Origin: Daphnia carinata
Lineage: Eukaryota
DNA length: 64,000 bases
Assembly: GCF_022539665.2 (NCBI RefSeq)
Contig: NC_081331.1
Span: 7,688,001-7,752,000 of the forward strand
Reading direction: 5' to 3'
Position 1 is the first letter of the stretch, and each line of letters begins with the position of its first letter. Below are positions 1 through 64,000 of the stretch, one piece after another. The translations under genes were made by a program, and so were the position numbers. The notes below the pieces were generated by a model. It did not search any database and was not told the DNA's origin. It saw only the letters and a program-made list of their open reading frames with translations.

Positions 1-766
1 AAAATAGCACTAACGACGAAATTATAGATAATTTGCAAACTTTGTCTGGAATCCCGTTATACGTAAGTGTAAACAAATTACATTGTTTCATTATTTCTCA
101 AAGAGGGTATTTACAGGGCGACGGTCAATTACCTTTGCGATTTCTCTTGATTCTAATGGACGAAATTTTTGAGCTACACAATCGTAATCAATGGTTGAGA
201 AAAAGAGTTTTCTATGTGCTCCGTGAAATTTTGCGAGCAATGTTTGGAGATGTATTTAATCAGAAGATCGTTGATTACGTAGTCACAGCTACGTCCCCGG
301 AACAGGTTGCTGAGTTCATTCAAGTCATCAAGTATGCGAAAGTTCGTTTTCTGCCGTACAACGTTCCTTCCTGATGCAAAGTTGTGTTTGCTCTAGGTGC
401 TCGTTTTGGCCCCATGGGGTACCTGCTATGCCTCGGCCTTGCCGTGATGAAGCCACCAAAATGCGAACTCGAGTAGCCGCCAAAATGTCTCTATTATCGT
501 TATTTTCAGGTACGATCGCTGTTATCGCTAATATTTTTAGCTTAGAATGCTGTATCTGATATCTCGTTATCGCAGATGAAATCAAACACCTCATAGGCAG
601 CGAAACTACTCGAGAAGGTGTTTTTCGCATATTTGAATTATTTCAAAATCCTGTTCTAAATCGACGATTGTTCTACGTGATTTTCGAAGCCGTGGTTGAC
701 ACTCTTTTTCCTGAAACTAATGTCGATGAATTGTTTGAGAAACTTCTGCAGGAAAACTCCAATTAG
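1..766 (+). CDS. SNX13: Sorting nexin-13, last exons (C-terminal nexin domain): <1-62, 117-331, 397-509, 576-766
   Basis: GT..AG introns at 63-116, 332-396 and 510-575 keep the frame. Spliced protein LPLRFLLILMDEIFELHNRNQWLRKR...TSPEQV...FWPHG...CRDEATKMRTRVAAK...DEIKHLIGSETTREGVFRIFELFQNPVLNRRL matches the SNX13 C-terminus as I recall it. Stop TAG at 764-766. Confidence 0.9.
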
Positions 767-2048
767 TGTTGAACTTCGCTTTCTAAAACTTAATTGTATT
801 CTGTTACGCTTTGTTGTCGTATTTTCGAAATACCTCGCTGGAGTGATATAAAAAAAAAAATACATGGCATGCTGACGATGCTGTTCATTCTCCACGTCAG
901 CGCACAACGTCCTTATCCATTATTTACAAATAATGGGTGTTATAATGTCGTTTGTTTGTACGTAACAAAGGAGAAACATGTAAGAACGAAAAATGTCAGT
1001 CACATAATTTGAAGTTTATTACGCACTAGCCATGTTACGAACCATCCCCAGAGGCATTATTAGAACTGTCCTCACAAACAACTCGGAAAGAGAACTAGTA
1101 AACTTACGAGCGGATAAGGGGGTCACGAAAGCATCACAATTCTCATCCGTAACATATCATAGAACAAGAGCACCCACCAAAACTATTACACTTCTATTTA
1201 ACACATCATCTCCCATTGAAGTTGGGGTTGCGCATGAAATCTGCACATAAAGCAGAATATCTCAAACCAAGTTACTAAAATTTCGGCCATACTGAGGAAT
1301 GCTGACTCATACAGCGTGTCCCATAAAAATCGGACCATTTTCGTTAAATAAAAACGCCCCCTATTGTAAACCTATACAATGACATAGGGATTTAGGCTAA
1401 ATTTGAGCATATTGTTGCGAAGGAAAGATAGCAGATATTGCTATCTCTTCTAAGAGACGCTACATCGAAACTCGTAATTACGTATGTTGAGCTTTCCGTG
1501 AAGAATCATGTAATACACGTAGGTAAATTTCATGCAACGTTCAACACGGCGAATTTATACAGCCCTAGGGAAGAGACGTGTCTTTGCAAAAGTAGTATAA
1601 AAAATCATCTAACTCCCTCACCCCAGATCTCTCTCTCTCGACGAGTTGCTTAGAAAAGTAAGTACCGTTAGTCGTTCTTTTCCCTTCAATCACATTGTAT
1701 TGTCAGAGAAAAAAAAGTTATTGAATCAAGTGTGACAAATGGTTGATGTAACGGATTCTTAATCTAAGGGGTCTTAATCTAAGTTTTAAATTAAATTAAC
1801 TTATATCTCTATAGCTTAATAATCCGCTGATAGGGAGAAAAACACTGATAGAGATTCACTAGTACTTAATTTGAATTTTCAGAAACTTACATAAAGGACG
1901 TCTGCTTATGACAAGGGAAAATTTAGAAGGGTCGGCCATTGCCGACATCGGCCACTAAGAAAGCTCTGTTAAACAGTGCCCCTAGCGGCATACACAAATA
2001 ATAATAGTAATAATTGTAACTAAACATAAAAAACGGCGGGTCTCGTAC

Positions 2049-4976
2049 GGGCCTTCCAAACCTAGAAATGCCCTGGATGTTCTCCTGTTCAGAATCCACA
2101 ACATTCTCCCCACCGGAATCGCCAGCTCCCTCCTGCGACTGCAGTTTCTTCTTAGGGTGTGGATTCTTCTTTTTCTTCTTGGATGTAGTTTTCTCCTTTT
2201 CACCGGCTTCAGCGTCGTCGACTGATGTGTCGATGTCGACTTGTACTTCTAAGGCGTAGACAGTCTGGATGCCTCGGGTGGTTTTCTTCCCCGATCGTAG
2301 CCGTAGGGTAACAGCTCTCACCTTGCCGTCGTAGCCAGGGACCAATTCAGTAACAATGGCCGTCTGCCAGGAAACTCGCTTGATGTTCAAATAACAAAAT
2401 ACGTGCAACTTCATAATGTCCATCTTCATCTTGAATGATGGACTCTGTATAGGATTTCCAATGAATAGATAGTGGAATGTTCTCTAGTGGATCCAAGCTT
2501 TCCAGCTTCCACCATCTGGCGAAATCTATTACGTCAGTTTACGGGTCTGTATCTTCTTCCAAATTTTTCGGGTGTTCCTAGTTTCGCTTTTAAGAGAAAG
2601 CCGATTGCCGTGTTAGACGATATCGCCACTGTCTCATCTTGCCCTAGTAATAACCATCCAAATTTGCTTTCTATCGCTCGAATACCCGTTTTCGAGACGA
2701 TCTGTTTTGAGCCGAGAACCTTCTAGACTTGATTCGCTCCGATCAAGATGTCGATTTGGCACGGTCCTGCTCTTCCGCCTAAAATTCTGTCATCTGCAAG
2801 TTGGTATCCTTTGCTCCAAAGTTCGCAGACGAATTCCGTCTTTTTTGATCCAGCAACCTTTCCGATTTCAGTTTGCTATCGTTTCTAATTCTATTTCTTC
2901 AGCTTGTGGGATGAGTCTTCGAAGTCTCAATTTTCTTACACTCCGTTTTTTCTAGAGTTTGAGCCAATTCACTCCGAATTAAGGTTGCATTCGATCCTTG
3001 ATCGATATAAGCAATAGCTTTCAGCCATCCTTTTGGGCCCTCCACTATTACTTTGTTCGTTTTGACATATACGCCACCAAATAGGCGTGCTTCTATTGAA
3101 AGAGGAGCGTCATCTGCTACCTTTAACATTGGAGCCTTTTTTCTTTCTTGACTGGCTCAATTTCCTTTTGTAGTGTGACATCACACTTGGTCGGGGGGTG
3201 TTTATCATTACAAAATAAACATCTTCTTTTTTCCAAACTAAACTGTTTTCTGCTTTTTGGATTTCTTGGGTATTCTGTTGCAGTCTCTGTGACTGCTAAC
3301 TCAGCTGCCGTTGGCGTTGTTGCGACTGTGACTTGTTGCATCTTCTCTGTTGCTTCTTGTTTCGTTTTCTTCTTTTCGTGTTTTTCTGTGGAATAGGCAT
3401 ATTTCCAGTCTTCAGCTATTGAATCAATGAAAATAAAGAGATCCTTTAATGTCTTTTATGACCGTCTGGTCTCTCCGTGCCATCTTGATATTAGCTCAAT
3501 TGGCAGCTTTCTTGTAATGATCTCCATAATGGCTTCGTTTTCAGCTGTATGCTGTTCTAGGTTACTGAGGTTTATAGCATGGCCCATTACCTTGTCGCGT
3601 AGTTGTCGTAAGGCCTTGTGGTCGTCTTGACGTTCTACTTTTTTTAGTTCTGTGATAGCGATATAATGGTCTGCTTTTACCGATCTCGGATTGCTGTATC
3701 TCCGGCTTATAATTTCAATTGTCTTGGTATAATTGTCTTCCGTTAGATCCAAGTACGAAACCGGAGCAGCAGCTTCCTCCGTTATGTGTAGTTTTAGTCT
3801 GCTAAATTTTTCTATGGGTCTCATGGATTGGTTTTCGTGGATAAGTGTTCGAAAAATCGCCCACCTATCCCTCCATTTCTGTAGGTCACCGTCGAATTTG
3901 GTAATTTCTATCCTGGGTAGTAGATGTACTAAACTCATAGCGTTTGCAGTTGGTTGCAAAGTTAGTGCGTTCATTGCCGGAGCAACGTTCGTAGTTAGAG
4001 ATCTCTCCTCTTCACTATGCGCAGCGACTTGGAGTACAGGTTCTCTTTGTTGAGGGCTTCGTCTGCTCTCAGTTGGTCTTCTTCTCCTCTAATCGATGTT
4101 CATTTTTTGAAACCACTTGATGAAGTCTTCATGTTGTTGAAGATATTTCTCCTGAGTTTCGGCTTCCAAAATAGGGATGAGTGTTTGTTAGTTCTTTTCC
4201 AATTTTCTCATTCTATTTTCGGCTAGTTCAAAAGACATCTCCGCACTCGTAGTATATTTTCTTCACATGCTTCATCATAATTCTTCAGGTCCTTGTGAAG
4301 TTCTTTTTCTAAAACATCAATTGTCAATACGATGGCTGCCTGCGCCAACGATTTATTGGTAGCTATCTTGTTTAGTTTCAAGGCTATCTGAAAAATGTAT
4401 ATGAAAAACAATTATTGTGGGGTATCCCAAGGCAAGTTTTCTTTTTGAGAAAGCAACACGAAAATGGATTTAAGAAAGAAAAACGAAATATTTTATTTTG
4501 CGATATTGCACGAGTTCACAACAAAGGCTATCTGTCCTTTTCTTCTATCACAAAAATGTTCTTGATTAAACAACCATAAAAAGATTCTTAGTTGTCTTCA
4601 GGTTAGTCCTCTTCTTCCTTTGTAGCTCCTTAGTAGTCTCCTTCCAGGCTCTGGAGCACGTACTCTCCTTCTACTTCCTTCTTCTTCAAAGTCACCACCT
4701 GGCCTTCTTCACGATCTTCAATCTTTACCTTGACCTTTTCTTTCTTTTCTTCTGGTACACCGGCTTTGTCAGAGAAAAAGTTCGCAACGACAACGTTCCT
4801 GACTGGCCGTATGGTGTATGTTGGTTGAGGAGCAGGAAATAGCGATGGACGAAATCTTCTGGTAGGCTGAAGGTGAAAGTTTGGGTCAAAGCTTGGTGCT
4901 GGATGTATCAAAGGTCCTGACGGGCGTTCCAAAGCTAGAAATGCCCTGGATTTTCTCCTGTTCAGAATCCACAACA
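2049..4976 (-). mobile_element. Internally deleted, decayed BEL/Pao LTR retrotransposon
   Basis: Gag LPRIEITKFDGDLQKW (3456-3974), Cys-His knuckle CLFCNDKHPPTKC, protease YIDQGSNATLI, and integrase tail WQTAIVTELVPGYDGKVRAV...VYALE. The LTR start TGTTGTGGATTCTGAACAGG occurs at 4976 and again at 2103, the latter after a purine tract (2104-2112). RT, RNase H and the integrase core are absent. Confidence 0.85.
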
Positions 4977-7900
4977 ATGGAGACGTAGCTCGTTACCTGT
5001 TTCTAACGAATTTGCTCTGCATTAGATATAGCCCATGCAGAATGTAAAAAAAAGGAAGAGATTGTAAGGAAAACGTTCCAAAAGACCCTTTGAACTTAAA
5101 TTAAACGCTTCGCGATCGTTGCGGAGTGGCAGACGATATTGCGTCATACTGAACCTATAAACGGAGCATCTTTACGGTCGAAATCAGTAGTGACCTTTTA
5201 TCAAAGGAAGGTGATGTATCGAAAGTTTGACTAGCGTACAACGTGTTCAATTGTACGAACTATTAATTAGTCGTATACTCTAATTGTGTCGATTAATGAT
5301 ATTGAACTAGGCTTGTGTAGTGCTGTAAGAGTGTTGATATTACTTCCCTTCGGGGCCCGTGGGTGATAAATGAGCGACTCGTGAGCGTTCACCTACGGTG
5401 ACGGGAACTTGATGTTTGAGTTGTGATTTGGTTCAATCGACATCACAGTGCCTGAGCCGTGGGTGTGAAGGCGACAGAGTTATTGTCTTTAAGATTTCAT
5501 AGCCCTGGTTCCTGCGAGCAAGTATTCAAGCCCCTTTTTCCTCGCGAATCCTATTCATTGTTTACCAATAGAGCTGAGCTTACTCCCATAATTTTTACAC
5601 AGAAAAAGACTAGTTCGCGCTTATCTAGTTGTCGATTGAATCAAGTAGATGCTTGCATCCGCTTCATGATTTGTCCACCCCTTTACTGGAAGCGAAACCA
5701 TAGCAAACACCTAGGCACAAGAGTTGGAAATCTCTACCTCTAGAGAAAATTTGGCTACGTCAAGCGCAGGGACAATACACCAGAGTCCGTTTAACAGCCT
5801 TATATGTCAAACATTTTCAGGAGCTGACTCGGGGCCACATTTACGACAGCCTATGCCCGTTTCTGTTCCTGTGATAGGACAATACATTTTTCGACCTCCA
5901 AGACATTTGCAGCCACAGGTGCAGTTTTGGAAGCTGTTTGAAAATTCATAAGCCCACTTAAGTTTCGATGAAACGCAATAGCAGACACCCGTCAATGGTT
6001 GGATCGCTATGAAATAATTTATACCCACAATGGTCAGAGCGATGCTGACAAACGAATAACTTCAGTATCCACTTGGATGGTGCCGCAAGAAATAGGTTCC
6101 TGTGCGCAAGAACTTTAAATGACTGGCAAGACATTGCAGCATAGTCCGTTGACGGAAGAAAAAAGGCCACTTTCATTACCCTCTCTGCGTTCTGTGTTTT
6201 TGAAAGAGCTTCCACCGGATATCTATGTCTTTTTCAAGAAACCAGACCCAGAAATAGAACCCAAGGGGTGAATGAGCCAACCATTCCGTACTACTATGAA
6301 ATTCTTAACCTTTGCATATCCAAAGAGGTCGGAAACCCATCGATCAACGTTATAGAGGCCTTTGACAGCACTTTTTTGAAAAACTTAGCAATTGAAGCCA
6401 CGAACATGTGAAGAATTTTTGGCACTAGCAAAATCCTATACTGAGGCGGCACTCATGTCGCAAACAAAAGATGGAAGAATTCGTAATCGGATTGGCAGAA
6501 AGCTTATCAGGAATTACCATATCTTTCCGTAATCTATCTGGATCGACAAGCAGATTTTACGAAGGCGATGTATAAATTTATTCGAGATACTTGCGAGAAA
6601 CTATTAACGAAGGAGGGAAACGGGAAGGTGAAACGAAGAGGCTCGTTTAGACAACGACGACGCATTGTAGGCGGAAAACCACAGTGTTTCTACAGCAGAA
6701 ATCAGAACACATTGCTCGAACCTGCTATAGCAGTCCTGAATTGGAGCGGTATAAAAGATGTCTAAAAGACGCAGTGGTAGAAGCAATTCCAAAGGGAAAT
6801 TTGCCAATAAAATTAGCAGTCCAACATTCGAATGCGATGGAAGAGAATGCAGATGGTTCGGAAATATACATTTGAACTTAAATTTCACAAGATTACGTAG
6901 AGAGACAGTCAAGTGTGGCAAAGCAAACGCAGGAAATGGTCAGCCCAATGATCTGGCTTTACCTTGAATAATTTGAAAATTTTGAAACGAACACCGGAGA
7001 CAATGGTTTTTCTTTGTAGTGAACTGTTGGAGTTTTTTTCTCGACTAAATGTCATTTGCCCTCTACCGCGAGACGGTCGATAGGCCTAGGGTGGGGTTTG
7101 ATTACAAAAGGAAATGTGCAGTGGTGGCCCTCTGTCGAAGGCTACCCAACGCGAATATAGAAAAACGGCTGGGCAGCCTTGCCAGACTCCCAGATCGTGC
7201 GGTCCGCTGTTGGGAATGTATTATATTCCCAACACACTTCCCACCAGTGCCCGTGCTCCACGGTTCGACCTCTTTGACAGGGCTGGCGGCTGCCATAGAG
7301 GGTTCTGCATCTTCATCTGGCTCCAGCTCCAGCGCGGGTAGTATTTCTACGTCGTCAGGTTAGTCTTAGCGTAACTCTAGGGGATATAATGAGTGTATCG
7401 CGTGGTTGATCAAGTTCCCGTTTGCGGTGTTAATCATTACCGATTGAATTAATCGGTTTACACCGGTTATTAACTCTTTTAACACCCGAACGTTCACATA
7501 AGACGTTTGGTAATTTCATCGTCGATAACGGCGACCTCTCTTCTCCTACTCGGATCTTGCGACCAGGCTCTTTTTTGTAGTGCAATTTGGAACAGATAGT
7601 TATTGAAGAATCACTCACAGGCATGCATGACATATTCCCTGCGTAGGCGGTCCATTTCATTCAGTCACGCGTTTGTTGTATCGGGAATTATTAGATTCAG
7701 TTCCGGCTTCGACGGAATGCAGTTTGATTGTAGGGTGTTCAGGAAATTATTTGGAGTGATAGAAAGGGGATCGACGCTCCCCTCCGCCACTTAAGTAAGC
7801 GGCCTTGCGTTTACTACGCTTTCGGTGTCTATCAGGCTGATTTACAATTAATTTTATTTAGGCACTCACGGCCATTGGATCGCCGGATTAGGCCCTTTAT

Positions 7901-9968
7901 CGTTATCATCATACCTTCCCGAAACCCCCACACCCATGAATCTAGGCTGTCGGAGAAAATCCATTCGGTTATGGGCATAGCTGGGTGTCGTAGATCGCTG
8001 GATCAGATCTAAGAACCTTCAGATGTTTGGAACGCACTTAAATGTCCGTGCGCTATCCGATTACATAACAGACGGTGCCCCTCCTAGTGGAGAATCTTCT
8101 TAATGCTAAGAGGAGGTCACATGCTGACAGGATTTTTGTCCAAATCGACGGCCCTTATCACTGAGCAGGTAAATAGGCAGGCGTAACTTTTCCGATGTTT
8201 GAAAGTGCACTTTTCTTCTTGCTTGATTCGCCCGTTTGGAGATTTTCTTAGGGTTTTCTCCGTTTGTCCTTAAGCTAGAGAATATACTGGAGTCTCCATA
8301 CTTGAATCTTCTGTTTGTTGGGGGTCTCTGGAGACCGTCAGGTTCCCCTGCTTGCTTTTCTTACGCAATGTTGGATGTTTATAGTATAAGGGCCCTGCGA
8401 ATCTACACCCATGATTCCAAAGGCTTTCGCACGGTTTAAAAGATTTGGTGGTAGAGGTGTTTGAGTGAGGCATTCTTGTCTTGGATGATTAATTTTATGA
8501 CTGGATGATGAGCGGGAAATAGAATGGTAGGTTCTCTTTTTCGTTTTGCATCTTGATTGGAGTTTTTATTAGTGTTCTGCTGGTAAGATGATTTTTAGAG
8601 ATAAGTCTTAGCATCCAGACGACTTTTCGGAGTAAACAGTTCCTTGACGGAATTCGATTCAGCTACCATTTAATTTGGGTAGCTGACTTCATGATAGCCA
8701 GCGACATGAAAACGGTTTTGCTTTGGTTAGCGCTTCAATCCTATTATAGTTACTCGACTCTCCTCCGTAGGGTGTTGAATCCGGCCACTCGTTTTCGTCT
8801 TTTAGCTATGGTGGACCCTTCTACCACAGTTCGGAAAGTACCAGCATTACCGCTTGCGCTCCCCGTGAGGCGACAATCCCAGGATTTTGTTTACCCGGAA
8901 CGTTCCAGCACCGACTTATTCCTGACAGCTTTCTAATTGCATCTACTTATTAAAGTGCGACTAATTAGTCTGCCTAAAACATCGTTCGCCATGACTATAC
9001 GTAGAGAGTTTTTTTCCCAGCCGTGCGGCTAACAACTACCTCATGTTACGAGCTTCACACCCCATACCAATGTCTTGTCATGTTCCCACCTCTAGTGCCC
9101 CGATTCCCCCATCGATAGATGGCAGCCCGATACGTAGGCGACGGGTTGTCTGCACGCAGTCATGTGGAATAGTCTCTTTTCTCGCCGTCTACGAAGATGT
9201 CTTAAGAAGGTGCTCTGCGTTATCGCTGGCTTCCCTTCGTGAACTGCGTGCATCGTGATTTATTAGTTTGTCCTGGCAAATATACTTCGTCCTGTTTATC
9301 AATCGGAGTAAGGTTTATCTTTATTTCCCGTCTATTAATCCCATTCGTTACTCGCTGTTCACATCCTGGCCCGACGCCGGCAACATCCGCAACACTCAAT
9401 AATTCCGATCTTGGTAAGGTGACTTTTTTCTTTGGAAGAGGCGACACTTACTTTTTGCTAGAGAGAAAGTAGATAACGGTTTCGTAGTGTTTTGTTTGGA
9501 AACTTGCATAGCCAACGTTTACGTAAGCTGCCTGAAACGCATCACTGAAGAAATTTATTTCCGCCGATTGTATGACTCTTTTCTAGCAGCCTATCCAACG
9601 AGTGATTTTTTATTTAGCACCCTCGTTCAACCCAGTCATAGAAGATGTCCAAGTTTATCGTATTTCAGGTGGCAAAATCTAAATCGATTTTTGCTTCCCC
9701 CCCCCCAAAAAAAACCTAATAAACTCAATGGGATCAACACTCCATCTGATATTCTTAAAATGTTCATTTTGACCACTAGGTCTTCCAATTATGTTGTGGT
9801 ATCAGTGATGGGCGCGGAGTCGAATTGGAAGGTTCTAGTTCGGTATTCTTTCGAATTCCTAGGACCTTTGGTTGACCTTTTTCTAGCTTTTGGGTGAAAG
9901 TTTTTATGATGGGTGTGATAAGCCGCTTTGCATAGAAAAATTCCATACTTGTTTGATCGTTAGTCAAC

Positions 9969-10111
9969 TGTTGTAGTTTTAAGTGCGTAGCACCGACTGC
10001 CTCTTTATTCTCTAGTTCTGCATGAGGGTTATAGCCATGAATACCATGACATCTAGCGGCCACTGTTACACACACACACACGCAGGGCTCACTAGTTAGG
10101 TATTCACAACA
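9969..10111 (-). repeat. 3' LTR, 143 bp
   Basis: Direct repeat of 17202-17346. Confidence 0.95.
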
Positions 10112-12802
10112 TCTCCCCTCTACACAATATTACGAACATGAAAAGTGTTAGCTCATTAAGACACGACAAGCTCTTTGTAAACAAACAAACTTTGGAGGGC
10201 AACACGAGATACGAGAATTAAGCTGGGCACCGACAGTGTCACCTTTGACAGAGGACCAGATCGGTCAGTATCCTCTGAAGGCGTTTAACGCGACATTGCG
10301 GAATGACGAGCCATTATCCGAGCAGACACACGTACAGGTTCTACTGGAAGGCGAGGACCTACACCTGGATTCGACGTCAACGGAGGTGTCTCTCGGATCA
10401 TTACACCCTCTTGTGCCGCTTGAGCGGACTTATTCACATTGCGCACGAGAGGCTGTCCAGCATTTAGAGACTCTTGTCGCAGCGGCTGATTGCCATTGAC
10501 GTTGAAACCAGCTGATGTTGAGTTGACAACATTGACAGCGCTGCGAGTGCGACGGAAGAGACGACCATCGTCAAGACGAACTACGTATGAGTTGGGCGCC
10601 CAACGTACAGATTTGACAGTTCCTGGTCTCCATTTTCCAGCAATTAGGGCGCGCACCCGCTGACCTACGAAAAGAGTTGAACAACGCACATCCACGACCC
10701 GAGCCTGTTGAAAACTAGCTTTGGCCTGTCTTTGCTGAAGGCGTTCTGTCACTAACGTAGCCGGCATCACTTTAGGCTGTAGACGAGACGGTAGAAACGG
10801 CAGAGTACCACGTAAATTTCGACCCTGAAGAAGAACTGCAGGGGAGGGTAATGTATCTGATATTGGGGTAGACCGAATAGCTGCTAGCGCCTCCCATAGA
10901 GTCCGGCCATCGGCAAACATCTTCATGAGGGTTCTCTTCACCGTTTGAATATGGCGTTCAACTAGTCCATTGGACTGTGGATATTCTGGACTTGGTGTCA
11001 CATGGCGCACTTTTTGTTTGGTAAAGAAAGCGCGTATTTCAGCGCATTTGAACTGCGTACCATTATCAGTTTCTAATTCTTCAGGTACACCAAAGTCTGC
11101 AAATATGCGGTCCAACTCGACAATGACGGCCGCTGCCGTAGTACTCCTAAGTTTTACCGCACACGGCCACTTGCTATACGCATCAACAACTAGCATATAT
11201 TCAGCTCCCTCGTGCTTGAACAGGTCAGCTGACACTATTTGAAATGGATGCACTGGAAGGCGAACCGGGTATAAAGGTTGGGCCGGATTACGATGGCGAT
11301 TTGTCTGGCAAGTTGGGCAGCTGGCCACTACATTTTTAATTTGATCGTCACATCCGGTCCAGTATACAGCAGACCGTGCTCTCAGGACCGACTTTACCTC
11401 TCCGAAATGTCCCTCGTGAACTCCGTCCAACACTTCCCGCCGAAGTGACATAGGAACAACTATTCGTTCCCCATATAACAGGAGGCCGTCCACCTCTGCC
11501 AGCTGATGGCGAATGTTCCAAAACGGTTTCGCTTGGACGGGGCACTGATTTTTGTGGTCTGGCCATCCTCTGAGAAGTCCTTTTACCAACTGTAAAGTTG
11601 GGTCACTCAACGTAGCCGCTGCAAAGCGAGAGCGGGTATCGGCTAATGGAATGACCGTATCCAATACGACGTGCACCTGCTCTTCGCAGTTCTGTGACAC
11701 ATCGTCGATAAACAGGCTCGGTGAGGGAGCACGGCTAAGCGTGTCCGCGATGAAAAGCTCCTTTCCCGGCTTATAGACGAGGCTAAAGTCAAAACGCTGT
11801 AGTTGAAGGCGAAGGCGTTGAATGCGTGGGGAGCATTGTGCAATAGGTTTGTCTACAAGTCCCACTAACGGCTTGTGATCAGTCTCCACCACTACAGTCT
11901 GTCCATATACATATTGCAGGAAGCGTTCCAGCCCAAAGTAAACTGCCAGAAGTTCCTTTTCTATCTGGAAATATCTCTTCTGGGTCTCAGTGAGTGACGT
12001 TGAGGAAAAGGCCACTGGTTGGCCAGCTTGTAGTAGGACAGCCCCGATTCCAATCGATGACGCATCTACTGACACCACCACTGGTAGCGATCTGTCAAAG
12101 AGACGAAGCAGAGGTAGTGACGACATGGCTGTCTTTAACTTTTTAAATGCCACTTTATGGTGGTCCTCCCACACCCAAGCAACATCCTTTTTTAGTAGAT
12201 CCCTAAGAGGACGGGTTAGAACAGCCAGATTAGGAAAGAACTTGTCCAAATACGTCACCATGCCCAGAAGTCAGACAAGATCTTGAGGTGTGGACGGGTC
12301 AGGCATTTTGACAATGGCTTCAACTTTGGCAGGATCAGGTTTCAGAACACCTTGGCCAATGACATGTCCCAGCCACGGTATCTCCTGCAGAAAGAAACGA
12401 CACTTTTTGAGTTGAAGCTTCAGATTGTGTAGCCTACAGCGCTCAAATACCAGTCGCAGGTTCTTGTTTGCTTCCTCCACTATTTCACCGGTGACAAGAA
12501 AATCATCAAAATAGATGAAAGCTCCTGGCAGGTCACCAAACAGATCAGCCATTACTTGTAGGTATATTTCTGGCGCCGATTTCAAGCCAAAGGGAAGGCG
12601 AAGGTACCGAAAGCGACCTCTTGGCGTTGCCATAGTGCATAGGTACGACGCTGCAGGAGACAAAGGAATTTGGTAAAACCCGGATGCAGCATCCAGACTG
12701 CAAAAGAATTTAGCCTTACAAATCCTGCTGAAGAGCTGCTCTATCGTTGGAACTGTGAAGTGGTGTCGTTGTATAGCCTTATTAAGCTCTGGCGGATCTA
12801 GA

Positions 12803-15469
12803 CAGGCTTGGGACTATCGTACCGATACTCGATGAAATAGTCGTCGTAAATAGTTTTTTTTAATTTCCCGACTGTCGCTCGATACTTTTTGAAATGAGTA
12901 TCGATCGATAATCGGAAAACCATCGATCGATGAAATAGCCGATACCGATACTTTTGAAAATAAAAAAAAGTGCAGACGTTTATTCTTGACTCAATTTGTC
13001 ATACCTGGTATTGTTGTCAACATGAGTAAACCGACCATTTTCGTACATCCCGATTTTTTTACATTTCATGAACCCGCAGAAAAGGCTGGTAATTCTCTGT
13101 ACATATGTGCAAATTTTCCGAGTAAAATTAAGAGCAGTGGTCAAGTTAAAACAATTTCTGTAAGTGATATATCTCGACAAAACTTGTATTCGCATTTGTC
13201 GTCCAAACACCCTGGATTGTTGTCATCGTTTAAAGCTGCTTGCCTTCGTGGCGAATCGCAACCAAAAAAAGAAAGTGTGACGACGTTGTAGATTTGGACG
13301 GAATTGAAAATAATCCCAGTAAAAGGCAAGCTACAATCCAAGAATCACTTACATTAAAATTAAGGAAGCCACCAAAGCCTGTTCTCACGCAAGAAGAATT
13401 TGACAATGTAGTTCTAAATTACGTCGTGGACAGTGTTTTGCCTTTGAGACACGTAGAAACTGATCCATTTCGTGAACTCATGAAAAATGTTTCACCAAGT
13501 ATGATTCAATAATTCACAATTACTACAAACATATTTTAATTTCTTTTACCTTTTCAGATCACGTAGTAATGTGCAGGAAAACTTTGGCAAAGAGACTATT
13601 GGCTAAATATATCACGGCAAAAGAGAAAATCATTGATCATTTATTGAAACTTAATCATGTTTGCACAACCGCAGACCTTTGGACTGCTCATGGGAAGTCT
13701 TATGTAGGGATGACTTGTCATTGGCTACACCCTACAACGTTCGAAAGGAATAGTATATGTCTTGCTATTCGAAGAGTTGTTGGCAGACACACATACAATG
13801 TTATTGCATCTAGTCTAGACGCAATCAATGTAGAATTTGGTGTAGAAAATAAGACTGTCCTCACAATTACCGATTCAGGATCAAACATGTTGAAGGCGTT
13901 CAAATTGTTTGGAGCAGAGCCAGTTATAAATGAGCCGGACTCTGCTGAAGAAGATGATTGCTTTAATGGCGAAGATGTTGTCCGTACAGATTTGGACTTT
14001 GCATTGTTAAATATTGATTCCGAAGAAGAACTTTATAGACTACCGATGCACTCTCCTTGTGCTGCGCACCTATTAAGTCTTTTAGCGAAAGCAGATGCAG
14101 ACAGTGCCTTATCAAACGCTCAGTTCAAGAAAAAGTCAAGATCAGCTATTGGGAAATTACAAGGCATCTTTAATAAACAACAGCGATCCTCTTTAAGTAA
14201 AGACAAAATAAAGGAACTATTGGGTATGATTCATATCATCATCATCATCCCTTAACTCTTGAATTACATGAACTTCAAGAGTTAAGGGATGATGATGATG
14301 TTTATTTTGCAGTTAGGTTTATTTATTTTTTTTTACGTTTTTAGGAACGTTGTTTGTCATTCCCAACGATACTCGTTGGAATGCTTGGTTTGACGCAATC
14401 AAGCATGTGCACAACTTGGTATCAGATTTAGTCACCGTGAAGAAAGTGAAAAGTAATCTGAAAGCAGTTTGTGAATTTTTAAAAATACCAGTTCTTACTT
14501 CTGAAGACTACTTGTTCATTTCTGAGTATGTATCAGTGATGACCCCAGTTTCTTATGCTTTGGATGTTTTACAAGGGGAACAACACACTCAAGTTTCATC
14601 TGGATATTTGCTGCCAACTATAGTTGTGATTCGCAGACGCCTTGCCGAACTTGCATTAAAGGAACCACCACTTGCAATTTGCAAACCCCTTGTGGAAGCT
14701 TTACAAGAAGGCCTTTCGAAACGTTTTGACCGCTTTTTTAAACTAGAATATTTTCAATTGGCAGCTGCCCTTCATCCCAAGTTTAAGCTTAACTGGTTGG
14801 ATTACCAAGATGAAGAAGACTTGAAACTGAAAAACCAAATTATTACAAGGATTGAAACTAAACTACAGGCAATCGATGCAGAAAAAAGTTCAAGTTTAAA
14901 CAAATCTGTTTCACCAGAAGACGAAAGAGATTTTTTTACCCTTCTTTCAAAAGGAGGAAAACAAGAAAATTTTTCCAATAGTGTCTGGAAAATGGAACTG
15001 AGTCGCTACCTTGAATCCAAGAACACCGCTGAGCTTTCATGCCTTAATCAATTTCCATTGATAAAGCAACTGTTCCACTACTATAATGTTGGTCTCCCAG
15101 GAAGTGCTGCTTGTGAACGTCTCTTTTCTCTCGGTGGTCGCATTCTCACTCCTATGCGCACGCTTTTAGGCGACATTAATTTTGAAATGCTTGTTTTCCT
15201 GCGTAGTAATAAGAAAGTTGTTGATAGTCACTAATGTATTCTGGATTTCATATCCATATTTTTCATATTCATATTCCTGCTCCTTTTATTGTACAGTATT
15301 CTTTTTTATTCAATTTTTTTTCAAAAATAAAATCATCGCAAAATCATCGTTCATCGCGATACCGATACTTTTTTTATGAACTGTCGCCCTATATTCGAAA
15401 ATAGAAAAAAACAAGGGTATCGCTATCGTAATCGAAAATGGTTTTTCAAAGTATCGGTTCCCAAGCCTG
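12803..15469 (+). mobile_element. hAT DNA transposon
   Basis: TIRs CAGGCTTGGGA...TCCCAAGCCTG, 8-bp TSD GATCTAGA (12795-12802 and 15470-15477), subterminal GATAC/GTATC repeats. Confidence 0.95.
13022..15234 (+). pseudogene. hAT transposase with two introns (~13499-13557, ~14225-14344) and a frameshift in the A-run at ~13264-13270
   Basis: Degenerate BED finger (NLYSHLSSKHP), TTADLWT, ITDSGSNM, CAAH, DTRWN, AAALHPKFK, SAACERLFS. Confidence 0.9.
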
Positions 15470-17201
15470 GATCTAGACATATACGAATGTCTCCGTCAGG
15501 CTTGCCCACCACCATCATTCTGCTGACCCATTCAGTGGGTTCACTAACGGGCGTAATAATACCCTCAGCTACCATCTGGTCCAACTTCTTGTACACCTTG
15601 TCTTCAAGTCGAAATGGGAGGCGATTTGCAGCACACACAACCGGGTCTACCCGATTTGCGCCCGACATTAATCTAATGTCGTACTCAACTGGTAGCCGGC
15701 CCAGGCCAGTGAACACATCCATAAACTCCGACACGATTGCTGGTAATGGTGGACTAGGAGGCAGAGTTATTGAGTCAACACGGCTGATCAGGTTCATTCT
15801 TTCACACGTTGGCAGTCCAAGTATCGGTGGCTGGCCCGGTTCATCAACAACCACAAAGTCTACTATAAAAACACTATCTCGGTGAACAACTTTACAGGAC
15901 TGCAGGCCGATCACACACAAGAAGCCATTTGCCCCGTAACTACGTACTCGAGGACCAGGTCTAAGACGTCGACGTCGAGCCGGAATGCGCATGAACAGTT
16001 CCTTGGGTAAGACATTACACGTGGCCCCAGAATCAAGCTTAAAGTTAATGACGGCGCCTTCCACTAACAACTTTTGAAACCACTCTGAAGTCCCACGAAC
16101 GGACTGGATGGAGTGGCAGACATAGTCATCAGTGAACGAGCGCGGAACCACCATCACCGTTCCCCCACGTTGTGTATCACCAACCCAGGCTGTATCAATT
16201 TCACTTCGCTCTTCCTCTGCCACCGCATGTACTTGCCGTGTTGGCCCTTTAGGGTTTGGTTGCGTTGGGAATTGAAGATCGTTGCGAGGTCGTGTGCACC
16301 GACTTGCCAGATGGCCCAGCATACCACACCTGAAGCATGTCAGTCCAGCAGCACGGCACTGATTCTTTTTATGTCGACGGCCACAAGCATTACAGTTTGA
16401 AAACTGTTGAGCGCTGTTATGTTGTGTCAAAGGGCGGTTTGTCTTAGCATGGGCAGTATTAGCAAGCCCTGTTGAGTAATCTGGTTTCGTTGAGGGTACA
16501 TCAGTAGCAATGCGATGAACCACTCCTTATTCCGACGAAGTAGCAATCTGAGATAGCTGAGCTTTAGAGGCCTCACACGCACGTACAATTTCACATGCCT
16601 TAGCCAGCTGTAGGTTTTGTTCAAACAGCAGTTTTTCACGAACTAATGGGTCAAAGACTCCCAGCACTATTTGGTCACGCAACATTGCTTCTACAGCATT
16701 TTTGTTTCCATAATTACACGACTTTACGAGGCTACGTAAATCAACCAACCACGTTGTGAAGGACTCACCCGGCTGCTGATGGCGTCTCAGAAACTTAAAA
16801 CCTTCATACACCTCGCTACGTCGAGGCTAAAAATGTGCATCAAAAAGATCCAAAACTGGTTTTATCTTTTTGGCATCAGCTCTATTGGCAAACGTAAATG
16901 TTTCATACACCTTGAGACCCTCAACACCAAGCAAAGTTAGCAGCACCCCTACCAGAATCTCCTCGTCTGTTTCAGTTTTTCGCGTGGCTTTGAGATACCA
17001 CTCAAACTGTCTACGCCACACGCCCCACTCAGCTGCTAAATCACCAGCACTGAAGGAGAACGGGTCTGGGGTTTTCAACGACAAAGCCATTATTAAATAG
17101 ACTTATCAACGTGTACGGTTTGTGGACGCCACTGTCTCTTCTGTTCGCCACACGTGGTTCTTTGTTCTCTTCGCGGATTCAGACACGCACTTCTGACACC
17201 A

Positions 17202-17346
17202 TATAGTAGTTTTAAGTGCGTAGCACCGACTGCCTCTTTATTCTCTAGTTCTGCATGAGGGTTATAGCCATGAATACCATGACATCTAGCGGCCACTGTT
17301 ACACACACACACACACGCAGGGCTCACTAGTTAGGTATTCACAACA
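17202..17346 (-). repeat. 5' LTR, 145 bp
   Basis: Direct repeat of 9969-10111 with one extra CA unit; adjacent to the PBS. Confidence 0.95.
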
Positions 17347-19169
17347 TCAACTAACTTCACATGTTGAGTATTGTTTCCTGAAAGATGAACTACAGTGGCT
17401 CCAGTCCGTCCAGGTGCTTTTTGAATGTACCTTGTAGCAAAAATGGACTAGAGCTAAGGCTGGATGGAAATCGTTTCCACTTACAGGCAACTAAGGGGGA
17501 GTCAGGCGTTTCTGGGTCTGTCTCCCATTGGAATGTTGCTGCCTCTGAGCCTTCCAGATGTAGTGATATATTTAAAAAAACCTTTTCAATGTCTGCTATA
17601 AATGCGACTCGATTCCATCGAACACCGGACGAATCCTTGTTGTTGTTTTATCCTGTCGGATGACAGATCAGTGTGGAGTCCTTCATAAGCTAGGTCTGAT
17701 TTTTCGACTAAGTTTTGGACTCGCAATTGTTCGATTTCCTAGGGGTTAGCTGACACAAGCGATGCCATTTTTTTTAGTCTATTTAAAAGACTCTCCAGTC
17801 TCCCTTTTGTCATGAAAATTGTTTTCTAACCTCCATTTATCTTTTTTGCCAGGATTGGGGTAAAGTATCGCCCATCTTCTTGACGTGATTTTGTGATTTT
17901 GTCTACGAAGGAGCAAAGAGGGTCGTCTGGCTCCCCTGCATCGCAATCGTCTAAGATGGTGAAGTGTTCCAGCTTCCAAAACGTTGATAAACCAAAATCC
18001 TTCTGCCGTTTAATTCTTCTTTTGCAATTTGTCTTATTTTTTTGCTTTAAGCTTTAAGTTTGGGCTGTGTTCGTTTATGAAATTTTCTTCCGTAGGCGTA
18101 GGGTGTGGAGACGAAGTTCCTTGCTCTCCTTTCCATCCGCCACACTGCTCTTTTTTTCGGGAGTGCTCGTAATGATTTCTTTGGAATCAAGGAAGCCATG
18201 TTTATGATGCTACTATTTAGGCTGTTGAAAAGCTATTACATTGCAGCATGTGCCGGATTATCACCCTTCTTTTTTAAATGTTTTTTCGAAGGTCCCAATA
18301 TCATTCGCCCTAGCTTTGTGTTGTAAGCTCTTAGGTCGCACGGGCTTTGGGTAGCTGCTTCATTTGGGATTATCTCAAACATCTAGTCTTCCCTGATCAG
18401 AATTCCGACATCTTTTACTTGGCTGTTGGTTTTGAATCTTTCATCAGCCGTATTTTTGTTCTCTAGCCAGAATTTTCTTACGAATGTTGTGTGGGAATAT
18501 GGTCCACTGCCTCCGATATAATCCTTTTCCGTGCTGAACTTTGATTAGACGGGCTCCATGCCAGTAAAAAGCATTGTCCCGGTAAAGAGAAAGACGTAAC
18601 TTGTTTTTAAGACAAATAACTAGAGCTGTCGCGTGGGCCTTCGGCAAGATGAAGAAGGCGGAGAGGGAGGCGAATGCAGTTACAATTAGCACGTACTACA
18701 TTGCATTACATGGTAGTTGGCAAAAGCAAGTGTGAGCGCCTGTGTGAGCGACACCTACAGCCGCGACATGCTTGCAAGATTTTTGCGATCAACGGTATGT
18801 CTTAACAATAAATAGTAGAAATATTTTTTTAATGTACCTTCTTTCAATAGATGTGAATCAATTATCAACCACATCTAAGGAATTTTTTCAAATAAAGTTT
18901 ACAAAATGGAAAGCAATGTTTACAAACCAACATTGGCTGAAGTTTGGGGCAGCTTGTTTTCGTCTGCTACGAAGCAGACGTAATTTTAAAAATGCCAACT
19001 ACGCGAATTTCGCGAACTGGCAACGTTTAAGCAGACCGTCACCCTTTGTTCTCAGTGTTCCTTGTCCTTTAGTTAAGCAGAGAACGCCATTTTTGTCTCT
19101 TGTTTTTGGGATATTTTTTAGGAATATCTCTGTTCAAAGTTGGAATAGGAAGCAATCGAATGAGAGAGA

Positions 19170-19403
19170 GAAATGAAAGAGTTGATGCTGCTATGTCGCG
19201 TAAAGCCCAATTAATGATGAACCTTGAAACACAATCTGCATCTTGAGAAGGCGCAATGGCGCTTTTTAGCACCTCGAAAAGATGAGAAGCACTATCCAGT
19301 TGGCCATTTGCCCCACGATTCCTATAGTTGAGACAATGAAGCCTATAATGAGGAAGACCTTTCGAGGTACCTCGTTGAAATCGAGTTTCGTCGAGTTTCC
19401 CAT
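19170..19403 (-). pseudogene. Class A GPCR (possibly opsin-like) TM1-TM2 fragment
   Basis: FLIIGFIVSTIGIVGQMANWIVLLIFSR, then after a possible 50-bp GT..AG intron FIINWALRDIAAS, resembling the INLAxxD motif. No later transmembrane segments. Confidence 0.6.
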
Positions 19404-19737
19404 ACCGTTGATGCTATTTGTGAGTTTCCTGTTGTAATTCACTTGTTCGGCAGCTGAAATTCGAAAAGCGATCAAAGATCACCCTGGCCATAAATAAACA
19501 AAACACGCCAAGGAAATCCGTACCTATTTTGGAACGGAATTTTGAGAAAGCCAACTTCTGAAAGCGTTAATCGTTGTTGTCTCAGAAAATATGGGTATAA
19601 AGTAGTTGTGTTGACTATACTGAGAAAAGGGACATGGTCTAGTTTCTGGTTAGAACATTTGTAGTTTATTTCGTGGTTTGGAAAATAAAATGCCGCTAAC
19701 AACAATAAAGTGAAACAAGAAACATTTTTTCAGGTTG

Positions 19738-21516
19738 TTAATCTTCTTGTTTGACGGTTGGTTTTGGTTCTTCACCGCTGATGCGCTTGAGAGCAAGAGC
19801 TAGCCAATTAGCGTAGATAGAGATGGAGACCTCTTGCGCATTATCAATATGCACAGGTGCGTTTTGATCATCTTCCTGTTGGAATAGATATAGAACCGCG
19901 AAATTAATTGTATGAAATGAATGTATGATTTGTTGTTGTTTCTATAGTAATCATATTGCTGGTGTACATTTACCTCTTCGTCGATGCTAATGGTCATGTC
20001 TAGTAGTTTTCCCAAAGCAGCTGATTTTGCTTTGGAAGCGGTGATGACGGGGTCTTTCGTCATTTCGCTAGACAAGAGCTTCGCATCTTTGCCTATAAGA
20101 AGAAAAAGTTGTTTGTTATTGAATTTTACAATTGTATATATTTGAATGTAGTGGCTGCTTTTCAACTTACCGAAAATCACGGTTAACATAGACAAAGCAA
20201 CGCGGGCCTCGTGAGTTTTCCCGTCGATGTCAGAAAGTACTACTTGTACGGTTGGATGGAATCGAGCTCGAGCTCGAGAGGTACGACATCTTCGGCATTT
20301 AAATGCAGTTCCGTCAGCGTTTTTGCTACACACTTCTTGGGCGCACTGGGCGCACACTTGGTAACCCATTGTGATGATGTTGACGATGGCTGTGACAACG
20401 TTGGCTTTTTTACCTGGCGTTTCCATGAGCTTGCTTGTTATCCCATGGATACTAGGGAAGTGTGGTGCAACCGCCTTCGCTTTCTTGCCTTTCGTGTTGG
20501 GGAGTGGCGGATAAGGTGTGGGTACAGTTTCATCGCCATCCGTGTCGCTTAAATCGATGTATTCGCAAGGGTTGTAATCCAAGTGCCTGGCGACTTTCTT
20601 GTCTTTGCGCCCACTGCTACGGTATTGTCGATGCTGTTGATTGGTGAACCCCGTTTCTTTGACATCCTTGTCGTCGACGGCATGGAAGCTCCTCTTATAT
20701 GGTGTCTGTTGAGCGGTAGGCTGCTCGATGACAGGAATTTTACTGCTGCTATTTGGTTGGCTGGTTTGATAGGATGGGCCAGGTGTGTTGTTATAGCTGT
20801 CGTCGAGTTCCTTGTCCCATTTTTTGCTGTTTTTCAGTGAGCGTTGAGGTGTTATTTCCGGCCGGTCTTCTTCACTAAACGCGTTGTGCGTCTCTTCGTT
20901 AGATCCGGTGTTGCCCAACTGTTGAGCGTCATCTTCGGCGTTCAGAAGAATGATCTGTTTTATTAAATTGGTATCATGAACGATTCCTTTTAGTGTGCTT
21001 GCGGTCAATAGTTACCTGCTGGACTGAGTTGAGTGTCAGTACAAAATTGTGTCCCTGAAACCCACCGAATCCTGCGACATGAGGACGCACTGTGGGAGAA
21101 ATTAATTTGTAGGTGCATCCCTCCTGTAATTGCAAAGCGTGAATGCAATGTTTGTCGCATTATTTTGGCATAATTCACCTAGAAAGAATCCTACCTGTAG
21201 ATGAGCGTGGATTGCATCTGTATTGTGTTTAAACACCTTTGCGGCGATCTCATGCCTGCTATCTTCAGGATCTTGGAGGCGAAATTCACACCACGGGTCG
21301 CCAGACTGGAGACCGTATTGGATGTCGGGTTTAATGGACAATTTCGCCTTTATAAACCAACTGTATGTAGATGGAAACAATGGTGAGATTTGGTTTACTT
21401 GGAGTTTATTTTGTTGTAAAAGAATGAACCGTTGAGAGTTAAAAAGAGACTTACGGTTGGGGCAGTTTTGCCGACGTGATTTGTTGAATTTTGAATTCAC
21501 GCATATTAGTGTTCAT
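19738..21516 (-). CDS. RPA70-like ssDNA-binding protein, multi-exon, inside the Helitron-like element
   Basis: Spliced N-terminal OB-fold-like WFIKAKLSIKPDI...EFRLQD...EIAAKVFKHNTDAIHAHLQEGCTYKL, a low-complexity linker, then a zinc-ribbon OB fold YQVCAQCAQEV...FKCRRC...VQVVLSD. GT..AG boundaries are visible. Confidence 0.72.
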
Positions 21517-21871
21517 CGGATTCTGGTAGTTATTTATGGCTATGGAGATGTCTAGGAGCACTTGCGATACCAACCGAAAAAAGAACTCACTCGATAGTAG
21601 ACTGCTTTGCGGTGGTGCTCTACATGGAATGGCCCAACACTGTAATGAAAATGTTAGTGTTGTGTGAAAATCGTCTGTAATCAGAATGGGTTAATCGGAA
21701 CGTAAGCGTCGTTTATGATACAGACGATCAACGTTAGATTCTCCCCCTTCGGCTTCCTTTGATTTTTTTTTTTGCCGTTATTAAGAAAGCTATTGGAGGT
21801 TCAGGAAAGATTCTTGGAATGGTTGCAAAGGGAATTGATCATGCCGGAATTGACTAAATACTTATTGTTAG

Positions 21872-24800
21872 CTAACGACGTGATTTTCCTACTGGGAAAT
21901 TAAAGAAAAACTGGCATCGCAAATTCATTGTCAATGGGGCGCTATATTTTTTTCTTTCTATGAATATTACACTGTTCGGTATTTGCTTTTCTTCTCCAGT
22001 AGATGCATGATGGCTGGTAGTAACGTCATTGTCGCTCAGGGACTTACAACGGCTGTACGACCACTTTCCAGTTTTCGGGTTGAATCCTTTTTCCCATAAG
22101 GCCAGCTTCGGGTCCCATTTATAGCGCTCTAAGTATTTGAGAGTTGTGCCTTCACGAAGTGGAATTAAGCGCAGATTGGCGCTTTTCCGGACCCTCGAAA
22201 GGAGTACGTAAAGATGTGGTAAACTCAGATAGGGCATAAATTTGCGTTGGTTCAATTCCAGAATGAGTTTGTCGCTGTTTTGTCCTTGAACCTAATGGAA
22301 TTCGTTTATTGTTATTAAATTATGGGGTTTGATTGTAATATAAGACATTCTTCTTTACCTTATAAGTTGTTAGGCTCATTTTGAGTTCGACCATATGTCG
22401 CGGAATTTTCACCTGAATGTTGCCTATTTCTCGAACATAGACTTTTTCTTTGTCTTGAACGTGATTCTGTAATGGGATAGGAATGACCACTTTTCCGGGA
22501 ACTATGGTGAGGCCAACAAAGTGATGTGGATTGGCCGTTGGCACTTCCACGTAGACGAAACGCGGTGGGTAGCACAGCCAAATGTCGCAGCACGTCGACT
22601 GAGTTCGATTTGAAACAGCGGAAGCGTTTTGAATTTGCTGCAATACGGATTCACGATATTCACAGGGGTCAAGGAAAAGACTGATAGATAACGGAAGTTC
22701 CGTTCGCCAGTTTCAGCAGAGGGTTGATGTTTTCGGTCAGAATACCAGGAGCCCCTTTGACGAAATAGTCGCGTGTAGTTGCGTTGTCTCGATACACAAG
22801 TCGCAGTTCATCTTCGGTGAGAGAGGCGGCAGCGTTCCCATTAAGGGAAGGTGCCAAAAGAAGCGGACCTGATTGTTCTCTAGCGCGAGATTGCCGGCTT
22901 GAAAGCCGTTGAGACTGTGTCTCTCTGCATTTGTGACGACAACGACTGGCGCCTGCGACCACGATGGGTCTTGATTAAAGTCGTCAGCAGACAGGAATTT
23001 GATACGCTGTAAGAGCTTGTCAACCGATATTGGTTTGCAATGAGGTCCTGTTTTGTTGTCGGCCAAACATACCAGAATAGAAAGAAAATTAACATGTGTG
23101 ACGTCAAGCCGTGAACGCCAAATTTTAAAATTTTCCGTTTTGTGTACCTGGATGGCGAATGTTATTTAACATTGCCATATGTGCTTCATCATCTGCGGCG
23201 CGAACTTGTTCCGTCAGATCTCTTCGTTCAAAGGTCATGAAAAGCTTGGCGCCCCATTCCGCCGCGGTTCCAGCGGGTAGTTTACGTTGGGAATAGAGAA
23301 TTGCCGCTTTAAATAGGGAATTGTACGCTGATTGTGTGGGCGGAATTTGGTACAAGTCGCCGATTAAGAAAATCTGTAAAGAAATTTTCTCGTAATTTTT
23401 TTACACATCGAAAACTGAATCAATAATACATTGAAGAGCATAACTGAAATGTGTGAATGAAAACCTACCCTCCAAATTCTAAGCGTAATCTTCCAGTCAG
23501 TTGTCGAAGTCTTTGGTCAATGTGCGCCAATGTTTCTGCTTTCAAAAAACTTATTTCGTCAATTGTAATGGCAACAAGCTCATCAACGTGAAAAGATGAT
23601 AGTTTTCTAGCATCCTGCAGTTTTGAAGACAGTTCGGACCAATTCACTATCCCGTTTGGACTTCTGGTTAGACCAATCAAATTATGAATCGTTATTCCAT
23701 AATGCAACGCTGTCGCCGCACTTCCAGTCGTAGCTGTAAAAGCTACCGATTTGGTGCTGTTGGTTGACCGTGGCACTTGTGAATCGTATTTTAATGCTAC
23801 ATCATGCATAGCGTGCGTGACAAACGATTTCCCTGTACCTGGTGCGCCGAGAACAAGTAGTTTGAGCGGAGTTGGTAGCTCGATCCCCATACGGCGTGCA
23901 GCACACACTTGCTTTAAGTAGTAGTCCCACTCGTTGACAATTCCTTTGGCCTTCGTTTAAATTTAGTGGTGGTGCCGCATTATCGTCTATGCAAGTGCCG
24001 GGTGGTTCACGCCCATCACTCTCACTTGATGCACCATCGTCACTAGCGCTGTTGTCTTGATCAAACTCTGATTAGAGAGGATCGTGAGGAAAGTTGTGTA
24101 CATTATAACATTCATTAGATTATTACCGTCTGTTTGTTGCTGCGTTGGGCTCAAGTCACTATCCGTGTTAGGTTTACATTTTCGAATGGCTCTAACTGTT
24201 TCTGCTGGATCTGACTGAATGTCGCAGGACAGCAAGTGGTTCACTTCAATGGGCAACTTGTCCGCGTCGTAGGTGGTTTGTGTTGGTCGTTGTTGCGTTT
24301 TCTTCTTCATGTCAGCCAGAGCTTCGATGGTACCTTTGATGTAATTGATCTTCGAATCTCCTCTAGTCGAAATAATATTTGTCTCCTCAATCATATCGTC
24401 GATGGCAGCCGCAGCGGCGATCAGCCTATTGCGTGCATCTGCGGATATTTCATCATCGTTGCCACCATGGCCACTTCTTATTTCTTCGCTTCCGTTGAAC
24501 TCAGACACATCTAGATCCACGCGGGGAAAATTTTTGAGCGAAGCGGATCCGTCAGCTTTGCCCCAAATAGTGGCCGATCGACAGTGAAATTTGCGGCCGG
24601 CTATGCGTGCCTCATTGTCCACTCGCATTCCATGGGCAACATTTTTCATCCATTGAAGTATAACACTATTTCGAAATGGCGGGTATTTGAAGCCTACGTT
24701 AAAGAATTTGAATGGAACTTAAAATAAAAAAACTGTTTTATCGCATTGAATACTGCCTTGCTTTATTCTATTTCCATATACTACCTGCTGCTGACAACAA

Positions 24801-27800
24801 AACAATTATTGCTCATATTTTTAATATTTAAAAGCAAGAGCAATTTGAATTGTTCAATTAACATGTGATTATGTTTCTTGCTTAGATAATAATATTGGTT
24901 AATGGGAAGGTCTATTTTACCTTGCGGTGTGTGTTTAAGCTCCTTTACATACGAACAGAATGCCTCCCATGTGATAGGAGGCAATGCAGCGGATGCATTG
25001 TTAACCGCCCATGGGCGAAATAGAACTTGCATGTAAGCGGCAAATTTCGTCGCTTTTCGATACCTGTATCAGTATAAATAATCAGCATGGTGAAGCACTT
25101 TAGTAATGCACTATTTTTTAAATTACCAGCTCCGTGAGGGTTTTTTAGGACGTGGCGGCGGTGGTTTCGGCGGTCGACGAATCGGAATGGGTACTAGGAA
25201 CTTCGAACGAATACGCTGTACGTATAAACTGTACAGCGGATGGTCAGGATGGAAATCGAAATTAGCATTCGTAGGTCGAATGCCAGTTAATTTTTTCGTT
25301 TTCTTTTTTTGTTTTTTTCTCTTTCGCAACGGTTTTGCCGCTTTTCTGTTCCAATGTTTCCCGTCGGTCCTCCATCGGCTTCTACTGTATCTTCTCCAAC
25401 ACTGGGCCTTTCTTCGTCGCTATCATCATCTTGTACATTTTCATCACTCAACATACTGTTGTCCTCATTTTGTGGTTGCGCAACACATTCGTTGGTGTCA
25501 GTCATGTCACACTGATGTTTCTTTTCTTTTTGAAATTGCGATGTTTTGCCTCTCTTCGTTTTCCTCCCATTAACAGGAACAACGACAATAATAGATGAAT
25601 ACTCGTACAGAGTTAAAAAGTCTAACTCCTTGCCACGGAACGCATAATGGACACACTGGCGCACATCCGTGTAGCCTTTAGGTGTTCTATAAATGGTAGT
25701 AGTTGACTCTTCGGTACAGTTTTGCATAGAATCAAACTCAGGCAGATGGGGAGGTGGTGGTTGAAAGTCGTGCAAAACCTTGTCGGTTATGTCCTCCTCA
25801 ACGGAAGAACTGTGATCAGATAAATTATCTTCCCTGCCGCTACTGTTGCATCCTTTTTTTTCGGGCAAACCATTGAGACCATCATTAGCATTAACATTGT
25901 AGCTCTCGTAAAAATCCAGGTCGCAGCACGCATCGCTGCCAGAATTCACATGGAGGTTAGTCTCTTCGTTTTCTTGATGGAGTTCATGAGATGAGGGGTT
26001 CCGCTCATTCTTTTGCCTTTGTTTAAAGAAGTCCAATGCGTCGGAGACAAAGCAGTACCAAAAACCTTCACTGAAGTAATCAGCAGGGGCACCGAGAATG
26101 CCGAAGGCGCACGTTTGAGCCGAATACTCTGACAGTCCGCACATTTTGTTCAGAGTGGCTTCCAAGAAGTGAGAAACTCGACGTGATTTAGACCCTGCAT
26201 CATCACTTGATGACGGAAACGCATCAATTCGTTTCCGAGCGTGCAGCAACAACGAAATGGCTTCCAAAAGGTTGTCGCTCTTTTGTAACATACTTGATGA
26301 GGTAGATGGCCAGACCGTTCGATTGCGATTGTGATCTTAATATATTCAGATTTGTGTTGCAACGTAGGAGTGCTGAAAAAAGAACCGACAGCTCGACAAC
26401 CAATCCATTGTGCGGCCCAAGTTTGTGCAGCAAAGCATCCACCCCATCTTTCTTCATGCAGTTGAAAGCCTCGGCAACGTCATCTGGCCATTCGATAACC
26501 TATCCGAAAAAGTGTAAAATGTTCTTTCAAAGAGGAACGAACACATTCTGGTTAAAGAAACAAACACACCTGATCAGAACCTTGGATGCGCAAACAATTC
26601 GCCAACGGTTTGATGTTGCCTTCTTCATCAAACATGTCGTCTTCAGAACACCATTGAACGTTGATAAATGGCCGTGCAAGGTGCCAAATTAAAATTCGTG
26701 GATCGTGTGGCCCAAGTGGATCTTGGTTCAAATCATTTGGTTCGGATGGGCCCAGCTCAACAGACGGAGATATGGAGTACATGATATTGTTTTTCTCGTC
26801 TCGGATGGCTTTAATCTGCGTCACACCTGTACCGTTGTTCGTTGGCTGAGGGTAAGCGAGACGGCATCCAATGAGACCATGTTTCGTTTTCCTAAATCCG
26901 AAATAAAGCAAAAATATGTCTAGTCCTTACAAGAGTTTCCCAACAACAAGTAAAGACATCTGTTCCATGGCATGTCGTTTTTTATGCATATTTACCGGCA
27001 AGTTGTGTTATGTTTATGAATATTGCACGAAGCGACGGTTCGCGCAAAATCGTTTTCGAAATCAACTCCGCCATTCGCAATTGGATTTGAGCATTCAAAA
27101 AAGGCAGCTCTTTGTCTCGTTTCCGGCGAAATTATATTCAATTCCGTTAATAAATCTCGTGCATGCGTAAACAAATCCGTTTGTGCCTTGACAACGAAAT
27201 CAAGGTAAGTTGCAATCAAATCACGTAACTGTGGGAAAGCTGGGAAAACATATCGAAAGTAGAGAAGTTAGTAATTTATACTATGGGCTAAAAGATTGCG
27301 GAAACTATACTATACCGCTTGCAACTTGAAGTAAATTTGCAGGCAAACCGTGCCACCCAAGAGCATGAATGTGCAGGCTTCCTCTCATTTGCGCCTCAAC
27401 GAAGCCCGTAGCAGCCACTGGTTTCCCATAGAAACTAAGCGTTCTTGACGACAGAGGAACCGTTTTCTTGTAACGCTGATGCTGAGGCGTTGAGAACAAC
27501 ACATTGAAAACATTTTCGGTCACCAGACGAAAATTTTCCGCAGCCCCCATCCAATTGTTTGCCAAACACTCCTGCAAGCTGCACTCGGTCAACGACGTTT
27601 CCTGAAATGAAGGGCGTCCACGTTGTAAAGCTTCAAGAAACCCATCGCAACTGGCAGGGAATGAATTGGACAGTGACGATTGACCACTACGAATGTTACT
27701 CGGCTCGTGAATATCGTCTAGCGACCACGTTGGGAAAATAGTTGGCGGTCCATGATAGTAGTTCATGGCGATAATTTTCGAAAGTGAATGCTTCCTTTCC

Positions 27801-30064
27801 GCTTTAGAAAAGGGAACTTTACTCGTAAAGACAGCAATATGCGGACTCAGCTCTTTGACCAACAGAAGTGATTCCGGATGACACGGGTTATCAGAAGCAA
27901 ACTGTAGCCGTTGTAACAAATTCGGATCTTCAAGTAATTTGTAAAAAATTTTGAGCGAGCACTGGTCAGATTTCACTCTTGCTCGAACGATACGTGAAAC
28001 AGCGTGTCGTTGATGCTGATCGAACAAAAGAAACGTTAGTCGATAGCAGGAGGCCATTCGATTGTCGTACTGCAGGAGAATGTACCGAATGCAATGTCTA
28101 GGAAGTGTTCCTTTGTAAGAAATTCCTGTTCCAAAAAGAAACAGAAATGGGAAAGCTTTTAACAATAGTAGACAGTTGTTTTGAAACTCGTTGATGGGAT
28201 TTTTTTCATTCCGATGCACGCGAATACGGGAATGATGGCTATTCTGAAGCTCCTGTCTTCGTGGCAACCCGTCCTCATCGTCATCGTCCGAATTTTTACC
28301 ATCCGGAAGTTGAAAACTGTCTAGCTGGTAATCAAAATCATCGCCGTGAAGAATGGATTTTTTCACTGCTAATGCAATTGCGGAAATAGGATGTCTTTCA
28401 CTTGAATCGACGTAGTTGTTTCGTGTGACGAACACGGGAACGGTCGGCACTTGGCCAGTAACTTGTTCCGTGTTTGCTTACTTGTCACTTCTGCCAATGC
28501 CAGAAATATTTGCTTGAGAGACATCTACACCTAGTTGAAGGGAAAAAAATTTTATTAGTATTACCAAACCCCCCAAAAAACTCAAAATCAAAAATTTGCT
28601 CTCACTTGTATCATTCTGGAAAACAGTACTTGATGATCCGTACGGAGCCGCTCGATCACCAATCACTTGTTCGACGTCTTTTACGAGCATGTCGTCCATA
28701 ACTACTACATTTTCTATAAGGCGTTCCGATATAGCTTCAAGCGATCGTCGAGTCTCTGGCTCACGATTGATAAGAACGTCTTTGTACAAAACGTTACAGG
28801 CTTTCAAAAAATCAAGCCATTCGTAAACTGCATCTGCTCGAACGAGCAAATCAGGTACTCTTTGGAAAACAGTTGCTGAATAGTCAATCCACTCTGTACG
28901 GCTACCGATGAAATGAAGACTGACAATTTCAGTCACACCATGTACTCTGGGTAACGAGTCACGAACCACGTCGAGTTGAATAGGTGCATCGTGCGGAAAA
29001 GTAATACAGTGTCCGAGTTTGGCCAACTGTCTCCCGTAAGCAGAAGGGCCTGCCAACTTGAACACAGACATGAACGGACACACGATCGCGATAGCCACCT
29101 GTTCAACTGTTGTCAGCTTTGGCAAATCCAATAGCTCGACGTTACCAAAGTCAATTCCGCTAGCGATGGATAGCCTAGGAATCGTATTCGCTTTGATGCG
29201 CGAGTGGCACTCGTTGCAGAGCGTAGCAGTCGGAATATCTCGTTGCGGGCCAGTAAAAGACACTAAAGGTGCGTGTAGGTGATAGGTGACGCTGTCGTAA
29301 ACAAAATGACCGACGCCTGCTCTGTACTTTACTGGTAGCAAATTGAGCTGTGCCTCATCCTCTTCGCTATACTGCAGCAAAGAAAGTTCGTTTACCGGGA
29401 CGTTATGGAAGATGACGTCACCCATTTCAAATTCACGAATACCGCACGCCGAGCATCCTGGGAAACGGGAATGAAGATTCACTCCTTTTTTAAAGCAAGC
29501 ATAAATGCGTTCACGGTCGTCAATGAGCTCTTGCAACTCACACTCTACTTGAGCCATTAATCTTCCAACAGCGGGATGAATTTCAGAACACTTGTTGTCC
29601 TCAATCCCATGTCTCGTACTCATAGGAGTAGATGGCCGAGATACATTTTCATTACTACTATCCACTTCTTTACTTGTGTCGTTGCAGTTGAAGCCTCTAG
29701 GCGCGTGAACTGGAGCCATATAATCGAACCAATCCAACAGATCCTCTTCATTTTGTGTAGGTGGTAGATGTGCAGTTTCTATAGTGGCTCTGTCATTTCG
29801 GACAGCATCGGCCCCTTCTTGCAAAATTGCTGTTGGGACCAAGGCGACGTCTCTGTAACGTTCAACGTCGCTGTTGACGGCAAATAGCAAAGCTGCGGCC
29901 ACAGCATCGTCTTCTGTACGGGCAGACAACTGTCCCACGCTCGGTTCATTTTCTTGCCATAGCGTTTCTACAGGCAGAGACGTAATTTGCCTGCGTCTGC
30001 CATCCTGCTGCAACGTTGTTTTCTTTGCGGTGTTGACGGGTGCACGGCTCGTTCTTCTATACAC
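21872..30064 (-). pseudogene. Rep/helicase transposase, multi-exon with several frameshifts; start may lie in upstream exons
   Basis: DUF6570-like region (CNECH...LPKLTTVEQ...GHCITFPHD...VRADAVYEWLDFLK), AFPFLFLFG, HGPPTIF, HUH motif VEAQMRGSLHIH, HKHNTTC, RCNTNL...YLIKYVTK, Walker A GAPGTGKS, IDEISF, GDLYQIPP, LTEQVRAADD, TTYKVQGQ, YVLLSRVR. Confidence 0.92.
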
Positions 30065-30780
30065 GGCACGGGTGATCTACATGTCGAAACGACAGCCGTT
30101 CAGATAGGACAACAAGTCGCAATGTTAACAAGCAAATACCTCCGTTTCTCCAGTGGCATTGTTGCTACCATGGCTTACGCGTGCAATTGGTGATGCCTAG
30201 AGAAAAGACAAAGTTGCAGAAACAATAGCATACACAATAGGCAACTGTCAAGGTAAAATACCACCGTTCCAGGAACACGGGGAACGTTGGACGGAAGCCT
30301 CGTCGATCCGCACACCGGCGAATTGGATGCAGAGCGAGCCGCAGGCCATCCATAGTATTGTGTACCGGCAGGCAACTGATCCACGTGCGATGAGCTTTCT
30401 CGCAACAGTATTGCAACAGATGGAGAAGTACTTCGACTGCGTCGGCCATCCTGCTGCAACCTCGCCCTCTTGGACGTGTTGACGGATGCATGGCTCGTTC
30501 TCACAGACATGGCACGGGCGACCTGCATTTCGAAATGACAACTGTTCACAGAGGGGAAAACTACCACGTTAATGAGCAAATACCTCAGAATCTCCACTGG
30601 CGTTACTGCAGCCACCACTCACTCTTGCAAAGGGGAATGACTAGGAGGGGGGAAAAGTTGCAGAAACAATAGCTTCCACTATAAAAGCAAATGTCGAGCT
30701 CAAATACTGCCGTTCCAGCAACACGGGGAATCTTGGACGGACGCCTTGTTGATCCCGACACCGTCATTTCGAATCCAGGA
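29900..30780 (-). repeat. Imperfect tandem duplication with period ~444 bp
   Basis: AAGTTGCAGAAACAATAGC at ~30211 and ~30655; GCAAATACCTC at ~30132 and ~30576; peptide LQQDGRR occurs twice. Confidence 0.75.
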
Positions 30781-30941
30781 GCACCTTCAGTTCAGCGAGA
30801 AATGGAAAATGGTAAAAAATTTTAAAGCCAATTGTTGTGAAAAATAGCTTACTGTATGAATGTTCAGCGAGGACATTATAACTTGGTCCTAAAAGAGGGA
30901 AACATTAAAGTTTTGCAACTGTGAACATATCGTATACCCAC

Positions 30942-31245
30942 CAATGTTAATAGAAGGCAATGATCCAGGTTTAAGCCGCCACCGCTTTAACGCAACTTCT
31001 TCTGCCCCAGAATCCACACCAATCCTATGTGACTTTATGATATCACAATCCCGAAAGTGTTTCGCACACCAAACGCTGCTTTTCGTCACTGCAACACCTT
31101 CTCTCCCAATTAACTGTACCCACTGGGAAAATAATGTACGCTCAGTTTCGCAATCAGGGAAGTGGAAAAGGGGACAGGGAAGCCCTTGCTTCCGAAAACT
31201 GCGGGACCCTGTATCACACCCAGAGCAATAGCAAAGCCGAGGCAT
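30942..31245 (-). CDS. THAP-domain (C2CH zinc finger) exon inside the Helitron-like element
   Basis: MPRLCYCSGC...LFHFP...QWVQLI...VWCAKHF...LKPGSLPSI follows the THAP consensus; GT donor right after. Confidence 0.85.
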
Positions 31246-34198
31246 TTGTGGGAAACGAAAAGAAATCAAACTTTAATTGTAGCGTGCAGGCACTGACTGA
31301 CAACGAATCGTCTGCTAGGAGCATTTTTGGACAGTGTGGCCTAGCCTGGCTCCGTGAGCGCCATCTAACGTCGCAGACGGAGAGCGGAGCGCACAAAGAC
31401 AAAGCCAATAGGTGGCTGAATTAGTGTACCAGTTTTTTTCGCCATTTTCCTCTGGAAAACAATTCGTCTGCTATTTTAGGCCATCTGGACCAATGCCAGA
31501 GCCGAAACGTCCCGTGGAGACCGCTCGTTTCTTTGAAGCCCAAAAATCGCTCTGACCCCCGAAAAAAAACACCCCGAAATAAGGTAGGGATAAGGCCTTA
31601 CGTCAGAACTAACGTTCTTGCCTCAGGAATAAACGATGAAATTAGGAGGCGTTTTATCTACAATGATGCATGTATTTTCCTAGGTTAAGGCATACGAGTA
31701 CAAAAAGGGCAAGGAAATGTAAGAAAAACAGGGGAACAGTTTGGAAACAAAAGTAGAAGAGATTTTTGTAATTAACTCTTACGGGTAGCACGAGCGGAAG
31801 GAACACAAAGGAAATAAAATGAGAGCAACCGCAATACTCACAGTTACACGTTGGTGGCACACAGATAATGATTTGAATAAGTAATACGAATGGCAGTCGA
31901 ACTGACCGAGAGATATTAAAAATCAGAGCAGATTTAATTAAGTCAAACTAATGGAATGAGCATTAAGATAAACGTATAGTTCACTAGACAATACTACTAA
32001 TCAAGGCAAAAGCAGCAGGGTGATTTGAGGCAACTATTAGATTCGGAGGCAACTTCGCCAGTCGGAGGCAATTTCTTGACTGGCCTTCCTCAGTTTCTGA
32101 GTTCACAATGGAATTTCTCGTTTTGGTAAAGTGGCGTGATGTGTAGCTTCGGTACACCAGCAGCCCCGAGACGCTAGCTCGACTGCGTTAGTCTGCTCCA
32201 CTTTGTTTTTTTTTTTTGGTTTAAAACTCTGGTTATGATATTTTCTGCTGCTTGCACTTTTAAATCAAACAATTTTGAAATAGACGTGGTGACCCAGGAT
32301 CTATGATTGCCATCGTCGATGAATACAGTGGCCCTTGTTTTTTTCTCCACTTGGGCCTACTATTATCACCTTTGCTGTTTTCACCATGAAGTGGCCAGGG
32401 GCATTTGCAACGGAAGCAGATTCCATAACGTTTGTCATTCGGCACTATTCCGTTAACGGTTTGTTGACGAAGCGCGTCTGCTTTTTGTCGGAGATAGCCG
32501 TGTAGTGTATTGCTTGGCAATGTTTGCATGCGTAGTGGGTGGACAATTCATCGTGGTTTGCATTAAAACAAATGACGCTCCGTGTCTGCCTTTCCATGAT
32601 GAACTTTTTTCGTTTAGGCTTACTGATTAAACCATGGAATAATGAATTTTCCCGCAAAAAAATGCATAGTCTTGTGCATTCTGGCACGTTCCCGTGTCTG
32701 GTTGATGTGTTCGACGATAGCGTATTTCCTTTGGGGTTTTTCCTGGTGTGTGGAGCTGATTGAAATGTGGCTTCTATCGCCAGCTGTGTTGCTGTGACAG
32801 TTGGTAGTTGTTCGACTTGGTTGTGTTGATTGCTATGCTTTTTTATGGTTTCCGATTTCAACCGGCTGTGCCTTTCTACAGTACCAACTTGATTCCTAAT
32901 GAAACCCAATAGTGCTGTAATGTCAGTGAAGTCGATATCGTAAGACCTCCTTGGCGCAAAACCAATGAACTTATTCATGCGGCTTTTCTGCATGAAAAAG
33001 TTCATTAGTTTTGCGCCAAGGAGCCTTACTTTTGGTTTAGCATAAACTTTTTTAGCTCCATTATGGCAACATTGTAGTTGGCAGCAGTAGAATCTAAATT
33101 TTCGACCACACAAAAATGCTTCCCCTTTTAGATATACTTTGAGGTAGTCGAATTTTCGGACAACCGACATCGTGGACGAATGGATTGCAGACATTAAAGC
33201 TCTCTTAATATGGTGTCTTACTCAAAGGTAACTCACTTAAAAATGCTTGGCTTGTCTTTGTAGGTGTCGTGCCTTTGGTTGTACGCGACCTGTTTCTACT
33301 TGCATTGGAGCTTGGTTTTGCGCCATTAACTGTTGATTTTGCAAGGTGTAGCTTAGGCTTAGTATTGTTTAAAAGTTTGTGCTGCGAAAAATTGCTGCGT
33401 TTGGGTAAGCAGGTCTTGTAGCAACTGGGTTCTGTCTTCGTTTCTTGGGCGCTGCTCTTTTCCCTGGAATTCCTTAAAGCTAGTCTTTGCCAACCGTGGA
33501 TAGTAGGATGCTCATTTCTTCTTCTAGTTTTACTGCTATGGTGCAATATTGTTCGATTTGCTCCTCGATAGTGTTTGAAGCTTGCAGGGCCCATCAATCT
33601 TGGTGGCTAGCCTTGATAAATTCACGATAACGTTCCCTTAGGAGTTTAGTCTCAGTTGCAATACCGTTATCTAATTCTGTGGGCATCGAAAGGTCTTTAT
33701 ATCCCTTTATTCTCTCCATTATCCTGGTGATGTTTCTTTTCAGGCCCGCTCGTATTGCAACAGCCGATCGTAACATTTTGATTGCTAAAAATGAAAAGTC
33801 AATATTATAATGCACAGCAAACGTAGTCTTATGCAATATATCATGTGGACAAACCACCGGGGAGTTACGTCAATGCATGACAATGAAAAGTAACCGGAAG
33901 GTTTTCGTTTGATTGACGGGGGCATTGACTCAATTCGTCTGAACGGTCTCGGTTTGGGGCATCAACGAGGTGTCTGATGTTAGAAACTAGGTCGATCTCG
34001 TCCACGCGAAGCTCCTGGCCCGAAAAGCTTAAAACGTCCGAGAAGGCAATTTACGTCCCTACGCCGTGGGGAGGCCAGAATTTTGGGTAATAAACAGGGT
34101 GGCCGATGTTGGGAAGGCTTGGCCGACCTCTTCCGCGCAACCTCTCCATTTCTACTGTATTGCGGTCGGTTTGGGGGTTTGTCAATGCACTTGAAGCC

Positions 34199-37100
34199 GG
34201 GTCAGCGTAAAATGCGGACGCGGACCGCGGACTGCGGACTGGATAAACTGCGGACTTTGACCTGCGGACTGTCAAAAAAATTTTTTTAAAAATATTCGCG
34301 GACCTCGGGGTAAAATGCGGACCGTTTTGTACATATACCGTTTAAAATTGCGGAACGTGTAGCTTAAACGGCGGACTGATATTTTGCGGACTTACATTAC
34401 ACTACCTATTGCCTACCCCGACCCCATTACAATACTTTTGATATCGGTATTAGCATTATCAAATATTAAATAAAAAAGTAAAAGTATGACTGAGTTAACA
34501 ATTTTTTTATTGAAATACAAACAGTAAAAGGTAATTTTTAAACTGGGTCAGCACTTGGTATAATGAAAGTAAAATATATAAACGAATTAAAGGCATTTTG
34601 GGCATTTCCAATCAATTTTTGCAGATTTGTGAAATGCAGAATGTTCTTCTTTTGTTAGACATTCTTTATGGCTTCTTTACAAGATTTGGCACCACACTGG
34701 ATCATTTTCTCCTCGTCTCTGAAAAGTTTTCCAGAGTAAAGTCTATCAGGGCGGCGGCATACGCAATATAATTTTACGGATTGCACTTTATTAGTATTGC
34801 TAGACTTTTGACGAGATTCTTGCGATGTCACAGGAAACATTGCTAGTTCGCCTTTTTCGAGACATTTGATGAAATGCTCGCGCATATTAGGACGGTGATT
34901 CTTGCGATGTCACAGGAAACATTGCTAGTTCGCCTTTTTCGAGACATTTGATGAAATGCTCGCGCATATTAGGACGGTCATAATGAATGACAGAGGGATT
35001 TTTGTCCAGCATAAGGCTTGTGGCATTTACTACAGCATAAATGCCGCAATCCCAGCTATTCTCTTGGTCGCAAGAAGGGGAGATTACATATTGAAAAGTT
35101 GGTTGACTGGTTTTCACTAGGCTTGCAATTGAGGCTAAAACACGCTGATTTACATCACTATACAAGCTGTCGAAGATGGTTACAGGCTCCGGTGTCATGG
35201 CCTTATTTCGGGTCCTGTTCCTGGATGGTGAAGAAGGAAAGAACCCGTGCGATGCAAGCAACCAATGTCCTTCTCCGTTGTGTATGATCTGCATCCATCG
35301 GCTTCCCTCAGCTTGCGGAAATTTTCCTGAGTAGCCATTAATATACAGGTTGAACAGACCACCTATTTGCGGATTCATTTTCCTTAGCAAAACGAGGGCC
35401 GCCTCAATATACAGATCACTAAGCCATTGTGTTGGCCCAAGACGGCGTAGGTAAGTAATATTGATGGGCATATTTTCTCGGGGATCAATTGACTTAGTTA
35501 CCCGATTAGCAGCCTGTGATTAAATATTCCTTAAGTTAGGTTTCGTGATTTCGTGGAAGTAATTTTGTTATACCTTAGCGTCAGTTGGTGTATGCTCTCG
35601 TGAATTAGGTAAGATCGCTGTTAAACCATGATCTTCCTGGAGCTTTGCCGATTCAACAGGGAGTTCCTATACAAAAAAGGTATCTATAACTAGTAATTAG
35701 GAAGAGAATGTAAAAACCATACCTGTTTTTCAATAGTCATGTTTTCTAAAATCAGTGTCTTTAGCGGCGGTCGGAAATTTGCAACGATGACGTTTGATGA
35801 TGACGGTTCTGATGATGCTAAACAAAACTTGACTTCCTTCAGAATCGGCGTAGGTCCATTAATTTCCCAGCTAGCGCCCTATGAAACTGATCCTCTGACG
35901 GCTGCTCAAGTAGTGAAAAGAAATCCTTTTTATGAATTATTTGCTCGTTTTTACCTAACCCCAAGTCTCTCAATTTCATCTTGATGTTTCGTAATGCATG
36001 GAGCCAGCAGCGAAACTTAGGTCAGTTGGGTAAAAACCGTTTGATGGCCTTTACAATAGCTCGTTCTTCGTCAGTAACAATCACGACTTTCTCGGCTACT
36101 TGAAGCTCAGGAATAGCACTGACAAGCTCCATAAAAAAGTCGTTATGTACAGATGCGTGGCGTTGGGTGTGCAACATGTACATTAGTGGTATTACAGGAC
36201 ATTCCTCCATCTCTGTTTGCCTGTAGTTTAACACCGACAAATAACAGTTACCCATATCATAGGTAGTGTCATACGACAAACACTGAGTAGCCAAGTTTGG
36301 GGTTGTTAAGATTTTTCGAAAATCATTAATAGTTTCTGCAAAAATCAAACAAATGCAAATTTTGTTTCATGATTTAATATAAAGAAAACGGTGTAGAATA
36401 AATATTAGTTGTAATTCCCAACTTACGGTCGCGGTAACAAATGGCAAGGGCACACGGCGCAATCTGAAGAATTTTTACAAAATTGGTTTCGACGCCTATC
36501 TCTGCCACGTTATAGTACTCATCGTGAGATATCAGATCCTGAGCTCGTCCTTTAAGAACAGCGTACTTGGTTTGATCGTAAGTGGGAACTTCAATGACAT
36601 GTCGCTCGAGCTCTTGCGGTGCTTCCAGGAGCCGATTTTGTTGCACTTGCGACGGAAGATTTTTGCATTCCATTCTTGACTTCTTTGCAATTGACGGAAG
36701 CTTTCTGGAATAAGTCCTCTTCGTCTTCTTGGCGTTCCCATGCCGTGATGGAGCATGTAATTTGTGGTTACCTAAGTAGATAACCAATACTCGGTTGGGC
36801 ATAAGCGGACAGCTTAAAATTTGCCGCGTAAATTTCAAAGTATAATTATCTCCAGCTGCGAGTTGATACTTGTAGTACCGTTGCTTGCACCCTTCAACGG
36901 TTCCTTTGTACACGAATGATTTGGATGAATAGTTCTTCCATCGATACCCGTCGGTGATCCAATCTTCATCGAAAATCCCATCGTTCCATTCAAAAACGAA
37001 CTTTGTCCCCCCTTCTGGATTTAGTTGACTTCGTTCGTACACGGGTATACCATATTTTTCGGGATCAAGAAGCTACCCTACCTTCTTTTGATTTGTCACT

Positions 37101-37836
37101 CCTCGTAATCCCTCGTTAGCATCACTAACTCTTCCGTTGTTTACCTCTTCCACTAAACTTCCCTTCTCTTCACACTTTTTTTCAACTTCCTCGTCCGACA
37201 CTATAAACTCATAATCGCTGTCTTCCATATTGTATGTAAACGACCCCAAAATATTAAACACTGAGAATACGAAAATGAACTACCGTCACAGTAAGAGTTC
37301 GGAAACAGAATGAGGGATGTACCTGATGTTACAAAATGTAGTTATGCTACCCTCCGCTATCGCTTCGGATGTCATCAAAAGAATAATACTAAGGGCGCAT
37401 TGAAAGGGGTGGTGGTGATGACCTTTAACACTTCACATATTGCCGACGAGCATCCGCTGGCAAAGACTGGGGAAGTAGCATAACATCCCACTGTGGATTC
37501 GCCGTCAATAACCAATCCCATGAGGGGAAAGCATCTATCCAAGAATATTCGGTGATCTGAAGGGCATTGCTTGTTGATGACTCATTAGTTCCGCCACTTT
37601 ATTCCATTTCAAATTCTTGCCTGTGCATAAAAAAATATAGTCTAATTTTCTTTAGCCTATCCGCGTACGATGTTTAAATGCTATGCTGTTTTGCCGTATA
37701 ATACGCGGACTGCGGACCGTTGTGGTATGGATAAACTGCAGACTACTGTCAAAATTTTTTTGACAGTCCGCAGGTCAAAGTCCGCAGTTTATCCAGTCCG
37801 CAGTCCGCGGTCCGCGTCCGCATTTTATGCTGAACC
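34199..37836 (-). mobile_element. Mutator-like element (MULE) with internal deletion
   Basis: ~85-bp TIRs built of GCGGAC repeats (34199-34285 and 37752-37836); 9-bp TSD CTTGAAGCC (34190-34198 and 37837-37845). Confidence 0.9.
34655..37229 (-). pseudogene. MULE transposase with Ulp1/C48 protease and PHD finger
   Basis: DWITDGYRWKN; LSYDTTY...VIPLMYMLH...VIVTDEERAIVKAI (truncated after this). Protease WLSDLYI...GHWLL...IFDSL...QENSWDCGIYA. PHD LYCVCRRP...MIQC. An 82-bp tandem duplication lies at 34815-34978. Confidence 0.85.
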
Positions 37837-38502
37837 CTTGAAGCCGGTGTAACTCGGGCTACTTCCTCCTTCTCCTTTGAGGCATGGCGGCCAGAAGTAG
37901 ATGTTTCACCCTTATTGGAAGCAGTGGGTTGAAGGAAGAAGATGTCTTTGGAAACTCGGCTGTACCTGCTGAAAGCGGTTAAGTTGTTAAATTTACCACC
38001 TTCCCTCTGGGGTGTTGCGGAACAAGCTTGGCTGATGTGGACCGGTCAACAGTCTCTCCAGACCCTCCGTGCTTCTCTTCGCTTGCTCTTCTTCTGCACG
38101 ACCTGAATTTGTGAACTGGAGGTGGAGTCCTCTACAGTACTCAGTTAAGGCGGAGAAGAATAGCAGGCTAATGGAAGAATATGGATAATTGTCAATACGG
38201 GAAACCCTCCAAAAAAGGAAAATAAACAAATGCCAGCTACACGTGGCAAGGAATGCAGATTATCAGAGAAAAGAAAAAAAGGGGGAATTTCAATCACTAC
38301 CGAGCACACGACGCAAAAAGTGTAGCTTTCTACAAGTGAAATTAAATTGCAAGGAAAACAAAATTTCGTCTTCATCTGCTATGTACAGTACGTACTTGCA
38401 TAGAAGAAAAAGTGGCGAAAATGAAACTCTTTCCACAGTTCTACTACAAAATACAATGGCTTAAACTAAGAAGAATATAACTTAATATTAAGCATAATTT
38501 AA

Positions 38503-38516
38503 GGTTCGAAGGACCA
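38503..38516 (-). promoter_or_regulatory. Primer-binding site, tRNA-Tyr-like
   Basis: TGGTCCTTCGAACC immediately after the LTR-terminal CA. Confidence 0.75.
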
Positions 38517-39764
38517 TGAAGGGAATACTTTGCCTTGAATAATTCGAAGAAAGTTTTGTATGAACACAGTTTGGGAAAAGCCGTGTTCATAAGTGTCCGA
38601 CACTAGAAGAATGTACGGATTTTGTATTATGTTTTGTTAGAAAGCGCGCTAGCGCATTACTTCTGGCGGAAGAATCCGCGCAGATGCGAGTTAATTTTAA
38701 AGTTTATCTTCGCTATAACCTTTATAGGGTTTCAGCTAATTTTCTGTGTGGTGCCACGGTTATTGCCGCGGGCACACACTTCCAAAGCGGGCAAAAGACG
38801 AGCACAAATAAGAAAAATGAATTACTTGCAAAAGGTGCAGTGGCGACTCCGGGGTAGATCGGCAGCAACGGCGACAGCTAAGGCGGACAAGACTCCGATG
38901 GACGGCACAGCTCAACAGGATTCGATCCCAGCCGGGCAGACAATGACGGCCAGAAGCGACGGGCAGCAATAGAGCAAGCAAGTGATACAAGAGGTAAATG
39001 TAAAGGGTGATTTACCAGCAGGAATGAAGATCCGACTTCTGGAGCTTCGGTGAAAGATTGTGTGTCTTGAACCAGCTGAAACCGGCCTTTATATACCCAA
39101 TTTACAAAAAAGCCATAGACTTATGTATACGATATACAGATATAACTTTTAACGCTAGAACAGATGTCGCCATCGATCTTCCTTCTTTTGGCCGCAGGAT
39201 GCATCTGCCCCTCTGAACTCCTTCTCCCTTAACCAATGCTTGGTTGGTCTCTCCTCCGGCTACATCCTCCTTTCTCTGGGCTAAAACCGGCAACGGTCAC
39301 GATGGACTTATTATTCAGTTTTAATATTTCACGATATAGACCGCTCTAAATAGATGTAGGAACAGCCAGCACATGTCAATATCCTTCTGAGAAAATGCTC
39401 TCCGGACTAATCCTGTCAAGTTTCGTTACGTTCTAGCCAATGCCGTCGACCGGTATGTTTTCATCAATCCCCCAGGAACTCTTGGCTAGTTCCTGCCTTG
39501 TGTTGGACTTACCTCGTCTACCGTCTCATCGAAGCCCGAGAGACCGGGCTTCTATTGCCTTCTTGTTTATACCTCCACTGTCCGTTGTCCTACTGTGTCG
39601 GACGCTGGAATTTCCGAAACATGGGAGACAGTGGTTTTTCCTTGTAGTTAGCTGTGTGGAATTTATTTCTCGACTTTGTCCGTTCCCTCTCCCACGAGGC
39701 GGCTGACAGGCCTATGACGATGAATAACTACAAAAGAAAGCGGAAATGTATTACATTCCCAACA
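38517..39764 (-). repeat. 5' LTR of the large BEL/Pao element
   Basis: TG...CA ends, directly followed by a PBS. Its 5' portion resembles 7234-6990 (TAGGCCT..., GTCGAGAAA, ACTACAA.GAAAAACCA.TGTCTCC). Confidence 0.75.
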
Positions 39765-39929
39765 GTCACAGTGCTCTCGCTCAAATTATTATTGAAAACT
39801 TATTTTGTTCAAAAAACCCACGAATGATCCGAAAAATCAACTTGTAAACGGCTAAACCCCGTCATCACAGAATACAGCGGATATCGTAGTAGCCTACAGA
39901 GACAAAACTTTAAAAGAAAACTCATATAG

Positions 39930-40760
39930 TTATTCTAGTGTCATGTTTTGAACCAATAATAGGAAATAATTTACTAAACAATTTTGAGCCATTCATTTCA
40001 ACCACGAATCAGAAAAATCATCGTTTACGGCGGGGAAATCACCTCTTACAAACATTTCTCCTCTACAGACAGAAGAAGCCAAATATAGTATATTGGCTTA
40101 AAAAGATCATCAAGACATACTACTATGTGCGATTAACCAGATTCCAGCAATTATTTTCAACAAGATGGGAGGTTCATGCATCGTGACATCATCAGTTCAC
40201 TTTTTCAACTATTAATCTATCTATCAGCCACGCTCTCGTACAAACCTATTGCTAACCTCAAGAACATTACGGTTGCCAACCTGTCTCCGGAAACGGTTTG
40301 AGTAGAAAAAGGAGTGACCCTGGGAATCCTGAAAAAAACCAGAACCAAAGAAACAGAGGGAATTCTAGAAATTAATGGATGGATGTTTCGTTAAACGAAT
40401 AGAGAAAAAAGAGTTGCAACAGACGTTACAACAGAAAATACAAAAAAATCCTCAAAAAATTTATCCGTAGTTTTGTACTGGACTATCATTTGGAATACTC
40501 TTCAGTAGCCAAACACGACATTAATACAGGAAATGTTCCAATATTCCACCAGCTCTTTTACAAGCGTGCATAGAAAGAATGAACCGTAATGCAAAATCAA
40601 CTAGAAGGAAAAACGCACCGAGGTGCAATTGAACGTTCTGGCAGTCCTTGGTCCTCTCCTGTGGGATAAGTGAAGAAAAAAGATGGCACTTAAATTTTTC
40701 TCAAGCATAGATTTGCAATCAGGATACCACTAAGTTCTATATGATATCCGTGATACTCAC
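39930..40760 (+). pseudogene. Heavily decayed Gypsy protease-RT fragment
   Basis: KHDINTGNVPIFHQ...IERSGSPWSSPV...KKKDGT recognisable near 40510-40690; many stops. Confidence 0.6.
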
Positions 40761-43269
40761 TCAATTACAGAACAAAAAGTGTCGTGCACTAGTGTAGTAT
40801 TTTTAAGTTCATATGTTTTGTGTGGGGCTGCAAAGTGGCGGTTTTCCCTATGCTTTGTTTGCCAAACCTGACACATTTCACTGGAACCTCCTGTACATGT
40901 TGCTTTGAGATGTAGAAAAAAATCTGCCGCGTCTTGATGGAACTGTCGATTTCTTTTTCTAAAACTGAGGTTCTGAAACTTTTTTTCTTTTGATATTTTT
41001 TTAGTTGACCATACTTACAAATAAAATCGACAAGCTAACTAATATAACCTTTAACTTGGTTCAATGTATTCTTGAAGTATACCAGTATATATACAACATT
41101 CTTTAATTAGCGGACTTGCTGTTTGCCTGATTTAAGCCCTGGCATCAAGTTCTTTTTCAAACAATAAATGAATCGTTTCAACATTATTCGATTCAGTGAA
41201 TGACCCTCCCAAGACAGGTTACCTATGAAGTTGATGGCCTATGACCAAGAGCCAGTTGGTAAGCAGCACGCCTTACTGGTAACAAGTAAGGTCTAGCCTA
41301 GTAATAGGCTAGATGCGTTTTTCATATTTATCGTCTGCCACGTCTGACTGGTATCTCTGAGTGTGTCTACGACTCCTTTCTATTCGCTCTTCCATTCCGT
41401 AATAATATTGAAGATTTAAAAGTGTTGATTGAGCGTAAAACCTTTGTTAGCAATAAAACGTGATTCATAAGAAGGCTATAAATAGTCTTACGTTGAGGTA
41501 TAGCGACCAACGCCCACCTCCATTATGTCGGAAACTTGTAATGTGACGTCATACAACCAATCCAGCGGTTCTATGTCAGTTAATGTTTTGTATTAATTAC
41601 CAATGGGGTTTTAATAATTACAGTAGTCAGGGGGACTACCGTAGGGTCTAGGAACAGTGTTTAGAAATTTGAAATAGCAATCCTCATCCTAAAGAACATG
41701 AAAAAATATTACCTGAAATAGTGACTCTATAACAACCGTTGAAAAACTGTTTTTAAAATGCATCAATAGAAGTTCGAATAATGACAAGAATGAATTGACC
41801 TTCCATCTATTTTGAGGGCTGAAAGTAGACGTTTCCCAGATTGCACAGTTCTGCCTTTAAGACGTGATTTGTCCTAGTTTTCGGAAATGTGCCTAATTCA
41901 TTAAACATCCCAGAAGAGGCCGATAGGTAATTAAATCTGGTTTTGATGACCACCAAACTAGGGATAGAAGGGGGATCTCTGTTCGTCTTTTGCGCGGTCT
42001 TCGGGTAGCCTATGAGCCTAATGACGAGTTATTATTGTTCCAACATCCGTCTTTTAGCAGCGCTTATAGTCCCAAACAGGGTTTATGATTACGGGACAAT
42101 AATTGACCTCTTGTCTTATGGATATTTTGTTTCATCACCCTTCGTCAAAATGAAATAAAAATGCAGTCAGAGTAAAAAACGATATTTTTGTTTATTTCCT
42201 CTGGATTATTGTTTTGTGGAACAAATGAACGGAAGGTAGAGGGAACGAAAATGGAGATGGTTTCCTTTGTCGGATGATGCTATATTATGACATACGACTT
42301 GCACTCTTCTTCTTTTTTGCCTAGAGCCGACGACGCTTGCAGTGTCAAAGGCCATTCCAGTTTACTTGCGAGCACTTAGACAAAATGTTTTTCTAACACT
42401 AACATAAATAAACTGCTTTTATGAGGCGAATGCGGTGCAATGACTGACTGAGTATAAGCACCAACGTTTCATTAGCCGGTTTGGACTATAAATATAGTAA
42501 AGCCTATTTTCATAAAAAGCGGAATCGACCTCAAGCTCGCAAAAAACAAGAGAAAGCCATTTAAAGGTGAGTCACAGTCGATGGGTATTTTGATTTAAAA
42601 CTAGAATTTTGGCACAATCAAAGCCGTTTGTTTCACAGCATTTGGAACTGCGCAAGGCCGTGAAGAATGTCTTAGTTTGGCCCAATACAGTTTCTTATAA
42701 AGCTGTCTTTTTCCGGATTTACGTTATGGTTTTTTGCCGGTACGATTTTTTTCGTGTAGTGTTCAATTTTGTTTGACGTTGTCTCGAGGGGTCAAGTGTC
42801 GCAGTACAGGGTTGTGTGGCGTAGCTTCGTGGTACGCCCTAACGACCCGCCGTTGCGCCATTTTCTTTTCATTTCCGCTGTTATGTTTTAAATAATTAGT
42901 AATAGAGAAGTAAAAGAAAGTGAAAGAGGTCAATGAAGGAAGTGTAGTTAATTTCGTGTGTTCAAAGTAACTGTGACATAATTTATAGCAGTGCGCTTCT
43001 TTTTCAGACATTATAGTCAGTAGGGGGAAGTGGGGTGAACCGGGACAGTGAGTGAAGTATGATAGTTGGAGGAAAAATAGTTAATATTGATTTAAAATTT
43101 CAAATAAGTTATATAGTATTTGTATACATGTTTCCATTCGAATCTTCATTTTCAGATTCGGCGGACAGTGGTGTCTGACTGCCCACTTAGACTGTTTCCA
43201 CCTTGGGTTGAATTCAGCAGAGCTCGTGGATGTCGACCATCTGCGTCACAGGTTGCTAAATAAATGCTC

Positions 43270-44580
43270 TAAGTTTCTTCATCAAGCCGAAATCCCTGTT
43301 TTTAGATTGCGTCCCATCCAAATAAACAGTTCTCAGAAACACCATATGCTACAATAATTCTTGTCAAAACTGACTGTCCATATCGTACAGGGATGTAACG
43401 CTTCTGAGCGTATGTAAATTCTCTTCCCCTACATCCCATAAATCAAGTCGTGATTGTAGATCAGGGGCAACCTTTTAAATAATTTCGAGAACAATACTCT
43501 TAGAAGCGCCCATATTAAATAATGCTTGAAACGGGATCCGAAATATCCTTAGTGAAAGTACTGGAACCGATTCATTCATTTTTGCTAATGTTTTTTTTAC
43601 TTGTCGGGATTTAAACTGAGGCTCGTAATCAATTGACCCGAAGTTACAGTTGATACCTTTTGGTTTCCCTGACGCTGAGGGGGACCTTTAATATTAGGGA
43701 TATAACAATTTCTGAACAAAATACAATTAGACTTATGGCCAATTTCACGACGGAAATAAGAGATTGGAGGCTGAAACTGTTCCAAATTACGATGTCGGAA
43801 TTGACGGCAAACAGCCTTAGCGATATCCATAAGAATTAAAAGCTGGGTAGTCCTATATAATTAGAATCATTAACCGGTCTTGAGGAAGAAGGTTGGAGTG
43901 TTATGGGCCTATTCAAAATCTATCTAATTGGTAAGAATTTATGTTACTTTTGAAGCGCGGAGGTGACGTCTCCAATTTTGGTCCCAAATGACGTATTTCA
44001 TTTGAAAGGAAACCTGTTTTCTATACGGGACGCCTGTTGAAAAAGATACATAATCTATTTTATGAAGTTGAAGGTGTTTTACCGCCTGTGGAAGTTCACG
44101 AAGAACATCCATAATGTCATCCTTTTCCGATTTTATATTTACTTCCATAACGAATATTGGCAACGGCATTACTTACCATCTCTTTCTGATCAATTAACAT
44201 TTGTTTATTTTTTTTTTATTCCGTATTTTTGGTATCGTATGACTCGTATATCGTCCTAACGAACTCATGTATTTGACAGTCTGTCTATAAAGTTTCTAGA
44301 CGAACGGCATATACGCTTGTCGATGCAATAATTTGGTTGATATCTTTAAATTCCTTCTATCGGACGGACCCGAATCACCCAATTATTTTTTGCATAAGAA
44401 CAAGGAAAAAGATTTTTTTGTATAGCCTGCAGGATATGCCCTTTTAAAAATGTTCTCTAAATGATGAGCATAATCTATCATTTTTCAAATCTATTTTTTA
44501 AGTCAACATTATCATCTCCGTGGAAGTGATGGAGTAATTTTCTAATGGAGGCATGTTCATATGGATGTTTACCGCGATGG
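43270..44580 (-). pseudogene. Decayed gag/protease of a relative of the 48927-61937 element
   Basis: PYRKQVSFQ, GPPQRQGNQ and the conserved CAGGGAAACC slippery context; FQALFNMGASKSII parallels LQALFDTGAAKSII at ~52780. Confidence 0.8.
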
Positions 44581-45267
44581 TTTGGATAACTCAACAGCTT
44601 TAGCTGTTGTTTTACTCGCACTCTTCTGAGCATCCTGACCCATCTACTATACTGTCGCGTCGTCGAAATTCAACTCGTCATCGCGACCCCCCCCCCCAAC
44701 CAGCAGCGGCAGGATTGGTTGAAGATCCTCACCTCTTTATGGTTATTCTCTTGAGCGTCACTCATTCGCGGGAAGTAAATGGAGCGAACTTGACTTCTCT
44801 AGGGGACAGTTAGTTAGTCAGATGTGTTTTGATCCGCTCTCATCATGTATCGTATAATCTTATCAATTAACTCTTTAACCCGGAACGCCGCTTATCGCTC
44901 TCTCACTGAAGGAGGGTAGCAACACGTTAAAATACTTTAAAAGATTTGACCCAAGAGTCAAAGCGAAATTGGGAATCCAGAAAAAGAAGAAGTTGTAAAC
45001 GAGATAAGATGTGCCGGTTGTTTTGGAAATTATTGAAATCAGTAACAGTGGCTGCTCTGGGGGGGGGGGGGGGGGACGACAGTAAGCCATATTATAGGTC
45101 GGATACGCAAGGAGGCATTTTAGGGCTCCTTTTTGTTGATTCTGAGCGAGTCCTAAAATATGATTCTGAATTGGTCAGAATTCGTCAATGTTTCTATCGT
45201 TTCATTGGTCTGGCGGTTTCCTAACCTCGTTCGTCTTGGGTGTCGCCTGTTTCTCGACAGGGCATGA

Positions 45268-48108
45268 GGATTGGCGGAGAAAAAGGCCCAGACGAAAAAG
45301 GCCCAGACGAAAAAGGCCCGCGAAAAAGGCCCAGACGAAAAAGGCCCATACGAAAAAGGCCCACTTTTTTCCAAATTTAAAAGTAGCCTTTTTCTCCATT
45401 GGACTGGGCCTTTTTCTCCGCTCAATTTCCATGTTCCTACAAACTTTATGTTTGTTTCCAAAATTGTATTTCCCGCCTCCTATTCCGTGGAATTTGGAAT
45501 GTACAAAGGTTGCTGAAACCGTGATATTCTATAAGGTTTGCAGAGATCAACAATGTTAGCGTTTGTACGCTAGTTAATCTTTGATTATTTATTCGGTTGT
45601 AATCTAATTTCGGATTATATTAGTATTTATCTATTGCTTATATCCCGTTTCATAAGGTTCATTTTTCACAATTTTTGTTTTTTGAACAACTATCGCTTCT
45701 TGAAATGTAATAGAAGAAATACATGTTTTCCGCACATAGCCTTGTTCTGTCCACCCTCTTTGATCATTCCTCCCAACCCCCAGTCCATATCCCTTATCAC
45801 TTCCCTTTGTCGATGCTTATGCCATAGGTAAAGACCACTGATTCATTGTGAATACGGTAACTGAATGAGTTCCGCGGGGCTTTTGTGGTTGCTGGGAACA
45901 ATGATATGTTACCACGAAGACTAGTTTATTATTATTACCATTTGATAAATAATGTTTATAGGAATAATATTACAAACTTAAACTATTGTCTGAGGCAAGG
46001 ACCAAAACAAAGACTATTGTAATTCAATATTGATTCTAATACCATATATTCCTTATACATTTTCAATTCTTTTAACAATTACAAAGAGCCCAATAAATAT
46101 ATTAAAATCATAACCTACTGCTATAAATGATTTTATTCGTTCTTCGTGTCCTGTTTTCACCTTTTGCACATTTTCAAGCAGCTATTGATTACCTAATTAC
46201 ACATCACATACTACATTGAGATATAAGGAAGCTTTACACTTTACGTTAACAAAGCTACTAATAATGACAAATCAATTTTCTACCACGACGGACTTTTTTT
46301 AAAATGAGTCTTTTATCTTTAGTTTATTCTTTTATGTTCTTTCTTTTCAGTTTTCTTTTCTTAATGCTGGCTTTTCTCTTTTTCTGTTGTTATTCCTTTC
46401 TCTTTTCCTTTTCTTCGATTCGTTCAGCCCAATTTATGTTACTTTATAATTTGATCTCGTTCATTAATTGATTTGGCAAGCAATTCCACAGTCTTTTTCC
46501 TATTGCAATACAGAAAGGTTAAAAGTTTTGAAGATCTTACAAATATTTTTGTCAAATTGAAGGTTTACCTGAAAACCTTCAGCTATTTGCAGAGCACCAT
46601 TTCATTCCTGTTTCTCTTCAATGCTTCTTGCATTCTCAACTTCAGCTTGGCCTATCAAGATTTTCACTTTTGGTGTAAGCTTTATTTTCTTCATTTGAAT
46701 CGTTGCCACTTCTGGATCTAAAGTGGTCTTTTTCAGAATGGGTGAAGAATTAGATAGTTATCCAAAATCAAATTTGCTGAATACTAGGCATTCTTCACTG
46801 TTGAAAATTGGTGTTAGCGGTGTACTTGTTGGTCTTGGTTCAGGAATACCTGTTTTGACAAACTCTGTGGGATCAGAGGTTGATGACACTGATGCTGCCT
46901 CGGTGGCTTGTGCAAGTTTGGCAATTCAGGACCACTTCTTGTTATTTTTCTTTTTTAATTTCTTCTTCTTCAATTTTTCTAACTCCTTTTAAGTTTGATT
47001 TTCATTGTCCTATCAGACAAATCCAGCCTTTTCCCTGAAAATAGATGGAATAAGCTGGCCCGTCTTCCTTAAACCTAAATGTTAGCACATACCTGTTAAG
47101 TGTGAGGTGTTAGCTGCTAGACATTCTTCCAGTTCAACACCAACCTAATTGCTATTGAGATCGCCAACTGTAGATACATTTTCAGTTGGAATGTTGGTCA
47201 ATAAGCTAGAAATGAAAAAGTCTTGTTGCTGCTTTTTTTAGTTGCTTTTTAAGAGCGACGATGTCAATGGACCCTCGCGTTTAATAAGGCTCTTGATTTT
47301 TTGGGTCCTCATTTCCTAAAAATTTTTTTAGACGTCACTTTCAAGTTCTTGTTTTCTCTTTTTCCATTTACAAAAACTGCCTCTCTTATTATAACCTTTA
47401 AACTTTATTATTATTTACCTTGATCTCTCAACACTATCACTGATCACTCCATAGATCAAACTATACGAAACAAGTCTATTGTTATTTTCTTTAGGGAACG
47501 GCATTTTCGAGCCAAATCTAGCGTCAAGACGCCACAAACAATGGCGGACAGTGGAAAGCTGTTAGTAAAGCCCAAGTAGTGACCAAAACTTCCACTTGAG
47601 GGCAGTATCAGCAGAGTAAGTATCCCAAAAATCGTATGAATAGTAGTACAAAAAACAAACGTAGTAAAATAAACTGTTAAGATTTTCTATTGAAATTTTT
47701 AAAAAATTTTAATTCTTAAATAACAAATTCAACAAAATTTAGTTCCTTTGTTATTGTTTATGGTTTCCATCTATCGGTGTAGTATGCGAATTCCATTGAT
47801 AGCTATCTGTTATTGTCTGCTAGCATCGTCATCATGGCTTTCCATAATTGCATCAATAAATGGGGAAATTATTGAAGTCTTACAATTTATTTTGCTTTCA
47901 ATATGATTGAGAAGAAGATTTTTTCATGGGAATTCCCTAGGAAGCGTTAATCATAAGGTATGTGTCTCCTCACATCTATTCATATCAATACTGAAAAGAA
48001 TTTATTTTGTTGAGTATCCTTTTTCGTATGGGCCTTTTTCGTCTGGGCCTTTTTCGCGGGCCTTTTTCGTCTGGGCCTTTTTCGTCTGGGCCTTTTTCTC
48101 CGACCTCC
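45268..48108. mobile_element. Non-autonomous foldback/Mutator-like TIR element
   Basis: TIRs made of ~15-bp tandem units GAAAAAGGCCCAGAC (45274-45364 and 48018-48102, inverted). Flanking direct repeat GGCATGAGGA at 45261-45270 and 48109-48118; exact TSD length is ambiguous. Confidence 0.85.
46280..47400 (-). pseudogene. SURF6: Decayed surfeit locus protein 6 copy with introns inside the TIR element
   Basis: My minus-strand translation gives LVFSKFDF (~46790), E*NGALQIAEGFQ followed by a GT..AG intron, VELLAKSI and WAERIEEKEKRKE*QQKKRKASIKKRK, in the order of SURF6 motifs as I recall them. Confidence 0.7.
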
Positions 48109-48958
48109 GGCATGAGGACAGTGCTACTCTCCGTCACAAGTACCTAGAGGTTTCGACAGACGTGCCTCAAAAAACGTTAAACCTACCCTAACATACGTAA
48201 CCCTGCAGAAAATGGAAAAACATCTCCCGTCAAAGCTAGCACGGCATATGTACCCAATAAAAAATTAACCCCCCCCCCGTCACATCTACCCTATTAAAAA
48301 TATACTACAATTACAACCGCCGTATGAACCCTTTTGTTTTGTTAAGAACAGACATACCTACCCGTTGGTTTAAAACTGATCGACACACCTACCTCTTCGA
48401 TTAACACAGTGTAACATACCTACCTCTCCGGTGGAAATTGAACAACACACCAATCCCTTCAATTAATACAGACCGACATACCTACCGATCAGCTTGCAAC
48501 CGAACACTTTGTTGCAAGCTGATCGACACACCTACCCCTTCGTTTAGTTGAGCCCGACAAACCTACCCCTTCGTTTTAAAAAATCTTACTTACCTACGTT
48601 GATGTCCAGGTTACCGTCTCCATACTATTATTCGTTACCTTGAAATTACGAACGAAACTACTGATGCCTTTTGGTTCTTTTGGGAATTGTGGGCAGGAGA
48701 AATGATAGCCGACTTATGGGAGAAATCCTGGATATGTTTTTCTGTCGCAGAACGATAATAATTGTGTTGCCGCGGCTACCCTACAAGGGAAACTACAAAT
48801 AATAACTCAATTCTAACTTGTATAACCCTAAAAAAAACGAGTCGAAAGACCAGCCCTTTTTCTACAACTATAACTTTCTACCAACAATTCCGCTGTATTG
48901 TCTTTTGTTGTTTACTAGTTTGCATTTGTAACGAAGCCGGACATATTACTTTTACATA

Positions 48959-49467
48959 TTAATTTTAACGACAAACCTTATGCCTACCGTAACGAAACCT
49001 GGTTACCAATTGAAGCAAACATTGTGTTACCGGAACAGACGCTTGTGCATTCTTTTCGGTATGAAAATGTCGAATTCTTCGACTACGAACATCGAAGCAA
49101 CCCGGCATATACCGACAATATGCTAAATCATATGAACATTATGGCCGATGTAGCCGCCGCGATTAATGAACATCCTCCACCTGAATTTGCCTTACGCCAC
49201 AAATACAGTGCATCGAATGTCTTACTGACATCGGCTAGTGTCGGAACTTATACATCTTGGTGGGACACCATCACAAATTACTTCTTCATCGGCATATTAT
49301 GTCTCTTAGTGCTTCTCTTCTTACGCATATGTTACGCCTGCGGTCTTTTTACACTCATCTGGGCTGTATGCTGTCGCCCTTCCGATCATCCAAGACCTGT
49401 GGCTCCCGAATCGATTCCGATGCATCAACTCTGATTACGGGACGTAATCTCACGCCGCCGGGAGTGA
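48959..49467 (+). repeat. Duplicate of the env 3' end (60699-61207)
   Basis: Constant offset of 11740 bp; about five substitutions. Confidence 0.95.
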
Positions 49468-49819
49468 TGTAACGAAGCCGAACATATTACTTTAACTTTT
49501 TCTCGCTTTTGCTTCAGTAGTAAACGTAAGTCTGGACATGGCAATTGCAACACTATATACGCAGTGCAGCTGACCCAAATAAACACCTGCAGCTGACTCA
49601 CGCAGACGATACGCCCTCAACATCACGCCACATCAAACGGCATCGTTTAATTGGCTGCCGCGTGAATGCACTCCGCACAATCACGCCACTTTTGCAGTAT
49701 GCAAAGTTTCGTGATAAACCCAATCACAGCCGCCACTTCGTTTAAGCAATCTTCCCCGCCTTATTGAGTACTATTGTGCCTTGCTTAATGTTTCGTGATA
49801 ATCGATTCGAATCTGAACA
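49468..49819 (+). repeat. 5' LTR, shortened relative to the 3' LTR
   Basis: Near-identical to 61208 onward for ~250 bp, then deleted or rearranged; ends ACA before the PBS. Confidence 0.85.
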
Positions 49820-49822
49820 TTA

Positions 49823-49835
49823 TGGTGGCAGCGGT
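49823..49835 (+). promoter_or_regulatory. Primer-binding site, tRNA-Leu-like
   Basis: TGGTGGCAGCGGT. Confidence 0.8.
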
Positions 49836-49853
49836 TTCTCGAACTCTACCACA

Positions 49854-52649
49854 ATGACGGATGATGTTATTTATGGCGGACCTAAGATACCTCGCACGCC
49901 TGTAAGCACCCCCCTTGTTCCCCTAACGCCAGTGGTACAAATCTCCGACGAAACGGTTGCTAAGTTAATTGATTTTGAGAAACTATCCGATCGCCCTTCG
50001 TCCACGTTAGACAAAGTTCAGGGCTGTAAAGCGTCAGAAACAGAAACTGAAGCCGGTAAGAAGTCTGCTTCTCCCGTTTCGAAACCTAAATTGCAGATAG
50101 ATAATACTCAGTTAAGTAAACTACGGTCGAATCCTGCTTATGAGGAAGTGGCTCCGTTCGTTAAACCCACCACTAAAACAACTGGTGCACGTGCTAAATC
50201 TACTGCTGCAGCCACTCAACGTCCACGATCGGTTGATGCTAAGTTCTTTTCTCGTCTTTCTCCTCCAAAATCACCTACGAAAAGCGAATCAAAGGCTAGT
50301 CTCCTCTCGAGTACTCTTTGAAGCTTCTTCCAAAAGAAAAGCCCAGTGAATGGACGATTACCTCAACTTGAGCCTCCATCACCTATACCACGAGATCCAG
50401 AGCAATCCATCCAAAGTATTTCCGACGCCGTCGAGTCCGATTCCGTCCCTGATATTAGCACTCAAGTGCCTGAAGGAGAGGGTGTTGGACTTCCAGTCAC
50501 ACGACCCGAAAATTTGGGACCAGCTGAACCGGCTACTGAACGATTTCGGGCTGAGAGACCGCCCCCTGGGCAAACCGCAGTTGCTGACGAACGTGGAGAC
50601 GCCAACAATATTCCTGAAATACTTAGCTGCGATTCAAGAAGTGGGGGCCAGCGGGCAGATAAAGCGGACGACGTGGAAGGCGGATCAACAGGCGTCCGAG
50701 TTGACGACGTCCTTTACGACGTATGCGAGGCAGTTTACGACGTTCCTGTTAGGACAAACGTACAGCATAGAGGAATTGCAGACGCTCGTACCAGCGAAGG
50801 ACACGACCCTCTTCGGCTTTGTGCCGAGAGCGACGACGCAAATCAGCGAGGAGGAGAGGCAATACGAGTTTCTGATCCTGGAAACGTTCGAATTCTCGAT
50901 CCACCTGGAGAAAACCTTGTTGGAATTCCAGCTGACTCTTCTCACGGCCATACTAAACCTACTCTCGTTCATAAGAAAACTACAATCAATCACCAGCTTG
51001 GAATCACTGTTACTCGAACTGATACTCCTCGGGAACAGATTGTCCCACTTCCGGAGAGGGACAAGACCGTGCCACAAGCAGCTATCGGCCATCGTCAAAG
51101 ACGTCCTCGCCCAGACTGCCAAACAATTGAAACAGTTGCTATCGTCCATTCGGGAAACCCAGGAAGAGCTGGAGATCACCCCAACTTGTCCGACATCATC
51201 ACAGCAGATAGACAAACGCAAGACAGAACGACTACGATTCCGAAACCGTCGATACCACTGACCGACAACAATATTGGCGAATCCCGGCCAGTTTCGAACC
51301 GCATTCCAGGCGCCGCGCAATCTCACCATCACAGGGCTCCAAACTCTCCTATAACTTTTTTTACCAACAATATGGTTTACTCTTATTCCCCTACCAGGGC
51401 AGCTACAGTAAACGATTTAAATGATTTACAAAACAACCAGCATACCTTTCCACGATTACAATTACTTCCTCCCTTTTCCGGTAGTCCAATTACTCGCTTT
51501 GACTCTTGGCTAGAATCTTTTGAGAGTATAGTTGATGGGGCAGGATGGTCTGAAGGGAAAATTATTCAGATGATGCGAGCAAAATTAACAGATAAAGCTT
51601 TTTCACTCATACAAACCTTAATTAAAAAACATCCATACGACTATGGTTCCATTAAAACGGCTTTGCTCGATCACTTTCACGGGGATGAAAATGTTGATGT
51701 ATACATTACGAAATTCAATAAAGCTAAACGTAAACCTGGGGAAAAAATTGTAGATTATGCTCATCGTCTACAAGAAATTTTTAAAAAGGCATATCCTGAT
51801 GGTTATATGGAAAAATCTTTCGCAGTTATTCTCATGCAGAAATTTATCGAAGGATGGGATTCAAAATTGCAAGCTAAGGTCAGATATAAGGAATTCAAAG
51901 ATTTCCACGAGCTCGTAGCAGCAACTCGCGTTTACGCCGTTCGGCTGGAAGCCTTGGAAACAGACAATGAGAAGCATGAATTTGTTAGGGCAATTGACGA
52001 GTCATTTAGCACAAAAAATTCGGAATTAAAAGAACTTAAGCAAATGTTAAGTGACCAGAAAGAAATTGTAAGCAGTGCCGTTGCCAATATTCGCCATAGC
52101 CATAAGCAAGGGGATAATCCAAAGTCGGATAAAGATGAGATTAAGGATGTTCTTCACGAACTCATACAGGCTGTTAAACGACTCCAGCATGATACGAAAG
52201 ATTATTCTCCGGCTACACCAGGCCCTTCTTATAGGAAACAAGTTTCATTCCAATCGAATAACGCTAATCAAGACGGAAACTGGAGGCCTCCCCAGCATCG
52301 TCTCAGTAATAATTATAATAATAATTATTATAATCCCAGCCCTTACCAACACCAACCTTCTCGATTTCCAAACAGACCGACGCCAGTTGCGTCCTCTTTC
52401 TCGAGGCCACCTAGCAATAATAATAATAACAGGTCAGATCAGCAGATCATAACTTGTAATTTTTGTGGTTACTGCGGTCACACTCAGTCCAATTGTCGTC
52501 AATTTCAGCGTCACACTCTGGAACAAGCCCAGCCTCCAATCTGCTATTCCTGTCGAGAAATTGGGCATACGTCTAATAATTGTCCAAAATATAGGAATTC
52601 GCAAAGACCTAAAATTCCAGGGCCCCCTCGACACCAGGGAAACCAGTAG
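49854..52649 (+). CDS. Gag with a long disordered N-terminal leader and one in-frame TGA at 50319-50321
   Basis: ORFs 49764-50321 and 50346-52649 share a frame. Capsid-like LPPFSG...FDSWLESFE...RKPGEKIVDYAHRL; two knuckles CNFCGYCGHTQSNC and CYSCREIGHTSNNC. Confidence 0.88.
50350..51261 (+). CDS. Putative overprinted ORF, 303 aa, +1 frame relative to gag, unknown function
   Basis: ATG start, stop-free for 303 codons, Leu-rich and helical-looking, entirely inside the gag leader. Confidence 0.55.
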   Translation: MDDYLNLSLHHLYHEIQSNPSKVFPTPSSPIPSLILALKCLKERVLDFQSHDPKIWDQLNRLLNDFGLRDRPLGKPQLLTNVETPTIFLKYLAAIQEVGASGQIKRTTWKADQQASELTTSFTTYARQFTTFLLGQTYSIEELQTLVPAKDTTLFGFVPRATTQISEEERQYEFLILETFEFSIHLEKTLLEFQLTLLTAILNLLSFIRKLQSITSLESLLLELILLGNRLSHFRRGTRPCHKQLSAIVKDVLAQTAKQLKQLLSSIRETQEELEITPTCPTSSQQIDKRKTERLRFRNRRYH

Positions 52650-52679
52650 CTATCAACTGTAGCTTCAGGTTAGTTGATA
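52637..52679 (+). promoter_or_regulatory. -1 ribosomal frameshift signal between gag and pol
   Basis: G GGA AAC in the gag frame two codons before the stop. The -1 frame is open into pol. Downstream stem TATCAACT...AGTTGATA. Confidence 0.82.
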
Positions 52680-55600
52680 ACGAGCCTCATATTAAACCCC
52701 GACAAGTCGCAAAATTAACCACTATTACGAATGAATCGACCCCTAGAATTCCATTGAAAATTTTTCAGATCCCGTTACAAGCATTATTTGATACAGGCGC
52801 GGCTAAAAGTATTATCCATGAGAGATTACTTAATAAGTTACCCCCTAGAGTTCAGGTGATCTGCAGTCAGCTTGACTTCGATTTATGTGATGTAGGGGAG
52901 AAGAAATTACATACGCTGGGAAGAGTTATTTTACCCGTACGATACGGAGAAACAGTTTTTGAGCAAGAATTTATTGTTACTAATGGTGTTTCTGAGGACT
53001 GTATCCTTGGATGGGATGCAATCCAGAAGCACGGATTTCGGCTTGACGGAGAAGCCAGGAGCATTTACCTAGCGAGGGATGAGCAGGGATCAGCCATCTC
53101 TAAGGTACCCGACATGGCAGTTGCTACGGTCAAAAAGACGACGCTATTTCGTCAGACGTCGATAGTAGTTGCAGCGCAAATGAAAGATTCATTTCCGTAT
53201 ATCCCACAAAATACAGCGTTTATATTTACCCCAGCAAAAGATCTGCCAGCAGGCATTTATATCGAAGAATTTATCGGCAATGTATCGGGAGATGGAACTT
53301 ATAAAGTTTTGGTCGAGAATCATTCACTACATCAAATCAAAATTCCTAGAAACACTAAATTAGGCGTAATTGAAATAGTTGGGAATATTATCGGAAAAAT
53401 TTCTTTAGCGAAATTAGAAGATAATCCTAAACCAGTAACTGAGCCAGTTTTAATCACAGAAGTAGATTCCGAATTTCAAGAGCCGCTTTCAAAATTATTA
53501 CATGACTTTCACGAATTGTTCGCGTCCAAAGATTCAGAATTAGGAAACACCAGCCTTATAAAACATACGATTGATACACAAGGACGAGGCCCCATTCGAC
53601 AACGCCCATACAGAGTAACAAATAACCAAAGGAAATTATTAGATGATAAAATTCAAGAAATGCTTGATGCAGATGTAATCCAATATTCGCATTCTCCATG
53701 GGCTCCACCCGTGGTTTTAGTAGAAAAGAAGTGTGGAGAAGTAAGATTTTGTGTAGATTATAGAAAATTAAATAGTATTACGAAAAAAGATTTATTCCCT
53801 ATGCCTAGAATAGACGAAACATTAGACAAATTATATGGGAAGAAATTTTTCACAACTCTTGATTTAGCTTCAGGCTTTTGGCAAATTCAGATTGATGATC
53901 CAGCTATTGAGTAAACAGCGTTTGTGGTAGAAAACAACCTCTACGAATTTAAACGTATGGCATTTGGATTGTGCAATGCACCTGCCACATTCCAACGGCT
54001 AATGAATTACGTACTGAAAGACGTTTTGGGAAGTAAAGCATTAGTTTATTTGGATGATGTTATAATCTTTTCCGACACTTTCGAAGATCATTTACGTGAT
54101 ATTCGAGAAATTTTTGAATTATTACGGGATGCCAATCTGAAATTGAAACTCAAGAAATGCCAGTTTATTAAACTCTCAGTAAATTATCTAGGTCACGTAA
54201 TATCGACCGATGTTATTAAGCCTGATCCGAGCAAAATTGATAAAATAGTCAATTATAAAACACCGACTTCAGTCCTGAAGTCAGATCATTTCTCGGATTA
54301 GCTGGATACTACAGAAGATTTATTAAGGATTTTGGATCGATTGCCAAACCGTTAACTCGTTTGACTCATAAAGATCTTAGCAGGAAGCCTTTTAGTTGGG
54401 GACCCGAGGAACAAGTTGTTTTCGAGAAATTGCGCAATTCTTTAGTAACGCCACCAGTTCTTGCTTACCCCAATTTCAATGAAAAATTTATCCTTTTCAC
54501 CGATGCCTGCGATTACGGCATTGGAGCAGTGCTATCCCAAATTCAAAATGGCCAGGAACACCCCATAGCCTACTCCAGTAGACAGTTAACAAAAGCAGAA
54601 TCGAATTATAGTACGATAGAGAAGGAAGCCTTAGCAGTCGTAAATGCCATCAAGCATTTTAGGCATTATCTATTGGATAAACCTTTTGAAATTATCAGTG
54701 ACCACCGTCCTTTGCAATGGCTTAAAGAACAAAAAGATAATAATGGTAGATTAGGAAGATGGGCTATACTATTGGCCGCAACGAATTATGAATTAAAATA
54801 TAGGCCGGGACGTGTTCATCAAAACGCAGATTGCCTGTCACGCTTAAAAGTAGCTAGTATACAAGCAAGTAGGAATATTACCTTAATTTGTGAGAAACAA
54901 TTGGAAGACAACCTTTGCATAGCCATTCGTAATTATTTGGATAACGGAGAACTTGAGGAATCTATTCTTCAATCTAAACCAGATTGGGTTAAAGAAATTG
55001 ATTATTTTGAAGTTATTGATGGTACACTTTACTGGCATGTGCTGCCATCTGCCGGTAGCAAAAGAAACGAAACCAACCATCAGTTAGTCTTGCCTGCATC
55101 GTTACGCCATCTAGTGCTCAAAGAAATACATGACGCACCGATGGGCGGACATTTAGCTTTTTATAAAACCTATTTGAAAATAAAGAATCATTATTGGCCA
55201 AATATGAGAAAGGAAATTAAAGAATACTGCCAGGCTTGTGAGGTGTGCACCGCCAACACTTCTTCAACATATAGGGCGTTGTTGCATCCTCATGAAATAG
55301 CAAAAGCTCCTTTCCAAGTCATTGGGATGGACTTTTTGGGCCCAATTACGCCAATTTCACCTAATGGAAATAGTTATATTTTAGTCATTACCGATTATTT
55401 TAGCCGGTGGGTAGAAGCTGTTGCGTTAAGGGATCAAACAGAACAGACGACAGCAAAATGTGTATATAAGACAATTATAGTTAGACGTGGTATGCCTAAA
55501 GCTATTCCTTCTGATCGTGGAACCAATTTCACGTCGAAGCTATTCCGTTATTTCTGTAAAAAATTACAAATTGATCAAAAATTAACAACTGCTTACAATC

Positions 55601-56652
55601 CAGCTAGCAACGGAGAGACTGAAAGATTTAATCGAACATTAACAACAATGTTGAGAAAGGAATTAAAAGATGGTGAACATGAGAACTGGGAAGATATGCT
55701 GGATGATGTTTTATTTGCTTACCGTAGTTCTGTCCATTCTTCGACATGTGAAACCCCGTATTATTTACTGCACGGTAGAACTCCCAATATACCTATTAAT
55801 GAATTCCTTAACGCTTCCCCAAAAACATTTACCTCCGCATCGGATTACGTAGGTAATTTGACTGAAGGCTTGCGTTACAGTTTCCAGCGCGTCCGTGAGG
55901 AGAGCAAAAAAGCAAGGAAACGTCAGAGGGAACAATATAATAAAAGAGCAAATGTAAAACAGTATATGGTAGGTGATAGAGTATTATTAGATATTAGGGT
56001 AGTTAAAGAGGGCGATAGTAGGAAATTTACCTCTAAATATAAAGGTCCTTATAGAGTTGTAAAAGTTTATTCCAATAATACAGTTGATATTGCTGATAAT
56101 TCATACATCTGTCAACGAACTCACGTTAACCGTCTAGAACCCCTGTACGAAACAATGTTATGGAAAGACGAACATTGTCCCCCTATCGAGACGCCTCCGA
56201 AGTTCGAGAATCGATTTCGTAAGTCGATTTCCACCCAAACAATGGAAACTGTGGAAAATATGGAGCTAACAACAAGCGAATCGGAAAACGTGGATGTGGA
56301 AGTAAGTCCACTAGAAATTGTGGATGCGGAAAATGCGGAATTGGAATCCGCAGAATTGGAAATGGCAGAAGAGAAAATGGACGCCAACGCTAACAGTAAA
56401 CAACCATTATGCCTCAACGACAAAATTCAAGATATACATGATTCGGTTGACGATAACTCAATCGAAGCTGACATATTGTTGAACCGTCATAATCCAACAC
56501 CGATTCCCGAAAACAATGTAGTTACCATCAATTTGGAATCTGAGGGCCGACAGGTGGCGCCAGCCATCGATCAGCCGGAAGAATTGCCACCCCAAAATGC
56601 TACCGGACGCCCGCAAAGAAATCGAAGACTACCAATGCGTTATAGAAATTAG
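52637..56652 (+). pseudogene. Pol (protease, RT, RNase H, integrase); stop at 53912-53914 and frameshift near 54280
   Basis: LFDTGA, FCVDYRKLN, MAFGLCNAPATFQ, VYLDDV, FTDACDYGIGAVL, SDHRPL, HDAPMGGHL...CQACEVC, SDRGTNF, NGETERFN, GPY. Confidence 0.95.
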
Positions 56653-56747
56653 AAGCGTTTTTCCGAAACAAAGTCAACGATCACATAACGAACGACGTGT
56701 ATTTAACAGCAAGAAATTTCAAAGGGACTTCACAACGTTTTTGACAC

Positions 56748-57224
56748 TTGTTGAGTCGAGTTCACCAAAATCGCGCTCCAAATTTAAACTTCCGTGAAGA
56801 TGGACCCGTGCGCCAACTCAACCAATCAGCAAACCCAGGCAGCTTCCGAGTGGCTAAGTGCCGAAGAGCAAGCCGGAAAAGCGATGGCACCATCCCAATC
56901 TACGACGATTGGACTCCCGTTCCGGAAAAACCTACCAACATCGTTAGCCAGACGCCTCAGTCCCCGGAGCTCGACGACATGGAGTCATGGGACATGGAAC
57001 GTCAACGCTACGAGCGCCGCATCGAGGAACGTACGGCCGCGCTCACCCGTCAATTAAATGCCGATCTTTACGCCGAAGATTGGGGAGGAGCAGTCACCAC
57101 CCTCAAGCAAATTCTGGACTTGGATCCAGGAAAGCGCCACCCCCCTCTTTTCAACTGGTCGCCGGACCAGTGGGGCACTGGTCGTAAAAGGCAGAGGTGC
57201 GACCCTATCACCATCCAAAACTAA
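56748..57224 (+). CDS. Accessory ORF A, unknown function; true start uncertain
   Basis: C-terminal half is similar to ORF B (ILDLDP motif); AATAAA at 57391. Confidence 0.55.
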   Translation: MLSRVHQNRAPNLNFREDGPVRQLNQSANPGSFRVAKCRRASRKSDGTIPIYDDWTPVPEKPTNIVSQTPQSPELDDMESWDMERQRYERRIEERTAALTRQLNADLYAEDWGGAVTTLKQILDLDPGKRHPPLFNWSPDQWGTGRKRQRCDPITIQN

Positions 57225-57723
57225 GACAACGGAAAACGAAAAGATCAGGACCACCAACAAGACATTTTTTTTCTCTTTCCCCTTATTTACTCTCACCCCA
57301 GTAGAAACATGTGTTTATTCCCCATAGAATAGGACTCTCACAAATTTTGTTTCCCTCTTCTCATTATATTCTCTACTCAAACATAAATAGAATAAACACA
57401 ATAGGATGCATAGAAACTCCGCCGACCTTTCATTATATTACTATTTAAGACGAAATTTGAGATATAGGGACGCTATGAAACAGGCGAATGAAAAAAAGGG
57501 GAAATATAAGATAGACACCTGCTGAACAATCAAGTGGCACCTCGAGGGACTTAGTGTTGAACTCGAATTTTTAACAAAAAACAAAAGAAAGGAAGCTGGA
57601 AACTACAAGTGGAAGGCTTGATTATATAAGTCAATACGTCTCGAACGTCGGGACCACACTCGCAACTCGTCAACGCTACAGACCAGGAGCTAAAGAGTGA
57701 AGCCGACCCACAATCGATCTAAA

Positions 57724-58098
57724 ATGGCTGCGAACAACTTCCGTCGGCCACAGATACCCCAGATCGAACGCGTTCGCCGCAATCCTAAAACCGGGGACAA
57801 CATAGTAGTACAAGAAGCTAACAGCACCACTTCGACAAAAGAAGACGTCGACCGGGCCGTAAGCGCAGCCTGCGGAAGAAACTCCATCGACAATCAACGA
57901 CCGTTCCGAAGGCGGCTGATGGATATGGAACACCATCTCCAGAACCGCTGGAGAGTAGCCCGGCTCACAAAATCTCGGACGGAGAAACTCGTCCAGCTAA
58001 TCGAACAACAGGTCTGGCAGAGGGCCACAGAAGTCTTCGAAGCAATTCTCGATTTGGACCCTGCAAATCGCCGCCCATCATCGCAAGAAGAAAATTGA
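57724..58098 (+). CDS. Accessory ORF B, unknown function
   Basis: TATATAAG at 57623-57630, AAAATGG start context, AATAAA at 58172; similar to ORF A. Confidence 0.62.
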   Translation: MAANNFRRPQIPQIERVRRNPKTGDNIVVQEANSTTSTKEDVDRAVSAACGRNSIDNQRPFRRRLMDMEHHLQNRWRVARLTKSRTEKLVQLIEQQVWQRATEVFEAILDLDPANRRPSSQEEN

Positions 58099-58845
58099 GA
58101 AAAAAAAAGGAAACCTTTGCATTTATACTCGATTCATTCTCTCATGCCTGTTTGTATCCGTTCTTGCCCTCAATAAATAAATCAGACAAAAAAACTAGTT
58201 ACTTGCCCATGTTCATATATATCTCTATATATGAACTAACCCACTAGCTAGAGTCAGGCAAAAGAAAGAGAAGGGATAAGAGTAACAGAAAGAGAGAAAA
58301 CTCTTATAAGCCGATACAAAAAAAACAAACATATACTTAAACTTAGAATAGAAAAATAACAAAGTAACTTCCCGCGTTAGCGCTATGCCCTACTTTTCAG
58401 TAAATTGTCTAAGTCCAAGTTGTTTGTCCTTTCCCTTTTTGCCGCAATATTCCCTTCCTGACGTAGGTTTTCTTGAAATTCTTTAACACAGTCTTTTCCC
58501 TATTTTCCTTCTCTCTTGGGTCCCTCTAATATATATATACAAGAAAAACATTAGTCCATATACCCCATAAGCCTACGAATATTTCACTAAGAAATTTACG
58601 CCTATTTTACCCCAACCTCTTGTGTCTGCGACAAATGTCCCTTGTCTCGCACAAGCCGCTTTTTCTTTCTTCCCCAGATGTTCGTTCCCCTTTTTAGCGT
58701 TATTTTGTTTCTTTCCCCATACCATTTCTCATGTGTTGGACTTAGAAGATAAAAACCTAAATTTCACGTCGTTTATTTTTGATAATAGATAACGAATGTA
58801 ACATTTTGCGTAATTTAGCACCCTTCTTGATGGGTGAGTTATCTA

Positions 58846-58916
58846 GTTCTACTGAGAATTCGAACCTCAGACCCCAAGCATCACAGATGAGCACTCTGTC
58901 ATTGAGCTATTAGCAC
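58846..58916 (-). ncRNA. tRNA-like / pseudo-tRNA unit (GTG at the anticodon position)
   Basis: GTGCTAA TA GCTC AATGACA GAGT G CTCAT CTGTGAT GCTTG GGGTC TGAGG TTCGAAT TCTCA GTAGAAC. A and B boxes are present, D and T stems pair, acceptor stem pairs 5/7, anticodon stem is broken. Confidence 0.65.
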
Positions 58917-59481
58917 CTGTGTTACGCCTTGCGTTGAGCTTAGGAAAAATGCACCCTTCAAGCCCACCAAGCGCGCCCTTTCCCTTCACCTTGCTCGTGT
59001 TTCACTAGCCTTTTACCCTATCTGTATACGTCCTTTGTTTAACTAATTGAACGTGGTCCCTATGTGCCTTTCCGTCTTTAAATTGTAAACTGCATCTTTT
59101 ATCCTCCTGTTTAAACGATTCATTATTTTCGAGAATTTTCTTCGGCATCATTGAGATTGTCTTTTCCTCTTCCTAATGACACCAGTTATGACATAAACAT
59201 ATTCCCCTGTATACCCGATAAAACGCGTTTTTCTATGCCTTATATGCGCATTTTTACTCGCTCGCGACCATCGGCAACTGTTTAAAGGCCGACGGGAGAG
59301 CGTTGACCTTTTTCGATTGCCGTCATATATACTTTCCGCTTTTGCTTTTTATTTTACCTTCTCTTTTATATTACTCCCCTAGTTTTAAGAAACCCACGTG
59401 ATGATGTGTGATGCTTTTATCTATACCTTCCTCTGTTTGATATTGACTGTAATGTTTACTATATGTTGCCCTCTATAGAAA

Positions 59482-61174
59482 ATGTCGCTGATTCCATTCA
59501 TACTGTTGCTATGCCTTTACGGGTTACACCCACAGGCATTTCAAACAACCGTATACGACTGTTCCGAACCATTAAAGACGGGAATACTCCAATTCTCCGA
59601 TGATAATTGTCAAGCAATTGCGCCCGATAATAAGGCCGTGAAGGTGAAATATGCGATTTATAGCGAAGAACGTGCCGCGGCTAAATTTCCCGGATATATT
59701 TGCGCAAGATGGAAGAATATACGGCGCATCACCATGAACTTTTTCGGTCAACTAGTGGTAGTGCCGGATAAAATTTCGATTGACACCCGCCGAGTGTAAC
59801 GAAATGATTAACCATAAACGTTGTGACGAAAATCGGATGACTTTTTCTTACGATAAATTTGTATTTGATCGCGAACCTGACATTTTCGGATATTGGTTAC
59901 AAACAATTGATTCTGAAATTATAAACTGCGTTCTGGAGAAAGTGCTACTTTTTCAGCAACACGAAGACGCCGATTTTACAACTCCGATCGGAACAGCTTC
60001 CGCCACGACTGGAAATTTATCACACAATCACTTAACACCGATTTGGGATAAAACCTATACACAGAAGACTAAACCGAAAACCCGACTAGTGGAAGATGGA
60101 ATGGGTACACTGGTCCGTCTACCGGGTGACGAAATAATTTTCAGGCTCCAAGATGACGCCCAACAACTTGATTTTCATTTGACGCCTATACAACGCTGTG
60201 CCTCCCTAGAAAACGAATGCACCAATAAAACTTCGTCGTTTGAGATCATCGGCCAATCAAAACTCACCGTTTCGACGGCGGCCATCATGGAAAATTTAAC
60301 AGCCACTTTGGAGACCCCAGCGCCATCTACCGACGAAAATCTAAACGTACCCGCGAATATACAATATATTCGAGACCAACTTACCGATCATTAAAATGAA
60401 TTGGCAAGACAAATTCGACTAATGCAATGTGAGGCTCACCACGCTAAACACGAAAGGGCTGTTACAACTGCTCAATATAACGGATGGTTAGCAGCTTCGC
60501 AGTTAAATTTACCACAGTGCACAAAATTACAAGCCTTTGGAAAAACGGTTGTGCTGATTCAATGTAAGGCTTTAAATGTTACATTTGAGACTATACTGAC
60601 ATCTTGCGGACCGCAACCGAAATTTCAAAATTACACTATTAATCTTGACGGATGGGAACTTGTGAAATATTCCCCTTGTTACTGGACTAATGGTTTTGTT
60701 AATTTTAACGACAAACCTTATGCCTACCGTAACGAAACCTGGTTACCAATTGAAGCAAACATTGTGTTACCGAAACAGACGCTTGCGCATTCTTTTCGGT
60801 ATGAAAATGTCGAATTCTTCGACTACGAACATCGAAGCAACCCGGCATATACCGACAATATGCTAAATCATATGAACATTATGGCCGATATAGCCGCCGC
60901 GATTAATGAACATCCTCCACCTGAATTTGCCTTACGCCACAAATACAGTGCATCGAATGTCTTACTGACATCGGCTAGTGTCGGAACTTATACATCTTGG
61001 TGGGACACCATCACAAATTACTTCTTCATCGGCATATTATGTCTCTTAGTGCTTCTCTTCTTACGCATATGTTACGCCTGCGGTCTTTTTACACTCATCT
61101 GGGCTGTATGCTGTCGCCCTTCCGATCATCCAAGACCTGTGGCTCGCGAATCGATTCCGATTCATCAACTCTGA
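59482..61174 (+). pseudogene. Env glycoprotein, class III fusogen-like; frameshift near 59785 and stop at 60392-60394
   Basis: Signal peptide MSLIPFILLLCLYGL, Cys-rich ectodomain with N-glycosylation sequons, C-terminal TM FFIGILCLLVLLFL. Splice acceptor CTCTATAG ends at 59478, just before the ATG. Confidence 0.85.
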
Positions 61175-61207
61175 TTACGGGACGTAATCTCACGCCGCCG
61201 GGAGTGA

Positions 61208-61937
61208 TGTAACGAAGCCGAACATATTACTTTAACTTTTTCTCGCTTTTGCTTCAGTAATAAACGCAAGTCTGGACATAGCAATTGCAACACTATATAC
61301 GCAGTGCAGCTGACCCAAATGAACACCTGCAGCTGACTCACGCAGACGATACGCCCTCAACATCACGCCACATCAAACGGCATCGTTTAATTGGCTGCCG
61401 CGTGAATGCACAAGCTCCGCCCAATCACGCCACTTTTGCAGTATGCAAAGTTTCGTGATAAACCTAGCAGTTGACGGAAATCAGACAAGTAGTTGCAGCC
61501 GTGCCAAATAGTCGTCTTAAGTCAATCTTCCCCGCCTTATTGAGTAGTATTGTGCCTTGCTTAATGTTTCCTTGCCTAAACTTTGAGTTAGAATTCGTTC
61601 TTGTCCCGAGCTATCCCGGACATTGATTGTCAGATTCTTACGAATCTGAACTCTTGTTGTGTATCGCTCGTGTGGAAGCTGAAATCCAAGTCCGCCTTGT
61701 GTCGTTTTCTTACATTCTTTCACTCGTGAGTTCACGGTAAGACCCCCTGTCTATTTGTTCTTTCTTTTAACTGTTTTCCCGAATGTTTCTTATCTTTTGT
61801 TCTCTTACCTTTTTAATTCTTATGTCTTAGCTTACAATAAACACATACGTCATTGTGGGTAAAACGCCTCGAGTTCAATTTACATTTATTGTCTTAATCC
61901 GTAAAGTCCATCTTCCCATATGGGAAGATGCTATACA
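61208..61937 (+). repeat. 3' LTR, 730 bp
   Basis: TG...CA ends, AATAAA near 61836, followed by the TSD CATT. Confidence 0.9.
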
Positions 61938-62240
61938 CATTACATCTGAAACTTTTTACTCATAATTATCATTCCTTCACTTATTATCATATTATCTATG
62001 ATGCTTATTACAACTCTAACATTTTTTCTTATGAAATATTGATACATTTTGGCTGTAAAATATTATTTTACTGGCGTTGATATTTACTTATTCATCTAAC
62101 ATATTCTTTCTGAAAATTATTTTATTCGTATGAGTCATTAATGAACATTTTTACTTATGAAACGTTGTTCTTATTTTAATATTCAGCACCAAGCACAAGT
62201 TGTTATCGTATCACCGTAAGAATTCATTGAACACAAATCC

Positions 62241-63500
62241 TTAAATTTTTTTGAATGGGCGCCCGGCAAAAGCAGCAAAAAGGGCCGACACGGTTGCGCA
62301 TGTTGCACAGAGGGTGTGTCCACACGAAATAAAAGCAGTATCTATGGTGTTGATTAGGCACACACCACAAAGATTATGTGCAGCAGTGTAAGCAGCAGTG
62401 TCTGCGGGAGCATCAGCGTCAGCAAAAGCAGCATCGTCACCGGAAGCAGCAGCGTCAGCGAGAGCAGCGTCAGCGGGATCAACCACCTCTACGGGGACAG
62501 CAAATTCTATCGGAGCAGCAGGTACCATGATGATGTTTTGAGATTCCCCGTGGCGTCGTCTTTGACGTATAGGAAACGCTGGAGCGTCCTCACCAGGCCT
62601 AAGATGGCGTGGCATTTGGTGATTTCGGATATGTCTTGGCAAAAATGCAGATTGGTTATGCACGATGACAACTGGATCGTGAACGATAACTTGAAACCCA
62701 TCGAAGATTCTTTCTTGTGACAACAAAGCTAGAGCGATCAGCATCTTAACTAGTCGATGGATAATCCCCCTAGCAACATAAGCAACAGCAAGTCCTTCTT
62801 GGCAGGCTCTTCGGTAGATGGCTTGAGCGAGAGAGACAGAAAAATTATTTCACAATTAATATTCAATCATAAAGTATGCAACATTAGGCACCATTATTCC
62901 GTCATGCAATTTAATAATGACTGTGCTACTTAGACAAGAATAGTAGAACCAACATCCATGACTTTTTCCTGTTGGAAGTGCACTTTCCATGGCTACGAGA
63001 ATAGCCTCTTCGTAGTCGGAAGTCACCACTTTAACTGCAAATCCGCCTGCGGGAAACTCCGTCTCAACCACCTCTAAAACCCTCCGCATTATGCAATTGT
63101 AGAGCTGTACGGTGTTCTCTGTCATCAGAACATACGCAATCGGGAACGACTGTAAGATGGCAAATTTTCAAGTATTCGTAAATTTATATGTAATTGTTGA
63201 ATACAATGTTTACTTTTTCTTTAAACATGATATGGGCCGTAAATAGAAATATCGCTGATAGAACAAGGGAGGCATGGAACATACATACGCTGAAGTCCAT
63301 TACGTTGTTCACTAGCGAGATTGATACACTCGTTCGCGACTGCTATTCTTCTGATTTCGTCCGTTTCGTTTTCGTGGTTGTGCTCGCTTAGGGTAATGAT
63401 AGCTTTTGAAGGGCAGGACAAGCAAGTCTTCTGTGGAATGTAGGCGGCCGATGACTAACAAAATCCGTTAAGCGCCAAGCGGCAGACGGAAACAAGGTGA
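62241..63500 (-). pseudogene. Decayed Mutator transposase (FLYWCH-like, MULE, C-terminal RING)
   Basis: CPSKAI...EHNH; SFPIAYVLMT...LY...VVTSDYEEAI...GCWFYY; RING CGVC...AFISCGHTLCATC. CCGAC tandem motifs at 63840-63965 may be subterminal repeats. Confidence 0.8.
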
Positions 63501-64000
63501 TTCCGTTTACTTGTAAGCGGCAAAGTTCATATCAGAATTTTAGTGACAGAGGTAGCAGCGTCTTGGTCTATAACACTGATTATGTTCAACATAGTTTTGC
63601 TGATCGGGCTCAAATTTTCATGGCACTTAAGACACAAGGATACCGAATCATTTCAGAAGTACGCTGATGTCTCTTTTAGCAAGCGCGGCGGTGATATTCC
63701 GCCGATGCGTTACGGTAAGGTCAGTTACGGTTTAGCCAAACAACAGGGTAATAGAAAAGATTTACCACTTTGTTAGATGAATGCACAATTATAAGACATG
63801 TACTCTTTTGGGCGAGTTACATAAAGGACTCCAGGGTTTCCGACTTTTGGTTGCAGGTTTCCGACACTTGGGCATCTGGAGCCCGACGTTTGAACTACTG
63901 GTCCCCGACGTTTGGGCTCACCAATAAATTGTTGCTGAACCCAATGAGCGCTACATTTTCCGACAAGAGGACTCCCGTGCCATCGACATTAGGACCTTTT

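What the first reader, a model, noticed from the sequence alone, without database searches (positions are those of the whole stretch)
49854..61174. Complex-retrovirus-like organisation in a Gypsy element
Beyond gag, pol and env, one LTR-bounded unit holds an overprinted 303-aa ORF, two paralogous small ORFs and an antisense tRNA-like unit. The last three lie in a 2.8-kb pol-env spacer. Env-bearing Gypsy elements normally have three ORFs. An accessory-gene set of this kind could be an undescribed invertebrate retrovirus-like lineage (inference).
Basis: partly seen in the sequence, partly recalled or inferred. Interest (0 to 1): 0.85.

Follow-up and report, generated by a model that had tools for sequence, protein, structure and literature searches.

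The report
Retrotransposon with conserved hidden accessory genes
This decayed, envelope-bearing retrotransposon, likely from a water flea, carries an extra 303-amino-acid reading frame on the same DNA as gag and two related small frames before env; related elements keep matching proteins, so they are likely real accessory genes, the largest possibly a regulator of the element's RNA as in complex retroviruses.

Summary
Observation mostly confirmed. The element is a decayed LTR-gag-pol-env Ty3/gypsy copy with five coding breaks. Its env is 57-62% identical to Daphnia magna proteins. Env-bearing Ty3/gypsy elements of Daphnia are already published, but I did not find this family among them. ORF-X (303 aa, +1 frame over a ~500-codon Gag N-terminal extension) is a real dual-coding region: both frames lack stops (0 observed; 15-19 and 9-10 expected). 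Full-length homologues (26-46% identity) occur in D. magna, D. pulex and metagenomes, and the same overlap is supported in four other families. The protein models as a helical fold (pLDDT 81) with no known match, and 9 of 10 homologues have an arginine-rich tail. The two spacer ORFs are paralogues, and one D. magna gene model has a homologue upstream of env. The tRNA-like unit is sub-threshold, has a broken anticodon arm, and its conservation is untested. Best guess: X is a Rev/CERV-like RNA regulator (about 0.35, inferred only). Accessory genes in invertebrate gypsy elements have precedents (CERV, MDG1 sORFs), so this is a new variant of a known kind.

The parts
49468..49819 (+). 5' LTR, internally deleted relative to the 3' LTR; apparently shared with an upstream, almost wholly deleted tandem unit
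   Evidence: blastn 87% over 363 columns with 6 gaps to the 3' LTR; repeats D9, D13, D14; end placed by the PBS position
49823..49835 (+). primer-binding site, Leu-tRNA type
   Evidence: unique site in the window; its reverse complement equals the PBS listed for Dpul_errantivirus_3 and Cdub_errantivirus_6 in PMC13524379 supplement 1
49854..52649 (+). gag frame, ~931 codons: a ~500-codon P/S/T/D/E-rich N-terminal extension, then capsid-like region and zinc knuckles; broken by one stop at 50319
   Evidence: Pfam PNMA, Retrotrans_gag, zf-CCHC; D. magna models P0056 and P0037 start at the matching Met, and P0032 aligns without a gap across the stop position
50350..51261 (+). ORF-X, 303 aa, +1 frame wholly inside the gag extension; predicted all-helical core (2-275) plus arginine-rich tail
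   Evidence: dual-coding test; 28 phmmer hits; alignment; overlap conserved; AlphaFold2 pLDDT 81, pTM 0.78; tails
52613..56652 (+). pol (protease, RT, RNase H, integrase) in the -1 frame to gag, candidate slippery heptamer at 52637; broken by a stop at 53912 and a frameshift near 54280
   Evidence: Pfam order Asp protease, RVT_1, RT_RNaseH, Integrase_H2C2, rve; frame map; heptamer
56745..57224 (+). small ORF s1 (159 open codons, first in-frame ATG 56979, true start uncertain); GC-rich island followed by an AT-rich tract with AATAAA at 57391
   Evidence: 40% identity over 91 aa to the N-terminal part of D. magna env gene model P0085 (0 of 3000 shuffles); composition
57724..58098 (+). small ORF s2, 124 aa, paralogue of s1; shared C-terminal helix resembles one TPR motif; TATA-like box at 57623, AATAAA at 58172 and 58176
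   Evidence: all 15 weak PDB matches to the three-member profile are TPR or TPR-derived proteins by name or recall
58845..58916 (-). degenerate tRNA-like unit: D and T arms with A and B boxes, 5 of 7 acceptor pairs, anticodon arm broken; status uncertain
   Evidence: Rfam RF00005 21.5 bits, below the gathering score of 29; ARAGORN only at a relaxed threshold; shuffles
59482..61174 (+). env, class III (rhabdovirus G / gB-like) glycoprotein of ~565 aa in relatives, preceded by a T-rich acceptor-like site ending at 59478; broken by a frameshift near 59780 and a stop at 60392
   Evidence: 13 homologues, 40-62% identity; PF00974 in 4 of 6 relatives, best E 3.7e-05
61208..61714 (+). 3' LTR, TG...CA, ~507 nt; the right end is a best estimate and no target-site duplication was established

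Best explanation
This is a dead genomic copy of an env-bearing Ty3/gypsy element, likely from Daphnia, whose gag 5' region encodes a second conserved protein (ORF-X) in the +1 frame, and X likely acts as a Rev/CERV-like nuclear regulator that would help export unspliced genomic RNA. Shown: element anatomy, dual coding, and conservation of X and of its overlap. Predicted: a helical fold with a disordered arginine-rich tail. Inferred: env is made from a spliced RNA (acceptor-like site before its ATG; errantivirus env is typically spliced, PMC12992720), so the full-length RNA must escape nuclear retention. X would bind RNA or enter the nucleus through its basic tail and recruit host export or anti-silencing factors with its helical core. 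X is probably made from a sub-genomic or spliced RNA, since six ATGs precede it. The two spacer ORFs look like separate small transcription units (GC-rich ORF, AT-rich tail, polyA signal) that encode soluble one-TPR-like adaptors of host-interaction type (inferred). Component odds: X is a selected gene 0.9; s1/s2 family selected 0.7; X Rev/CERV-like 0.35; tRNA-like unit functional 0.2.
For: Stops: 0 in the gag frame over X vs 15.6-19.5 expected, and 0 in the X frame vs 9.5-10.1 expected. T at X third positions is 8% vs 38% in gag core and integrase. 28 phmmer hits, with full-length ones aligned from the first Met at 26-46% identity. X-frame and gag-frame proteins from other records fit the same +1 overlap at 97.5%, 92.5% and 100% of codons in the best 40-codon window for three D. 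magna pairs, and at 95% for P0021/P0049, vs ~30-34% background. X lies 5' of capsid in P0030, P0041, P0052, P0057 and P0130. An X/gag model and an env model have locus tags two apart on one D. magna contig. AlphaFold2 pLDDT 81 from 13 sequences. 9 of 10 proteins with tails of 30 aa or more (X included) have at least 5 Arg in 10 residues; gag-frame control windows reach at most 4. Precedent: CERV of Cer1 is required for gRNA export (PMC10309623).
Against: No function was tested and no expression data were obtained. No fold match: Foldseek E>0.001 in PDB and BFVD, best VIA Z 11, within the range of generic helical bundles. X shares no detected feature with Rev (small, recalled) or CERV (Cys-rich M and G domains). 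The Arg-rich tail could be a by-product of the codons used in the overlapping gag frame, and one homologue (P0018) has only 3 Arg. Homologues are gene predictions; no DNA of a relative spanning X was obtained, so no dN/dS. Three cross-family pairs fit less well (85%, 80%, 65%). The small-ORF family rests on one outside record; a word search found none. Extra N-terminal pieces of two env models from the closest env family do not match s1/s2 (P0073, P0077). L001 and L003 carry different small ORFs after pol.
Confidence: 0.45

Rival explanations
1. X is a structural or assembly protein, a matrix-equivalent adaptor that links capsids to membranes or to the class III Env tail; its basic tail would bind RNA or lipid in the particle.
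For: X sits where a matrix domain would, 5' of capsid. The gag-frame extension has no Pfam domain and is low-complexity. Three gene models or copies join X to capsid in one chain (P0052, P0130, P0030). One clade starts with Met-Gly.
Against: P0052's cluster-mates keep X and Gag as separate ORFs (P0021, P0049), so the fusion looks like a copy-specific frameshift or a gene-model join. Met-Gly is absent from most X proteins. No match to viral matrix folds. No clear transmembrane segment (max KD19 1.0-1.8).
Confidence: 0.25
2. X and s1/s2 are host-defence antagonists (anti-piRNA, anti-chromatin silencing or innate-immune decoys) expressed early from short transcripts.
For: Fast turnover: different small ORFs after pol in L001 and L003, with a duplicated cassette in L003. 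TPR-like interaction helix. Soluble helical proteins. MDG1 sORF1 is a nuclear protein from a short transcript (bioRxiv 2025.03.14.642691).
Against: No homology to any known antagonist. The STAT2 coiled-coil match (Z 9.6) is within generic bundle range. X is retained across deep families rather than turning over.
Confidence: 0.22
3. The extra ORFs are not genes: X is a shadow of constraint on the gag frame and the small ORFs are chance frames in a GC-rich spacer.
For: Spacer ORF lengths alone are not significant (P 0.06-0.19). Atlas recognition scores were low (1096 and 1957). No Pfam family.
Against: X identity equals or exceeds gag-frame identity over the same DNA (52 vs 35%, 40 vs 40%, 45 vs 38%). 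Gag-frame similarity was found only in D. magna models, while X reaches 26-30% relatives. The control gag core has 12 stops in its +1 frame. s1/s2 similarity is at protein level with no nucleotide repeat, and there is an outside homologue.
Confidence: 0.08

Closest known systems
Branchiopoda HSV/gB-type 'ancient errantiviruses' (Branchiopoda_C2 group; Chary and Hayashi, PMC13524379)
   Same: LTR-gag-pol-env Ty3/gypsy of cladocerans, class III Env, and the same Leu-type PBS as Dpul_3 and Cdub_6. Env motifs resemble Dpul_3/4 and Cdub_5/6 by eye.
   Different: None of the 15 listed ectodomains is a close match by eye, and three family motifs were not found in the supplements (cells over 400 characters are cut). 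Their first filter allowed at most 1000 nt between pol and env, vs 2830 here. The passages read mention no overlapping or accessory ORFs.
Cer1 of C. elegans and its CERV protein (PMC10309623)
   Same: An invertebrate Gypsy/Ty3 element with a regulatory protein that shares DNA with gag and has a Rev-like role in gRNA export.
   Different: [quoted passage not shown] X is a single 303-codon +1-frame ORF in an env-bearing element. Homology was not tested directly; no nematode name appeared among the 22 of 28 hits looked up.
MDG1-group sORF1/sORF2 (bioRxiv 10.1101/2025.03.14.642691)
   Same: Two small accessory ORFs in a Metaviridae element, sometimes downstream of pol, with internal polyadenylation.
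   Different: Those elements lack env and sORF2 is a transmembrane fusogen; s1/s2 have no hydrophobic segment (KD19 0.3 or less), are paralogous and coexist with env.
Complex vertebrate retroviruses (HIV Rev, HTLV Rex, pX/accessory region; recalled)
   Same: Overlapping frames, small ORFs between pol and env, and an arginine-rich motif in a candidate regulator.
   Different: Metaviridae-type pol with a single RNase H and class III rather than class I Env; no sequence or fold match; the resemblance is organisational and presumably convergent.
Bdelloid rotifer LTR elements with captured ORF3 types (PMC5408684, abstract only)
   Same: Extra ORFs in invertebrate LTR retrotransposons.
   Different: Those are recognisable enzymes or env in the ORF3 position, not an overlapping orphan protein in gag.

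Membership tests
Ty3/gypsy (Metaviridae) | pol domain order PR-RT-RH-IN | tested here: met
   Pfam scan
Ty3/gypsy (Metaviridae) | direct LTRs with TG...CA, tRNA PBS, gag with capsid-like region and CCHC knuckle | tested here: met
   target-site duplication not established
Ty3/gypsy (Metaviridae) | RT phylogeny places it in the Ty3/gypsy branch | not tested
   no reference RT set was at hand
Branchiopoda HSV/gB-type errantivirus (C2 group) | env after pol encoding a class III fusogen with signal peptide and transmembrane segment | tested here: met
   PF00974 in 4 of 6 relatives; alignment
Branchiopoda HSV/gB-type errantivirus (C2 group) | C2c cysteine-bridge architecture and POL tree position | not tested
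   Env was not folded; the paper's figures are not readable here
Branchiopoda HSV/gB-type errantivirus (C2 group) | branchiopod host | tested here: inconclusive
   all species-named env and X homologues are Daphnia, but the window's own source is not given
Complex retrovirus-like organisation | conserved extra ORFs beyond gag, pol and env | tested here: met
   X; s1/s2: one outside homologue
Complex retrovirus-like organisation | multiply spliced transcripts and a trans-acting regulator of viral RNA | not testable with these tools
   no sequencing run was listed; needs long-read RNA and functional tests
Rev/Rex/CERV-type export factor | arginine-rich RNA-binding or nuclear-localisation motif | tested here: inconclusive
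   9 of 10 tails have at least 5 Arg in 10 residues, but the overlap could produce this
Rev/Rex/CERV-type export factor | sequence or fold homology to a known export factor | tested here: inconclusive
   no match in Pfam, PDB sequence or fold searches
tRNA gene (RF00005) | full cloverleaf above the gathering score | tested here: not met
   21.5 vs 29 bits, anticodon arm unpaired; ARAGORN default none
Viral Pol III tRNA-like / miRNA cassette (TMER-like; recalled) | A/B boxes plus a stable downstream hairpin, conserved among relatives | tested here: inconclusive
   boxes present; trailer fold z -1.5; conservation untestable, since L001 and L003 are short and may not be env-bearing

The most novel reading that the evidence does not exclude
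A Daphnia lineage of enveloped Ty3/gypsy viruses has independently evolved a full complex-retrovirus gene set: a new-fold Rev-like regulator overlapping gag, a duplicated family of small TPR-like host-interaction proteins between pol and env, and an antisense Pol III tRNA-like RNA.
Probability: 0.2. Interest if true: 0.85.

Novelty: new variant of a known kind. Interest (0 to 1): 0.62.

Why it matters
It provides an orphan, well-folding protein family hidden in a ~900-nt dual-coding stretch of an animal LTR element, a place where standard gag-pol-env annotation does not look. If X regulates RNA export or blocks silencing, it is a further independent origin of retrovirus-style accessory genes, testable in Daphnia, a tractable model. 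It also suggests that surveys which limit the pol-env gap can miss the more complex errantiviruses.

Tried and rejected
No host genome was held, and no sequencing run was listed (no evidence either way on expression). Word-index protein searches found nothing for X or for s1+s2; full HMMER and cluster look-ups later found homologues, so those blanks were sensitivity limits. Locus scans of viral contigs and prokaryote genomes gave no relatives. The one metagenome scan gave 5 loci, none covering X or env. Fold searches of X and s2 (model pLDDT 68, pTM 0.34) gave no credible match, which does not show a new fold. Homodimer prediction for X returned no verdict. Atlas searches gave only unnamed clusters or nothing. 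Earlier-findings look-ups were empty. The antisense 214-aa ORF (50685-51329) and the alternative frame 56800-57057 have no Pfam hit and were not pursued. The stop directly before X's ATG was considered as a stop-restart signal and dropped, because P0020 reads through that position. No RRE-like outlier structure stood out in the spacer (lowest z -3.1 among 58 window-strand tests). One L003 translation and the PR-RT translation were off-frame and were redone. P0038 among the 28 X hits is an unrelated repeat protein; P0024 and P0036 were not inspected and are probably the same kind.
Full report
Anatomy. The stretch is one Ty3/gypsy unit. It has a 5' LTR 49468-~49819 with internal deletions, a PBS at 49823, a gag frame 49854-52649, pol 52613-56652 in the -1 frame (candidate slippery heptamer at 52637), a 2.83-kb spacer, env 59482-61174 and a 3' LTR 61208-~61714. 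Pfam gives capsid-like and CCHC domains in gag and the order protease, RT, RNase H, integrase in pol. The copy is dead: stops at 50319 (gag), 53912 (pol) and 60392 (env), frameshifts near 54280 and 59780. Env has 13 homologues at 40-62% identity; those with a species name are Daphnia. 4 of 6 full-length relatives match the rhabdovirus glycoprotein fusion domain. The host is therefore inferred to be a cladoceran; no genome or reads were available.

ORF-X is dual-coding. X (50350-51261) lies in the +1 frame inside a ~500-codon N-terminal extension of gag. Keeping X's protein and resampling synonymous codons gives 15.6-19.5 stops in the gag frame; the reverse gives 9.5-10.1 stops in X's frame. 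Observed is 0 in both, with 0 of 5000 resamplings stop-free. Under the strictest within-gene shuffle 24 and 14 of 5000 are stop-free. X third positions hold 8% T against 38% in gag core and integrase, and the control gag core has 12 stops in its +1 frame.

X is conserved. A word search missed it, but phmmer over 1.84 billion representatives gave 28 hits at E<=0.001. I inspected 26 of them; one is an unrelated repeat protein. Of 22 looked up, 11 are named D. magna and the rest are unnamed metagenome or Logan records. One cluster holds a D. pulex model with full-length X, and another holds a D. galeata protein matching only its Gag part. Full-length homologues align from the first Met at 26-46% identity and fall into several well-supported clades (10 rows). 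X lies just 5' of capsid in five models. An X/gag model and an env model have locus tags two apart on one D. magna contig. No DNA of relatives spanning X was obtainable, so I tested whether X-frame and gag-frame proteins from different records can share DNA in the same overlap. Of 7 pairs tested, the best 40-codon windows fit at 97.5, 92.5, 100 and 95% for four presumed same-family pairs and at 85, 80 and 65% for three cross pairs, against ~30-34% background. Over matched DNA, X is as conserved as or more conserved than the gag extension (40/77 vs 27/77; 21/53 vs 19/48; 36/80 vs 30/80). As X is the folded frame, the gag extension may be the younger frame (inference).

What X looks like. AlphaFold2 with 13 sequences gives an all-helical domain (residues 2-275, mean pLDDT 81, pTM 0.78) and a disordered tail. 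Pfam, PDB sequence, Foldseek and VIA searches give no specific match; the best Z of 11 is within the range for generic helical bundles. Of 13 proteins examined, 10 have tails of 30 aa or more, and 9 of these have at least 5 Arg in 10 residues; 3 were too short to score. Gag-frame control windows reach at most 4. Six ATGs precede X's start, so leaky scanning is unlikely and a sub-genomic or spliced RNA is inferred; I could not identify the junction.

Spacer ORFs. s1 and s2 are similar at protein level only (score 79 vs 31+/-5.5; 0 of 2000 shuffles; nucleotide identity 33, 33 and 21 of 65 by codon position, on a protein-guided alignment). Each is a GC island followed by an AT-rich tract with AATAAA. 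Among 130 proteins held, one D. magna env gene model (P0085) carries an N-terminal segment 40% identical to s1 over 91 aa and 31% to s2 over 103 aa (0 of 3000 shuffles each). Four other extra segments of env models did not match. The shared helix resembles a single TPR motif: all 15 weak PDB matches are TPR-type, at 7-11 bits per repeat. Two related elements (integrase 55-65% identical, env not seen) carry other small ORFs after pol; in L003 these are a duplicated pair (43% identity, duplicated upstream sequence). Small post-pol ORFs thus seem recurrent but fast-changing.

tRNA-like unit. 58845-58916 (-) is the only tRNA-family match in the window, below threshold. It has D and T arms with A/B boxes but a broken anticodon arm. 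The box pattern is rare in shuffles (2 of 3000, chosen post hoc), while relaxed ARAGORN calls are common (67 of 300). There is no unusual folding. It is probably tRNA-derived; conservation and function are untested.

Mechanism. I commit to X as a Rev/CERV-like regulator (about 0.35). Env appears to be spliced (acceptor-like site; typical of errantiviruses per passages of PMC12992720), the unspliced RNA then needs export, and X has a folded core with a conserved basic tail. All functional steps are inferred. Rivals are a matrix-like assembly adaptor (0.25), a defence antagonist (0.22) and non-functional frames (0.08).

Literature. PMC13524379 (abstract, section 5 part 1, section 14, passages, supplement rows) catalogues cladoceran errantiviruses (31 Diplostraca rows, 30 seen), 15 with HSV/gB-type Env and some with this PBS. 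None looked close by eye, and the passages read do not mention accessory or overlapping ORFs. Supplement cells over 400 characters were cut, and its GitHub data and figures were not seen and may hold this family. PMC10309623 (abstract, passages, section 15) and bioRxiv 2025.03.14.642691 (passages) give precedents for accessory genes. PMC5408684 was seen as abstract only. PMC2996953 (passages) does not discuss env or extra ORFs. PMC12440569 and PMC13172572 had no hits for the terms tried. Ten searches showed no description of this overlapping ORF; Repbase and subscription journals were not searched.

Verdict. The backbone is known and accessory genes have precedents. The conserved orphan protein overlapping gag, plus the small spacer family in an env-bearing element, appears undescribed within what I could search. 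New variant of a known kind; interest 0.62.

Noticed in passing
window 48927-49467: An LTR start (~30 nt) joined directly to a 509-nt copy of the env 3' end (5 mismatches to 60699-61207), just upstream of the 5' LTR: looks like a tandem unit sharing that LTR and almost wholly deleted.
   Followed up: partly
window 43255-45066 (-): Decayed gag/protease fragment of a related family (66-75% nucleotide identity). It is cut at its 5' side near an inverted-repeat-bounded insertion (45264-48106) and has no ORF-X hit.
   Followed up: partly
L003:3353-3787 and 3907-4668: Two acidic paralogous small ORFs after pol (43% identity over 114 aa), each preceded by a duplicated ~80-nt sequence with TCAGT motifs (initiator-like, recalled); unrelated to s1/s2. 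A short hydrophobic frame follows near 4965-5165.
   Followed up: partly
L001:2402-2917: Post-pol ORF of 171 open codons with a C-terminal hydrophobic segment, no Pfam hit.
   Followed up: no
L004:91-1044: An unrelated gypsy element with two small ORFs upstream of gag, the second with Met-Gly start, hydrophobic segment and basic stretch, resembling the published MDG1 sORF1/sORF2 layout.
   Followed up: no
window 9973-17361: Another Ty3/gypsy element on the minus strand (repeats D6/D10) with what looks like a nested hAT-type transposase at 13476-15234 (+); labels recalled from motifs.
   Followed up: no
window 19800-30650 (-): ORF fragments with Rep- and helicase-like motifs suggesting a Helitron, with a local ~445-nt duplication (D3, D8, D15); label recalled, not tested.
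   Followed up: no
window 49526, 49902, 50056: Three splice-donor-like GTAAG sites upstream of ORF-X; none could be joined convincingly to X's start.
   Followed up: partly

What the first reader, a model, noticed from the sequence alone, without database searches (positions are those of the whole stretch)
50350..51261. 303-codon ORF overprinted on the gag leader
Both frames stay open for over 900 bp. The gag frame is Pro/Asp/Arg-rich and looks disordered. The +1 frame starts with ATG and is Leu-rich and amphipathic (LEFQLTLLTAILNLLSFIRKLQSITSLESLLLELILLG). It ends just before the capsid domain. This pattern is typical of viral overprinting.
Basis: partly seen in the sequence, partly recalled or inferred. 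Interest (0 to 1): 0.78.

Follow-up and report, generated by a model that had tools for sequence, protein, structure and literature searches.

The report
Hidden second gene inside retrotransposon gag
An envelope-carrying, retrovirus-like jumping gene of water fleas has a second reading frame of 300-420 codons inside the front half of its capsid gene, kept open and conserved across related elements, which likely encodes a previously undescribed protein predicted to fold into a helical bundle and is likely read from the same RNA as a shorter capsid protein.

Summary
Confirmed and extended. The +1 ORF at 50350-51261 (303 codons) lies inside the gag frame of a decayed env-bearing Ty3/gypsy element whose named relatives are all from Daphnia. 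It has no stops where 4-10 are expected. It belongs to a protein family: 25 of 28 search hits, with ATG-started full-length members of 290-424 aa. 15 of 17 homologues fit the +1 frame of a homologous Gag leader. The +1 protein is better conserved than the Gag frame over the same codons in 15 of 15 lineage pairs, and its tree mirrors the capsid tree. AlphaFold gives a confident all-helical domain (pLDDT 82.6) with no specific structural match. New here: AUGs are purged between this weak-context start and a conserved strong-context in-frame Gag Met at 51372 (1 in 1018 nt). That points to leaky scanning that yields the +1 protein plus a short Gag, beside a long Gag. Codon usage favours gag as the older frame, but no outgroup tested it. 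Translation and function are unshown; an RNA-handling accessory role is my best guess. Not found in ten literature searches.

The parts
50350..51261 (+). +1 overlapping ORF, 303 aa: predicted helical domain about 1-277 plus a disordered Arg-rich tail. AUG context has a pyrimidine at -3 and G at +4
49854..52649 (+). Long gag frame: N-terminal motifs, disordered-looking leader that carries the overlap, PNMA/Retrotrans_gag-like capsid, CCHC knuckles. Broken in this copy by a stop at 50319-50321
51372..52649 (+). Predicted short Gag from the conserved in-frame Met (A at -3, G at +4)
50353..51370 (+). AUG-depleted stretch: 1 ATG in 1018 nt in any frame (50723, opening a 9-codon ORF)
49468..49819 (+). 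5' LTR (shorter than, and partly different from, the 3' copy)
49823..49834 (+). Primer-binding site, identical to the 12-nt PBS listed for Dpul_errantivirus_3 (assigned there to tRNA-Leu with 1 mismatch)
52613..56652 (+). pol (PR-RT-RNase H-IN) in the -1 frame relative to gag; broken by a stop at 53912-14 and a frameshift near 54260-54300
56745..58098 (+). Two small ORFs (56745-57224, 57694-58098) that resemble each other (33% over about 69 aa); no Pfam match
59482..61174 (+). env-like gene in three pieces (frameshift near 59790, stop at 60392-94) with hydrophobic N- and C-terminal stretches; resembles the Branchiopoda HSV/gB-type (C2) env rows of PMC13524379 by eye only
61208..61651 (+). 3' LTR

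Best explanation
The ORF is a conserved second reading frame nested in +1 inside the leader of gag in a lineage of env-bearing Ty3/gypsy elements of Daphnia; it likely encodes a real accessory protein, predicted to be a helical bundle with a basic tail, and is likely read by leaky scanning from an RNA that also yields a short Gag. Shown: the frame is open, conserved, inherited with the capsid and more constrained than the gag frame it overlaps. Shown: AUGs are avoided between its start and a conserved in-frame Gag Met. Inferred: there are three start sites. AUG1 gives long Gag. AUG2 (weak context) gives the +1 protein. Ribosomes that pass AUG2 scan about 1 kb without AUGs to AUG3 (strong context) and make capsid-nucleocapsid Gag. 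AUG2 is probably reached on a subgenomic or internally started RNA, or by reinitiation after short upstream ORFs; this step is unresolved. Inferred origin: overprinting on a low-constraint Gag linker (about 65%). Inferred function, weakly supported: an accessory factor made together with capsid that handles the element's RNA (nuclear import or export, or packaging) through its Arg-rich tail (about 40%). My odds: real protein-coding gene about 95%; leaky-scanning pairing with short Gag about 65%.
For: Family: 28 hits at E<=0.001, of which 25 look like members; P0059 and P0061 are unrelated repeat proteins and P0047 (4728 aa) was not fetched. Full-length members start with Met at or within 12 residues of the same column; 4 more came from the profile search. 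Frame test: 15 of 17 homologues reach 30-40 compatible positions of 40 against a Gag leader in +1; the +2 frame reaches at most 25 and shuffles at most 26 (extended). Gag keeps Asn/Asp-Gly, the only residue pair class that can hold ATG-G in +1, at the start position in 14 of 14 Gags parsed (one more failed parsing). Conservation over the first 165 codons: +1 protein z 18-63 against gag frame z -0.4 to 33, higher in 15 of 15 pairs, with capsids 52-86% identical. The trees of the +1 protein and the capsid show the same groups. Structure: pLDDT 82.6, pTM 0.80 with a 15-sequence alignment. AUG avoidance: 1 observed against 10.9 expected in the window and 1 against 10.3 in L001. Where Gag has Asp/Asn/His/Tyr before a G-starting codon, the codon ends in C 25 times and in T 0 times (pooled P=1.6e-9), with no such bias outside the overlap. 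Internal Met is 6 of 3210 residues in +1 proteins against 30 of 1710 in capsids. An in-frame Met lies 24-28 residues before the capsid motif in 27 of 27 long Gag records (many near-identical). The residue before it forces A at -3 in 12 of 13 (background 133 of 531). The residue before Asn/Asp-Gly forces a pyrimidine at -3 of AUG2 in 8 of 9 (background 249 of 540). Codon usage: gag frame r=0.25 against -0.50 for the +1 frame (P=1e-4) in the window, and 0.73 against 0.33 (P=0.001) in L001. Basic tails: 7-9 Arg/Lys in 12 residues in 4 of 7 proteins scanned.
Against: No expression data. Only one homologous DNA locus covers the overlap, and it carries a frameshift; the other lineages rest on protein records. 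For two lineages the +1 and Gag proteins come from related but not identical copies (37 of 40 compatible). The window has 5 +1-frame AUGs between AUG1 and AUG2, so plain scanning from the 5' end is not enough in this copy. A crude scan found no strong splice acceptor near AUG2 in either locus. A test for first-position bias of Gag substitutions was null (P=0.35 and 0.27). The L001 codon-usage contrast falls to P=0.08 with the window's background, and base composition of a disordered frame can bias that test. One multi-record lineage (P0022/P0026/P0029) lacks the overlap in frame, so the gene is not universal. Single-sequence AlphaFold is poor (pLDDT 42). Lineages are related, so the context counts are not independent. 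Function has no direct evidence.
Confidence: 0.62

Rival explanations
1. The +1 gene is the older one: a stand-alone gene upstream of a short gag, later overlaid by an N-terminal extension of Gag that reads through it as a linker (as proposed for the hepatitis B polymerase spacer inside gene S).
For: The +1 protein is folded (predicted) and conserved while the gag frame has diverged beyond recognition in distant pairs. Gag has its own conserved strong start just downstream of the +1 stop. Gag tolerates in-frame loss of the whole overlap. PMC8227390 (passage) describes this route for the HBV spacer.
Against: Codon usage follows the gag frame in both loci. Leu enrichment is what T-rich third positions of the older frame give a +1 frame (PMC8227390 passage). 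No homologue or fold match outside this element lineage was found.
Confidence: 0.3
2. Same gene, but a structural role: a matrix- or tegument-like virion protein made in step with short Gag that links the capsid to the gB-type envelope.
For: Paired expression with capsid is implied by the AUG pattern. The element carries an env-like gene. The predicted bundle has long amphipathic helices.
Against: No clear transmembrane segment (maximum 19-residue hydropathy 1.0-1.8). No resemblance to a matrix protein among the fold hits. Whether loss of the overlap goes with loss of env could not be checked.
Confidence: 0.25
3. Same gene, acting as an antagonist of host silencing or innate immunity, like many overprinted viral accessory proteins.
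For: General precedent for overprinted genes (PMC8227390 passages). It diverges faster than capsid: end branches median 0.44 against 0.065 (different taxon sets).
Against: No direct evidence. Tight coupling to capsid translation is not needed for this role.
Confidence: 0.2
4. The helical domain is an alternative N-terminus of Gag, joined to the capsid by programmed frameshifting or splicing.
For: Two records have the +1 protein fused in frame to capsid (P0030/L001, P0075).
Against: The two junctions are at different places, in single records. Sister records end at a normal stop: four 424-aa copies in one cluster, and P0080 and P0082 read straight through the L001 junction. No slippery heptamer in the window's +1 frame.
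Confidence: 0.07
5. The open frame is a by-product of composition or of RNA-level constraint and makes no functional protein.
For: The overlap is GC-richer than the rest (52% against 39-46%). No expression evidence.
Against: Stop-free beyond three null models. Amino-acid conservation exceeds that of the host frame. The start is conserved and the predicted fold is confident.
Confidence: 0.03

Closest known systems
Branchiopoda HSV/gB-type errantiviruses (Chary and Hayashi, PMC13524379; e.g. Dpul_errantivirus_3)
   Same: Ty3/gypsy gag-pol-env between LTRs, about 12 kb, Daphnia host, identical 12-nt PBS; env resembles their C2 rows by eye.
   Different: The paper annotates three ORFs. Its main text has 0 occurrences of 'overlap' or 'alternative reading frame'. 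A nested +1 gene, an internal Gag start and the two small post-pol ORFs are not in the parts I read (abstract, section 5 part 1, section 14, passages, supplement rows).
Respirovirus P/C overlap (Sendai virus)
   Same: An overlapping protein within the 5' part of another gene, expressed by leaky scanning from a weak-context AUG (PMC3542737 passage), with asymmetric selection (PMC8227390 passage). That C is helical, is in +1 and overlies a disordered P region is recalled.
   Different: RNA virus, no sequence or fold relation found. Here the overlap is 300-420 codons, lies internally in gag and is followed by a second Gag start.
Rice tungro bacilliform virus ORFs I-III
   Same: A reverse-transcribing element with about 895 nt free of other AUGs, a weak-context AUG, then leaky scanning to a strong AUG (PMC3542737 passage).
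   Different: There the ORFs are consecutive; here the scanned stretch is dual-coding and also part of a long Gag.
Cer1 CERV (C. elegans; PMC10309623)
   Same: An accessory protein of a gypsy element, needed for export of genomic RNA (passages): the model for the proposed function.
   Different: CERV comes from a spliced five-exon mRNA that shares the gag frame in exons 1-3. No similarity to the +1 protein was tested or seen.
Gammaretrovirus glyco-Gag and Ty1 p22
   Same: Long and short Gag forms from alternative starts (PMC3542737); an internally started RNA that encodes a truncated Gag (PMC4551931).
   Different: The passages read describe no long out-of-frame gene between the starts. p22 is a C-terminal Gag fragment; the short form here would hold the whole capsid.

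Membership tests
Ty3/gypsy LTR retrotransposon | Direct LTRs, PBS, gag then pol in the order PR-RT-RNase H-IN | tested here: met
Errantivirus sensu PMC13524379 | env-like ORF downstream of pol | tested here: met
   Three-piece ORF at 59482-61174 with hydrophobic ends
Errantivirus sensu PMC13524379 | Env of HSV/gB type by profile or structure | tested here: inconclusive
   No Pfam or PDB sequence hit; resemblance to C2 rows by eye only
Errantivirus sensu PMC13524379 | Intact ORFs, several near-identical copies | tested here: not met
   This copy has breaks in gag, pol and env; no genome was held to count copies
Same-strand +1 overlapping gene | Both frames open across homologues | tested here: met
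Same-strand +1 overlapping gene | Protein-level constraint on the second frame | tested here: met
Same-strand +1 overlapping gene | Both products shown to be translated | not testable with these tools
   No expression data available
De novo (overprinted) gene | Codon usage further from the genome than the partner frame | tested here: met
   (two loci; one contrast weakens to P=0.08 with another background)
De novo (overprinted) gene | Narrower phylogenetic range than the homologous partner-frame region | tested here: inconclusive
   All long-leader Gags found also fit a +1 homologue or lack the region; no outgroup
Leaky-scanning polycistronic RNA (RTBV-like) | Weak first AUG, no intervening AUGs, strong downstream AUG | tested here: met
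   (one short-ORF AUG intervenes in each of two loci)
Leaky-scanning polycistronic RNA (RTBV-like) | Both products shown to come from one RNA | not testable with these tools
   needs transcript mapping and initiation profiling
Rev/CERV-like RNA export factor | Nuclear location and requirement for export of unspliced RNA | not testable with these tools
   only an Arg-rich tail is seen
Any known protein family or fold | Significant profile or structural match | tested here: inconclusive
   Best Z 11.4 (rmsd 6.4, 203 aligned) to a designed helical protein, inside the range generic helical bundles give

The most novel reading that the evidence does not exclude
A clade of crustacean endogenous retrovirus-like elements has created, by overprinting on a Gag linker, a 275-residue protein with its own helical fold. 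It expresses that protein from a three-start, AUG-purged gag region that makes long Gag, the new protein and short Gag in set proportions. This would be a complex-retrovirus-style accessory gene, born de novo in a Ty3/gypsy lineage and kept since the elements of D. magna, D. pulex and D. galeata diverged.
Probability: 0.45. Interest if true: 0.85.

Novelty: new variant of a known kind. Interest (0 to 1): 0.72.

Why it matters
Long, fully nested overlapping genes are well known in exogenous viruses, but I found none described for gag of Ty3/gypsy elements in ten searches (open-licence library only, and Repbase-type annotations and preprint supplements were not visible). If it holds, standard three-ORF annotation of invertebrate endogenous retroviruses misses a whole gene. 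Because many genomic copies of different ages exist, the system also allows a direct test of how a large folded protein can arise in, or be overlaid by, a second reading frame. It adds a predicted leaky-scanning control of Gag isoforms in an animal retroelement that can be checked by ribosome profiling in Daphnia.

Tried and rejected
No genome was held for the window, so copies could not be counted or aligned. No sequencing run was listed for the region: no RNA holder listed, no evidence either way. The word-based protein search with the single +1 protein found nothing; the exhaustive HMMER search did. Viral contig scans found no locus. Pfam: no family for the +1 protein, and only single weak hits in 15 members. 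PDB sequences: best E 0.087. Foldseek on PDB and BFVD: 0 matches at E<=0.001. VIA-align: only generic helical bundles. These absences do not show a new fold. ESM Atlas: unnamed clusters at 0.90-0.94 for the window protein with a low recognition value, and no usable hit for P0079. Complex prediction of the +1 protein with Gag residues covering capsid and the following helices: no answer (score 0.00, alignments not used, partner fold uncertain). First-codon-position bias of Gag substitutions in the overlap: not significant. Programmed frameshift out of the +1 frame: no slippery site in the window, one in L001 at a non-matching place. Splice-site scan: nothing convincing near AUG2. Membrane protein reading: rejected as unlikely, since hydropathy is borderline and the Leu-rich stretch is a long helix of the predicted bundle. 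The antisense 243-codon ORF (50685-51416) had no Pfam hit and no match among the 36 proteins then held. The second, decayed relative in the window has no remnant of the +1 gene. Earlier findings of this scan: none by sequence or place.

Full report
Observation. The window holds, at 49468-61651, a Ty3/gypsy element with LTRs, a primer-binding site at 49823-49834, gag, pol (PR-RT-RNase H-IN) and an env-like gene. The copy is decayed: a stop in gag at 50319-21, a stop and a frameshift in pol, and two breaks in env. All named Gag homologues are from Daphnia (magna, sinensis, pulex, galeata). The flagged ORF is real: 50350-51261, 303 codons, ATG-started, +1 to gag, 17% Leu, over a Pro/Asp/Arg-rich gag segment. 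It has no stop where 3.9-9.9 are expected under three null models (stop-free in 89, 5 and 0 of 20000 runs). Gag starts at 49854, and homologous Gags run without a break from there into the capsid, so the stop at 50319 looks specific to this copy.

Is it a gene? A word-based search found nothing, but an exhaustive search returned 28 proteins. Of these, 25 look like family members; two are unrelated repeat proteins and one was not fetched. Several of the 25 are chimeric gene models that switch between the two frames. Full-length members start with Met at or near the same position and are 290 aa (D. magna, 46% identical), 340, 356 and 424 aa; a 306-aa partial comes from D. pulex. DNA was available for one relative. 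In L001 the gag leader frame is open, the +1 ATG sits in the same Asn-Gly codon pair, and a single frameshift near 940-961 moves both frames together. The +1 frame has no stop in 201 codons before and 207 after it, and the family profile matches both parts. For the other lineages I asked whether each +1 protein could be encoded in the +1 frame of a homologous Gag protein. 15 of 17 reach 30-40 compatible positions in a 40-residue window; the +2 frame gives at most 25 and shuffles at most 26. The two misses (28 and 29) had no close Gag in the set. The pairings define about seven lineages. Asn/Asp-Gly marks the start in 14 of 14 Gags parsed.

Which frame is constrained? Over the first 165 overlapping codons in six lineages, the +1 protein scores higher than the gag frame in 15 of 15 pairs. 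Between the window and the four distant lineages the +1 protein keeps z 20-36 while the gag frame falls to -0.4 to 2.6. The tree of the +1 protein has the same groups as the capsid tree, which points to vertical inheritance with the element. AlphaFold with the 15-sequence alignment gives pLDDT 82.6 and pTM 0.80, ten helices over residues 2-275 and a disordered tail; without an alignment it fails (pLDDT 42). No Pfam, PDB-sequence or fold match is specific. A test for first-position bias in Gag substitutions was null.

How is it likely read? Between the +1 AUG and the next in-frame Gag Met (51372) there is one ATG in 1018 nt against 10.9 expected; L001 has one in 1290 against 10.3; capsid and pol are normal. 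The avoidance is specific. Where Gag has Asp/Asn/His/Tyr before a G-starting codon, so that a T would create a +1 AUG, the codon ends in C in 25 of 25 cases (P=1.6e-9 pooled), with no such bias outside the overlap. Met is ten times rarer inside the +1 proteins than in capsids although Leu and Ile are abundant. The downstream Met lies 24-28 residues before the capsid motif in 27 of 27 long Gag records (many are near-identical). Its -3 base must be A in 12 of 13 representative sequences, whereas the -3 base of the +1 AUG must be a pyrimidine in 8 of 9; the two DNA loci agree. Weak first AUG, AUG-free kilobase, strong next AUG is the layout described for rice tungro bacilliform virus (PMC3542737 passage). 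I therefore infer leaky scanning that yields the +1 protein and a short Gag. Long Gag is likely also made: its frame stays open, its N-terminal motifs are conserved, and a derived lineage that lost the overlap kept it in frame. How ribosomes reach AUG2 is open. The window has five upstream +1 AUGs (three short ORFs ending at 49905, two ending directly before AUG2), L001 has none in the 335 nt available, and no strong splice acceptor was found. A subgenomic or internally started RNA, as for Ty1 p22 (PMC4551931 passages), or reinitiation would both fit.

Origin and function. Codon usage follows the gag frame (r 0.25 against -0.50, P=1e-4; L001 0.73 against 0.33, P=0.001, or P=0.08 with the window's background). 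By the criterion reviewed in PMC8227390 (passages) this makes the +1 frame the newer one. The reverse order remains possible, because the +1 protein is the conserved one and Gag has its own start behind it; no outgroup decided it. Function is inferred only. Four of seven proteins scanned have 7-9 Arg/Lys in 12 residues in the tail and none has a clear membrane span. I favour an RNA-handling accessory role like that of Cer1 CERV (PMC10309623 passages) at about 40%, over a matrix-like role (25%) or an anti-silencing role (20%).

Relation to what is known. The element fits the Branchiopoda HSV/gB-type errantiviruses of PMC13524379: same host genus and size, identical PBS to Dpul_errantivirus_3, and env similar by eye. 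Of that paper I saw the abstract, section 5 part 1, section 14, passages and supplement rows; it annotates gag, pol and env only, and 'overlap' does not occur in its main text. Passages of the D. pulex LTR survey (PMC2996953) and of a Drosophila ERV study (PMC12992720) mention no such gene. Ten searches listed no report of it (listings and abstract starts only, unless named above). Subscription journals, repeat databases and preprint supplements were not visible and may bear on novelty.

Verdict. A real, conserved dual-coding region with an undescribed protein family (about 95% a functional gene). Leaky-scanning pairing with short Gag is likely (about 65%), de novo origin on gag is favoured (about 65%), and function is unshown. 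New variant of a known kind; interest 0.72.

Noticed in passing
window 56745-57224 and 57694-58098 (+): Two small ORFs between pol and env that resemble each other (33% over about 69 aa) and have no Pfam match: possible further accessory genes from a duplication.
   Followed up: partly
proteins P0022, P0026, P0029: A multi-record lineage nested among overlap-bearing elements has Gag with the whole overlap missing in frame, on contigs too short to hold it. Either a genomic deletion derivative or a spliced form.
   Followed up: partly
window 48927-49467 (+): An LTR-start fragment followed by a near-identical copy of the env 3' end sits directly before the 5' LTR: a partial tandem or rearranged copy.
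   Followed up: partly
window 43255-45066 (-) and 45264-48106: A second, decayed relative (gag-protease part, 66-80% DNA identity) is cut off by an element with inverted ends made of 15-bp tandem repeats; no remnant of the +1 gene.
   Followed up: partly
window 52637-52643 (+): G GGA AAC heptamer just before the gag stop, with pol in the -1 frame: likely the gag-pol frameshift site.
   Followed up: no
window 50685-51416 (-): A 243-codon antisense open frame over the same overlap; no Pfam hit and no match among proteins then held. Not tested for chance.
   Followed up: partly
L001 940-961; protein P0075: Two records in which a frameshift puts the +1 protein in frame with the capsid, at different places; read as copy- or assembly-specific.
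   Followed up: partly
window about 19800-30100 (-), 9973-17361, 1923-4088 (-): By eye from the ORF list: a Helitron-like Rep/helicase region, another gypsy element with terminal repeats interrupted by a hAT-like transposase, and a BEL/Pao-like fragment. Labels are recalled, not tested.
   Followed up: no
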